NCBI GenBank assembly: GCA_046497275.1
Contig: JAWOFX010000088.1
Coordinates: forward strand, 60,001 to 92,000
Length of the DNA: 32,000 nt
Direction: 5' to 3'
DNA from: Promethearchaeia archaeon
Lineage (GTDB): Archaea; Asgardarchaeota; Lokiarchaeia; Sigyniarchaeales; SOKP01
This document shows, piece after piece, positions 1 to 32,000 of this stretch. The notes beneath the pieces were generated by a model that was not told where the DNA came from, did no database searches, and saw only the letters and a list, made by a program, of their open reading frames with translations. Made by a program: the position numbers and the translations under genes. How positions within the stretch are numbered: position 1 is the stretch's first letter; every line of letters starts with the position of its first letter.

Positions 1-1
1 C

Positions 2-241
2 ATTAATCCTAAAAGAGAAATAATTCAATCAAAAATCTTGAATTCGTTAGAAGAAAAATTAAAAGAACTTGACCAAAAAATAAGTGATTTAATAAAACTA
101 AGTGGATCTGATATCTTATGGGATCGCATTAAAGATATTAAAGTGATTCAAAATAGAAGTGAGAATTATACTCCTTGGGTATATGACATCACGGTTGAAC
201 CAAATCATACTTTTATCAGCCAAGGAGTTATTTTACACAAT
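2..241 (+). mobile_element. C-terminal part of an intein inserted in MCM
   Basis: Block F/G-like WDRIKDIKVI...WVYDITVEPNHTFISQGVILHN ends in His-Asn (236-241). It is followed by Thr, the +1 nucleophile, and the MCM motif TVSIAKAG. Confidence 0.92.
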
Positions 242-1075
242 ACGGTCAGTATAGCAAAGGCTGGGATTGTCGCCACACTCAGAGCGGAGACTGCCATTAT
301 TGCTGCAGCAAACCCTCATTCTGGAAGGTATGACCTCTATAAAACCCCAACTCAGAACATTAGATTGCCACCTTCTCTTCTATCGCGATTTGATCTGATA
401 TATGTGGTAATTGACAGACCAAATACGGTTGATGATGCTCAAATGGCTGAATTTATTCTAAAGAATGCTATGAGAGAACCACCCAATCCATCAGATGATG
501 AAGAGGGTACAGCAGTAATTCCCAGAGATCTATTAAAGAAATATATTAAATATGCTAAAAGAAATTGTCATCCATATCTAACTAAAGAAGCTAAAGAACA
601 TATTAAGGAATTTTATTTAAAATTAAGAGGTGATTACGATAGTGAGGATGCAATTGTATCAATTTTAGCTCGAAATCTCGATGCCTTGGTCAGATTGAGT
701 GAGGCTTATGCGAAAATGGCACTAAGGGAAGATGTTCTAAAAGAGGATGTTGATGCAGTTATTAAACTATTTGAAAGATATTTAACTGATACGGGATATG
801 ATAAGACAACCGGTAAAATAGATATGGATAGAATCTTTGTTGGGGAGTCTAGAAGTAAACTTAATAAATTAGATAAATTGCTCCAAAGAATGAAAGAAAT
901 TTTTGAAGAAAATAACTGGAAAATGCTTGATAAGAAAAATGTCATTCAAATCCTTGACTTAGAAGAGGGTTTAGACGAGGAATTTATTAAAAATGCTCTA
1001 ATAGAACTTGTGACTGAAGGAACATTATATGAACCACGTGTAGGATATATCCGGTTTACCAATAAAGAGCAGTAA
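2..1075 (+). CDS. mcm: MCM replicative helicase, 3' part (5'-truncated by the window edge), containing the C-terminal end of an intein
   Basis: Frame is open from base 2. Motifs: pre-sensor-1 hairpin TVSIAKAGIVATL, sensor-1 AAANP, arginine finger LLSRFD, sensor-2 ARNLDALVRLSEAYAK, and a C-terminal winged helix (LYEPRVGYIR). Confidence 0.95.
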   Translation: MNPKREIIQSKILNSLEEKLKELDQKISDLIKLSGSDILWDRIKDIKVIQNRSENYTPWVYDITVEPNHTFISQGVILHNTVSIAKAGIVATLRAETAIIAAANPHSGRYDLYKTPTQNIRLPPSLLSRFDLIYVVIDRPNTVDDAQMAEFILKNAMREPPNPSDDEEGTAVIPRDLLKKYIKYAKRNCHPYLTKEAKEHIKEFYLKLRGDYDSEDAIVSILARNLDALVRLSEAYAKMALREDVLKEDVDAVIKLFERYLTDTGYDKTTGKIDMDRIFVGESRSKLNKLDKLLQRMKEIFEENNWKMLDKKNVIQILDLEEGLDEEFIKNALIELVTEGTLYEPRVGYIRFTNKEQ

Positions 1076-1181
1076 TCAACTTTTTTAATATTTTCATTCA
1101 TTTTAATTATGTTTCATAATAAGAATTAATAAAAATTAATAATCCTTTTAACTCACAATAAAGTAAAATCAACTCATCATT

Positions 1182-1760
1182 ATGTCATTGGTTATTGAAA
1201 ATTTAAAAGAAGCTCTAATTGGCGAAACTAAGGCACAAAGAAAATATGATCTGTATGCTGAAAAAGCACTGGAGGAAAATCGTCCAGAAATTGCACATCT
1301 TTTTAAAGCGGTTTCCTTTGCTGAAAACATTCACATTAAAAACCATAAACGAGCTCTTTCTCTTCTTGTAGACTCGGATGCAAATGTCCAAGACTTTCTC
1401 CAGATAGATGAAGAAGAATTAAAAAATAAGATTGGAGATACTTTTTCCAATTTAGAGGACGCGATTGAGGGAGAACTCTATGAGACAAAAAAAATGTATA
1501 AAAAGTTTGAAAAAAATGCAAATTCTTTAGGGAAAGAAGTTGCAGAACTTTCTTTTTCCTTAGCTCGTGATGCTGAAAAAATACATGCTGATCATTTCTC
1601 TTCTTATCTAAAAAACCTTGAGAAAGGACGAGAAATCAAGAAAAGAAAAATATATGTATGTGAGATTTGCGGGAATGTAGAATTTGAAGAGCCTCCAGAA
1701 ACTTGCCCAGTTTGTGATCATTCAAAGAATTTCTATAAAGAAATAGATGCTCCTTTTTAA
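1182..1760 (+). CDS. rbr: Rubrerythrin (ferritin-like diiron domain plus C-terminal rubredoxin)
   Basis: GETKAQRKYDLYAEKA...AENIH and GELYE...AEKIH diiron motifs; C-terminal CEICG...CPVC. Confidence 0.92.
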   Translation: MSLVIENLKEALIGETKAQRKYDLYAEKALEENRPEIAHLFKAVSFAENIHIKNHKRALSLLVDSDANVQDFLQIDEEELKNKIGDTFSNLEDAIEGELYETKKMYKKFEKNANSLGKEVAELSFSLARDAEKIHADHFSSYLKNLEKGREIKKRKIYVCEICGNVEFEEPPETCPVCDHSKNFYKEIDAPF

Positions 1761-1937
1761 TATGATTTTATTAATTAAAAGAATAATATAAGGGCTGTTC
1801 ATATCTTTTGTTACTATTTTATTTATGTAAATTACTCAGTGAGTTAAGGATTTATAATAAAAATAGTAAAATAGAGTTGATCTCAACTATAATCCTTAAA
1901 ATAAAATATTATAAGAGAAAAAATTAGAAAAAAGAAT

Positions 1938-2636
1938 TTATACTCCAGAAGGCTCAAGCCATAAGCCTACGAAATAAGATATCACAAATGCTATGAACCC
2001 AACAAGAACCATCTCTAAACCACTTTTTATAAAACTTTCACCTGTTATTCTCGTTTTTAATCCACCAACAATAAATAACATTATAAAAGATATAATAGAC
2101 GATATTATTAGAGATACGAGTCCAATTGGAATAAAATAAGGAAATAATGTTATTAAAGAACCAAGAATAAAAGCCACAAAAGTTATCCCACCTCCGATCA
2201 AAGGGTTTTCAGGTTCCTCAAGACCTAGCTCACTTTTCGTTAAAAAATCAATCCAAGAATCTTTATCAGATGTTATAGTTTTTACACTTTCTTCTAAATT
2301 ATCTCCCTTTAAGCCCCATTTTCTTAGAATTTGTCTAACTTCTTCCTCTTCTTCTTTAGGAAATAGTTTGATCTCCGCCCTCTCTCTTTTTAATTCATTT
2401 CTAATATATTGTGCCTCGCTTTTTGATGATATATATTCCCCCAATCCCATACTAATAGCGCCAGAAACCAGAGCAGCCATCCCAGTCAAGATAACTATTT
2501 CATTTCCTTGCTTCAAAGTAGCGGCAGCAACACCAACTAATAGAGTAAACACCGAAATTAATCCATCATTAAAACCAAGAATGAAACTCCGAATCTTTCC
2601 CCCACCCGCGATATGTTCTTCTTGCCTTACTTCCAT
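1938..2636 (-). CDS. VIT1/CCC1-family Fe/Mn transporter
   Basis: IRSFILGFNDGLIS and GAISMGLGEYISSKSE motifs, acidic cytosolic loop (ELKRERAEIKLFPKEEEEE), and about 5 hydrophobic helices. Confidence 0.92.
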   Translation of the reverse strand: MEVRQEEHIAGGGKIRSFILGFNDGLISVFTLLVGVAAATLKQGNEIVILTGMAALVSGAISMGLGEYISSKSEAQYIRNELKRERAEIKLFPKEEEEEVRQILRKWGLKGDNLEESVKTITSDKDSWIDFLTKSELGLEEPENPLIGGGITFVAFILGSLITLFPYFIPIGLVSLIISSIISFIMLFIVGGLKTRITGESFIKSGLEMVLVGFIAFVISYFVGLWLEPSGV

Positions 2637-2817
2637 AAAATTTAACCTTTTAAAAATAATTATAATTAATACTCAAAATTTTTTTCTTTACATAAAAGTT
2701 TTGATTAAAAAAATAATAAATTTTGTCTCTTCTGATTAAATCAAAATCTCCCAAAATAATAAAACTATAAGATTATCAATTTTTAATATTATTAAAAATA
2801 CATTAAAATTGATAAAA

Positions 2818-3798
2818 ATGAAAGCTGCAGTTTTCCAAGATATAAAAAAGATTGAATATCGAGAAGACTATCCAACACCAAAGATAGGCGAGAATGACGC
2901 TTTAGTTAGGGTTCACTATTGTGGAATTTGTGGTTCTGATATTCACAATTTCTGCAATAAAATGTATCAAACTCCTCTGATAATGGGTCATGAGCTCTCT
3001 GGAATTATTGAAGAAGTAGGAGAAAATATTAAAGATTTCAGACCTGGAGATAAAGTGATAGGTATAAATGTTAAGCTTGATATTAGCTCAGGGGATTTGG
3101 GAGGTTTAGGAATATTTCAAAATGGAGGATTTGCTGAGTATATAAAAGTTCCAGAAAAGTATCTTTTTCATGTCCCAGAAAATGTTTCTTTAAAAGAAGC
3201 GGTAATGATTGAATCTTTTGCAAATATCACAAGGGCAATGAAACTTTCTCAAATAGGTAAAAATGAAAAAATAATGATAATCGGAGGGGGGAATATAGGA
3301 TTATGTTTCTTAGATGCTTTAATAGGAGATAAAGATCCTGCTTATGTAATTGTTATTGAACCTCAAGAGTTTCTAAGAAATAAAGCTATAGAATTTGGAG
3401 CTAAAAAATCTTTTCCTCCAAGTAAAACAAAAATAAAAAGATTTTTGAAGAAAAATGGTAATCCCACTTATATATTTGATTGTGTCGGAAATCAAGAAAC
3501 TATATTATTAGGAATTGATTTGATAGAACGCGGTGGTACGATATTATTAGAAGGAATTCATAAGGGAAAAATAGAAATACCCACATTTCTTATTAATAAC
3601 AAAGAAGTGGGAATAAAGGGCTGTCTGGGACATGATAGGGAGGATATTATCGCATCTCTAGAATTAATAAAAAACAAGAAAGTCCATCCAGATCAATTTA
3701 TCAATGCCACTACAACCTTGAAAAATCTTCAAGACGCATTTATGGAGCATTTAGAACCTACTAAAAGAAATTATATTAAAAAAGTAGTAGAAATTTAA
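2818..3798 (+). CDS. Zn-dependent medium-chain dehydrogenase/reductase (sorbitol/threonine dehydrogenase-like)
   Basis: GICGSDIH and MGHE catalytic-Zn motifs; GGGNIG nucleotide-binding loop. ATG 2818 (MKAAVF) is preferred over TTG 2809. Confidence 0.88.
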   Translation: MKAAVFQDIKKIEYREDYPTPKIGENDALVRVHYCGICGSDIHNFCNKMYQTPLIMGHELSGIIEEVGENIKDFRPGDKVIGINVKLDISSGDLGGLGIFQNGGFAEYIKVPEKYLFHVPENVSLKEAVMIESFANITRAMKLSQIGKNEKIMIIGGGNIGLCFLDALIGDKDPAYVIVIEPQEFLRNKAIEFGAKKSFPPSKTKIKRFLKKNGNPTYIFDCVGNQETILLGIDLIERGGTILLEGIHKGKIEIPTFLINNKEVGIKGCLGHDREDIIASLELIKNKKVHPDQFINATTTLKNLQDAFMEHLEPTKRNYIKKVVEI

Positions 3799-3808
3799 TC
3801 TCTTCTTT

Positions 3809-4336
3809 TTATTTTTTATTAATCGTAATAATTTCTTCAGAGAGTTTTTTGAAGGCTTCCTCAACATTCTCTCCCGTCTTTGCCGAAGTTATTATTTCGC
3901 CAATTGAATTAATTTCATTGCCTAATTTTTCTACTGTTTTTAAAGATACTTTTGACTCAAGATCATTCTTGTTCCCAATGAGGATAATTGGTATCTCTGA
4001 AAGATATTTTTTGATATCTTGAATCCAGAAATCCTTTATTTGTTCAAAAGTTTTTGGTCTTGTTAAATCTCCAACAACAATCGCCCCTTTACTCCCATAA
4101 TAATATTTTTCTCTCATTTTTGCCCATCGTTCTTGTCCAGCTATGTCCCATAAATTTAGAAAAACTTTTTGATTGTTTGCCAATAATATTTCCTTGGAAT
4201 AAATATTAGTACCAATAGTACTACGATAATCCTTATTAAATCTATTAGAAACGTACCTAATAACTAAACTTGTTTTCCCTACAGCGGGATCGCCGATAAT
4301 TATTACCTTTAAGTAATACTTCTCATCTGAATTCAT
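3809..4336 (-). CDS. Rab-like small GTPase
   Basis: G1 GDPAVGKT, G2 STIG, G3 WDIAGQE, G4 NKND, G5 SAK; 175 aa. Confidence 0.93.
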   Translation of the reverse strand: MNSDEKYYLKVIIIGDPAVGKTSLVIRYVSNRFNKDYRSTIGTNIYSKEILLANNQKVFLNLWDIAGQERWAKMREKYYYGSKGAIVVGDLTRPKTFEQIKDFWIQDIKKYLSEIPIILIGNKNDLESKVSLKTVEKLGNEINSIGEIITSAKTGENVEEAFKKLSEEIITINKK

Positions 4337-4467
4337 TTTTATTCCACTAAAAAAAAAGATAGATTAATTTTTCTAATAAATAAATAATTAGATATAAATA
4401 TAAAAATAATTAAAATCTAAATATCAAAAAAAATGACAAATATTATTCAAATAGAGGGATTTTAGAT

Positions 4468-5556
4468 ATGACAACAGGCGTGGTATATGGAGATATATAT
4501 CTCTCACACCGAATAGGAACCCATGTTGAATCCCATACACGATTAGTCGAATTGATGAATTTCTTGGAAGAAAAGGGTATCTTTGAAAATGATGATTTTT
4601 CGCTTATAAACCCTAGAAAAGCAACCTTAGATCAAATTGAATATATTCATACTGAAAACCTAATTGATCAAGTTCAAAAAATGAGCGAAAGAGCGGAAAA
4701 TACAGGAAATGTACAGAGTCTTGATATGGACACATTAGTATCCTCTAAAACCTATGAAGCTTCATTATATTCCGTTGGAGGTAATCTAGATGCTATAGAT
4801 AAGATACTTTCGGGTGAGATAAAAAATGCATTCGCTGCTGTGCGACCCCCAGGTCATCATTCGAACGCATATAAATGTGCGGGATTTTGTATCTTTAATA
4901 ATATTGGTATCGCAACAGAATATTTATTTCGAGAGAAAAATGTTAAACGAGTAGCAATTATTGATTGGGATTGCCATCACGGAAATGGCACACAAGATAT
5001 ATTCTATGATGGATCAGAGAACGGAGAAGTAGTCATGTTAAGCTCACATCAAGATGGAAGGACACTTTATCCTGGAAGCGGTTTTACAAACGAGATTGGG
5101 TCGGGAAAGGGAGAGGGTAAAATTATAAATTATCCTATGCCCCCTCGCGCTGCTGAAGATATTATTCTGCTCTTTTTTGATGAGATAATTGAACCTGTTT
5201 TAAATGAATTCAAACCGGAATTTATTTTAATTTCAGCGGGATTCGATATACATCATACCGATAGATTAACAAATATGGGTTGGACTTATCAAGGACCCGC
5301 TAACTATTTGAAAAAAATTAAGGAAATTGCTGAAAAATTCGCAAATGGAAGAATTTCGATTACCTTAGAAGGAGGGTATGAGGCAGATAAGCAAGCAAGA
5401 GCAATATACAATTGCCTGAGGGTGTTAAATAATGAATATGATAAAATCATTGAGGAAAAACCCAGGAAATCAGATAAAGATGTATTAAATTATGTGAATA
5501 AGAAATTAATTCCTGATATTAAGCAGAACTTATCTTCATATTGGGAGTGCTTTTAA
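4468..5556 (+). CDS. Histone deacetylase/AcuC/AphA-family Zn-dependent deacetylase
   Basis: RPPGHH, GFCIFNN, DWDCHHGNGTQDIFY, SAGFD and LEGGY motifs are all intact. Confidence 0.95.
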   Translation: MTTGVVYGDIYLSHRIGTHVESHTRLVELMNFLEEKGIFENDDFSLINPRKATLDQIEYIHTENLIDQVQKMSERAENTGNVQSLDMDTLVSSKTYEASLYSVGGNLDAIDKILSGEIKNAFAAVRPPGHHSNAYKCAGFCIFNNIGIATEYLFREKNVKRVAIIDWDCHHGNGTQDIFYDGSENGEVVMLSSHQDGRTLYPGSGFTNEIGSGKGEGKIINYPMPPRAAEDIILLFFDEIIEPVLNEFKPEFILISAGFDIHHTDRLTNMGWTYQGPANYLKKIKEIAEKFANGRISITLEGGYEADKQARAIYNCLRVLNNEYDKIIEEKPRKSDKDVLNYVNKKLIPDIKQNLSSYWECF

Positions 5557-5688
5557 TCTTATTCCTAATTTTTATTTTTCCTTACTATTTTATCAATATT
5601 TAAAATAATTTTATAAACATAAAACCCATATTTATAATATTGTAAATCTAGATAAGTAACTTATTAATCATCAATAAGAAGATATCTT

Positions 5689-6606
5689 ATGTCATATGAA
5701 AATGAAGGAAATGATGAAGAAGAAGAAAAAGAAATAAAAAGACCTTCTATTCCACCTCCAAAAATTCAAGCCCCAAAAATTAGACCTCCTCCAAGCCCCC
5801 CACCTAGAAGAACTCCTGAATCTGATATGACTCCATCGCAACCATCATCTGCACCACCCAAACCTCCATCATCAATACCCACTCAATCGGCTCCACAACC
5901 AGAACAATATTCTCCACCTCCACCTCAACCTCAACCTGAAATGACTCCTACTACATCTATCCCAAGTGAATCGCAATATAGTAATTTAGAAACACAATTA
6001 GAACAAAAAGACGTAAAAATTCAAGAATTGCAGAATCAAAATTCTAATTTAAATAGCTTACTACTGGAGAAAGATAATAATATTCAACAACTTAATAATA
6101 AAGTAAATTCTCTCCAAAATCAACTCCAAGAATATGAAACTCGTGTTAATCAACTTAATGAACAAAAATCTAGTTTAGAATCACAAATACCTCAATTACA
6201 AAGCAACATTCAACAATTAGAACAGGAAAATGCTAATCTTAAACAACAAATATCTCCTCTACAATCTAAAATAGAACAATTAACAGAGGAAATTAATTAT
6301 AAAAATAAAAGAATAGAGGAATTGAAAGAACCTAAGGCAGTTATGCCATCTAGTTTAGCGCAAGGGAAGACATCTCAAGGATCTGACGATTATTCCAGTT
6401 CTTCTTTAGGTATGGGAACATCCTCGTCCTCAAGTAGTGTATCTGGGACTTCATTTACAGACACTAAAAGAAGAGTCTGTCCAAATTGTGGTGCATCTGG
6501 AGCAGCTATTAAAGAGGTAGAAGATAAAAATAAGATAATTAGCTATATCCCAAAACCGACGTATGCCAAGAAGAATGTGTGCACGAAATGTGGGTTTGAG
6601 TTCTAA
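5689..6606 (+). CDS. Hypothetical protein: Pro-rich N-terminus, long coiled coil, Ser-rich linker, C-terminal C4 Zn ribbon
   Basis: Poly-Pro tracts at aa 19-92, heptad pattern at aa 100-212, CPNC...CTKC at the C-terminus. Confidence 0.8.
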   Translation: MSYENEGNDEEEEKEIKRPSIPPPKIQAPKIRPPPSPPPRRTPESDMTPSQPSSAPPKPPSSIPTQSAPQPEQYSPPPPQPQPEMTPTTSIPSESQYSNLETQLEQKDVKIQELQNQNSNLNSLLLEKDNNIQQLNNKVNSLQNQLQEYETRVNQLNEQKSSLESQIPQLQSNIQQLEQENANLKQQISPLQSKIEQLTEEINYKNKRIEELKEPKAVMPSSLAQGKTSQGSDDYSSSSLGMGTSSSSSSVSGTSFTDTKRRVCPNCGASGAAIKEVEDKNKIISYIPKPTYAKKNVCTKCGFEF

Positions 6607-6920
6607 GAATTTTAATTTTTTTCATTTCCCTATAACTTTTGCGATCAACTGCGGATTTGAATTTTAATAACGTACATTTCTTTTAATTCTTAAGAAAATG
6701 ACCTAAAATTAAATAGTTTAGATTAAAGATCGTTATTTTTTATATTTAATAAAAATTTAAAATTTAAATGTCTCAAGAAGATAATGGATTTTAATAAACA
6801 TATTTCCGTGAACTTTTAAATACTTATTAGGATTATTATAAAAGAAAATTCCATTCTTACGAGTTTTTTTAAAAGTTCTATTCTATTAGAAATTATCAGA
6901 AACTCTATTAAACTAGATAA

Positions 6921-6930
6921 TTATATATAT
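6921..6930 (+). promoter_or_regulatory. Candidate TATA box for the surface-protein/MoxR cluster
   Basis: TTATATATAT preceded by purine-rich AGATAA, about 55 bp upstream of ATG 6985. Weak evidence given the AT-rich background. Confidence 0.3.
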
Positions 6931-6984
6931 CATAATTTCAATTATAATTCTAAATTATTTAAGCTTAAAAATTAATTTTTCTTC

Positions 6985-9900
6985 ATGTCTGGATTAGATG
7001 AAGGTCTTTTAGGACCAACAATCACGAAAAAGCGAGTTATTGCTCTTGCACTAGTCACTATCATAATGATCGCTGCATTCGCATACTCTGTAATGATTTA
7101 TAGCTGGTTATTTGGTTCACCCCGTAAAAGTCCAAATGAAAGATTAGAAGGTGCTCCAGAAGAGGATGCGTTATTAATTCTTCCTGAATCGGGGTACAAT
7201 TGGAGTGAATTAGCGGAAAATTTAGATCTCGATGATCCTGATTTACTCGATCAATTGAGAGATTTACATGATGGTAATATTGATTTATTAGATCTCTTAC
7301 AATATGCTGAATTAGCGGCTGCCTTGGCAGGATCCGATATTGAAGTATTTCGAGTATATAATATTCCATCCTATGAAGAAGTAAGTGAAAAATTATGGAA
7401 GTTTGAATGTTTTGATGAGTTTCTGGGTGATTCTTGGGAATGTAATGTACCTCTCCAAAATTATGATTTTTATTCATATAGTGATTATTACTCTAAACAT
7501 TCTGGATTAAATATTTATAATATTTCAATGCCTTTATCTCCCGGTTTAGGTTCAAACTCTTTTATGATTCCAAATTTGTTCCCGAATCCTTATATCATGG
7601 AAAATAGCATTAAAGTTCCAAATATAACTCCCGGATCAGAAGTTTTAAGAAAAAATGCTTTTAATTCCACTACATTAACTCTTGATTTTACATCTGAAAA
7701 TTCTGTTAATATGACATATGAATTATTTGGATTAACATTACCAACTAATACAGAAATTAATAATTCTGCCTTAGATGAGGATTATACTCCAGCAATCATA
7801 AGAGATAGATATCTTCAACTCCCTCCCGATATTTCTACTTATTTAGATTTTAATGTTCACCCAAATATTAATTTTCATTACAATAATTTAAGAACCATCA
7901 TAAATGATGAAGATACTTCTTTTGTTGTCGCTAATAAAATCAGAAATTATCTACAGGAAAACTTTAGTTTTGGATATAATGCTCTTGAAAATTCTCCCCC
8001 AGCTGATGGAGAGGATCTTGTGGAATGGTTCTGTTTTCATGAAGAGGGTATTTGGACTCACTTCGCTTCTGCCTTTTGCGTTTTCTGTAGGGCTTTTGGA
8101 GTTTCTTGCAGGTTTGTTGATGGATATAATTCCCGATATGCCGATACGGTAAACGATCCTATAATGGGAGATGGAATAGCTGTAAAATATAGAAATTTAT
8201 ACAATTGGGCGGAAGTTTACATACCAACTGATGTGTCTGGAAATGGCATATGGGTTCAAATGGATATGCTTTACGATTCTTTTGGAGGAGGTTCAGGAGT
8301 TGGACCAATATTAAATAATTATAATATAACTCTTTCCAGTAATTTTACATCTGGACCTCGAGGATCAATTGCGCAACTTAATGCAACCTTGAGTAGTTCA
8401 TATAATCTTTCTGTTTCTGATAAAAATATTCAATTTTATGATTATACTATGGATGAAATTTTAGGTTTTAGCACTACTGATTCAAACGGGTTAGCTACTT
8501 TCACATTTCCAATTGATGATAATCAAACTGTAGGACCACATATAATATATGCAAGCTATGGTGGCGCTGCTAATTTGACTTTTTATATCGTAGATGGTGA
8601 TATACAAGTCAATTTAACCTCAGTTAGCCCACCGCAAGTTAATATTTCCCAAGACCCATATACCACAATAAGTGGAACTGTAAGGGATCCAGTTAATGGA
8701 AAACCAGTGAAAAATGCAATTATGAATTTAATCTTATATCAAAAAGGTACAAATAATATTGTAAATCCTTCTTTCAGTCCTTCTTCAATAACAGCAAATG
8801 ATAATGGAGTATTTAGCCAAACTGTAAATATAGATTCTTCGGTTCCTTATGGACAGTATGAAGTAAGAGTAGATTTTAATGGAAGTTGGGCTAATCCTTT
8901 AAGTCCATCATTTCCTTTCACATATCCATTTATTAACAATTACAGCAACAGATTAGATTTAAACGTTACAAAAGAATTAACGTATTCATTGTGGTTTTAT
9001 ATTAATGATATCCCTGCTACTGATAATTCCAATCCCTTGGTATCTCGCTTTTCTACGATCGAACTGAAAGCGATTGTTTATAATGGAACAGGCGACTTAG
9101 CAAAAAATGAAATCATCGGATTTTATGATGGTTCTGGAACTTTAATTGGGCAAAATGTAAGTGATGAGAATGGAGTTGCAATTTATAATTATAATGTTGG
9201 CATTAATGTTCCAGCAGGTCCAAATCAAATTATTTCCCGAATTGGAACTATTTCTAATAGTTCATATTATATTTTAAATGCTCCAATAAATATCTATCCA
9301 ATAGATTGCCCAAATCCTAATAGTGTCAGTCGAAGTTCTCTAGATGATGAAGATTTCACTATTCAAGGTTATTTAGAGGACGATTATTCTAATCCAATAA
9401 GAAGTGCGATAATTTATATTAATTTATACGATCAGAGTGACTCAGATGTCACATCCCAATACCTTGAATATGTCAGTGGATCTTTTATAACGGATAATAA
9501 CGGCAACTTTTCTCTGCAGTTTGGAGTAGATAACATTACACCATTGAATAATTATACTCTTAATGTAAGCTTTTATGGACAATTTAATAATCCTTCTGTC
9601 AGTTTTGTTTCTTCTCAAACACAAGAATCTCCTTATGAATTAGAAGTCATTGATCCATATCAAATTGATATTTATTTTACAATCGATGGAACTCCAACAA
9701 AATTATTCTATAATGATGGAAATCCGCCTAAACGATATAATCTTGGTGAAAATATAAATTTTGGAGTTGAAATATATCAAGGTGGCAGTCCTGTTGATAA
9801 TGACACAGTATATTTCTATGATTATGATGTTAGTAATGATATTCCGTTTCATACATATGAGTTTAATGGATTTGAGACACCATTAGGGTATTACAATTTT

Positions 9901-10719
9901 TCTGTGAATACAGGAAGCTGGAATGCAGGATTACATGAAATTAGAGTAACTTATGGTAATTATGGTGTATATAATTTTACTTACGTACTTATTAATAAAT
10001 CTATTTCAATCAATACAAATTTGGATTCTCCAAGCGATTATACTATTCAAAGACTTTCAGAAAGCTTAACTATTTCTGGGAACGTTTATGATTTTGATAG
10101 TCTCGATCATTTACGAGGTCTAGGAATAGGATTATATCTATTCGATATTAATGGTCAAGATTATTCAGATGATTTGAATTTTGCATCTGGATATTCTCAA
10201 AATATGACTTTAGATCAAGATGGTACATTTCAGTTTGTTATTAATTCTGTAAATGAAATTCCGATAGGAGAATATAATTTAAGAGTTGATTTCAATGGAA
10301 CGGTAATAGAATCCGCAATATATTTGTCTGATTATCTTGTTCATTCTTCAAGCTCTCCAATAAATATAAATATTACAGCAGGAGTTCAGATTGATGGTAA
10401 TTATGATACTGTTTATGATAAAGATCAATTTTATTACAACGATACAATGTATGTCTATGGATATTTAAATTGGGATAATCTTACAGTTATGAATAATTAT
10501 GAGGTAAATATAACGATACTTGATGCTTTAGACAATATATTGGAAACCAAAATTGCTACTACTGATCCAAGTGGATTTTTCAATACATCATTTACAGTTA
10601 AAAATTGGGATGAGGATACTACAAAAGTGATAGTCAATTTTTTACCCGAAGATAATTTTGACTTTCCTGACTATTATTATGTTGAGGCAAAATCTCAACA
10701 AGTTTTTAGAGAGATTTGA
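6985..10719 (+). CDS. Membrane-anchored surface protein with a transglutaminase-like domain (apparently inactive) and tandem Ig-like beta-sandwich repeats
   Basis: N-terminal TM (VIALALVTIIMIAAFAYSVMIYSWLF); TGase-fold signature GIWTHFASAFCVFCRAFGVSCRFVDGY...YNWAEVYIP...WVQMD; repeated TDxNG and RVDFNG motifs; many N-x-S/T sequons. Confidence 0.8.
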   Translation: MSGLDEGLLGPTITKKRVIALALVTIIMIAAFAYSVMIYSWLFGSPRKSPNERLEGAPEEDALLILPESGYNWSELAENLDLDDPDLLDQLRDLHDGNIDLLDLLQYAELAAALAGSDIEVFRVYNIPSYEEVSEKLWKFECFDEFLGDSWECNVPLQNYDFYSYSDYYSKHSGLNIYNISMPLSPGLGSNSFMIPNLFPNPYIMENSIKVPNITPGSEVLRKNAFNSTTLTLDFTSENSVNMTYELFGLTLPTNTEINNSALDEDYTPAIIRDRYLQLPPDISTYLDFNVHPNINFHYNNLRTIINDEDTSFVVANKIRNYLQENFSFGYNALENSPPADGEDLVEWFCFHEEGIWTHFASAFCVFCRAFGVSCRFVDGYNSRYADTVNDPIMGDGIAVKYRNLYNWAEVYIPTDVSGNGIWVQMDMLYDSFGGGSGVGPILNNYNITLSSNFTSGPRGSIAQLNATLSSSYNLSVSDKNIQFYDYTMDEILGFSTTDSNGLATFTFPIDDNQTVGPHIIYASYGGAANLTFYIVDGDIQVNLTSVSPPQVNISQDPYTTISGTVRDPVNGKPVKNAIMNLILYQKGTNNIVNPSFSPSSITANDNGVFSQTVNIDSSVPYGQYEVRVDFNGSWANPLSPSFPFTYPFINNYSNRLDLNVTKELTYSLWFYINDIPATDNSNPLVSRFSTIELKAIVYNGTGDLAKNEIIGFYDGSGTLIGQNVSDENGVAIYNYNVGINVPAGPNQIISRIGTISNSSYYILNAPINIYPIDCPNPNSVSRSSLDDEDFTIQGYLEDDYSNPIRSAIIYINLYDQSDSDVTSQYLEYVSGSFITDNNGNFSLQFGVDNITPLNNYTLNVSFYGQFNNPSVSFVSSQTQESPYELEVIDPYQIDIYFTIDGTPTKLFYNDGNPPKRYNLGENINFGVEIYQGGSPVDNDTVYFYDYDVSNDIPFHTYEFNGFETPLGYYNFSVNTGSWNAGLHEIRVTYGNYGVYNFTYVLINKSISINTNLDSPSDYTIQRLSESLTISGNVYDFDSLDHLRGLGIGLYLFDINGQDYSDDLNFASGYSQNMTLDQDGTFQFVINSVNEIPIGEYNLRVDFNGTVIESAIYLSDYLVHSSSSPININITAGVQIDGNYDTVYDKDQFYYNDTMYVYGYLNWDNLTVMNNYEVNITILDALDNILETKIATTDPSGFFNTSFTVKNWDEDTTKVIVNFLPEDNFDFPDYYYVEAKSQQVFREI

Positions 10720-10754
10720 GAAAGTGAAGAAAAAACATATAAATCAAAAATATT

Positions 10755-12359
10755 ATGAATCGAGAATTATTATTTGGGAAAAATAGGAATTATAGTACAT
10801 CCATATTTCTTTTTTTCATCCTTTTTGTAATTTTATTTAATTCAATTTCTATATTTGTTTTTGATGGAATTAAGAGTTCTGAAAATAAAGATCAATATAT
10901 TAAACAATCAGCTTGGACTTGGGCAACTTTAGATTTAACAAATCCAGAAGATATCAATAATTCCCGCTTTTCACATTTTTCAAATATTAGTATTGAAGGC
11001 AGACTTTACAATAAAATAACTGAAGATAATAAATCTGGTGAGATAATTGTCATTGAAGTTGATGGGAATATAGATACGAGATATTCTAGTGTTACAAATA
11101 TAAATGGTATTTTTCAAATTAATTACACGATAGATCCCTCTCTTGATGTCTATTCACCTCATATAATAAAAGCAAAGGTCCAGGATTTAGAAACTGATCC
11201 CCCTGGAGGGGAAGTTGAATATGATGATTTTTACCGGATAAATGTAAACGCTACATCTTATCTTGATGTTACATTTTCCAATAAACCATATCTTCCTGAT
11301 GAAGAATTTGATTTAATTGGATATTTGAGATATAATAATGAAAATGGAAATGGAATTCCAGGTGAATCGATTACTTATTACTGGACCAATGGAACTTATG
11401 ATTGGATACCTGGTAATTTTTTAACTAATGCGGCAGATGGATCAATTTCCGAAGTCATAAGTTTACCTATCAACCCTCAATCAATCCATTTATTTTTAAA
11501 TCTAAGTTATCCCGGTGATCTCCCAAATATAAAATCATCCCAGATAGTAATTGGTCCATTTGATATATTTTACAACATTTCATGTACTTGGAATATGTTA
11601 AACGAAACCTCTGAGGGTGGAGATTATACGATTAGAGGACAAATCTGGGAAAAAGGTAATCCTAGCCGTAAAATTTACAATAGGCAAGTGAATTTATATT
11701 ATGAAGGAGAAGGTCTAATAGGAAGTGCAACTACAGATGCCAACGGAAATTTTTCTTTCATTTATTCAATTCCCCCGGGTACAGGAAATAAATCCATCAG
11801 AATTCAATTAGTAAACACTGCAGGTTTGTTTTTGACCAATGAAACGCGGATATTAATCACGGCTGGAGTCCCAATCCTCCCTCCTGGCTTTAATATTAGA
11901 CCTTTCCAATGGTTTTTTATAATAGGTCTTCCGATTATTATCGGAATAATTGCTGCACTTGGAATTTACGGATATTTCTATTATAAAAAAGAAATATCTG
12001 CCTCGCGGCTAGTTAATATCCCACTTGAGGGAAAGATTAGAAATCTAAAAATATTAAAGGATTCCGGAAGAATAGAAGAGGCACTTTCATATCTATTTAA
12101 TGCGATTTATGTTGAATTAGTTGGAGCAAAATACGGAAGAAAAAGAAAATTTAATGAAACAATCCGTGATTTTGCTATAATTTCTGTGCAAGATTTTAAA
12201 TTAGATCCCGCTAAAATATATCCTTTCATTCAAAAAATAGAACAAATAATTTATGCTCAACCCTTCAAAGTCACAGAAGAAGAATTTTATAAAACAATTG
12301 AGCTATTCTCGCCCGTATATTATCAATTAACGGGATACAAGTTTATTCTTAATTTTTAA
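10755..12359 (+). CDS. Membrane protein with extracellular Ig-like repeats, a TM helix and a cytoplasmic DUF4129-like domain
   Basis: N-terminal hydrophobic segment; TNING and TTDANGNF repeats; TM FQWFFIIGLPIIIGIIAALGIYGYFYY followed by KK; C-terminal ETIRDFA...IEQIIYA motif. Confidence 0.7.
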   Translation: MNRELLFGKNRNYSTSIFLFFILFVILFNSISIFVFDGIKSSENKDQYIKQSAWTWATLDLTNPEDINNSRFSHFSNISIEGRLYNKITEDNKSGEIIVIEVDGNIDTRYSSVTNINGIFQINYTIDPSLDVYSPHIIKAKVQDLETDPPGGEVEYDDFYRINVNATSYLDVTFSNKPYLPDEEFDLIGYLRYNNENGNGIPGESITYYWTNGTYDWIPGNFLTNAADGSISEVISLPINPQSIHLFLNLSYPGDLPNIKSSQIVIGPFDIFYNISCTWNMLNETSEGGDYTIRGQIWEKGNPSRKIYNRQVNLYYEGEGLIGSATTDANGNFSFIYSIPPGTGNKSIRIQLVNTAGLFLTNETRILITAGVPILPPGFNIRPFQWFFIIGLPIIIGIIAALGIYGYFYYKKEISASRLVNIPLEGKIRNLKILKDSGRIEEALSYLFNAIYVELVGAKYGRKRKFNETIRDFAIISVQDFKLDPAKIYPFIQKIEQIIYAQPFKVTEEEFYKTIELFSPVYYQLTGYKFILNF

Positions 12360-12490
12360 TATAAAGGATTATCATAATGCAAAACAAATAAAATTAAAAT
12401 AAGTTATTAAAAAAATAGATTACTACAAAGAAATTTAAATTTAAAAAAAATTATAAAATAAAAAAATAAAAAAAACTAATGTGAAAAAAA

Positions 12491-12862
12491 ATGGGTCTTT
12501 TCAGTAAAGATGTAAAACCACAATTCATAGATGTTGAACGCAAAAAAGAAAATCTTCGAATATTAATGAAAACCGAAAGATCTAAGGAAGCAATTGCCTA
12601 CATATATCTTATCTATAATGATCTTATTAAGAATAAATATGAAAAACCTCGATTGGCTTATCAGACCATACGTGAGTATGCAATCGTAGCTGTAAATGAG
12701 TTAGGACAAAAACCCGAAACCATTTATCCCTTTATAAAAAAAATTGAAGATATAATATATGGGGGGGTTGAACCTACTAAAAAAGAATTTGAATTTACAT
12801 TAAATATGTTTTCAAACCTTTATAATGAGATTACAGGCAAAAACTTTGGTTTCAATATTTAG
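12491..12862 (+). CDS. Stand-alone soluble DUF4129-like protein, paralog of the upstream gene's C-terminal domain
   Basis: QTIREYAI...IYPFIKKIEDIIYGG aligns with ETIRDFAI...IYPFIQKIEQIIYAQ in 10755-12359. Confidence 0.72.
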   Translation: MGLFSKDVKPQFIDVERKKENLRILMKTERSKEAIAYIYLIYNDLIKNKYEKPRLAYQTIREYAIVAVNELGQKPETIYPFIKKIEDIIYGGVEPTKKEFEFTLNMFSNLYNEITGKNFGFNI

Positions 12863-12911
12863 AGAAGATTTTTTAAATATTTCATATAGATTTAAAGGAA
12901 AAAAATAAAAA

Positions 12912-14657
12912 ATGGCAAGTATTGAGAGTTCTACAAGAAAGAGTGTAAAGATTTCCAAGGGAATTTTATATATCTTCTTTACAGTTTACTTAATCGTTAT
13001 AGGAGTATATTTAACAGGATTTATCGAATCCTATCAATCTACTAATCCCGGAGAATTGCCCGTTTTTACTAATTATGTTCCTTTAGCTTGTTATTTGGGA
13101 GCAGCAGTTGTTGGAATTAGTTTTATTATTTTTATTCGCAATATAACAGCTCAAAAAACACGGGAACTGAAGTCTAAACGAAAATCACAAATCTCCCTTT
13201 TTAAACAAGCACTATTCATTATCATTTTTATATTTGCTTTTATCCCATTATTCTCTCCTATAATTGATCAAGGTGTAAATAATCATAATTTTTCAGTATA
13301 TAATTCTGGGTGGAATGGTTCCTCAGATTTCAGACAAACGATGATTGATGAGGGTTATGATGTGATGTCAATCCAATCAAGTTTAAGTGCTACAGAGAGA
13401 CTTGATAAGTCTATATGCTTAGTTTTATTGGGACCAAATCAATTTTATAATCCCCTTTTTGAAATTCCGTTTTTTGTTGATTTTTTTAATGGAGATAATG
13501 CGATCTTAATTTGTCACGATCATGGTTCAACTAGAGAATTATTATGGCAAATTCTCCTCTCAAGTTTACTTAGTCCTAATGCTACTGAAATGATCCCAGT
13601 CACATTATTTGCGACTGGTTATCTAAGGGATAATGCATCTTATCTTACTAATCCAAAATTTCCAATAATCACTCAATTTGAACCTCACCCCACTACTAAT
13701 GGTATTGATGATGTTATTCTTTCTACAGCAACAAGCGCAGCGGGAGGTCCCCTTGTAGATATTTTTGGATGGAATGTAATTGCTCGTGGTTCACCTTACA
13801 GTTTTGTAGACAGAAATGATGACGGTAGATTTAACTCTTCAGACGATTATTTAGATCTTTCTTTTATGGCAGCTGCATTACCCATCCCAGAGGAATATCT
13901 CAAATTACCACTCGGCGGAGATGAATTTACCCCTATCACTTTTATGACAAAAGATACGGGAAGTGCTCGTGTATTTGTGTCTTCAGATGCAAGTATGTGG
14001 AATAATGAACTAATCAATCTTCCCGGATATGATAATAAACAATTTGCAATTAATGTAATAGATTGGTTAACTCGTCAAGATGAAGGAGACCCTAAGGATA
14101 ATTGGATTGTAGCATTCGATGAAGCTCATATTCGTCCAGAACAATCGAGAGATTTAAGTTCTGCGGGAATTTATGGCTATATTATGCAGTATATTATTCA
14201 CTTAAGTACAAACCCAATAACTGCGTGGATTTATCCCTTGTTGGCAATTTATACTCTCAGACGTTATTTACCGGGAGGTAAAAAGAAAAAAGAGAAGAAA
14301 AAAATAGAAGAAGAAGAAAAAAAGGAAGAGAAGATGAGATTTCGCACCTCTTCTTTTTTCGCAAAAAAAATTGATTGGTATCGTGACAAAAGTCAATATA
14401 AAAAAGCTTTATTATTATTGAACCGTCGCTTAGAACGAAAGTTAAATGCCCAGTTAGGAGGGAAAAAAATAACAACAGATAATGTAGTTAATCTAGTACG
14501 ATCTAAAGAACCAAATATAAATAAAAGTAAACTTAAACGCATCTCCCGATTTATTGATAAAATAATATCCCTGAAATCAGGTAAGTTAAAAATTAAAGAA
14601 GAATCTGAATTCGAAGAATTTTTCTTTGAAATGGAATGGGTTGTTTCAAATATATAA
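12912..14657 (+). CDS. DUF4350-like (GATase-like fold) membrane protein
   Basis: Three N-terminal TM segments; FSVYNSGWNGSSDF, RVFVSSDASMWNN, DNKQFAINVIDWL and VAFDEAH motifs; C-terminal TM and a Lys/Glu-rich tail. Confidence 0.72.
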   Translation: MASIESSTRKSVKISKGILYIFFTVYLIVIGVYLTGFIESYQSTNPGELPVFTNYVPLACYLGAAVVGISFIIFIRNITAQKTRELKSKRKSQISLFKQALFIIIFIFAFIPLFSPIIDQGVNNHNFSVYNSGWNGSSDFRQTMIDEGYDVMSIQSSLSATERLDKSICLVLLGPNQFYNPLFEIPFFVDFFNGDNAILICHDHGSTRELLWQILLSSLLSPNATEMIPVTLFATGYLRDNASYLTNPKFPIITQFEPHPTTNGIDDVILSTATSAAGGPLVDIFGWNVIARGSPYSFVDRNDDGRFNSSDDYLDLSFMAAALPIPEEYLKLPLGGDEFTPITFMTKDTGSARVFVSSDASMWNNELINLPGYDNKQFAINVIDWLTRQDEGDPKDNWIVAFDEAHIRPEQSRDLSSAGIYGYIMQYIIHLSTNPITAWIYPLLAIYTLRRYLPGGKKKKEKKKIEEEEKKEEKMRFRTSSFFAKKIDWYRDKSQYKKALLLLNRRLERKLNAQLGGKKITTDNVVNLVRSKEPNINKSKLKRISRFIDKIISLKSGKLKIKEESEFEEFFFEMEWVVSNI

Positions 14658-14736
14658 TAATCATTTTAAAAAAATTTATAACAATTAATTACTATAATCA
14701 AAAAAAAGTAAAAAAAATAAAAAAGGTTTAAAAATT

Positions 14737-15717
14737 ATGACAGTACCGAGTAAAGGAGAGAAGTATGACCACCCAGAATTGGATGTCACCCCCATTCGTG
14801 AGATTGCTCAAGATGTATTATCGGAAGTAAGTAGAGTGATCGTTGGATATGGGGAAACATTACAGCAATTATTCATAGCTTTACTTGTAAATGGACATGT
14901 TCTTTTAGAAGGCGTTCCAGGTTTAGGAAAAACAGTGATGGCAAAAACTTTTGCTGAAACTCTTGGGATAAGTTTTAGAAGAGTTCAATTTACACCAGAT
15001 CTTTTACCCGCTGATATTACGGGAACTAAGATCTTTTCCCAAGAGAAAGGGAACTTTGTGCTTCAAAAAGGCCCACTATTCGCCAATTTAGTTCTTGCTG
15101 ATGAAATAAATAGAAGTGCGCCTAAAACTCAAGCCGCGCTTCTTGAAGCTATGGCTGAGCGCCAAATCACCATAGAAGGGGAAACATTAGCGCTTGAGAA
15201 ACCCTTTATCGTAATAGCTACTGAAAATCCTATTGAGATGGAAGGCACATATCCGCTTCCGGAAGCACAGGTTGATAGATTCTTATTCAAACTCTGGTTA
15301 GATTATCCAGAACAAGATGAAGAAGTTGAGATTATGCGGCGGCAATTATCTGGCGATTTACCGTCTGTACAACGAATTACGACTGGCTCTGAAATTTTAG
15401 CTGCCCAAAACTTAGTGAATCAAGTGTATATTGATGAGAGAATCCTTAAATATATCAGAGACCTTATTTTAAAGACCAGAAGTCATCCACAAGTACAAAT
15501 GGGGTGTGGTCCACGTGCATCTTTAGTCTTGATGAAATGCTCGAAAGCACGAGCGGCTATCCTTGGACGAACATATGTAACACCTGATGATGTGCGTGCA
15601 TTAACCGTTCCAGCCCTCAATCATAGACTTCTTTTAAAGCCGGAAGCTGAATTAGAAGGTCTTGATGTGAAAGCGGTTGTTAAGAATATACTTGAAGAAA
15701 TTCCAATTCCGATATAA
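14737..15717 (+). CDS. moxR: MoxR-family AAA+ ATPase
   Basis: Walker A GVPGLGKT, RVQFTPDLLPADITG, Walker B LADEINR, ATENPIEMEGTYPLPEAQVDRF. Confidence 0.97.
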   Translation: MTVPSKGEKYDHPELDVTPIREIAQDVLSEVSRVIVGYGETLQQLFIALLVNGHVLLEGVPGLGKTVMAKTFAETLGISFRRVQFTPDLLPADITGTKIFSQEKGNFVLQKGPLFANLVLADEINRSAPKTQAALLEAMAERQITIEGETLALEKPFIVIATENPIEMEGTYPLPEAQVDRFLFKLWLDYPEQDEEVEIMRRQLSGDLPSVQRITTGSEILAAQNLVNQVYIDERILKYIRDLILKTRSHPQVQMGCGPRASLVLMKCSKARAAILGRTYVTPDDVRALTVPALNHRLLLKPEAELEGLDVKAVVKNILEEIPIPI

Positions 15718-15770
15718 ATTGAGTATTTTTCTAGCGCTTGAATAAAGTGATATCACTATTAGAAAAGAAT

Positions 15771-15775
15771 GGAGG
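15771..15775 (+). promoter_or_regulatory. Shine-Dalgarno-like ribosome-binding site supporting the TTG start of the DUF58 gene
   Basis: GGAGG 10 nt upstream of TTG 15786. Confidence 0.55.
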
Positions 15776-15785
15776 AAAATAAAAC

Positions 15786-17114
15786 TTGTTAGGTGGTAAA
15801 GGAAGAAGTTTAGTTATATTTAGCGTCTTTTTCCTTACAGCAGGATTTGCTTTTGTAAATTATTTCCTTGTATTTTTTGGAATAATTTTATTATTTAGTA
15901 CAGTTGTGAGTCTTCCTCTTTTCTATTACCAAATGAACATTGAGGAATTGAAAGTTTCTCGAGAATTAGAAAAAGAGAAAGTCTTCAAAGATGATTTCGT
16001 TCATATTAAAGTAATTGTAGAAAATCGAGGCAAGAATAGTTTTGATTTTCTTGAAATTCGTGATTCTTATAATCCTGAATTGTTTAGGCTTATTTTGGGA
16101 GAAAATTTCATAAGTACACGGATAGGTCCTAAAGAAATTATCAAGTTTTCCTATATTTTAGAACCAAAAGTACGAGGAACATATCCGATTGGTCCTTTAA
16201 GTGTGACAGTAAAAGATAGACTTGGATTTAATTCTGAAGAAAGGATAGTTCCAGAGAGTGTAACTGATATTTTGATTTATCCTCCTTATGAAGATATAAA
16301 AAGAATTGAGATATTAGGTTCAAAACGTTCTCTTCAGCTAAACTATGGTATTCAAAGATCCAAACAAAAAGGATTGGGATCTGAGTTTTATGGAATGAGA
16401 AAATATGTGTTTGGAGATCAATTTCGATTAATCGATTGGAAAGCGAGTGCACGAACTCAAAAACTCATTGTCCGAGAATTTGAATCAGAACGAGATATAA
16501 CCGTGATGATATTGGTTGATTCTTCGAATTCTATGGCAGGTGGCGCAATTGACAACACAAAATTCGAATATTCCATTAGAGCGTGTATGTTATTAACTAA
16601 AATTGCTCTTACACGCCGAGATAGTGTAGGTGTGTATACATTTTCAGATAAAAAGAACCTCCGCTTTTTAAAACCTGGAAGCGGTGATGATCATTTCTAT
16701 CGCATTTTGGATTTTGTTGCGAGAGTAAAACCAGAAGGAAAATGTAAGATGGTAGAAGCACTTGATTATTTCAATCGGAGGTTTCAAAAAAGAAGTTTAA
16801 TTTTTCTAATTTCAGATTTGGAATCAGATATTAAAGAGATCCGACAGGCATTGAAGAAATTGGTTCCATTTGATCACTCTGTGATTATTATTAATCCATT
16901 CTCTCCATGGTTTGAGATTCATGAAGTTGACTTATCAACAACAGATAAAGCATTAGCAGAAGCAATCGCAGAGGAGATGATGGAGCACATATTAAAAATC
17001 AGACAAGAAGTACGTAATATGGGTATGAATGTTATCACAGTTGGCCCGGATGATATGATGAATCAAGTAATCGCTAATTATCTTGAAGCTAAGAAAAAGG
17101 GTAAAGCCTATTGA
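15786..17114 (+). CDS. DUF58 / vWA-domain protein (MoxR partner) with an N-terminal TM hairpin
   Basis: GSEFYGMRKYVFGDQFRLIDWKASAR...LIVREFE DUF58 core; MIDAS DxSxS (VDSSNS); two N-terminal hydrophobic helices. Confidence 0.92.
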   Translation: MLGGKGRSLVIFSVFFLTAGFAFVNYFLVFFGIILLFSTVVSLPLFYYQMNIEELKVSRELEKEKVFKDDFVHIKVIVENRGKNSFDFLEIRDSYNPELFRLILGENFISTRIGPKEIIKFSYILEPKVRGTYPIGPLSVTVKDRLGFNSEERIVPESVTDILIYPPYEDIKRIEILGSKRSLQLNYGIQRSKQKGLGSEFYGMRKYVFGDQFRLIDWKASARTQKLIVREFESERDITVMILVDSSNSMAGGAIDNTKFEYSIRACMLLTKIALTRRDSVGVYTFSDKKNLRFLKPGSGDDHFYRILDFVARVKPEGKCKMVEALDYFNRRFQKRSLIFLISDLESDIKEIRQALKKLVPFDHSVIIINPFSPWFEIHEVDLSTTDKALAEAIAEEMMEHILKIRQEVRNMGMNVITVGPDDMMNQVIANYLEAKKKGKAY

Positions 17115-17119
17115 GGTGA
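17113..17119 (+). promoter_or_regulatory. Shine-Dalgarno site overlapping the DUF58 stop codon
   Basis: GAGGTGA 7 nt upstream of ATG 17127, consistent with translational coupling. Confidence 0.6.
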
Positions 17120-17126
17120 AAAAAAA

Positions 17127-18608
17127 ATGAAACGCTATTATCTCACAATATTGAGGATTTTAAATGCTCTTTTATTTGTATGGATTATATTCATTTTTCT
17201 TTCATTATTTGACTTTAGCGCAGTCTTAACAACCTCCGATAATGAATTAGTCATTTTAGATGTGATCTTATCTATCAAGAATCTCATAAGTTATGGCTTG
17301 TATTTTATTTTATATTTAATAGCTTATGGGATCGCCTTCATTATGGCGGGTTTATTCTCACCTTTTGCATTTTTTAATCTGAATTATACACTAACTTTTA
17401 TTCAGCAATTCTTTAAAAATTACTTAAGTGTATGGTTTTCTTTCCCCGGAGGGGCAGCTCCGGAATTATTTCAAGTTCCTCCCCTAATGTTGCAAGAATT
17501 ATTACTTTTTACAGAAGATTTTTATCTCCTTATTTTCCAAATTCTCTTCATAATCGCAATAATTTATCTAATTAGGGGAATCATTTCAAGTGATCCTAAA
17601 ATTAACATGAGGGCTTTAGGATGTTTAATCTTAATGATTGTCATTCCTCTCATAATTTTTGGATTTAGAGATATGTTAGCATTGTTTAATTTGGTAGAAC
17701 CATTTAATTCTCTTGGTATAATAAATTTAAACGAGTTGGCAGATCCTTTAAGTCCATTATTTGATAATCTCCCTATTGACAACTTTTTTGCATTCCTAGC
17801 AAGTCCTGTGGCCTTATTCGCTATTTTTAGCTATTTATATTTGGAACTTGCATTCCAAATAAATTATATAGACACAGTAACACGACCTTCATTAGAAAGA
17901 AGTGATAGGTTGGAAGCTCAGTTAAATTTACTAAGAAAAGAAGCGGGTCATATTACTGCAAACATTGATAAAATAAAAGAAGAGGCTAAGAAGAAAAAAG
18001 AAGAATTAGGGATTGAAAGAGAATCTATCGGAAAATTTTTGACTCAAAAAGACAAAAAATTTTCATATGTAAAAGAAATGATTGAAAAAAGAAAATTAGA
18101 GTCTGAAGAAAAGAAACTGGTGCGCGCAGCTTCAAAAACAAGAAGATTGGGAAGATATATAGAAAGGTTATTTAGAGAGGATTCTGAGGCAGAAGATACA
18201 ATTACTGCAAAATCCTCGGCACCTAGAGCAAGAAACCTAGCCATTTCAACAATATCAAATGCAGCATTTAGATTAATTATGTTAATTTTAATCAGTTTTA
18301 TTATAATACATCCGAAATGGTTTTTCAAAAATGTCTTTCAATTACCTCCAGCAATTACAGAAAGTGTCGCTACATTAAGTCCCGAAATAATTCTTATTCT
18401 ATTATTACCAATCATTTTATTATTTCCAGTAATTGGTAAAATTATCTCTTATATAAAACATAGAACTCTTGTGTTGAGATTAAAGCAAGAGGGAAAAATT
18501 AAAGAAATACTCGCTTCAGTGGGTGATTATGTGAAGAAAGAAGAGATACCAGAAGACCAGACTGAAGAAGAAATACCTTTTTCGGAAATTGCGACAGAAG
18601 CTACATAA
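17127..18608 (+). CDS. Polytopic membrane protein of unknown function with a charged coiled-coil loop
   Basis: Several hydrophobic helices at about aa 5-245, a Lys/Glu-rich helical region at about aa 255-360, two more TM helices, and an acidic tail. Confidence 0.75.
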   Translation: MKRYYLTILRILNALLFVWIIFIFLSLFDFSAVLTTSDNELVILDVILSIKNLISYGLYFILYLIAYGIAFIMAGLFSPFAFFNLNYTLTFIQQFFKNYLSVWFSFPGGAAPELFQVPPLMLQELLLFTEDFYLLIFQILFIIAIIYLIRGIISSDPKINMRALGCLILMIVIPLIIFGFRDMLALFNLVEPFNSLGIINLNELADPLSPLFDNLPIDNFFAFLASPVALFAIFSYLYLELAFQINYIDTVTRPSLERSDRLEAQLNLLRKEAGHITANIDKIKEEAKKKKEELGIERESIGKFLTQKDKKFSYVKEMIEKRKLESEEKKLVRAASKTRRLGRYIERLFREDSEAEDTITAKSSAPRARNLAISTISNAAFRLIMLILISFIIIHPKWFFKNVFQLPPAITESVATLSPEIILILLLPIILLFPVIGKIISYIKHRTLVLRLKQEGKIKEILASVGDYVKKEEIPEDQTEEEIPFSEIATEAT

Positions 18609-18622
18609 ATAAAATAAAAAAT

Positions 18623-19552
18623 CTATAATTCTAACATAAATCTAGCTAATTCCTTTTTTCTCTGAAGATTATTCATTAGAGTATTTGTTATAAAAACATT
18701 TATTCCTAAATCTTGAATCCTAGATTTCAGTTCTCTATCTTTATTATCAATAATGAAATTTCCTAAAAACGATTGATAATATTTTGCTACTCCGAAACAA
18801 GAAACTTCCAAGTTTGCCCATTTTAATAATTTATCTGCTGGACCTTTAACAGTTTCTCCAGCAATAATAGGGCTAATTCCATAAACCTTTTCTTTTACTT
18901 TACTTAGAGCTTCCTTTATTCCATTTACCTTTAATATTGTTCCAATGGAAACTATTGGGTTGGAGGGACAAATGATAATTCTCTTTGCTCTTTTTATTAA
19001 ATCTAAAGAAATATCAATAGGATTTGCATTCTTTATCCCTTTAAATTCCACATCTAGAATTTTTGGATTACATCCGTATTTTATATAATATTCTTCAAAA
19101 TGAATAAGTCCTACATTTGTTTTGATATATGTTTGTACCTTTTCATTACACATAGGCATTATTTTCGCTTCTACATCTAACTTATGACAAATTTTTTCAG
19201 TTATTTCTGATTTAGAAAATCCTTCAGAAAAGAGGTCGCTTCTATAGATATGAGTAGCTAAATCCTTATCACCCGCATTAAACCATGAAATATCATAAAA
19301 TTTGGATAATTCCTTTAAACAATGATAACTCTCATTTTGAAACCCCCAGCCTTTCTCTCTATCAATGACATTAGCTAAAGTATAAGTAATTATATCTAAA
19401 TCCGGACATATATAAAGTCCGAATAACTTTATATCATCGGCTGTATTTACTATGACTTTGATCCTTTTTTGATCGATTATATGAGCCAATCCATCAATAA
19501 ATTTAGCCGCACCTACACCTCCAGCTAATAAGAGATAAAAATCATCATTCAT
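18623..19552 (-). CDS. cofD: 2-phospho-L-lactate/phosphoenolpyruvate transferase (F420 biosynthesis, CofD/FbiA)
   Basis: AGGVGAAKF, VNTADD, ICPDLD, GDKDLATH and PSNPIVSI motifs. Confidence 0.95.
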   Translation of the reverse strand: MNDDFYLLLAGGVGAAKFIDGLAHIIDQKRIKVIVNTADDIKLFGLYICPDLDIITYTLANVIDREKGWGFQNESYHCLKELSKFYDISWFNAGDKDLATHIYRSDLFSEGFSKSEITEKICHKLDVEAKIMPMCNEKVQTYIKTNVGLIHFEEYYIKYGCNPKILDVEFKGIKNANPIDISLDLIKRAKRIIICPSNPIVSIGTILKVNGIKEALSKVKEKVYGISPIIAGETVKGPADKLLKWANLEVSCFGVAKYYQSFLGNFIIDNKDRELKSRIQDLGINVFITNTLMNNLQRKKELARFMLEL

Positions 19553-20969
19553 TTAAATTTTCACTTAATTTGTATATTATTTCTTCTAAATTCTTACGTT
19601 TGGGTCGTTTTTGTAATTCTTTGGGATATCCTACAGTAATAAAGGCCATAGGATCAAACTCTTTAGGGAGTTTAAGTATTCTTTTAACTTGCTTTTTTGC
19701 AAATAAGGGAGCACAGTACCAAGAACCAGCTAAACCTTCAGATTCCATTGCTAATAGTAAATATATCGCAGATGTACTTATGCTTTGAACACCTAATAAA
19801 TATTCATTTTGTAATCTTTTTTTATCAGGATAACTTTCCAAATCTGATTTATCTAAACATAATAATATTAAGATTGGAGCTTTTAGAAAACACTTTTTTG
19901 TTTTATCTATTTTATTATTGATAAATTTGGTAGATTTCCCATCTCTGCTTAAATCTTCCCTTAATTTTTCATTCATTTTATCAATTAAAATTTTTCTTGT
20001 TTTCCCTCTCTCTAAAACAATATATCTCCAGAATTGTCCATTATGAGCACTGGGAGCCCATCGAGAAAGATCGATACATTTTTTTACTAAATCTATATTA
20101 ACTGGTTTCTCTAAAAAATCTAATTTATAACTTCTTCTATTCATTAAGATTTTTTTTATATCTTCATTATTTGCTTTCCTAAAAAGATCCTTACTCTTTT
20201 CTCTTAGAATTGAGTTAATTGAAACATCCTCTTTAATCTTATAATTATATCCCTTTATCAAGACAATGGGTATTGCTTCATCTGATTCTCCCATAACTAA
20301 TTGAGCTGCAGCTGCAAGACTGTCTATTTGTCCTATTATAGTGGTTTTTAGCTCTTTTTCATACAAATCTTTTTCCCCTCTCTTATCTAATATGGGGGAC
20401 ATTCCGGATACACCAATAGCAGTCCCCACAGATCCAATCCTAAAAGATCTTCCAAAGGAATCAGAAATAATTACTGCTAAATTTTTATTAGTTTTATTTT
20501 GGATATAGTGTCTAATTTTTCTTGCCTCATTGTCTGGATCATTGGGTAGGAGAGAGATCTTGTTATTTCCTTCCACATTGGATTTATCAATCCCAGCATC
20601 AGCACAAACAAAACCATGTTTCGTTTCGGTGATAAGGACATGTTCTGATTTTATTATTCTGTTTGATTCATCGAGTATTGCTTGTATTAGTTCTGGATTC
20701 TTGATGGGTAAATTAGCCCTTTTGCTTTTTTTTTTGATACTATGATAAATATCAAATGCTCTTTCACTTGGGTGTATTTTATTTAAATCTTTTATTAAAC
20801 CAAGACTTTTTGACACAATTATTTGCGCAATGACTAAAATATCTCCATTATCTAGAAAAACCTCATTTTTAGTTAAGCCTTCTATAATAAGCTCTGCAAT
20901 ATTATCCCCCTCTTTAATTAAGGGAATACCAGTGATTCCAATTAACTCAATACTATTTTTTTTTTGCAT
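19545..20969 (-). CDS. cofE: Coenzyme F420-0:L-glutamate ligase fused to a C-terminal nitroreductase domain (FbiB-type)
   Basis: CofE motifs GIPLIKEGD, CADAGIDKSN, ISDSFGRSFRIG and GESDEAIP; nitroreductase motifs RRSY...APSAHNGQFWRY and DPMAFITVGYP. Confidence 0.93.
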   Translation of the reverse strand: MQKKNSIELIGITGIPLIKEGDNIAELIIEGLTKNEVFLDNGDILVIAQIIVSKSLGLIKDLNKIHPSERAFDIYHSIKKKSKRANLPIKNPELIQAILDESNRIIKSEHVLITETKHGFVCADAGIDKSNVEGNNKISLLPNDPDNEARKIRHYIQNKTNKNLAVIISDSFGRSFRIGSVGTAIGVSGMSPILDKRGEKDLYEKELKTTIIGQIDSLAAAAQLVMGESDEAIPIVLIKGYNYKIKEDVSINSILREKSKDLFRKANNEDIKKILMNRRSYKLDFLEKPVNIDLVKKCIDLSRWAPSAHNGQFWRYIVLERGKTRKILIDKMNEKLREDLSRDGKSTKFINNKIDKTKKCFLKAPILILLCLDKSDLESYPDKKRLQNEYLLGVQSISTSAIYLLLAMESEGLAGSWYCAPLFAKKQVKRILKLPKEFDPMAFITVGYPKELQKRPKRKNLEEIIYKLSENLNE

Positions 20970-21085
20970 ATCATTATTAAATTTTAAAATTAAGGTTTGA
21001 TAAAATTATGAATTAAATCATCTAAAATAATAGCATATTTTAAGGCAAAATGATTCTTTTCACAATTTTCTTTAAAAAGATTTAT

Positions 21086-21101
21086 TTTTTTCATGAAAAA
21101 A
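21086..21101. terminator. Candidate T-rich terminator / palindrome downstream of lipS1
   Basis: Perfect 16-bp palindrome TTTTTTCATGAAAAAA, 17 bp after the lipS1 stop, giving a T-run on both strands. Confidence 0.3.
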
Positions 21102-21118
21102 TCTTTCTTTAATAATTC

Positions 21119-22174
21119 TTAAATTCTTAAGTATTTATTTAGTTTTTTTCTTTTCATTTGGGCTTTCTCCTCATAATAGTCAGGTATAGCACAACAAGCA
21201 GAATAATATTTCAATTTCATCTCTGGAAAATTATTGTTTATCCATTTCAAAGTTTTTCTCGAAGGCATTTCAATTCGAGTTATTCCTGCTAAAATTGCCT
21301 TCTTCTCAATATTTTCACGTATTTTACCTCTTGGTCTCATGCAACCTAATGAAATTTCTTTATTGGGAAATATGAAACGTGTTAATGCAATTATTTTTGC
21401 AATATCATACTTACTAGGGGTTTTGAATTTTTTTTTTGAATTTTTGGGAGGAATAAGAGCAATTAAGACGATTATTGAGGGGTCTAAACCTATTTTTTTA
21501 ATAAACCTAATACAATCTAATTCTTTACTAATATTTCCGTAATGTAGACCTACACAGATATGAGGAATAACGTTTAAATTATATCTTTGAAATATTTTAA
21601 CTGCTTCTTTATAATCCTCTGGTTTTTTATTTAGGTGATAAATATTTTGAATAATTTCGGGATCAATATTGATATCAAATGAAATTATATCCACCTGAGC
21701 TTCTACTAATTTCTTAGCTGTCAGATCATTTAATAATCCGGTATGTATATTTATTATCAAGTCTGTTTCTTTTTTGATTTTTTTAATCGTATCAAGAAAG
21801 TCCAATAAAGGCACGGATCCGTCTTTCAAACATCCACCTGATATTAATGCTCCAACGCCTCCCTTTTTATCATGATTCTTTAAATATTCATATAGTTTAT
21901 CATTTGTGGTTAGACCTTTCATTCCTCTCAAATACTTTTTATTACAATGCTCACAATTTAATTCACAGTAATCTCCAGTGATACTTATAGCTGGATATCT
22001 ATCATTTGGCACATAAACTTTTAAAAGATCCCCAAAATATTTTCTTTTCTTTTCTAAAGCAATTTCCAAAAATGGGTCAACTAATTCATCTTGAATTTTT
22101 ATAAATTCTGAAAAATCTCTCCAAGATGCTTCATTTCGCTGAATTTTTGATATCAAATCTTCATTATTATTCAT
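21119..22174 (-). CDS. lipS1: Radical SAM lipoyl synthase subunit LipS1
   Basis: CELNCEHC (CxxxCxxC) plus GCMR and CC (SACC), the motifs described for Thermococcus kodakarensis LipS1; adjacent to a lipoate ligase gene. Confidence 0.8.
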   Translation of the reverse strand: MNNNEDLISKIQRNEASWRDFSEFIKIQDELVDPFLEIALEKKRKYFGDLLKVYVPNDRYPAISITGDYCELNCEHCNKKYLRGMKGLTTNDKLYEYLKNHDKKGGVGALISGGCLKDGSVPLLDFLDTIKKIKKETDLIINIHTGLLNDLTAKKLVEAQVDIISFDINIDPEIIQNIYHLNKKPEDYKEAVKIFQRYNLNVIPHICVGLHYGNISKELDCIRFIKKIGLDPSIIVLIALIPPKNSKKKFKTPSKYDIAKIIALTRFIFPNKEISLGCMRPRGKIRENIEKKAILAGITRIEMPSRKTLKWINNNFPEMKLKYYSACCAIPDYYEEKAQMKRKKLNKYLRI

Positions 22175-22946
22175 ATTTTCTCAACCATTTATCTTGATTA
22201 TATTTCTCTGCAACGAGTTTTTTCGCCAAATTTAACTCATAATCAGAAAAATCTCCTTCTTGAAGATCAATTTGGAATATTTTTTCAAACCCATTTTTTA
22301 AGAATTTTATAAATTTCAATTCTTCATAATTTTGAATTTTATCTTGAATTCCTACACATTTGGCTCTTACAGATCTCACCATTTTGTTCTTAGAAACATT
22401 AGGAGGAGTTTTTAACACAGAATACATCAATTCGGGATCAATTTTTAATAATATCGTTCCATGCTGAAGTAAATAACCCTTTCTCCTTGCTTGAGCGTTT
22501 CCTGAAAATTTTTTACCATCTAAAAATATTGCTGGACAATGAATAATACCTTTTTCTGATTCTAATCCGTACATGTTTAAAGCTTCAATAATCCCTTGAT
22601 TTATAAGTTCGAATTGTTCCAAAACTTTATAAGCATTAAGATTTTTTAAAAATCTAATTGAACACACAATAGAATATGTTATCTCTCTCTTAGAATCATG
22701 AAAGACAGCTCCCCCTCCAGTAATTCTTCTCACAATATTAAAACCCCTTTTATTACAAAAATCCTCATCCACTTCATCTTTAAGACTTTGATTTCTTCCA
22801 ATGGAGGCGGTCGATGGATTCCATTTATAAAACCTAATTGTATAGGGGGATTTTTTTTGAATTATTGCTTCTAAAATCGCTTCATCTAAAGCCATATTCC
22901 ACAAACCATTTCTAATTTTTAACGGAATAAATCTCCATTGTTTCAT
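22167..22946 (-). CDS. lplA: Lipoate/octanoate-protein ligase catalytic domain (LplA/LipM family)
   Basis: NMALDEA, RFYKW, IGRNQ, RRITGGGAVFHD, KKFSGNAQ and LQHGTIL motifs; no fused LplB domain. Confidence 0.88.
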   Translation of the reverse strand: MKQWRFIPLKIRNGLWNMALDEAILEAIIQKKSPYTIRFYKWNPSTASIGRNQSLKDEVDEDFCNKRGFNIVRRITGGGAVFHDSKREITYSIVCSIRFLKNLNAYKVLEQFELINQGIIEALNMYGLESEKGIIHCPAIFLDGKKFSGNAQARRKGYLLQHGTILLKIDPELMYSVLKTPPNVSKNKMVRSVRAKCVGIQDKIQNYEELKFIKFLKNGFEKIFQIDLQEGDFSDYELNLAKKLVAEKYNQDKWLRKYE

Positions 22947-22954
22947 TGTTATTC

Positions 22955-23959
22955 TCAGAAATTTGTAAAATTTTTTAGTTGATTGTATATTTGTTCTCTT
23001 TCTTTTTGATTTAATTTTCGTGGGAAATTATATATCGGTCCCGACGGTTTTGATGTATAATAAGGTCTATTACAATCTGGACACCCAGTTGTCATGAAAG
23101 CTACACTTTCGTCGATGATAAATCGCAAATCATTTTTATTTATATTAAAATTGATTATCTCTCCCTTATTATTAAATGTTATATCTCTTAGATTTTTATC
23201 ATCATTAATTAGTAAATATCTGCCTAATTGACATTTCCTAAAATCTAATATTGTTGGTTGCTCCAAATGTTCTAATTTCGTTCCTTTGATGGGCATAAAC
23301 GCAAATAAAGCGGGTGTAATACTATATTTTTTTAATTGATTAATTAATTCCATGATCTCTTTCTGTGTATCTCCTAATCCCACTATTATATGTGTGGATA
23401 TAGTACCTTCGCTAAATATCTTTGTCGATTCAATTAAAACATCATAATGATCTCCCCAATTATATGGACTGTTTACAGAATTCCCTTTTACTCTTTCAAA
23501 TGTTTTTTCGGTAGCAGCATCTAATGCAATTCCAACTCTTTGAACCCCTAAAATCTTAAGTTCTCGGAGCTTCTCCATCTTCATTGGAGGGATAGCAATA
23601 GATATAGGAATAGAAGTTTCTTTCTTTATTTCTGAGACAATTTCAACCAAATCTTTAAAATTTTGAGGATAATTGAGAGTTTGGACGCATATTCTTTTAA
23701 ATCTTTTTGAAGGGGTCATATATTTCAATTTAGTAAGAAAATCTATAAATGGATAAATGGGCCAGCTTACTCGAGAGAGTTTATCTAATGAGGAATTAGA
23801 ACTACGTGCTTGAGGGCAGAAACCACAATTTGCTGCACATCGTCCTTTAATATAAGTCATTATATAACAAGTTGTCGGAGAATCTTTGATTTTAATGCTT
23901 GAAGATAATCCTAGCTTCACAGCACTTCCAATACTTACCCTTATTTTATTTACATCCAT
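22955..23959 (-). CDS. lipS2: Radical SAM lipoyl synthase subunit LipS2
   Basis: CAANCGFC (CxxxCxxC), LSRVSWP, and the LipS2 signature TxGCPxCNRP (TTGCPDCNRP). Confidence 0.83.
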   Translation of the reverse strand: MDVNKIRVSIGSAVKLGLSSSIKIKDSPTTCYIMTYIKGRCAANCGFCPQARSSNSSLDKLSRVSWPIYPFIDFLTKLKYMTPSKRFKRICVQTLNYPQNFKDLVEIVSEIKKETSIPISIAIPPMKMEKLRELKILGVQRVGIALDAATEKTFERVKGNSVNSPYNWGDHYDVLIESTKIFSEGTISTHIIVGLGDTQKEIMELINQLKKYSITPALFAFMPIKGTKLEHLEQPTILDFRKCQLGRYLLINDDKNLRDITFNNKGEIINFNINKNDLRFIIDESVAFMTTGCPDCNRPYYTSKPSGPIYNFPRKLNQKEREQIYNQLKNFTNF

Positions 23960-24023
23960 TGCTTTAGTATAATTTCTTCATAAAGTTAAGTTTTTTTCAT
24001 AAATTTCATAATTTTTAATTAAT

Positions 24024-25115
24024 ATGAACATTATTTACATCGTTAATTTTTACATTTATAAGAACTTGACTTCATTACCTACTGTAGGGGGAATAGAGGT
24101 CACCACTTTAGATATTATTCAAGAACTAAGAAATAGAGGACATAACGTTTGGGTCCCCTCAGAACAAGAACAACCAAATTGGGTTGATCAAGAAAATGTT
24201 GATATAATTTGCTCCTCTAGTTTCGATCCAATTACTTTTTTTCAAGTTATCATGTATAAAAATAAATATAAAAAAACTGCCGCCGTTGTTCAACACGCTC
24301 ACACAACATATGAGGATTTAAAAGGAAATATTTTACCAGATAACGTATTTTTCAATAAATTATTAAAATTATGGGTCAGAATCTTATACAGTCAAGCACA
24401 TTTGTTAATAACACCCAGTGATTATGCAAGAAAATGTTTAGAAGCAATACAAAAAACTAGAACATATCCCATTTGGTCAGTCAGTAGTGGTATAATTATT
24501 GAAAAATTTGAAAAAGATAATGGATATGGCTTAAAATTCAGGAAATATCTTAAAAAAAATTATGGTATTCCTTTAGATGCAACGATTATTTTGAATGTTG
24601 GTTTAACCTGGAAAAGAAAACGAGTAGATATTTTTGGAAAAGTAGCAGAAAGATTCCCAAATTATTATTTTGTATGGGTAGGACCCATAAATGATAACCC
24701 CGATGTGGAGGATGTCTCAAAATTAGATAATGTTATATTTACGGGTTTTTATGATGATATACGTGAACCTTATTACGGCTCGGATGTTTTATTAGTTCCT
24801 ACTGATGAGGAAAATTTATGCTTACCGTTAATCGAAGCATCTCTATGCAAATTACCCGTGGTCGCACGCGATATTCCTGCATTCGATTGGTTAGAGCATG
24901 AAATTTCTGCATATAAAGGAAATGAACTTGAAGATTTTACAGAAGGTATAAAAAAAATCATTAAAACCAGAGAATTTAAACAAAAATTAGTTGAAAATGC
25001 ATGTGAAACTGCAAAGAATAAACACGATTTCAGTGAAACTGTTGACACAATTGAGGATTATTTCAATAAAGCGTTATTAATTAAAAAAGTCTGGGATAGA
25101 AAAAGAAGGAAATAA
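24024..25115 (+). CDS. GT-B family 4 glycosyltransferase
   Basis: GGIE near the N-terminus, HAHTTYED, LITPSDY, and the ENLCLPLIEA...PVVARDIP nucleotide-sugar-binding motif. Confidence 0.88.
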   Translation: MNIIYIVNFYIYKNLTSLPTVGGIEVTTLDIIQELRNRGHNVWVPSEQEQPNWVDQENVDIICSSSFDPITFFQVIMYKNKYKKTAAVVQHAHTTYEDLKGNILPDNVFFNKLLKLWVRILYSQAHLLITPSDYARKCLEAIQKTRTYPIWSVSSGIIIEKFEKDNGYGLKFRKYLKKNYGIPLDATIILNVGLTWKRKRVDIFGKVAERFPNYYFVWVGPINDNPDVEDVSKLDNVIFTGFYDDIREPYYGSDVLLVPTDEENLCLPLIEASLCKLPVVARDIPAFDWLEHEISAYKGNELEDFTEGIKKIIKTREFKQKLVENACETAKNKHDFSETVDTIEDYFNKALLIKKVWDRKRRK

Positions 25116-25129
25116 TTTTGACCCAAACT

Positions 25130-25621
25130 TTAAAAGTTATTGACTGAACTCTCTCCTTTTAATTGTTTTAGTGTCTTTTCCAGTATTTCTATTACTCTCT
25201 GTTTATATGATAGTTGTTCTGGATATTTATAGCTAAAATGTTTCCAATGCGGTCTTTGATGCCCTATTTTAAATTTAAGCCCTTTCATCGTCGTCATATA
25301 GGAATTTGAATCTAATTTTTCTGCAATTTGATCTGCGATTATATACCAATGATATTTTGTTCCAATAGATGCTCCACTATTAATAGGAGACTTATGATAT
25401 CTTCTTTTAATAGAATTAAAAGTTATATTCCATTTTTCTGGAGAGGTTTTCACTTCATACCATTTCCCATTATCATAATTCCAATAATGTTTACCACCAA
25501 CTCGCATTCCTGTATATGTCTTACCTTTATATTTTTTTAATGTGTTGTATTCTTTATTGTCAAATTTTTCTTTGAATTCATTTGAATTTAGAAAATGAGT
25601 AATTTCATATTCTTCCGACAT
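25130..25621 (-). CDS. Conserved-looking hypothetical protein (basic, aromatic-rich)
   Basis: 163-aa ORF fills the intergenic space, with a non-random motif YTGMRVGGKHYWNYDNGKW...GTKYHWYIIADQ. Confidence 0.75.
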   Translation of the reverse strand: MSEEYEITHFLNSNEFKEKFDNKEYNTLKKYKGKTYTGMRVGGKHYWNYDNGKWYEVKTSPEKWNITFNSIKRRYHKSPINSGASIGTKYHWYIIADQIAEKLDSNSYMTTMKGLKFKIGHQRPHWKHFSYKYPEQLSYKQRVIEILEKTLKQLKGESSVNNF

Positions 25622-25839
25622 AATTTAAAAGAAAATTTCAAATTTTAAAAAGTCTAAGAGAGCTTAAATTTAGTAAAAAATATTTTAGAATGAAAAAATA
25701 GAAAGATTTTATTGAAATATGGATTAATCTATTATTCTTTTTAATAATAGATTCTTTTTTTCGAAAAAAATTTATTCCAGATTGTATTTACTCAATAAAT
25801 ATTATTATTGGCTAATCTAAGAGAAAATATTTGTAGTAG

Positions 25840-28626
25840 ATGAAAGATATGAAATATGAGCCTCAGAAAATTGAAGAAAAATGGCAAGAAAGATGGAAAA
25901 GAGATAAAGTTTTTGAAGTAGATGTAGATCCAAAGAAAGATAAATATTATGTACTTGAGATGTACCCCTATCCCTCTTCAAAGTTACATATGGGTCATTT
26001 AAGAAACTATTCAATAGGGGACTCATTTGCTCGTTATAAAAGAATGCAAGGATATAATGTATTATATCCTATGGGATATGATTCCTTTGGACTTCCAGCA
26101 GAAAATGCGGCCATAGATCATGGAGAAAACCCAGAAACCTGGACTAATACTAATATTTCAGCGATAAGGAGTCAACAACAGAGAATAGGACTTTCATATG
26201 ATTGGACACGAATGATTTACAGCCATGATGCTAACTATTATAAATGGGATCAATATTTCTTTCTTAAAATGTTAGAAAAAGATTTGGCCTATCGCCAAGA
26301 ATCGTATGTTAATTGGTGTGAAAAATGTGCTACAGTTCTTGCAAATGAACAAGTTCAAGGAGGAAAATGTTGGCGTTGCGGTTCAGAAGTTACTCAAAAA
26401 TTTTTAACACAATGGTTCTTGAAAATTAGAGCTTATGCAGAGGAATTATTAGATGGATTGGAAAAAGTTGATTGGCCAGAGAAAGTAATAGTTATGCAGC
26501 GGAATTGGATTGGAAAATCTGAGGGAACAGTAATAAAATTCCCAATCGTGGGTGAAAATCGTACCATAGATATATTCACTACCAGAGCAGATACTATCTT
26601 TGGGGTGACATTTATGGTTTTTGCCCCTGAAAATCCTTGGGTAAGAAATTGGGTTGAAGGCACTGAATATGAGGAGGAATTTGAAAAATTATATAATGAT
26701 ACGATGAAACAGAATCAATTTGAAAGGTCTGATGCAGATATTGAAAAAAAAGGGATGTTTATAGGCAAATATGCCATAAATCCGCTGACCAATGAACAGA
26801 TTCCAATTTATATAGGTAATTTTGTTATTTATGAATATGGGGCAGGTGCAATTATGGCAGTTCCCGCCCATGATCAGAGAGATTTTGAATTTGCTAAGCA
26901 ATACGGAATCCCAATTAAAATAGTGATCCAAGCTTTCGATTATGAATTGAATGCTGAGAAAATGACCCGTGCTTATGAAAGTGATGGAATATTAGTAAAT
27001 TCTGGAGAATTTAATGGGATGGAAAACAGAAGAGCTATTCAAGCTATCAGTGAAAAATTAGAGGAAATAGATATGGGATATAGTACCACAAATTATAAAT
27101 TAAGAGATTGGCTTATATCGAGACAAAGATACTGGGGTTGTCCAATACCAATAATTTTTTGCGAAAAATGTGGTACAGTTCCCGTGCCTATAGAAGATTT
27201 GCCAGTAAAATTACCGAAAGATGTTAAATTCACGGGTATTGGTAATCCATTAAAAACGAGTAAAAATTTCTTGAATACTGAATGTCCAAAATGTGGAGGC
27301 AAAGCCACAAGAGAAACGGATACAATGGATACATTTGTTGATAGTGCTTGGTATTTTTTTAGATTTTGTGATCCTAACAACAAGAACAAACCATTTAGTA
27401 AGGAGAAAGTTGATTATTGGGGTAATGTTGATCAATACATAGGCGGAATTGAGCATGCGATTTTGCATTTATTATATGCTAGATTTTGGACTAAAGTTGG
27501 AAGAGATTTAAATCTCCATTCACATAATGAACCTTTTCAAGCGCTCTTAACGCAAGGAATGATAAATAAAATGCATCCTTATTGCCCGAAATGCGAAACT
27601 TTTGCGACCAAAGTTGAAAAAGATATGGAAAAATGTCCAAGATGTAGGACTGATTGGATTGAAAAAAGCGTTAAAATGAGTAAGAGCTTAGGAAATACTG
27701 TAGATCCCAATAATATTATGAAAAAATATGGTGCAGATTCTGCACGGTTCTTCATATTATTTGGAGCAAGCCCAAAGTCTGGTCTTGAATGGTCAGATGA
27801 AGGGGTTGATTTTGCATATAGATTCATGAATAATACACTCAAATTACTGACAGAAGTACCTGAAATTATCAGAGAAAATAAAACCATCAGAGATGATTTA
27901 ATTGAGTTTTATATGCATCACATAATAAAGAAGGTCACAGAAAATTTGAATAAAATTGATATTCGAGATGCAGTCAATAATATTGTTCAGTTTAGTTCGG
28001 AGTTGAAAAATTATAAAAAAGAAGGCGTAAATAAAGAGTTATTCGATAAAATTAGGAAAAATTTGGTACTTCTATTACATCCAATTGCTCCTCATATTAC
28101 TGAGGAAATTTGGGAATTTCTAGGAGAAAATGATTATATCAGTTTAGCCTCATGGCCTAAATACAATAAAAAAATCCTTACAGATGAAAATAGCTTTAAA
28201 TGGAATCTAAAAAATAACATCATTGAAGATATAAAAAACATTAAACAAGTGCTTAAAAAAGATTCTATAGATGAAATTAATCTTATTATTCCTGAAAATT
28301 GGAAGTATAACTTCTATTCAGATTTGATAAGATTAATAGAAAAGACCTTGGATCAAGGAGAAATTATGAAAAATTTAATGGAAAATTCAACATACAAAGC
28401 ACACGGGAGTTTTATTAGTCAAACAGTAAATAAAATATTGAAAAATATTGGAAAATATTCGGATTTTATTCTTTCTGTCGAAGATGAATACAAATTTTTT
28501 AAAGCAATTTCCCCAATTATCGAAAAACAATTTGAAACAACAGTAAATGTGAAAATGGAAAGTGAATCTGATAAAAAAAAAAAAGATCAAGCACTCCCAG
28601 GTAGACCCTCAATAATAATCGATTAG
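25840..28626 (+). CDS. leuS: Leucyl-tRNA synthetase (bacterial-type core, archaeal-type C-terminus)
   Basis: [13 protein letters not shown] (HIGH), CP1 editing motifs FTTRADT and [39 protein letters not shown]. Confidence 0.97.
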
Positions 28627-28969
28627 AATTTTTTTTAAACTCAATTTTTATTAAATAACATATTTGAAATAAAAGATACTTAGTATAAACCTTATAAAAG
28701 AAGTCTATCAAAATTCTCTCATCTTTAACTCCAATAGTACTACCAACACCCTTTTTTTCATTCATTCTGGCCATTTTATACTTAATTATTTCGAAAAAGA
28801 ATTTAAGGTAAGAAGAAGTCAATTGGTTGAAGTTTCTTATTAAAACTATTATATTAAAAAAGCATATTAGTGAAAATTTTTTTGTAATTAGTATATATTT
28901 TTCTTAAATAATTTAAATAGAAAAATATTAGAACTAATAGTAAATCTAAATTTATAGCATCAAAAATTA

Positions 28970-29839
28970 ATGACAATCTACGAGCTTAGTATAATCTCCA
29001 CCACGGGGTTCCCATATTATAATAGAAAAATTAAACCAATCCCTAAAGGGGTTAAAGTACACTTAAGATTCTTTGATTTTTCAGAAAAAGAAGAGAAAGA
29101 TTTCGATGAAAAAGAGATTTTGGAATTTGATCTTAAAGCTGGATTAATCTCTGCCCTATTTGAATTTGCTCGTAATATTGATAAAAAAATAGAAGTTTTG
29201 GAGTTCCGACCTAAGAAAGGAACTGAAAAGGATTCTTCAATTAATAAAGATCTTAAAATTAAAGGGGACGTACTTATTACGGTAACCACAGAAACTTATT
29301 TAAACCATAATCAAATCCAAAAAAAAATAGAAAAAATTTACGAGAATTTTATAAATCCAAAAGTACCTCTAGATTCTGCTTATGAAATATTAACTAATGA
29401 AGAGGATTCAATTATACAAATTCTAACTGATGAGAAAGCAAAAAATCATTTATTTAATCATGAAAAAGATCTTAAAAAAATCTCGAATAAATTTCTAAGT
29501 GAAATGAGTAATTATGGACTTAGGGCAATCATATGCTGTACGTTTGATTTAAGTCCAATTATATGTTTTACTGAAAATAAAGAATATAATCTTAATGATG
29601 TTGATGAAATTCTAAGAGGTATAGGAAAAATACCTGAAATTGACCCACTTAATTGGAAATATAGGCAGTCTAATTATGCAGGAAAACCACTCTGGGTTTT
29701 CATAATCAATAGTGGAGTCGGAGTCACTGTGGATGGTATTTTTGAAAACTATTTTTATTTGCTTTTAACTGAACCAGATAGTTATATGGGGGAATTTCCA
29801 CGAAGATTAGCCAATGAATTCAATAATTTATTAGGTTAA
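28970..29839 (+). CDS. Hypothetical protein with a probable N-terminal longin-like domain and a second alpha/beta (longin/roadblock-like) domain
   Basis: IYELSIISTTGFPYY...AGLISALFEFA...IEVLEF pattern resembles the longin beta-beta-alpha start; fold assignment is inference. Confidence 0.5.
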   Translation: MTIYELSIISTTGFPYYNRKIKPIPKGVKVHLRFFDFSEKEEKDFDEKEILEFDLKAGLISALFEFARNIDKKIEVLEFRPKKGTEKDSSINKDLKIKGDVLITVTTETYLNHNQIQKKIEKIYENFINPKVPLDSAYEILTNEEDSIIQILTDEKAKNHLFNHEKDLKKISNKFLSEMSNYGLRAIICCTFDLSPIICFTENKEYNLNDVDEILRGIGKIPEIDPLNWKYRQSNYAGKPLWVFIINSGVGVTVDGIFENYFYLLLTEPDSYMGEFPRRLANEFNNLLG

Positions 29840-29896
29840 TTTTTTTATGTCGTTATACTTTTTTTTAAAATATATAATTTTCTAAGAGGTTTTATT

Positions 29897-30439
29897 ATGA
29901 GTTTTAAAATTTTATCAGTAAATAAGCATATTAATCTTCTACATCCACGACAAACCATCTTATGTACTTCGCAATTCAAAGATAAAAAAAATGTTATCAC
30001 TTTAGCTTGGACTATGATTATTAGTAGAACACCTCCTATCATAGCAATATCAATCGCGCCTCAGAGATTTTCTCATGATATGATTAAAAACTCAAAACAA
30101 TTCACAATAAATATGCCCACTAAAGAAATAATAAAAGATGTCTACTATTGTGGAACTCATTCGGGGAGAAATATCAATAAATTTGAACAAACAAAATTAA
30201 CTCCTCTTGAGGGAATTAATGTAAAATGTCCACGAATAAAGGAATGTTTTGCTCATATAGAATGCAAAGTTATTGATGAGAAAACTTATGGTGATCATAC
30301 TCTTTTTATAGGGGAAGTTTTGACTTGCATCGTAAAAGAGGGACTACTCAAAGATGAAAGAATAAAAAAAGTAGAAATTCCTTATCATCTCGGCGCCAAC
30401 CGATTTATTTATAATAAAAATGAAATAGAGAAAATTTAA
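29897..30439 (+). CDS. Flavin reductase-like (split-barrel FMN-binding) protein
   Basis: NVITLAW, PPIIAISI, CGTHSGRNINKF, IECKV and GDHTLFIGEV motifs. Confidence 0.9.
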   Translation: MSFKILSVNKHINLLHPRQTILCTSQFKDKKNVITLAWTMIISRTPPIIAISIAPQRFSHDMIKNSKQFTINMPTKEIIKDVYYCGTHSGRNINKFEQTKLTPLEGINVKCPRIKECFAHIECKVIDEKTYGDHTLFIGEVLTCIVKEGLLKDERIKKVEIPYHLGANRFIYNKNEIEKI

Positions 30440-30450
30440 AAAAATAAGAT

Positions 30451-31215
30451 TTATAACGATCTTTCTGCAGCTTTGATTATTTCCGCAAAAGAATCAGCTT
30501 CTAATGAAGCACCACCGACTAAACCACCGTCTATGTCTTCCTTTTCAAAAAGCTCTAACGCATTATCTGGCTTAACAGATCCTCCATACTGTATACGAAC
30601 GGAATTTGAAACCTCTTTATCATATTTATCTTCTAATAATGTACGAATAAATTTATGAACTACAACTGCTTGTTCTGGTGTTGCAGTCTCTCCTGTTCCT
30701 ATTGCCCAAATAGGTTCATATGCGATAACTAATCTCATGATTTCCTCTTTCGTTAATTCTGCAAAAGTATTATCCATCTGATATTCAATTATTTTTTCCG
30801 TCTTTCCAGCTTTTCGTTCCTCTAAATGCTCTCCAATACATACTATTGGAGTAAACTCCATTGTTAATGCCTTTTTTACTTTCTTATTAATAAGTTCATC
30901 GGATTCATTGAAGATATTCCTCCGTTCACTGTGTCCCAATATTACATAATCAACACCCAAATTTTTTAAAAATAAGGGAGAAATCTCACCCGTAAATGCC
31001 CCTTTCTCTTCATAATACATATTTTGGGCTCCAAGTTTAATATTAGTCACTTTTAAAATACTCGCTTCTTGAAGGGCAGTGAACGGTGGTGCTATAACCA
31101 TATCAACATCTTTTACATCTTGAACTAATGGTATTAGATTCTCAAGCATATCCCTAGCAGTTTTTGGTGAACCACGATTTAATTTCCAATTTCCGCCTAC
31201 TATTGGTTTTCTCAT
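30451..31215 (-). CDS. tpiA: Triosephosphate isomerase, bacterial/eukaryotic type
   Basis: GGNWKLN, GAFTGEIS, GHSERR, AYEPIWAIGTG, YGGSVKP and LVGGASL motifs. Start reassigned to ATG 31215 (MRKPIVGGNWK). Confidence 0.96.
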   Translation of the reverse strand: MRKPIVGGNWKLNRGSPKTARDMLENLIPLVQDVKDVDMVIAPPFTALQEASILKVTNIKLGAQNMYYEEKGAFTGEISPLFLKNLGVDYVILGHSERRNIFNESDELINKKVKKALTMEFTPIVCIGEHLEERKAGKTEKIIEYQMDNTFAELTKEEIMRLVIAYEPIWAIGTGETATPEQAVVVHKFIRTLLEDKYDKEVSNSVRIQYGGSVKPDNALELFEKEDIDGGLVGGASLEADSFAEIIKAAERSL

Positions 31216-31421
31216 ATAAAAAAACCTCAATATTATTATTATCTTTATAAAATACATCGCGTTATTTCAAATTATCATATAAAATCTATTTACTATAAGG
31301 TAACCAAAAAACCTATTCTTTTCATAATTTTATGAAATCAGGCTATTGTCTCTCTCTAAAGCAAATACAAATTACAGAGTTATATAAAAAGAGTATAAAA
31401 TGTAAAAAAGAGGATTAAAAA

Positions 31422-31931
31422 TTATTCTTCCTTTTCTTTGGGTAATTTCTCTTCTAATTTTGTAGCTTTCAGAATTTTCTGAATCTCCTCCACATTAGGA
31501 GGCATTATTTCTGGCAATTCAAATTGTTCTCTTCTCCGTTCAATCGCAGATTGCATTGGAATTGCTTTTCCAAATTCAAAAACAGTGGATGCTTGTGAAT
31601 AATAATATTCGGGCGCTTCTCCTCGTTCCACACTCATATTTTTTAAAATATTAAAAATCTCGGTTAATTCAACCTTTTGAGGACAAACCTCATCGCATGT
31701 ATCGCATATTGTACATCCCCAAATCTCAAATGAGTGTTCCTCTCCAAATATTTTCTCCTTTAATCCTAACAATGAGTCTAAAATTAACCTTCTTGGATTA
31801 TACCGTCCTTCAGTAACCTGAGCCACAGGGCAGGCACCCGAGCAGGTGGCGCACTGGTAGCAATAAGCCAACGTACTCCCAATATCCTCCCCAAGAATCT
31901 TGTTTCTAAACTCAAAATCGATGGTGGCCAT
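31422..31931 (-). CDS. hdrC: Heterodisulfide reductase subunit C-like 2x[4Fe-4S] protein
   Basis: CYQCATCSGACP, YNPRRLI, IWGCTICDTCDEVCPQKV motifs. Confidence 0.85.
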   Translation of the reverse strand: MATIDFEFRNKILGEDIGSTLAYCYQCATCSGACPVAQVTEGRYNPRRLILDSLLGLKEKIFGEEHSFEIWGCTICDTCDEVCPQKVELTEIFNILKNMSVERGEAPEYYYSQASTVFEFGKAIPMQSAIERRREQFELPEIMPPNVEEIQKILKATKLEEKLPKEKEE

Positions 31932-32000
31932 TTTTTAAATCTCTCTCATACTAATTCCTTATCTAAATAATATAAAAATGAGATATTAATTAAATTATTT

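Follow-up and report, generated by a model that had tools for sequence, protein, structure and literature searches.

A Lokiarchaeia gene cluster as an Asgard version of the DUF4129/DUF4350/MoxR/DUF58 membrane module

Seven plus-strand open reading frames (g1–g7) at positions 6985–18608 of the window, the whole 32,000-nucleotide stretch of DNA analysed from a Lokiarchaeia (Asgard) archaeon, can be identified fairly securely as the Lokiarchaeia version of the DUF4129/DUF4350/MoxR/DUF58 membrane module of archaea and bacteria (Table 1). The first-pass annotation had presented this gene set as undescribed, but two published neighbourhoods already cover it (PMC5898192, PMC3495828). The cluster is an Asgard variant of the published module, with a split between g1 and g2, a free DUF4129-like protein (g3) and a membrane protein (g7) whose relatives come from Asgard records only. 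Modules of this kind are very widespread, DUF4129 or DUF4350 is named in only seven papers of the literature searched, and we know of no function assigned to the module. Given how widespread it is, working out its function in a single organism would annotate thousands of genomes, and the occurrence of fused and split forms indicates which parts should touch, making the question testable.

Layout and conservation of the cluster

Table 1. The seven predicted genes of the cluster, with positions in the window.
Gene	Coordinates	Strand	Length (aa)	Features
g1	6985..10719	+	1244	N-terminal TM anchor, transglutaminase-like core, run of Ig-like/MG2/CarboxypepD_reg beta-sandwich domains; without C-terminal anchor
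g2	10755..12359	+	534	Hairpin topology: N-terminal TM, Ig-like ectodomain, TM ~386–408, DUF4129-like helical tail ~422–534, predicted cytoplasmic
g3	12491..12862	+	123	Free soluble DUF4129-like five-helix bundle; paralogue of g2 tail
g4	12912..14657	+	581	Three N-terminal TM, DUF4350/GldG (GIFT)-like ectodomain, one C-terminal TM, K/E-rich linker, conserved basic helical tail FRTSSFFA..., predicted cytoplasmic
g5	14737..15717	+		MoxR-family AAA+ ATPase, AAA_3 + AAA_lid_2, predicted cytoplasmic
g6	15786..17114	+		DUF58: two-helix N-terminal membrane hairpin, BatD/DUF11-like beta-sandwich, vWA with MIDAS motif
g7	17127..18608	+		Polytopic, ~6 + 2 TM helices, ~125-residue helical hairpin predicted cytoplasmic

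The intergenic gaps from g1 to g7 measure 35, 131, 49, 79, 68 and 12 bp, and Shine-Dalgarno sequences precede both the TTG start of g6 (GGAGG) and g7 (GAGGTG). These coordinates and motifs bear out the first-pass description of seven same-strand genes with gaps of 12–131 bp and Shine-Dalgarno sites at the last two; its domain calls were also right, Pfam matches and alignments being in agreement with them. Separately, contigs from RNA-labelled salt-lake libraries contain approximately half of the sampled words of positions 9500–18700, which is a hint only of expression of the cluster.

The gene order is common to 80 species-level loci of the same family. The flanking genes of this family are conserved as well, hence synteny within it says little by itself. 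The core (DUF4129-x, DUF4350, MoxR, DUF58 and g7) is also ordered alike in sister families. Each of the 12 distant loci examined, from 11 further Asgard families, has a recognisable related core as well, set among flanking genes that nearly all differ. Surveyed across Asgard archaea in this way, as had been suggested from the sequence, the seven genes behave as a conserved unit. Some Asgard families depart from the layout, with g7 not detected or DUF58 located apart from DUF4350. Median identity within the family is 84% for MoxR and 81% for DUF58, 69% and 61% for the flanking HDAC and CofD genes, and 46% and 38% for the fast-evolving ectodomain proteins g2 and g1, the latter being the fastest-evolving gene of the cluster. 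Identity of the cluster proteins declines with taxonomic distance across Asgard archaea, with MoxR at 48–57% across the phylum.

The functional unit could instead be MoxR-DUF58 only, perhaps together with g7, with the surface-protein genes as conserved neighbours that have no physical link to it. Pairs of MoxR and DUF58 are found in many unrelated contexts (PMC5898192), only DUF58, MoxR and g7 were recognised at one distant Asgard locus (L114), and in two sister-family genomes MoxR/DUF58 were not found within ~5 kb downstream of the DUF4350 gene. We nevertheless regard this explanation as improbable, because DUF4129-bearing and DUF4350 genes lie upstream of MoxR-DUF58 in 11 of the 12 distant Asgard loci and on a Methanococci contig, and widely in archaea according to the literature.

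Relatives of g7, a family of 430–540 aa, were found only in Asgard records. The family was detected in 181 of 201 Asgard genomes, including 85 of the 88 high-quality ones, almost always with one match per genome, and the present genome has no DUF58 gene other than g6. This near-universal, one-per-genome occurrence of g7, together with a single-copy DUF58, looks like a core envelope function and not a patchy accessory system. The DUF4350 gene, g4, was present in all 41 searched genomes of the order.

Domain composition and predicted topology

Residues 306–428 of g1 match Transglut_core (Pfam, E 4e-14), with weak Pfam matches to Ig-like, MG2 and CarboxypepD_reg domains. The closest solved sequence relative is the TgpA domain of P. 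aeruginosa (6g49), and in the alignment of the two, W357 of g1 occupies the position of the catalytic Cys and Y406 that of the His, while D427 is kept. The Cys is absent from 12 of 12 orthologues aligned across the order, none of which has a His at the aligned position, and from three fused relatives in other Asgard families. In these orthologues and fused relatives, W, F, Y, P, D or T stands in its place, and the His is usually lost too. Judged from these alignments, the transglutaminase core of g1 is catalytically dead. This bears on a reading in which the cluster performs membrane-proximal proteolysis or cross-linking with the transglutaminase-like domain as catalytic effector, as published for MoxR-vWA-TGL operons (the Zhang and Aravind 2012 model; PMC3495828), or anchoring of the EsrD type, EsrD being the Esr transglutaminase that retains its filament on the cell (PMC13622651). 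Loss of the nucleophile throughout the aligned set makes such a reading very unlikely indeed; moreover, the domain is predicted to lie on the extracellular side, away from MoxR, and several Asgard families have no transglutaminase module in the cluster.

The first-pass annotation had called g2 and g3 DUF4129-like. Family membership is supported by transitive evidence, although neither the window's own g3 nor the g2 tail matched PF13559 directly, even at E <= 10. The g2 tail is 41% identical to g3 (E 2e-21). Sister-family orthologues score 18–21 bits on PF13559, below the cut-off of 24.8 (18.5 for the tail of the g2 orthologue in genome G025), and the same-position genes of other Asgard families score 28–48 bits. 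A g3 family profile recovered only 153 representative clusters among 1.84 billion proteins, and the distant matches tested were above the PF13559 cut-off (28–48 bits) at the matched C-terminus. The AF2 model of g3 is a five-helix bundle (pLDDT 85) with invariant residues E33, Y37, E86 and Y90, and the closest fold cluster in the ESM Atlas bears the name DUF4129 (TM-score 0.91). Taken together, the sequence and fold matches indicate that these domains are probably divergent true DUF4129. The g3 model is also similar (TM-score 0.70) to helical domains in BatD-type and DUF4381 proteins from Bacteroidota, which is a lead only.

A compact form with five genes, [TM-pseudoTGase-Ig-TM-DUF4129]-DUF4350-MoxR-DUF58-g7, occurs in other Asgard families; in it, one fused protein corresponds to g1 and g2. 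Genes for single-chain Transglut_core + Ig + DUF4129 proteins of this kind immediately precede DUF4350-MoxR-DUF58-g7 in other Asgard genomes, which supports the idea that the surface part is physically linked to the DUF4129 tail. We infer that an ancestral TM-pseudoTGase-Ig(n)-TM-DUF4129 protein was split here into g1 (TM, pseudoTGase, Ig repeats) and g2 (TM, Ig, TM, DUF4129), followed by the free DUF4129 protein g3.

On PF14258 (DUF4350), g4 scored 21.2 bits, below the Pfam cut-off of 30.4, and a weak PF09822 match was also present. Its compact relatives in other Asgard families share 23–31% identity (phmmer E 1e-18 to 7e-53), and PF14258 is listed in precomputed Pfam tables for these relatives and for database homologues of the compact form. 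The g4 tail is not detectably DUF4129-like (hhalign probability 0.1%).

The last gene, g7, has a homologue in the gene that closes the compact clusters (E 6e-30) and contains a conserved motif, YLE.SFQ..Y....P.LER. No Pfam or NCBIfam family matched g7, and a whole-genome search with PF01944 (SpoIIM) gave no match at g7 even at E <= 10. The AF2 model contains a long helical hairpin (residues 227–351, pLDDT 77), and comparison with known folds returned no transporter or channel match above noise.

The MoxR protein g5 matches AAA_3 (E 3e-64), with Walker A (GVPGLGKT) and Walker B (LVLADEINR) motifs read from the translation. The DUF58 protein g6 matches PF01882 (E 4e-34, 118 bits) and also VWA_2. 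Of the MIDAS that had been claimed as intact in g6, the DxSxS motif (D245-S247-S249) and the distal D344 can be read. Both Asp residues, D245 and D344, are invariant among 16 Asgard sequences, 14 of which have the full DxS/TxS/T motif.

Sequon distribution and composition fit the trans-envelope layout proposed earlier. The g1 ectodomain contains 36 N-x-S/T sequons (18.8 ± 3.8 expected from shuffled sequences) and that of g2 contains 12 (5.2 ± 2.0 expected), approximately a twofold enrichment in each case, and the transglutaminase/Ig parts have the character of acidic, sequon-rich ectodomains. Sequons are not enriched in the cluster parts predicted to be cytoplasmic: the composition of MoxR, of the g6 vWA domain and of the DUF4129 bundles is basic and cytoplasm-like, and their sequons number none or at most one. 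The two-helix hairpin and the lack of sequons in g6 point to a cytoplasmic vWA domain.

A possible mechanism and its alternatives

We tentatively propose, with somewhat less than even confidence, that MoxR and DUF58 work from the cytoplasm on the DUF4129 tails, so as to assemble a glycosylated complex at the cell surface or to switch its state. The seven products would form one trans-membrane complex. On the outside, it would present the N-glycosylated, fast-evolving Ig stalks of g1 and g2, the dead transglutaminase fold of g1 perhaps serving as a binding module, and beside these stalks the GIFT-like ectodomain of g4, possibly glycan-binding. On the inside, the membrane-tethered DUF58 vWA domain would grip a cytoplasmic element via its MIDAS site. 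The best candidates for the MIDAS ligand are the DUF4129 bundles (the g2 tail and g3) with their invariant Glu residues, with the g4 tail and the g7 coiled coil as alternatives. A MoxR hexamer would use ATP to remodel the element held by DUF58, and this remodelling may drive or check assembly of the surface complex, or switch its conformation. The cluster has no output or effector domain, so the surface complex is a conjectural target. That DUF58 and MoxR act through the DUF4129 tails is something we only infer. The MoxR/vWA pairs CbbQO, NorQD and midasin, which mature or release large complexes, are the pairs on which this mechanism is modelled. Such pairs combine a MIDAS-dependent adaptor with an AAA+ remodeller (reviewed in PMC9976466), and this role has been argued for the MoxR-vWA-TGL operon type (PMC3495828).

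The cluster might also work in the opposite direction, as an Esr-like outside-in sensor in which the Ig stalks detect a virus, an epibiont or a syntrophic partner and pass a signal via the TM segments and DUF4129 tails to MoxR/vWA, the response being encoded elsewhere in the genome. The Esr clusters of Schaalia odontolytica (So F0309), which sense epibionts, encode a surface filament of Ig repeats together with a transglutaminase, MoxR and vWA (PMC13622651). In the Asgard cluster, the ectodomain proteins diverge far faster than the cytoplasmic ones and the first gene is the variable one between families. However, a Pfam scan of the seven proteins and 10 flanking genes detected no output domain, be it a kinase, phosphatase, FHA, beta-propeller or another type, and the near-universal, single-copy distribution, with identity falling with taxonomic distance, is unlike that of typical conflict systems. 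The Esr transglutaminase is also presumed to be catalytic in filament anchoring, whereas the nucleophile is absent here. We consider a sensor rather unlikely.

Dedicated secretion or translocation, with g4 and g7 as a conduit and MoxR/DUF58 energising the export of g1- and g2-type surface proteins, follows the model of Makarova et al. 2015, which drew on the similarity to GldG and on the abundance of membrane and extracellular components (PMC5898192). The polytopic and conserved nature of g7 agrees with this idea, but the N-terminal hydrophobic anchors of g1 and g2 are ordinary and would suit Sec, and the g7 model lacks a transporter or channel fold match. MoxR proteins are not known to act as translocation motors, which also counts against secretion, and we give it little weight.

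Returning to the assembly or switching of a surface complex, cultured Lokiarchaeia have no ordered S-layer but bear “complex surface proteins”, which have been proposed for cell-cell contacts relevant to eukaryogenesis (PMC9834061). With g7 in 181 of 201 genomes, a single-copy DUF58 and the core in 12 of 12 distant loci, the cluster is a candidate for part of the Lokiarchaeia surface and its ATP-driven handling machinery. A bolder version, which we hold to be a long shot, would make the module a vertically inherited, near-universal Asgard housekeeping machine for building or switching the surface coat of Lokiarchaeum ossiferum, which by cryo-ET is unordered and not an S-layer. It would act integrin-like and inside-out, with the MIDAS/AAA+ pair engaging DUF4129 tails to alter the glycosylated Ig stalks for cell-cell contact. 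Several superfamilies are shared with eukaryotic proteins: MoxR with dynein and midasin, vWA/MIDAS with midasin, inactive TGL with ciliary CC2D2A and CEP76, and GIFT with IFT52 and OST48. As a weaker layer of the housekeeping-machine reading, the Asgard operon might be close to the source of some eukaryotic modules.

Comparison with known systems

Bacteria carry a six-gene module of DUF4129, DUF4350, MoxR, DUF58, SpoIIM-like and RDD genes. This module and the Bacteroides Bat operon resemble the Asgard cluster in the order DUF4129, DUF4350, MoxR, DUF58, then polytopic membrane protein(s). The Asgard cluster differs in having no RDD, BatA/BatB or TPR genes, in the lack of a SpoIIM match in g7 and in the addition of large transglutaminase/Ig surface proteins.

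The Esr clusters of Actinomycetales (bioRxiv 2026, PMC13622651) and the related Bifidobacterium PFNA operon (PMC8430577) likewise encode a surface filament of Ig/FN3 repeats together with a transglutaminase-like protein, MoxR and vWA/DUF58. Among such sets in the searched literature, only Esr has a role that has been shown by experiment (PMC13622651). Esr has a beta-propeller sensor head, a Ser/Thr kinase, a phosphatase, an FHA output and a presumably active transglutaminase, all absent from the Asgard cluster. Neither DUF4350 nor DUF4129 appears in the available part of its description.

The cluster matches much of the arCOG01314 (DUF4350)-MoxR-vWA-Ig neighbourhood, which Makarova, Galperin and Koonin defined in 2015 and interpreted, by prediction only, as a complex for secretion or membrane remodelling (PMC5898192). 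Both comprise, in one predicted operon, a membrane-anchored DUF4350/GldG-like protein, MoxR (COG0714), Ig+vWA (DUF58), Ig-like surface proteins (here g1 and g2) and polytopic membrane proteins (here g7), which are small in the arCOG01314 type. A Methanococci contig (L119) carries, in the same order as here, Ig-TM-(DUF4129-motif tail), DUF4350, MoxR, DUF58 and a small membrane protein. DUF1616 (PF07760, arCOG02884), an S-layer-like family that is frequent but not universal in arCOG01314 neighbourhoods, is present at this locus and was found in none of the seven cluster proteins at E <= 0.1. The arCOG01314 paper mentions neither transglutaminase nor DUF4129, both of which occur in the Asgard cluster, and describes the vWA protein as secreted, whereas that of g6 is predicted to be cytoplasmic (PMC5898192). 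The terminal membrane protein also differs, belonging here to the g7 family known from Asgard records only.

In the TgpA/YebA operons, among the MoxR-vWA-TGL (TgpA) operons of Zhang and Aravind 2012, MoxR and DUF58 adjoin a membrane protein with a transglutaminase core and a C-terminal DUF4129 (PMC3495828; TgpA PMC3507681, structure 6g49). Strict adjacency to MoxR and the vWA/DUF58 gene is held in the Asgard cluster, and the fused Asgard relatives show a weak TgpA_N match. Our cluster differs, however, in that g1 lacks the Cys and His of the Cys-His-Asp triad and has one N-terminal TM where TgpA has a polytopic TgpA_N domain. The Asgard form contains a long stalk of Ig repeats as an insertion, transglutaminase and DUF4129 are split over g1 and g2 with the free g3 alongside, and DUF4350 and g7 genes are added.

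Gene layout and protein content of the cluster

The seven plus-strand genes of the cluster, g1 to g7, are laid out as the first-pass annotation had described: the short intergenic gaps (12–131 bp) measured 35, 131, 49, 79, 68 and 12 bp, and SD sites precede the last two genes (GGAGG before the TTG start of g6, GAGGTG before g7). The window is AT-rich (G+C ~31%) and belongs to contig 69 within a genome of 3.85 Mb that is 98.9% complete; close homologues are found in Promethearchaeota/Lokiarchaeia MAGs, and it also carries a Ras-family GTPase and further typical Asgard genes. A promoter/terminator scan gave counts equal to the shuffled expectation, its model being bacterial and inapplicable to archaea. 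Contigs from RNA-labelled salt-lake libraries contain up to 0.56 of sampled words from 9500–18700, which at most hints at expression.

Features of the window, of the seven cluster proteins and of related loci (L, loci on relatives' contigs; G, genomes, G000 being the window's own)
Feature	Location	Strand	Length (aa)	Content
Ras/Roc-family small GTPase	window 3809-4336	minus	175	Pfam Ras, E 2e-46; typical Asgard eukaryotic-signature gene
Upstream flank	window 4468-6606			histone-deacetylase (HDAC)-family gene and coiled-coil protein
Seven-gene cluster	window 6985-18608	plus		g1 to g7
g1		plus	1244	one N-terminal hydrophobic anchor; Transglut_core (E 4e-14, residues 306-428); remainder with weaker Ig-like, MG2 and CarboxypepD_reg matches as far as the C-terminus
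g2		plus	534	N-terminal TM helix, Ig-like ectodomain, second TM helix 386-408
g3		plus	123	soluble; modelled five-helix bundle, pLDDT 85
g4		plus	581	three N-terminal TM helices, ectodomain, fourth TM helix, K/E-rich linker, conserved helical tail
g5		plus		canonical MoxR AAA_3 ATPase, E 3e-64
g6		plus		DUF58 (E 4e-34) and vWA domain, after a two-helix membrane hairpin
g7		plus	493	polytopic membrane protein with long cytoplasmic helical hairpin
Downstream flank	window 18623-20969	opposite to cluster		cofD and cofE-nitroreductase fusion
Lipoate-protein ligase (LplA/B) gene between two radical-SAM genes	window 21119-23959	minus		ORFs overlap or abut; directly upstream of F420 genes
GIFT-domain protein, G000 contig C186	L002:652-1965	minus	437	IFT52_GIFT (PF23355, E 1.8e-10, above cut-off); also matches ABC_transp_aux; adjoins TRM5/TYW2 methyltransferase
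Long sister-family DUF4350 proteins	L012:5492-7990; L013:6796-9294; L016:6766-9297		832-843	~250 extra N-terminal residues with further TM helices
MoxR gene alone on the opposite strand, G009	L019:9385-10362			between g4 and g6 orthologues; same contig as L106
Two adjacent Snf7 (ESCRT-III) genes	L024:3714-4924	opposite to cluster		~5 kb upstream of a compact five-gene cluster

Among solved structures, the one closest to g1 in sequence is the TgpA periplasmic domain from P. aeruginosa (6g49), and in the alignment to it the catalytic Cys is replaced by W357 and the His by Y406. The Cys is absent from 12/12 g1 orthologues, drawn from three families of the order, and none of the 12 carries a His where the alignment would place it; the Cys is likewise missing from single-chain relatives in other Asgard lineages, one of which retains the His. 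On these alignments the g1 transglutaminase is a pseudoenzyme of ancient standing, and since the Cys is missing across orthologues and single-chain relatives alike, catalytic models are very unlikely here, whether a peptidase as in Zhang and Aravind 2012 or covalent anchoring by g1 as proposed for EsrD, the transglutaminase of the epibiont-sensing Esr pathway of Actinomycetales.

The tail of g2 (~115 aa) shares 41% identity with g3 (E 2e-21). The DUF4129 profile PF13559 finds no match on g3 or on the g2 tail of the window itself, gives 18–21 bits on their sister-family orthologues (cut-off 24.8) and reaches 28–48 bits on small same-position genes of other Asgard families. A g3-family profile matched just 153 representative clusters in a search of 1.84 billion proteins, the domain either standing free (~125 aa) or closing the C-terminal end of chains 250–2260 aa long. 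In the distant matches tested, PF13559 scored above its cut-off at exactly the matched C-terminus, and several of these are single-chain Transglut_core, Ig and DUF4129 proteins. In the ESM Atlas the g3 model comes nearest to a fold cluster of Promethearchaeota named “DUF4129” (TM-score 0.91). The first-pass reading of these domains as DUF4129-like was thus right, by transitive evidence from orthologues, family profile, same-position genes and fold cluster. The next ESM Atlas matches, at TM-score 0.70, lie in the helical domains of BatD-type and DUF4381 proteins from Bacteroidota, a model-based likeness that may serve as a lead only. Foldseek comparison of the g3 model with the PDB returned nothing at E <= 0.001, and a HEPN-like four-helix bundle was rejected because such bundles are generic, its matches being weak (E 0.2 and above).

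N-x-S/T sequons occur at about twice the frequency expected from shuffling in the ectodomains of g1 (36 versus 18.8 ± 3.8) and g2 (12 versus 5.2 ± 2.0), and in the predicted cytoplasmic parts they are missing or no commoner than chance. Both ectodomains are also acidic and low in Lys/Arg, which together with the sequon excess supports the proposed topology, short of proving glycosylation.

The g4 ectodomain gave sub-threshold matches to DUF4350 and ABC_transp_aux (GldG/GIFT), and PDB sequences searched with the g4 profile and a compact-cluster DUF4350 yielded only TM-helix artefacts (GPCRs). DUF4350 is related to the GIFT domain of GldG, IFT52 and OST48 (PMC7226087), hence one may speculate by analogy that the g4 ectodomain binds glycans. 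The g4 tail was considered as a third DUF4129 and showed no detectable relationship (hhalign probability 0.1%). Elsewhere in the same genome, and not in a MoxR cluster, lies a gene for an Asgard protein with a GIFT domain (L002), which has weak look-alikes in many relatives.

In g6, a single-copy DUF58 protein in this genome, the MIDAS residues D245, S247, S249 and D344 are conserved. The DUF58 proteins of several other Asgard families (L111, L113–L118; alignment A5) have an insert of 20–90 aa between the N-terminal TM helices, absent from g6, which would form an extracellular loop. No family match was obtained for g7, including with the SpoIIM HMM, and its model reached TM-scores of at most 0.26 in the ESM Atlas. 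Among 48,161 PDB representatives its best hits were ESCRT-III and seryl-tRNA-synthetase helical hairpins, set aside as a fold assignment with Z 8.1 lying within the stated noise for helical models.

Conservation within and beyond the family

A locus search with the g4 alignment yielded only close Promethearchaeota loci, which served for synteny statistics and not for distant relatives. Gene patterns were consistent with the g1-to-g7 order in 80/80 species-level family loci, interrupted only by contig ends, apart from one locus without a detected g3 and one with a second MoxR-like ORF. MoxR lies on the opposite strand in two of the 80, one of them cut by a contig end. Around the inverted MoxR of G009 only AT-rich low-complexity inverted repeat pairs were found, and with no convincing flanking repeat, either a true inversion or an error of assembly could explain the orientation.

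The flanking HDAC/coiled-coil and cofD/cofE genes also keep their place in the whole family, hence within-family order by itself says little for a functional link. In other Asgard families these flanking genes do not keep that place. Sister families keep g1–g5 or all seven genes. We compared 12 loci from eleven other Asgard families, whose flanks differ in nearly all cases. MoxR, DUF58 and a g7-like gene were present in 12/12, with DUF4129-containing and DUF4350 genes directly upstream in 11/12; identity to the window was 48–57% for MoxR and 37–44% for DUF58. The core is thus kept within the family, in sister families and in the distant loci, and the distant loci provide stronger evidence for a functional link than within-family synteny does.

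The variable position across Asgard families is the first gene. It encodes a fused TM-pseudotransglutaminase-Ig-TM-DUF4129 protein of 1170–1850 aa (L108, L109, L110, L112, also L024), a split pair (L107), or nothing but a small DUF4129 protein that may or may not carry a TM helix (L111, L113, L115, L117, L118). Given these variants, the likeliest reading of g1, g2 and g3 is that the fused form has been split and is accompanied by an additional free DUF4129. The compact clusters end in a homologue of g7 (E 6e-30), and the g7 family was found in 181/201 Asgard genomes, and in 85 of the 88 of high quality, nearly always as a single match. In one of five genomes lacking a g7 match, DUF4350 and DUF58 are still ~2 kb apart, and in the other four the two are separated or DUF58 was not found.

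Assembly or sensing

Median within-family identity is 38% for g1, 46% for g2, 65% for g3, 58% for g4, 84% for MoxR, 81% for DUF58 and 56% for g7, against 69% for the flanking HDAC and 61% for CofD. The fast evolution of the ectodomains keeps alive the alternative that the cluster acts as an Esr-like sensor. However, its near-universal single-copy distribution, with identity dropping with taxonomic distance, and the absence of an output domain speak against sensing, and for these reasons we prefer a role in assembly or remodelling.

Beyond the observed domain content, predicted topology, catalytic-residue loss, conservation and fused forms, an assembly role would have the seven products form one complex in which the vWA MIDAS grips a cytoplasmic element. 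The DUF4129 bundles would be the best candidates for that element because of their invariant E33/E86 and fixed position beside DUF4350-MoxR-DUF58. MoxR would then remodel the held element, leading to assembly or switching of the surface complex. Co-folding of DUF58 (residues 52–442) with g3 from separate alignments scored 0.00, which speaks neither for nor against an interface.

Relation to described modules

The cluster is not the undescribed machine that the first-pass annotation proposed. DUF4129 and DUF4350 have few mentions in the literature searched. Makarova, Galperin and Koonin 2015 defined an arCOG01314 (DUF4350) neighbourhood with MoxR, an Ig + vWA protein, Ig-like S-layer-like proteins and small membrane proteins, and put forward a previously unrecognised complex for secretion or membrane remodelling (PMC5898192). 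We found a Methanococci contig with exactly that published layout, whose Ig protein terminates in a TM helix and a tail bearing the DUF4129 motif (TPRE...YVYGG); PF13559 fell short of E 0.1 on this protein and scored 21 bits on L120, another of the kind. Taken singly, DUF4129, DUF4350 and DUF58 were also detected in Haloferax volcanii, in control searches. Zhang and Aravind 2012 had described a MoxR-vWA-TGL (YebA/TgpA) operon (PMC3495828), and an actinobacterial set of Ig filament, transglutaminase, MoxR, vWA, kinases and FHA protein senses epibionts, a role demonstrated by experiment in a 2026 preprint (PMC13622651). The seven-gene cluster is an Asgard variant, itself new, of a known predicted module.

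Follow-up and report, generated by a model that had tools for sequence, protein, structure and literature searches.

Dead transglutaminase (TG)-fold proteins are already known in eukaryotes, and TgpA is known as a poorly understood essential enzyme of the bacterial envelope. In Pseudomonas, tgpA is co-transcribed with PA2875 and PA2874, and its product is an active, essential transglutaminase (PMC3507681). The bacterial TgpA family is built of TgpA_N, Transglut_core and DUF4129. We take PA2875 and PA2874 to be the MoxR and DUF58 genes of this cluster. Erythrocyte protein 4.2, Rad4/XPC, menin and FBXO21 have a TG/papain-like fold without the catalytic Cys and serve in scaffolding or binding (PMC10318531). 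The bifidobacterial PFNA cluster comprises pkb2, fn3, a MoxR-type aaa-atp, duf58 and tgm (PMC8430577, PMC12067865).

Against this background we analysed a 32,000-nucleotide stretch of DNA from a Promethearchaeia archaeon, hereafter the window, and found a gene for a TgpA-like surface protein (P0001) at the head of a seven-gene operon (Table 1). P0001 is probably an anchored extracellular protein whose TgpA-type ectodomain has no thiol catalysis and has been kept as a binding or scaffold module, within a MoxR-linked operon that spans the Asgard phylum.

Table 1. Features of the P0001 locus (positions in the window; aa, residues of the respective protein)
Feature	Position	Strand	Basis
Gene for P0001, 1244-aa TgpA-like pseudo-transglutaminase surface protein	6985..10719	+	ORF listing/translation, Pfam domains, 120 full-length homologs sharing the start region
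Single N-terminal hydrophobic segment, aa 12-44, KKR just before; putative signal anchor	7018..7116	+	Hydropathy scan
TgpA-type ectodomain, aa 91-443, beta-sandwich + transglutaminase core	7255..8313	+	AF2, Foldseek, VIA-align
Transglut_core (PF01841) match, aa 306-428	7900..8268	+	E 4.3e-14, 53.1 bits vs cut-off 23
W357 (TGG), at catalytic Cys position	8053..8055	+	phmmer and family-HMM alignments
Y406 (TAC), at catalytic His position	8200..8202	+	phmmer and family-HMM alignments
D427 (GAT), triad Asp retained	8263..8265	+	D in 115/120 homologs, 77/80 loci
Stalk of Ig-like/CarboxypepD_reg-like/MG2-like beta-sandwich repeats, aa 460-1244, sequon-dense (N-x-S/T)	8362..10716	+	Sub-threshold to moderate Pfam matches to Big_3_5, CarboxypepD_reg, MG2
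534-aa partner: N-terminal TM, Ig-like ectodomain, second TM (aa 381-410), predicted cytoplasmic DUF4129-like tail	10755..12359	+	Downstream of TG gene in 64/80 loci
123-aa free DUF4129-like protein	12491..12862	+	Aligned to aa 1125-1233 of Jordarchaeia ortholog P0121, E 9e-9
581-aa membrane protein, DUF4350-like domain, three TM-like segments	12912..14657	+	Weak DUF4350 match, E 4e-4, below cut-off
MoxR-type AAA+ ATPase	14737..15717	+	AAA_3 E 3e-64, AAA_lid_2; Walker A GVPGLGKT intact
TM-anchored DUF58/vWA protein, N-terminal TM-like segment	15786..17114	+	DUF58 E 4e-34, VWA_2; MIDAS DSSNS at aa 245 intact
493-aa polytopic membrane protein, last gene of the operon	17127..18608	+	Multiple TM-like segments; after DUF58 across the phylum

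P0001 scored above the Pfam Transglut_core cut-off (53.1 bits against 23), yet it has Trp/Tyr/Asp where transglutaminase-like enzymes have the Cys-His-Asp triad. In a phmmer comparison with PDB sequences (19% identity to TgpA, E 7e-4), GIWTHFAS was placed against ...GFCAHYAG... of TgpA (6g49), its W falling on the catalytic Cys, and YNWAEVY against HAWVEYW, its Y falling on the His. Aligning Jordarchaeia and bacterial TgpA sequences through the family HMM gave the identical, ungapped register (GICVHFAS/HAWAEVW). An earlier sequence-only reading of this DNA had placed W357 and Y406 at the catalytic positions with the Asp kept, which the codons, Pfam, phmmer and the family HMM all bear out; it erred in treating the H of GxCxHxAS as canonical, as most family members have D or E there.

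We searched 1.84 billion representatives exhaustively, counting matches at E<=1e-30 as close relatives. The Cys position is occupied by W in 112, Y in 5, F in 2 and S in 1 of the 120 database homologs, the His position by Y in 119 and F in 1, and the Asp position by D in 115, E in 3 and N in 2. In 80 loci from genomes of different species, the corresponding counts were W67/Y9/F3/P1 at the Cys position and Y79/F1 at the His position, so that Y stands at the latter in 198/200 pooled relatives and F in 2/200. Among the E<=1e-30 representatives with alignable catalytic positions, the Cys position is always W, Y, F or P, and the His position, wherever covered, is always Y. No Cys at the Cys position and no His at the His position was found among the 120 homologs, the 80 loci or these representatives; the sequence-only reading had proposed aligning orthologs to see whether W/Y is fixed, and these relatives show that it is. 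Judged from these alignments, the W/Y substitution is real, far beyond chance or error. Four small Transglut_core paralogs in the same genome keep both Cys and His, and the loss is therefore specific to the P0001 gene. With fold retained, catalytic residues replaced, the replacement conserved and the gene intact, the TG domain of P0001 is a lineage-fixed pseudoenzyme.

The ectodomain was modelled with AF2 (pLDDT 87, pTM 0.83), and its best Foldseek match was TgpA 6g4h (E 6e-13). Superposition on this structure, a check that the sequence-only reading had proposed, gave Z 22.4 and rmsd 3.4 Å with 263/278 residues aligned (VIA-align); in the model, the TgpA-type fold is intact. Protein 4.2 (Z 6.5-6.9) and PNGase (Z 5.2-5.6) were further structural neighbours. 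Within the family loci the ectodomain is the best-conserved region (41-80% identity, versus 34-73% for the best whole-protein segment). The hydropathy scan revealed no C-terminal membrane anchor, the N-terminal segment being the only TM-like one in P0001; by the positive-inside rule, we take it as a signal anchor that would leave the rest of the protein outside the cell. The ectodomain is followed by a stalk of ~780 aa. P0001 as a whole has 36 sequons against 18.8 expected from composition, and the 534-aa partner has 14 against 5.4; this roughly two-fold enrichment was seen only in the predicted extracellular proteins of the operon. Pfam detected neither TgpA_N (DUF3488, PF11992) in P0001 nor DUF4129 (PF13559) at its C-terminus, and NCBIfam gave no match for the TG protein or the uncharacterised partner proteins.

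The operon runs from the TG-like gene through the Ig/TM/DUF4129-like, DUF4129-like, DUF4350-like, MoxR and DUF58-vWA genes to the polytopic membrane protein. The 534-aa protein has a tail that shares 41% identity with the 123-aa protein (E 2e-21), and the segment of P0121 to which the latter aligned includes a Pfam DUF4129 match (aa 1164-1220). Because the DUF4129 assignment of both was made through this Jordarchaeia ortholog, with no direct Pfam match for either even at E 10, the link is transitive. The Jordarchaeia ortholog of the 581-aa protein matches DUF4350 at E 1.5e-18. MoxR and DUF58 lie on the same strand as the TG gene, a linkage that is conserved both among the family loci and beyond them, in other Asgard classes, and MoxR is 78-95% identical across the family loci. 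The 493-aa protein belongs to no Pfam or NCBIfam family, and its ESM Atlas neighbours are unnamed Asgard clusters only. Family loci show the order Ras(-)-HDAC-coiled coil-TG-534-123-581-MoxR-DUF58-493. Genes missing from family loci are mostly those of loci cut short by a contig end. Pfam found no second transglutaminase core in the other genes of the operon. As the P0001 core is dead as well, the system of this lineage has no recognisable cross-linking or cleaving centre, in agreement with the earlier proposal that it would neither cross-link nor cleave substrates.

The operon core is found across the Asgard phylum, and other Asgard classes, too, have DUF4350-MoxR-DUF58-493 downstream of their TG gene. 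Among Asgard archaea, only the Jordarchaeia orthologs keep Cys-His-Asp, the state of bacterial TgpA, and they have it on a single chain with a C-terminal DUF4129; outside the Asgard archaea they are closest to bacterial TgpA proteins, which have C/H, and C/H/D is the outgroup state. Other Asgard lineages have P/Y, P/D, P/M, P/T, S/H, A/H or G/H at the Cys/His positions. With bacterial TgpA as the root of the tree, the Asgard proteins group in one clade (100), within which the taxonomic order of the window (families f1-f4) forms one clade (99) devoid of both Cys and His. On the best tree the nucleophile was lost three times or more. A topology with only one loss was, however, not significantly worse in an AU test (delta lnL 6.6, p 0.236), and we therefore dropped the claim of repeated independent loss. 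Separate additional changes occur in Jordarchaeales, namely a second core with P/H/D, one Y/H sequence and C/Y forms. In family f16, the gene that opens the operon (1740 aa) yielded no TG core with Pfam or the family HMM, even with filters off; the TG module may therefore be dispensable there.

Several other readings of the altered active site were weighed. Errors in sequencing or assembly, or a pseudogene in decay, would fit the fact that a single nucleotide separates either codon from one for Cys or His, as had been pointed out before and as the genetic code confirms. However, the same residues occur in ~200 independent assemblies, the 1244-aa frame is unbroken, and W357 and Y406 are conserved at 95% and 98%, against a core mean of 0.69. 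As these two positions exceed the domain average, they point to purifying selection rather than decay. The ortholog tallies refute error and decay, to which we assign practically no probability; two independent errors had been called unlikely from the outset, and W/Y recurs across the 120 homologs, the 80 loci and the close representatives. P0001 could still be an enzyme through other residues, for instance C350 or C365, which lie nearby, or through a chemistry of Tyr and Asp: W408 is invariant in the family, D427, G355, FAS and E410 are conserved, and 83-84% of members have C350 and C365. But C350 gives way to L or S in a sixth of members and C365 (83%) to T, S or V in a sixth, C368 and C375 are conserved at only 20% and 19%, and no Cys or His column of the family alignment reaches 90%. 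An alternative Cys-His pair was rejected on this column conservation, and the nearby Cys residues that the sequence-only reading had put forward as possible substitutes (C365, C368 and C375), not being conserved, do not disturb its non-catalytic interpretation. Nucleophile and base are both gone in all ~200 relatives, and we know of no TG-fold enzyme that works without Cys; a surviving activity of this kind is very improbable. That the domain is non-catalytic, as first proposed, gains support from the replacement of Cys and His in these ~200 relatives together with the intact fold.

The dead active site might also have turned into a ligand pocket in which W357, Y406 and W408, with D427, would bind a glycan, glycopeptide or amine, making the domain the head of a lectin-like receptor or adhesin; glycopeptide handling by PNGase-type TG folds would be a parallel. 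An aromatic W, Y or F stands at the Cys position in 119/120 homologs and 79/80 loci and Y or F at the His position, W408 and D427 are kept, P0001 and its 534-aa partner are rich in sequons, and PNGase is among the structural neighbours. Other Asgard orders, in contrast, have P/D, P/M, P/T, A/H or G/H at these positions, so that no common ligand chemistry is conserved across orthologs; the bulky Trp might equally well just fill the cleft, and core packing alone could account for the high W/Y conservation, without a binding function. We consider such a pocket unlikely. A broader proposal, slightly less doubtful but still tentative, is that the Asgard-wide TgpA-type operon encodes a machine for envelope assembly or remodelling whose core job needs no transglutaminase chemistry, and that, in the taxonomic order of the window, the active site turned into a ligand pocket of aromatic residues (W-Y-W); the pocket would lie at the base of a giant glycoprotein that is a main component of an S-layer-free Asgard surface. 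If this were true, bacterial TgpA, too, may be essential for a reason other than catalysis. The most likely role of the P0001 TG domain remains that of a binding or scaffold module.

We favour an arrangement of the following kind. P0001 would be a signal-anchored, probably N-glycosylated extracellular protein, whose membrane-proximal TG ectodomain has lost thiol catalysis (Cys to Trp, His to Tyr) and most likely serves as a non-catalytic binding or scaffold module. The Asgard operon and the bacterial MoxR-DUF58-TgpA cluster would descend from the same stock, and in this lineage an ancestral one-chain layout would have been split, leaving ectodomain and stalk on the TG protein and placing the second TM segment and cytoplasmic DUF4129 on the two genes that follow. 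In the likely working model, a membrane complex would include the 534-aa and DUF4350-like proteins, and its outer part would be made up of the inactive TG ectodomain and the Ig stalk. MoxR, a cytoplasmic ATPase, and DUF58, a vWA/MIDAS protein, would assemble or remodel this complex through the DUF4129 domains.

New here are a whole Asgard lineage whose TgpA-type ectodomain has fixed Trp/Tyr in place of Cys/His, and a MoxR-DUF58-DUF4350-DUF4129 operon that persists throughout Asgard archaea with the triad intact only in Jordarchaeia and degenerate elsewhere. That the operon persists in spite of triad degeneration suggests a conserved function other than cross-linking as such. In the literature searched we found no relevant paper on transglutaminase-like or MoxR systems of Asgard archaea, or on DUF4350-DUF58 or DUF4129-transglutaminase systems, and the main text of the Promethearchaeum syntrophicum glycoproteome paper does not feature a P0001-type protein. 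The Asgard orthologs offer natural active/dead pairs for dissecting the MoxR-DUF58-TgpA modules, the activity of the Jordarchaeia C/H/D proteins being predicted. The data also indicate that these archaea, with their still uncharacterised cell surface, have a conserved giant surface protein rich in sequons.

Compared with known systems, P0001 most resembles TgpA (PA2873, Pseudomonas aeruginosa), which has the same two-part periplasmic/extracellular fold (Z 22.4 to the P0001 model). Both are membrane-anchored and linked to DUF4129, with the TG domain outside, as predicted for P0001. TgpA has an intact Cys-His-Asp triad and transglutaminase activity in vitro (PMC3507681), whereas P0001, with W and Y, is predicted to have no thiol-based transglutaminase activity. 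Moreover, TgpA has a polytopic N-terminal TgpA_N, while P0001 has one TM segment and no TgpA_N match, an added Ig-like stalk, and its DUF4129 on separate genes; the Asgard operon has DUF4350-like and polytopic membrane genes in addition. The Jordarchaeia ('Freyarchaeota') orthologs, such as P0121 and L096:7435-11163, occupy the same operon position, before DUF4350-MoxR-DUF58 and a polytopic protein, and likewise have an N-terminal anchor, a TgpA-like ectodomain (~30% identical to that of P0001) and Ig-like repeats. They differ in keeping the three catalytic residues and in having DUF4129 at their own C-terminus; in one subgroup the TG core is doubled in tandem, and its second copy is P/H/D. 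The dead eukaryotic TG-fold proteins (protein 4.2, Rad4/XPC, menin and FBXO21) are intracellular and lost activity independently in each case; none has a TgpA-type ectodomain or lies in a MoxR-DUF58 operon, and the replacement reported for them is not the Trp/Tyr pair of P0001. Protein 4.2 has Ala at the Cys position. The PFNA cluster similarly brings together a surface protein with beta-sandwich repeats, a MoxR ATPase, DUF58 and a transglutaminase-like protein, but it is bacterial, includes a Ser/Thr kinase, and places the repeats and the TG domain on separate proteins.

The TG gene encodes a TgpA-like protein (TG protein) with a Transglut_core domain at aa 306–428 (Pfam; E 4e-14, 53 bits, cut-off 23), and beyond it lower-scoring matches (Ig-like, CarboxypepD_reg, MG2) extend to the C-terminus. 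Phmmer against PDB sequences returned Pseudomonas TgpA (6g49) as the sole match, with W of GIWTHFAS aligned to Cys of TgpA GFCAHYAG and Y of YNWAEVY to His of HAWVEYW; a family HMM matched the same motifs without gaps to GICVHFAS, HAWAEVW and WVQFD of Jordarchaeia and to bacterial TgpA. The AlphaFold2 model of aa 45–470 (pLDDT 87, pTM 0.83) had the TgpA periplasmic domain as its best Foldseek match (E 6e-13) and superposed on it with Z 22.4 and rmsd 3.4 Å over 263/278 residues, the next structural match reaching only Z 11. Because phmmer, the family HMM and the structure agree, W357 and Y406 are placed, as the sequence-only reading had proposed, at the catalytic Cys and His positions; the fold is of TgpA type. 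A single TM-like segment (aa 12–44, just after KKR) was found in a hydropathy scan, which revealed no anchor at the C-terminus. N-x-S/T sequons number 36 in the protein, against 18.8 expected from its own composition, and the cluster's cytoplasmic genes stay at or below expectation; the TG protein is thus probably signal-anchored, extracellular and N-glycosylated.

Features of the TG operon and its surroundings (window positions)
Feature	Position	Strand	Detail
TG protein gene	6985-10719	+	ORF, 1244 aa
W357 codon TGG	8053-8055	+	translation
Y406 codon TAC	8200-8202	+	translation
D427 codon GAT	8263-8265	+	translation
534-aa protein			TM segment, Ig-like ectodomain, second TM segment, cytoplasmic tail
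123-aa protein			41% identity to the 534-aa protein's tail, E 2e-21
581-aa membrane protein			DUF4350-like
MoxR ATPase			Walker A motif GVPGLGKT
DUF58/vWA protein			TM-anchored; MIDAS motif DSSNS
493-aa polytopic membrane protein			operon's last gene; without known family
Region directly upstream	3809-6606		Ras-like GTPase (-), HDAC-family and coiled-coil genes
HDAC-family deacetylase	4468-5556	+	
Coiled-coil protein	5689-6606	+	
CofD-to-radical-SAM gene string	18623-23959	-	CofD, CofE-nitroreductase fusion, radical-SAM protein, LplA-like ligase, second radical-SAM protein

The replacements recurred among close relatives. In a set of 120 homologs of comparable length, W stood at the Cys position in 112, Y in 5, F in 2 and S in 1; the His position held Y in 119 and F in 1, and the Asp position D in 115, E in 3 and N in 2. 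At 80 close-relative loci (family loci), from different species-level genomes that are all Asgard MAGs, the counts were W67/Y9/F3/P1 and Y79/F1. When 1.84 billion representatives were searched exhaustively with phmmer, 53 proteins reached E ≤ 1e-30; all that could be aligned at the catalytic positions carry W, Y, F or P in place of the Cys, and wherever the His position was covered it is Y. Close relatives therefore carry no Cys or His at either position, and these tallies exclude sequencing error or a pseudogene as the source of W/Y, two errors having been judged unlikely beforehand. W357 (95%), Y406 (98%) and D427 (94%, the Asp kept as first read) are conserved above the core average (0.69), which argues for purifying selection on all three. 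Four further Transglut_core genes of the same genome retain G-x-C and His motifs.

The TG gene is the first of seven same-strand genes. Neither the 534-aa tail nor the 123-aa protein has a direct Pfam DUF4129 match; we read both as DUF4129-like because the Pfam DUF4129 match of a Jordarchaeia ortholog lies within the C-terminal part to which the 123-aa protein aligns. The order Ras(-)-HDAC-coiled coil-TG-534-123-581-MoxR-DUF58-493 repeats across the 80 family loci, with genes absent mostly where a contig end shortens the locus, and identity is 78–95% for MoxR, about 78–94% for DUF58 and 34–73% for the best TG segment. The Ras-like, HDAC-family and coiled-coil genes directly precede the operon at 58–71 of the 80 loci, and in two Jordarchaeia loci (L091 and L096) an HDAC-family gene likewise adjoins the TG gene, in divergent orientation. 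Transglutaminases use free amines. The presence of a deacetylase beside an operon of transglutaminase type in two Asgard classes may go beyond synteny; the window's deacetylase looks cytoplasmic. The tight CofD-to-radical-SAM string is convergent with the operon and unrelated to the TG finding.

TG-protein matches were found in 271 of 400 Asgard genomes, and in 78 of the 90 that are ≥90% complete and ≤5% contaminated. Strong matches (E < 1e-50) were confined to the GTDB family of the window (107/134 genomes); those in other orders and classes were weaker (25–34% identity). The majority of the more distant genes stand ahead of DUF4350-MoxR-DUF58-493 and are thus positional orthologs. Their catalytic positions vary (residues at Cys/His/Asp positions): C/H/D in Jordarchaeia alone (source names 'Freyarchaeota' or Jordarchaeales), P/D, P/Y and Y/C also in the window's own order, S/H, A/H, G/H and D/H in other classes, and P/T and P/M, with Asp lost too, in one large family. 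Serine-type catalysis is conceivable in principle for the S/H/D forms, but not for the W/Y form. In Asgard family f16, no TG core was detected in the operon's first gene (locus L107, 6634-11856 (-), genome G067), a 1740-aa protein with Ig-like repeats heading DUF4129-DUF4350-MoxR-DUF58-493.

In a single-contig genome of the window's order (L104, G135:C1:3259000-3278900), an insertion within the operon leaves DUF58 and MoxR ~7 kb apart, not adjacent, and the 2362-aa TG protein reads P/Y/D. Jordarchaeales orthologs (L090, L091, P0136-P0140) carry two tandem TG cores, the first mostly C/H/D (Y/H in P0136; C/Y in P0140 and L091) and the second always P/H/D, an active-plus-dead pair on one chain. 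Proteins P0285-P0372 from the representatives search (1200–3250 aa) have 2–4 TG cores, often S/H, A/H or G/H in the first and C/H in later ones. The pairing of one copy lacking the nucleophile with intact copies recurs among them.

In Jordarchaeia orthologs, DUF4129 is part of the same polypeptide; bacterial TgpA proteins, every one of them C/H, come next in relatedness to these orthologs. In an ectodomain tree rooted on bacterial TgpA, Asgard proteins formed one clade (support 100), the window's order, with neither Cys nor His, another (99), and Jordarchaeia (98) were sister to the S/A/G/D/P group (93). On the best topology, Cys would have been lost at least three times; a single loss was not rejected (AU test, p 0.236).

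These data show a TgpA-type ectodomain without nucleophile or base that is conserved, intact and operon-specific. Catalysis by other residues is very improbable: the cysteines near the site that might have substituted are poorly conserved (C365 83%, C368 20%, C375 19%), the ectodomain has no Cys or His column that is ≥90% conserved, and no conserved candidates are left. The former site might instead form a lectin-like aromatic pocket (W357, Y406, W408, D427), which the family-specific preference for aromatic residues would suit; the unrelated replacements in other orders do not, and we consider such a pocket unlikely. The sequence-only reading of a non-catalytic domain stands, nucleophile and base both being gone; for its binding or structural part, we infer that a non-catalytic binding or scaffold role in a membrane complex is most likely. 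The ectodomain would lie close to the membrane, at the base of a glycosylated Ig-like stalk and in complex with neighbouring membrane proteins, and the cytoplasmic MoxR/vWA pair would assemble or remodel this complex via the DUF4129 domains.

A literature search found no paper on the TG protein or the Asgard operon. Pseudomonas co-transcribes PA2875-PA2874-tgpA, and its TgpA is an essential transglutaminase that is active, though on a substrate not yet known (PMC3507681), whereas the TG protein has W/Y at the Cys/His positions. A related cluster described in bifidobacteria joins MoxR, DUF58 and TGase with a surface protein of FN3 type (PMC8430577, PMC12067865), and eukaryotes offer well-known examples of dead TG-fold scaffolds in protein 4.2, Rad4, menin and FBXO21 (PMC10318531). 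The TG protein combines two known kinds, the TgpA-type module and the TG-fold pseudoenzyme.

Follow-up and report, generated by a model that had tools for sequence, protein, structure and literature searches.

Leucyl-tRNA synthetase (LeuRS) offers one of the clearest contrasts between the bacterial and the archaeal/eukaryotic way of reading a tRNA, and a hybrid LeuRS reveals which of its modules sets tRNA identity. A candidate for such an enzyme is encoded in the 32,000-nucleotide stretch of a Promethearchaeia contig analysed here (the window), for which the original prediction had proposed a bacterial catalytic and editing core joined to an archaeal-type tRNA-binding end. The locus therefore raises the question of whether the protein is indeed a hybrid, whether it serves its host as the housekeeping LeuRS, and from where it was obtained. 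The gene, leuS, is a single unbroken open reading frame of 928 codons followed by a stop, with the following layout.

25840..28626, + strand: leuS, hybrid leucyl-tRNA synthetase, 928 aa (ORF, translation, TIGR00396 at 962 bits)
25840..27804, + strand: bacterial-type body, aa 1 to ~655, with the Rossmann fold and HMGH, ZN1 (CxxC..CxxC, aa 160-180), CP1 and KMSKS (profiles, tblastn)
26500..27063, + strand: CP1 editing domain, aa 221-408, inserted as in bacterial LeuRS (PF13603, 6.3e-68; bacterial CP1 structure matches)
27574..27654, + strand: additional four-Cys zinc-ribbon insert, C582, C585, C599 and C602 (direct sequence reading)
27673..27687, + strand: KMSKS catalytic loop, aa 612-616 (sequence)
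27817..28158, + strand: helical bundle of the anticodon-binding type, aa ~660-773, in character ambiguous to archaeal-leaning (Pfam PF08264, aa 691-809)
28159..28623, + strand: archaeal-type C-terminal tRNA-binding domain (CTD), aa 774-928 (profiles, 1wz2_A alignment, AF2/Foldseek)
28606..28623, + strand: C-terminal tail P923-S-I925-I-I927-D928, equivalent to P. horikoshii P962, I964, I966 and E967 (1wz2_A alignment)

The body of the protein is of bacterial type. The score against TIGR00396 (leuS_bact) compares with a cut-off of 548.4 bits, and the match pairs aa 6-813 with profile positions 1-808 of 843, ending short of the bacterial C-terminal domain and leaving positions 809-843 unmatched. 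The archaeal/eukaryotic equivalog TIGR00395 gave 284.8 bits, below its cut-off of 648.5, with a good alignment only over aa 611-927. The piece from aa 1 to 610 scored 843 bits with leuS_bact and 146 with leuS_arch, tblastn against bacteria aligned aa 4-783 only, at up to 49% identity, and the best relatives of solved structure were the T. thermophilus and E. coli LeuRS. The HIGH, KMSKS and editing motifs are all intact (HMGH at aa 50-53, WIGKSEG at aa 223, FTTRADT at aa 246, AVPAHDQRD at aa 340 and KMSKS at aa 612-616); CP1, which keeps both the T-rich FTTRADT and the Asp motif AVPAHDQRD, comes after ZN1 and is not at the insertion point of archaeal/eukaryotic LeuRS. The assignment of the HIGH context and of the position and motifs of CP1 to the bacterial type is thus upheld, and this Rossmann/CP1 body would be expected to perform leucine activation, transfer and post-transfer editing.

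The C-terminal end, in turn, is archaeal. In bacterial LeuRS a CTD of ~60 aa contacts the tRNA elbow; this domain is missing from the window LeuRS, and its VQVNGK..LVNIVV block was not found. The piece covering aa 800-928 matched archaeal LeuRS models alone, through the final profile position (E 2.5e-13 and 8.9e-10), and when it was checked for likeness to the bacterial CTD the bacterial LeuRS model gave no match. P. horikoshii LeuRS (1wz2) can be aligned to aa 742-927, with the archaeal-type CTD beginning at the residue that corresponds to P. horikoshii Glu822. An AlphaFold (AF2) model of aa 760-928 has a pLDDT of 90, and the significant LeuRS matches to this model in Foldseek were 1wz2_A (top; TM 0.71, rmsd 3.0, 160 columns) and human cytosolic LeuRS, with no bacterial LeuRS among them. 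Purpose-built CTD profiles scored the Asgard hybrids at ~80-94 bits (archaeal) and <11 bits (bacterial), and the window CTD also aligned with archaeal-type CTDs. The CTD residues that read the tip of the variable arm are D845, I849, P962, I964, I966 and E967 in P. horikoshii and I902 in N. magadii, and the P. horikoshii residues P962, I964, I966 and E967 contact A47c/G47d of tRNA-Leu (PMC4005665). A HMMER alignment to 1wz2_A pairs the six P. horikoshii residues, in the same order, with D797, I801, P923, I925, I927 and D928, so all six arm-reading positions are kept. The claim of an archaeal-like C-terminus therefore stands on profile, fold and residues, but the terminal motif from which it had been argued is weak as sole evidence, because bacterial LeuRS end in a similar V-P-G-K-L-V-N-I-V-V tail. 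Taken together, these data confirm that the window LeuRS is a hybrid of a bacterial core and an archaeal CTD.

The two parts had been predicted to join at nt 28141, and a site upstream of this is more probable. Over sliding windows of 50 aa the bacterial profile leads the archaeal by 12-94 bits until the sliding window starts near aa 650, and the archaeal profile is ahead from aa 661, with a margin of 3-10 bits that grows to 14-23 bits from aa 751; the bacterial advantage is gone near aa 655-665, or ~nt 27800-27830. The piece from aa 611 to 813 scored 127 with the archaeal model NF008957, 112 with leuS_bact and 108 with leuS_arch. Judged from these profiles, the helical bundle at aa ~660-773 is probably the zone of recombination. 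Immediately before KMSKS, where the bacterial leucine-specific domain sits, a domain whose loss impairs activation in bacterial LeuRS, the window LeuRS carries the four-Cys insert, which gave a weak match to Pfam DZR (aa 579-605) and low sliding-window scores with bacterial and archaeal profiles alike. A CxxC..CxxC insert occupies the same site in a Poseidoniales hybrid (L082) and in two other Asgard hybrids (L044 and L047), and the sequences examined from Woesearchaeota/DPANN, haloarchaea and bacteria all lack one there.

The original prediction had also suggested that the genome be searched for an archaeal-type leuS. No other LeuRS, archaeal- or bacterial-type, was found in this 98.9% complete genome, which leaves the hybrid as its sole LeuRS. 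Four tRNA-Leu genes (UAG, CAG, CAA and GAG) were recovered by Rfam and pattern searches; ARAGORN alone gave few tRNAs (13-19), because many tRNA genes here contain introns, and its 'Leu(taa) with intron' at C34:37555-37656 was discarded as unlike tRNA-Leu. In each of the four the variable arm has the form stem / N-U-A-G / stem, with the loop pattern A47c, G47d and U47h by positions counted by hand, and A73 is present in both intron-free genes. A73 and elements of the A47c/G47d type are the tRNA-Leu identity elements of H. volcanii, P. horikoshii and N. magadii (PMC4005665), so the host has the archaeal identity elements of an N. magadii-type hybrid system. Like its homologues N. magadii LeuRS1 and P. 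horikoshii LeuRS, the enzyme would select tRNA-Leu in the archaeal manner.

Among 201 Asgard genomes, a bacterial-type core above the family cut-off was detected in 43, of which 38 belong to the family of the window's host (f1); by family, the counts were 38/40 in f1, 2/3 in f2, 2/43 in f7, 1/3 in f21 and none in the other 23 families. An archaeal-type LeuRS occurs in 174 of the 201, including every other well-sampled family. The prediction was right that the host is an Asgard archaeon and about the kind of hybrid, but the hybrid is not Asgard-wide, and inheritance from the Asgard ancestor was rejected. Within f1, 20 of the 40 genomes hold both types, 18, plus the window's genome, have the hybrid alone, and one has the archaeal type alone. 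The hybrid is the better conserved copy (67-80% identity), whereas the resident archaeal-type enzymes share 54-57% between genera and have KMGKS in place of KMSKS. Its flanking genes are retained in at least six other f1 genomes from five genera; in the window it lies among housekeeping genes, with no sharp break in G+C content and the conserved core a few points richer than the flanks. These observations support vertical descent of the hybrid within f1. The nearest database homologues carry Promethearchaeota or Lokiarchaeota MAG labels, and NCBI labels within the family are inconsistent (Loki, Hermod, Hod and Thor). Outside Asgard archaea, a bacterial-type core is present in 41/41 sampled Poseidoniales genomes, and no archaeal-type LeuRS was found in those examined (G201-G204). 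The top matches among 50%-identity representatives combine a bacterial core with an archaeal CTD, their named members being Woesearchaeota, Nanoarchaeota, Nanohaloarchaeota and Pacearchaeota, and among the matches listed Micrarchaeota and Poseidoniales also give full-length ones.

Domain-wise phylogenies, which had been proposed with the original prediction, were obtained as quick searches with SH-aLRT support only and, for the C-terminus, from a short region. One core tree unites the hybrid cores of Asgard archaea and DPANN in a single group (SH-aLRT 95); in a second, the Asgard cores are sister to Poseidoniales-like hybrids (94) within a DPANN hybrid group (91). An unclassified bacterium with a true bacterial CTD (L070) also sits inside the hybrid core group, which is thus not strictly confined to hybrids. 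In the CTD tree the Asgard hybrid is nested in DPANN CTDs (93), apart from the resident archaeal CTDs of f1. Since the core goes with Poseidoniales and DPANN hybrids and the C-terminus with DPANN and not with the resident gene, a ready-made hybrid was most likely acquired.

In light of these data, we consider it likely that the hybrid is the housekeeping LeuRS of its host, an Asgard archaeon of Lokiarchaeia type, that it came into the f1 lineage ready-made from other archaea and that it is in the course of displacing the native enzyme. The gene would then be a member of a wider archaeal hybrid clade and not the product of a fresh bacterial import into Asgard archaea. Inter-archaeal transfer most likely brought the finished hybrid into the ancestor of a single Asgard family or order, after which it would have occupied one chromosomal neighbourhood while the native archaeal LeuRS was gradually replaced, a process that appears complete in the window's genome. 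Transfer into Asgard archaea and not out of them is taken as the most likely direction on the basis of distribution and co-residence and not of a rooted tree.

The strongest alternative, which we regard as unlikely though deserving of serious attention, is that a single ancient chimera spread among archaea and was ancestral to the haloarchaeal, Poseidoniales, DPANN and Asgard hybrids. The architecture is identical in all groups, and the haloarchaeal form has been placed deep without a specific bacterial donor (Andam et al. 2012, PMC3436685). Approximately unbiased (AU) tests were run with IQ-TREE fast constrained searches under the site-homogeneous models LG+F+G4 or LG+G4; for aa 661-928 (275 columns) an exclusive clade of Asgard and haloarchaeal hybrids was the best-scoring tree (p=0.67), and a clade of all hybrids was not rejected (p=0.06). 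Against a single origin, the haloarchaeal cores group with Proteobacteria and Fusobacterium in both core trees, away from the other hybrids, and a tree uniting every hybrid core, the haloarchaeal included, in a single clade was rejected (p=0.012), in an LG+G4 test on a core alignment of 74 rows in which the haloarchaeal rows are long and compositionally deviant. The zinc ribbon is also missing from the haloarchaeal hybrids, in which the switch between profiles comes ~60 residues later. The original prediction had left it between an independent and a shared hybrid: it appears mostly shared, with Poseidoniales and DPANN, but not demonstrably with the haloarchaeal one.

An origin in situ, whereby an Asgard ancestor took up a whole bacterial leuS whose C-terminal part was then replaced by that of the resident archaeal leuS, in parallel to the haloarchaeal event, is improbable. 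The co-residence of both genes in half of f1 would have offered the opportunity for recombination, and a clade of the Asgard hybrid and f1 resident CTDs was not rejected with the CTD alone (167 columns, p=0.11). Monophyly of the hybrid CTDs overall was rejected (p about 1e-78), and in DPANN hybrid CTDs are intermixed with local archaeal-type CTDs, from which it follows that C-terminal swapping occurs. The Asgard core is nevertheless nested among Poseidoniales and DPANN hybrid cores and not in bacteria, the zinc-ribbon insert is common to the Asgard and Poseidoniales hybrids, and the best CTD tree joins the Asgard hybrid to DPANN sequences; with the 275 columns of aa 661-928, clades that join it to the f1 resident genes or to all archaeal-type genes of Asgard archaea were rejected, at p=0.047 and p=0.002 respectively.

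It is very improbable that the hybrid, instead of being the housekeeping enzyme, is an accessory paralogue whose role is non-canonical, as in the case of N. magadii LeuRS2 or Sulfolobus LeuRS-I: half of f1 does keep a second, archaeal-type LeuRS, and archaeal LeuRS duplicates of lowered activity are on record (PMC9437257), but the hybrid is the sole LeuRS in the window's genome and in at least 18 related ones, its catalytic and editing motifs are complete, and it is the resident copies that are less conserved and carry KMGKS. That the contig is a contaminant of DPANN or Poseidoniales origin can be practically dismissed, since, although the genome is a MAG with an estimated contamination of 4.4%, the contig is 132 kb long with a G+C of 29.6%, like the remainder of the genome, and the gene recurs in 38/40 f1 genomes, in a tree that tracks genus and family, with flanking genes kept across genera.

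Returning to the acquisition of a ready-made hybrid, a wider and more tentative reading, to which we would not yet commit, is that the window gene is the tip of a large archaeal hybrid lineage, undescribed in the literature searched, which has an origin separate from the haloarchaeal one and a CTD repeatedly re-swapped with resident genes, and by which f1 has been caught in mid-displacement. If this is true, the f1 genomes with both genes, with the hybrid alone and with the archaeal type alone form a natural series for the replacement of an essential synthetase under fixed tRNA identity rules, and the co-existence in half of them is a testable series for synthetase displacement and synthetase-tRNA co-evolution. 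A 2026 preprint presents the hybrid LeuRS as peculiar to a single haloarchaeal species, and in our literature search, whose coverage stopped short of subscription journals, we found no description of one outside Halobacteria (Asgard, Lokiarchaeota, DPANN or Poseidoniales). The present data indicate that the hybrid extends beyond haloarchaea, being the standard LeuRS of Poseidoniales, common in DPANN and an invader of one Asgard family. The suggested relevance to synthetase ancestry did not hold up: as the other well-sampled Asgard families retain the canonical archaeal type, the hybrid has little bearing on it and none on how the eukaryotic cytosolic LeuRS arose.

Among known systems, the window LeuRS is of the same kind as the hybrid of Natrialba magadii, as had been predicted. 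N. magadii LeuRS1 and LeuRS2 combine a bacterial-type N-terminal region (Rossmann, CP1 and helical bundle) with an archaeal-type CTD (Fang et al. 2014, PMC4005665), their CTD and last residues are needed for charging, and bacterial tRNA-Leu is left uncharged (PMC4005665). The likeness extends to the archaeal tRNA-Leu of the host, with A47c/G47d, and to the Ile-rich C-terminal tail. Unlike the haloarchaeal hybrids, to one of which it is ~37% identical overall, the window LeuRS has a core that groups elsewhere, adds the zinc ribbon before KMSKS and shows no halophile adaptation; its archaeal-like switch seemingly comes earlier (~aa 660), that of the haloarchaeal proteins being ~110 residues past KMSKS. 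Haloarchaeal LeuRS-B (B' and B'') is a bacterial form with a patchy distribution in archaea, beside or instead of the archaeal form, with no obvious bacterial donor, a breakpoint near the C-terminal part and no synteny among B forms (Andam et al. 2012, PMC3436685), whereas the window hybrid is found in another host phylum, has identifiable nearest relatives (Poseidoniales and DPANN) and lies in conserved synteny within f1. Compared with P. horikoshii LeuRS (PDB 1WZ2), the CTD fold and the six arm-reading residues are alike, but the catalytic core and the CP1 insertion point are bacterial. Compared with bacterial LeuRS (T. thermophilus 1H3N/2BYT and E. coli 4AQ7), the core aligns end to end from aa 6 to ~780, with 40-50% identity to enzymes of Bacillota, Fusobacteria and Thermodesulfobacteriota among the matches listed, and the CTD of ~60 aa is replaced by an archaeal one of ~155 aa.

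The leuS gene of the window encodes, in one open frame of 928 codons, a hybrid leucyl-tRNA synthetase (LeuRS) in which a bacterial-type catalytic and editing core is followed by an archaeal-type C-terminal domain (CTD).

25840-28626, + strand: leuS, hybrid LeuRS (aa numbers refer to this protein)
aa 221-408: LeuRS editing domain (Pfam, E 6e-68)
27583-27645, aa 582-602: four-Cys zinc ribbon (CPKC..CPRC), just N-terminal to KMSKS
aa 691-809: anticodon-binding-type bundle (Pfam)

Pfam also matched class I synthetase catalytic segments, and the HMGH, KMSKS, T-rich editing and editing Asp motifs are intact. The NCBIfam bacterial LeuRS equivalog TIGR00396 scored 962 bits against a cut-off of 548, its match spanning only aa 6-813 (profile positions 1-808 of 843), so that the bacterial CTD is not reached. 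The archaeal models TIGR00395 (285 bits) and NF008957 (352 bits) stayed below their own cut-offs, and aa 611-927 align to both up to the final profile position. When the protein was scanned in pieces, aa 1-610 gave 843 bits with bacterial versus 146 with archaeal models, aa 611-813 gave a near tie (archaeal NF008957 127, bacterial 112, archaeal TIGR00395 108) and aa 800-928 was matched by the two archaeal models and no others. Among solved structures, the body resembles T. thermophilus and E. coli LeuRS, and P. horikoshii LeuRS (1wz2) matches aa 611-927.

HMMER aligned aa 742-927 with 1wz2 residues 790-966, the key helix being free of gaps. The six P. horikoshii residues that contact A47c and G47d of tRNA-Leu (PMC4005665), D845, I849, P962, I964, I966 and E967, correspond in this alignment to D797, I801, P923, I925, I927 and D928 of the hybrid, and K774, directly after the invariant W-P, corresponds to Glu822, where the same authors begin the CTD. 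An AlphaFold model of aa 760-928, with a 22-row alignment as input, had a mean pLDDT of 90, and its Foldseek matches in the PDB at E <0.05 were 1wz2_A (TM 0.71, rmsd 3.0 Å) and human cytosolic LeuRS only, bacterial LeuRS being absent. The terminal motif on which the original prediction had drawn is a weak cue alone, since the look-alike V-P-G-K-L-V-N-I-V-V ends bacterial LeuRS, but the archaeal CTD itself stands on the matches of aa 800-928, the aligned contact residues and the fold match to 1wz2. Together with the bacterial-type scores of aa 1-610 and TIGR00396, the profile scores, residue alignment and fold match confirm the observation of a bacterial core with an archaeal end.

Windows of 50 aa were scored against profiles made from purely bacterial and from purely archaeal LeuRS, 40 of each. 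The bacterial profile is ahead by 12-94 bits through windows starting near aa 650, the archaeal profile is marginally ahead (3-10 bits) from aa 661 and its lead is clear (14-23 bits) from aa 751; pure bacterial and pure archaeal controls never change sides. These scores place the junction somewhere within about aa 655-760, probably earlier than the proposed nt 28141 (aa 768). An equally early switch was seen in one Woesearchaeota and one Poseidoniales hybrid, whereas it falls ~60-80 residues later in two haloarchaeal hybrids and one Micrarchaeota hybrid; because score differences in the bundle are small, this is only suggestive. A possibly earlier junction is a modest variant feature of the Asgard protein.

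Neither a second bacterial-type LeuRS nor the archaeal-type leuS whose presence had been raised as a check was found in the window's genome (G000; 3.85 Mb, 98.9% complete, 4.4% contamination), the other matches being other class I synthetases. Its four tRNA-Leu genes (anticodons UAG, CAG, CAA and GAG) all have a long variable arm with the loop N-U-A-G, both intron-free genes carry A73, and the pattern A47c, G47d, U47h was read with positions counted by hand. A73 and these variable-loop elements are archaeal tRNA-Leu identity elements (PMC4005665). Given a sole LeuRS with intact motifs and archaeal-type tRNA-Leu elements, the hybrid most likely works like N. magadii LeuRS1, in which case a bacterial engine would be combined with an archaeal reader of the tRNA arm. 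Separately, tRNA genes missed or mis-drawn by ARAGORN lie on contigs C34 (- strand, ~18.6 kb from the far contig end) and C77 (440-560), and the genome's tRNA count is 13-19 by ARAGORN versus 26 by Rfam.

Close homologues are 925-931 aa long and 67-80% identical to the hybrid; the MAGs that encode them bear the labels Promethearchaeota, Lokiarchaeota or Promethearchaeia and, inconsistently, Hermod-, Hod- or Thorarchaeota. Across 201 evenly sampled Asgard genomes, a bacterial-type core was found in 38/40 genomes of the window's family (f1), 2/3 of its sister family (f2), 2/43 of f7, 1/3 of f21 and none of 23 further families. The original interpretation is partly supported: the protein is a natural hybrid of the N. 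magadii kind, and the hybrid is not an Asgard trait. Archaeal-type LeuRS is present in 174 of the 201 genomes; no genome of f5, f7, f12 or f22, all large families, lacks it, and 21/40 genomes of f1 have it. Within f1, both genes occur in 20 genomes (among them G183, of the window's genus), the hybrid alone in 18 and in G000, the archaeal type alone in one and neither in one fragmented genome. This distribution marks the hybrid as acquired by a particular lineage, in which the native gene was afterwards lost repeatedly. The genes flanking leuS in the window also adjoin the hybrid in other genomes, at least six from five genera, a pattern that suggests a single integration and then vertical inheritance. 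The neighbourhood consists of ordinary metabolic genes, and G+C shows no sharp break, the conserved core lying a few points above its flanks.

The resident archaeal-type LeuRS of f1 and f2 (L028-L033, from G183, G049, G198, G109, G113 and G162) all carry KMGKS in place of KMSKS, with HIGH and editing motifs intact, and share 54-57% identity between genera versus 67-80% for the hybrid; the native copy may thus have relaxed or altered function. Elsewhere in the window (18623-20969, - strand), CofD (2-phospho-L-lactate transferase) adjoins an FbiB-like F420:gamma-glutamyl ligase-nitroreductase fusion, both being genes of F420 biosynthesis, here in an Asgard archaeon; beyond them lie two radical-SAM genes and a lipoate-protein ligase.

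Outside Asgard, bacterial LeuRS align to aa 4-783 only (40-50% identity); the match of a leuS from a Haladaptatus plasmid extends over aa 1-927 (37.5%). In an exhaustive search of 50%-identity representatives, with tails scored by our own CTD profiles, bacterial-core proteins made up most top matches (ranks 1-5, 8, 9, 12, 13 and 15-17), and their tails scored archaeal, two weakly; Woesearchaeota, Nanoarchaeota, Nanohaloarchaeota and Pacearchaeota are named among them. A species-genome scan added Micrarchaeota and Poseidoniales among the full-length matches listed. Poseidoniales had a bacterial-type core in 41/41 sampled genomes (frames ~945-1030 aa), and no archaeal-type LeuRS was found in four genomes examined, one each of Poseidoniales, Woesearchaeota, Micrarchaeota and a 'Methanobacteriota' MAG.

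In a quick PMSF tree of the core (support in brackets), Asgard hybrids form one clade (99) and group with all DPANN-type hybrids (95), two haloarchaeal rows being placed apart from them, on a long branch close to Fusobacterium and Proteobacteria. Once named species genomes were included, Poseidoniales-like hybrids are sister to the Asgard hybrids (94), within a larger group that also contains DPANN hybrids (91) and stands beside a Bacillota/Cyanobacteria group. The core of L070, from an unclassified bacterium (MAG 'bacterium isolate MEGAHIT-group-1.232', JBDRDD010000017.1), falls inside the archaeal hybrid group though its CTD is genuinely bacterial; it may be related to the lineage of the bacterial donor, or represent a back-transfer. 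Forcing all hybrid cores, haloarchaeal included, into one clade cost 101 log-likelihood units (AU p=0.012); with a fast constrained search and compositionally deviant haloarchaeal rows, we take this as a lean, not a verdict, towards separate haloarchaeal cores.

In the tree of aa 765-928, the CTDs of the Asgard hybrids come together in a single group (90), nested (93) among DPANN hybrid CTDs and archaeal-type CTDs of DPANN and others, and the f1 resident CTDs cluster apart (98).

Table. AU tests of constrained groupings, on aa 765-928 (167 columns) and on aa 661-928 (275 columns, equal search effort per tree).
Asgard hybrid with f1 resident: p 0.11, not rejected (167); p 0.047 (275)
Asgard hybrid with all Asgard archaeal-type: p 0.013 (167); p 0.002 (275)
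Asgard hybrid with haloarchaeal hybrids: p 0.047 (167); p 0.67, best-scoring tree (275)
All hybrid CTDs one clade: p about 1e-78 (167)

In our reading of these trees, the Asgard C-terminus probably came in together with the rest of the gene, its source being DPANN- or Poseidoniales-like and not the resident Asgard gene. Of the independent or shared origin originally left open, kinship to Poseidoniales and DPANN cores is supported, whereas the haloarchaeal link is mixed (core p=0.012 versus p 0.67 for aa 661-928). Also in our reading, hybrid and archaeal-type genes have probably traded C-terminal modules on more than one occasion. The clearest case is DPANN, where hybrid and archaeal-type proteins share near-identical short CTDs. 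In a DPANN-like group with a short CTD (KMSKS-to-end ~245-265 aa), hybrids P0129, P0136, P0386 and P0387 have nearly the same tail (..KVKPGRPGIYLE) as archaeal-type P0346, P0347, P0356 and P0364, and the two types intermix in the CTD tree (95), which suggests module swapping.

The zinc ribbon lies where the leucine-specific domain occurs in some bacteria. A CxxC..CxxC insert is present at this site in Asgard hybrids of f1, f2 and f7 and in one Poseidoniales hybrid, whereas none of the LeuRS examined from Woesearchaeota/DPANN, haloarchaea and Bacillota has it. The insert may be a derived character common to the Asgard and Poseidoniales hybrids.

Fang et al. 2014 (PMC4005665) and Andam et al. 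2012 (PMC3436685) describe hybrid LeuRS in Halobacteria only, and a 2026 preprint still treats it as a single-species event; a literature search, with subscription journals outside its coverage, found no paper on hybrid LeuRS in Asgard, DPANN or Poseidoniales. The evolutionary setting outweighs the gene itself in interest. A ready-made hybrid appears to be spreading among archaea and to be displacing the native LeuRS in one Asgard family. Natural hybrid LeuRS are already known, and the Asgard protein is a further example with modest variant features, among them the zinc-ribbon insert.
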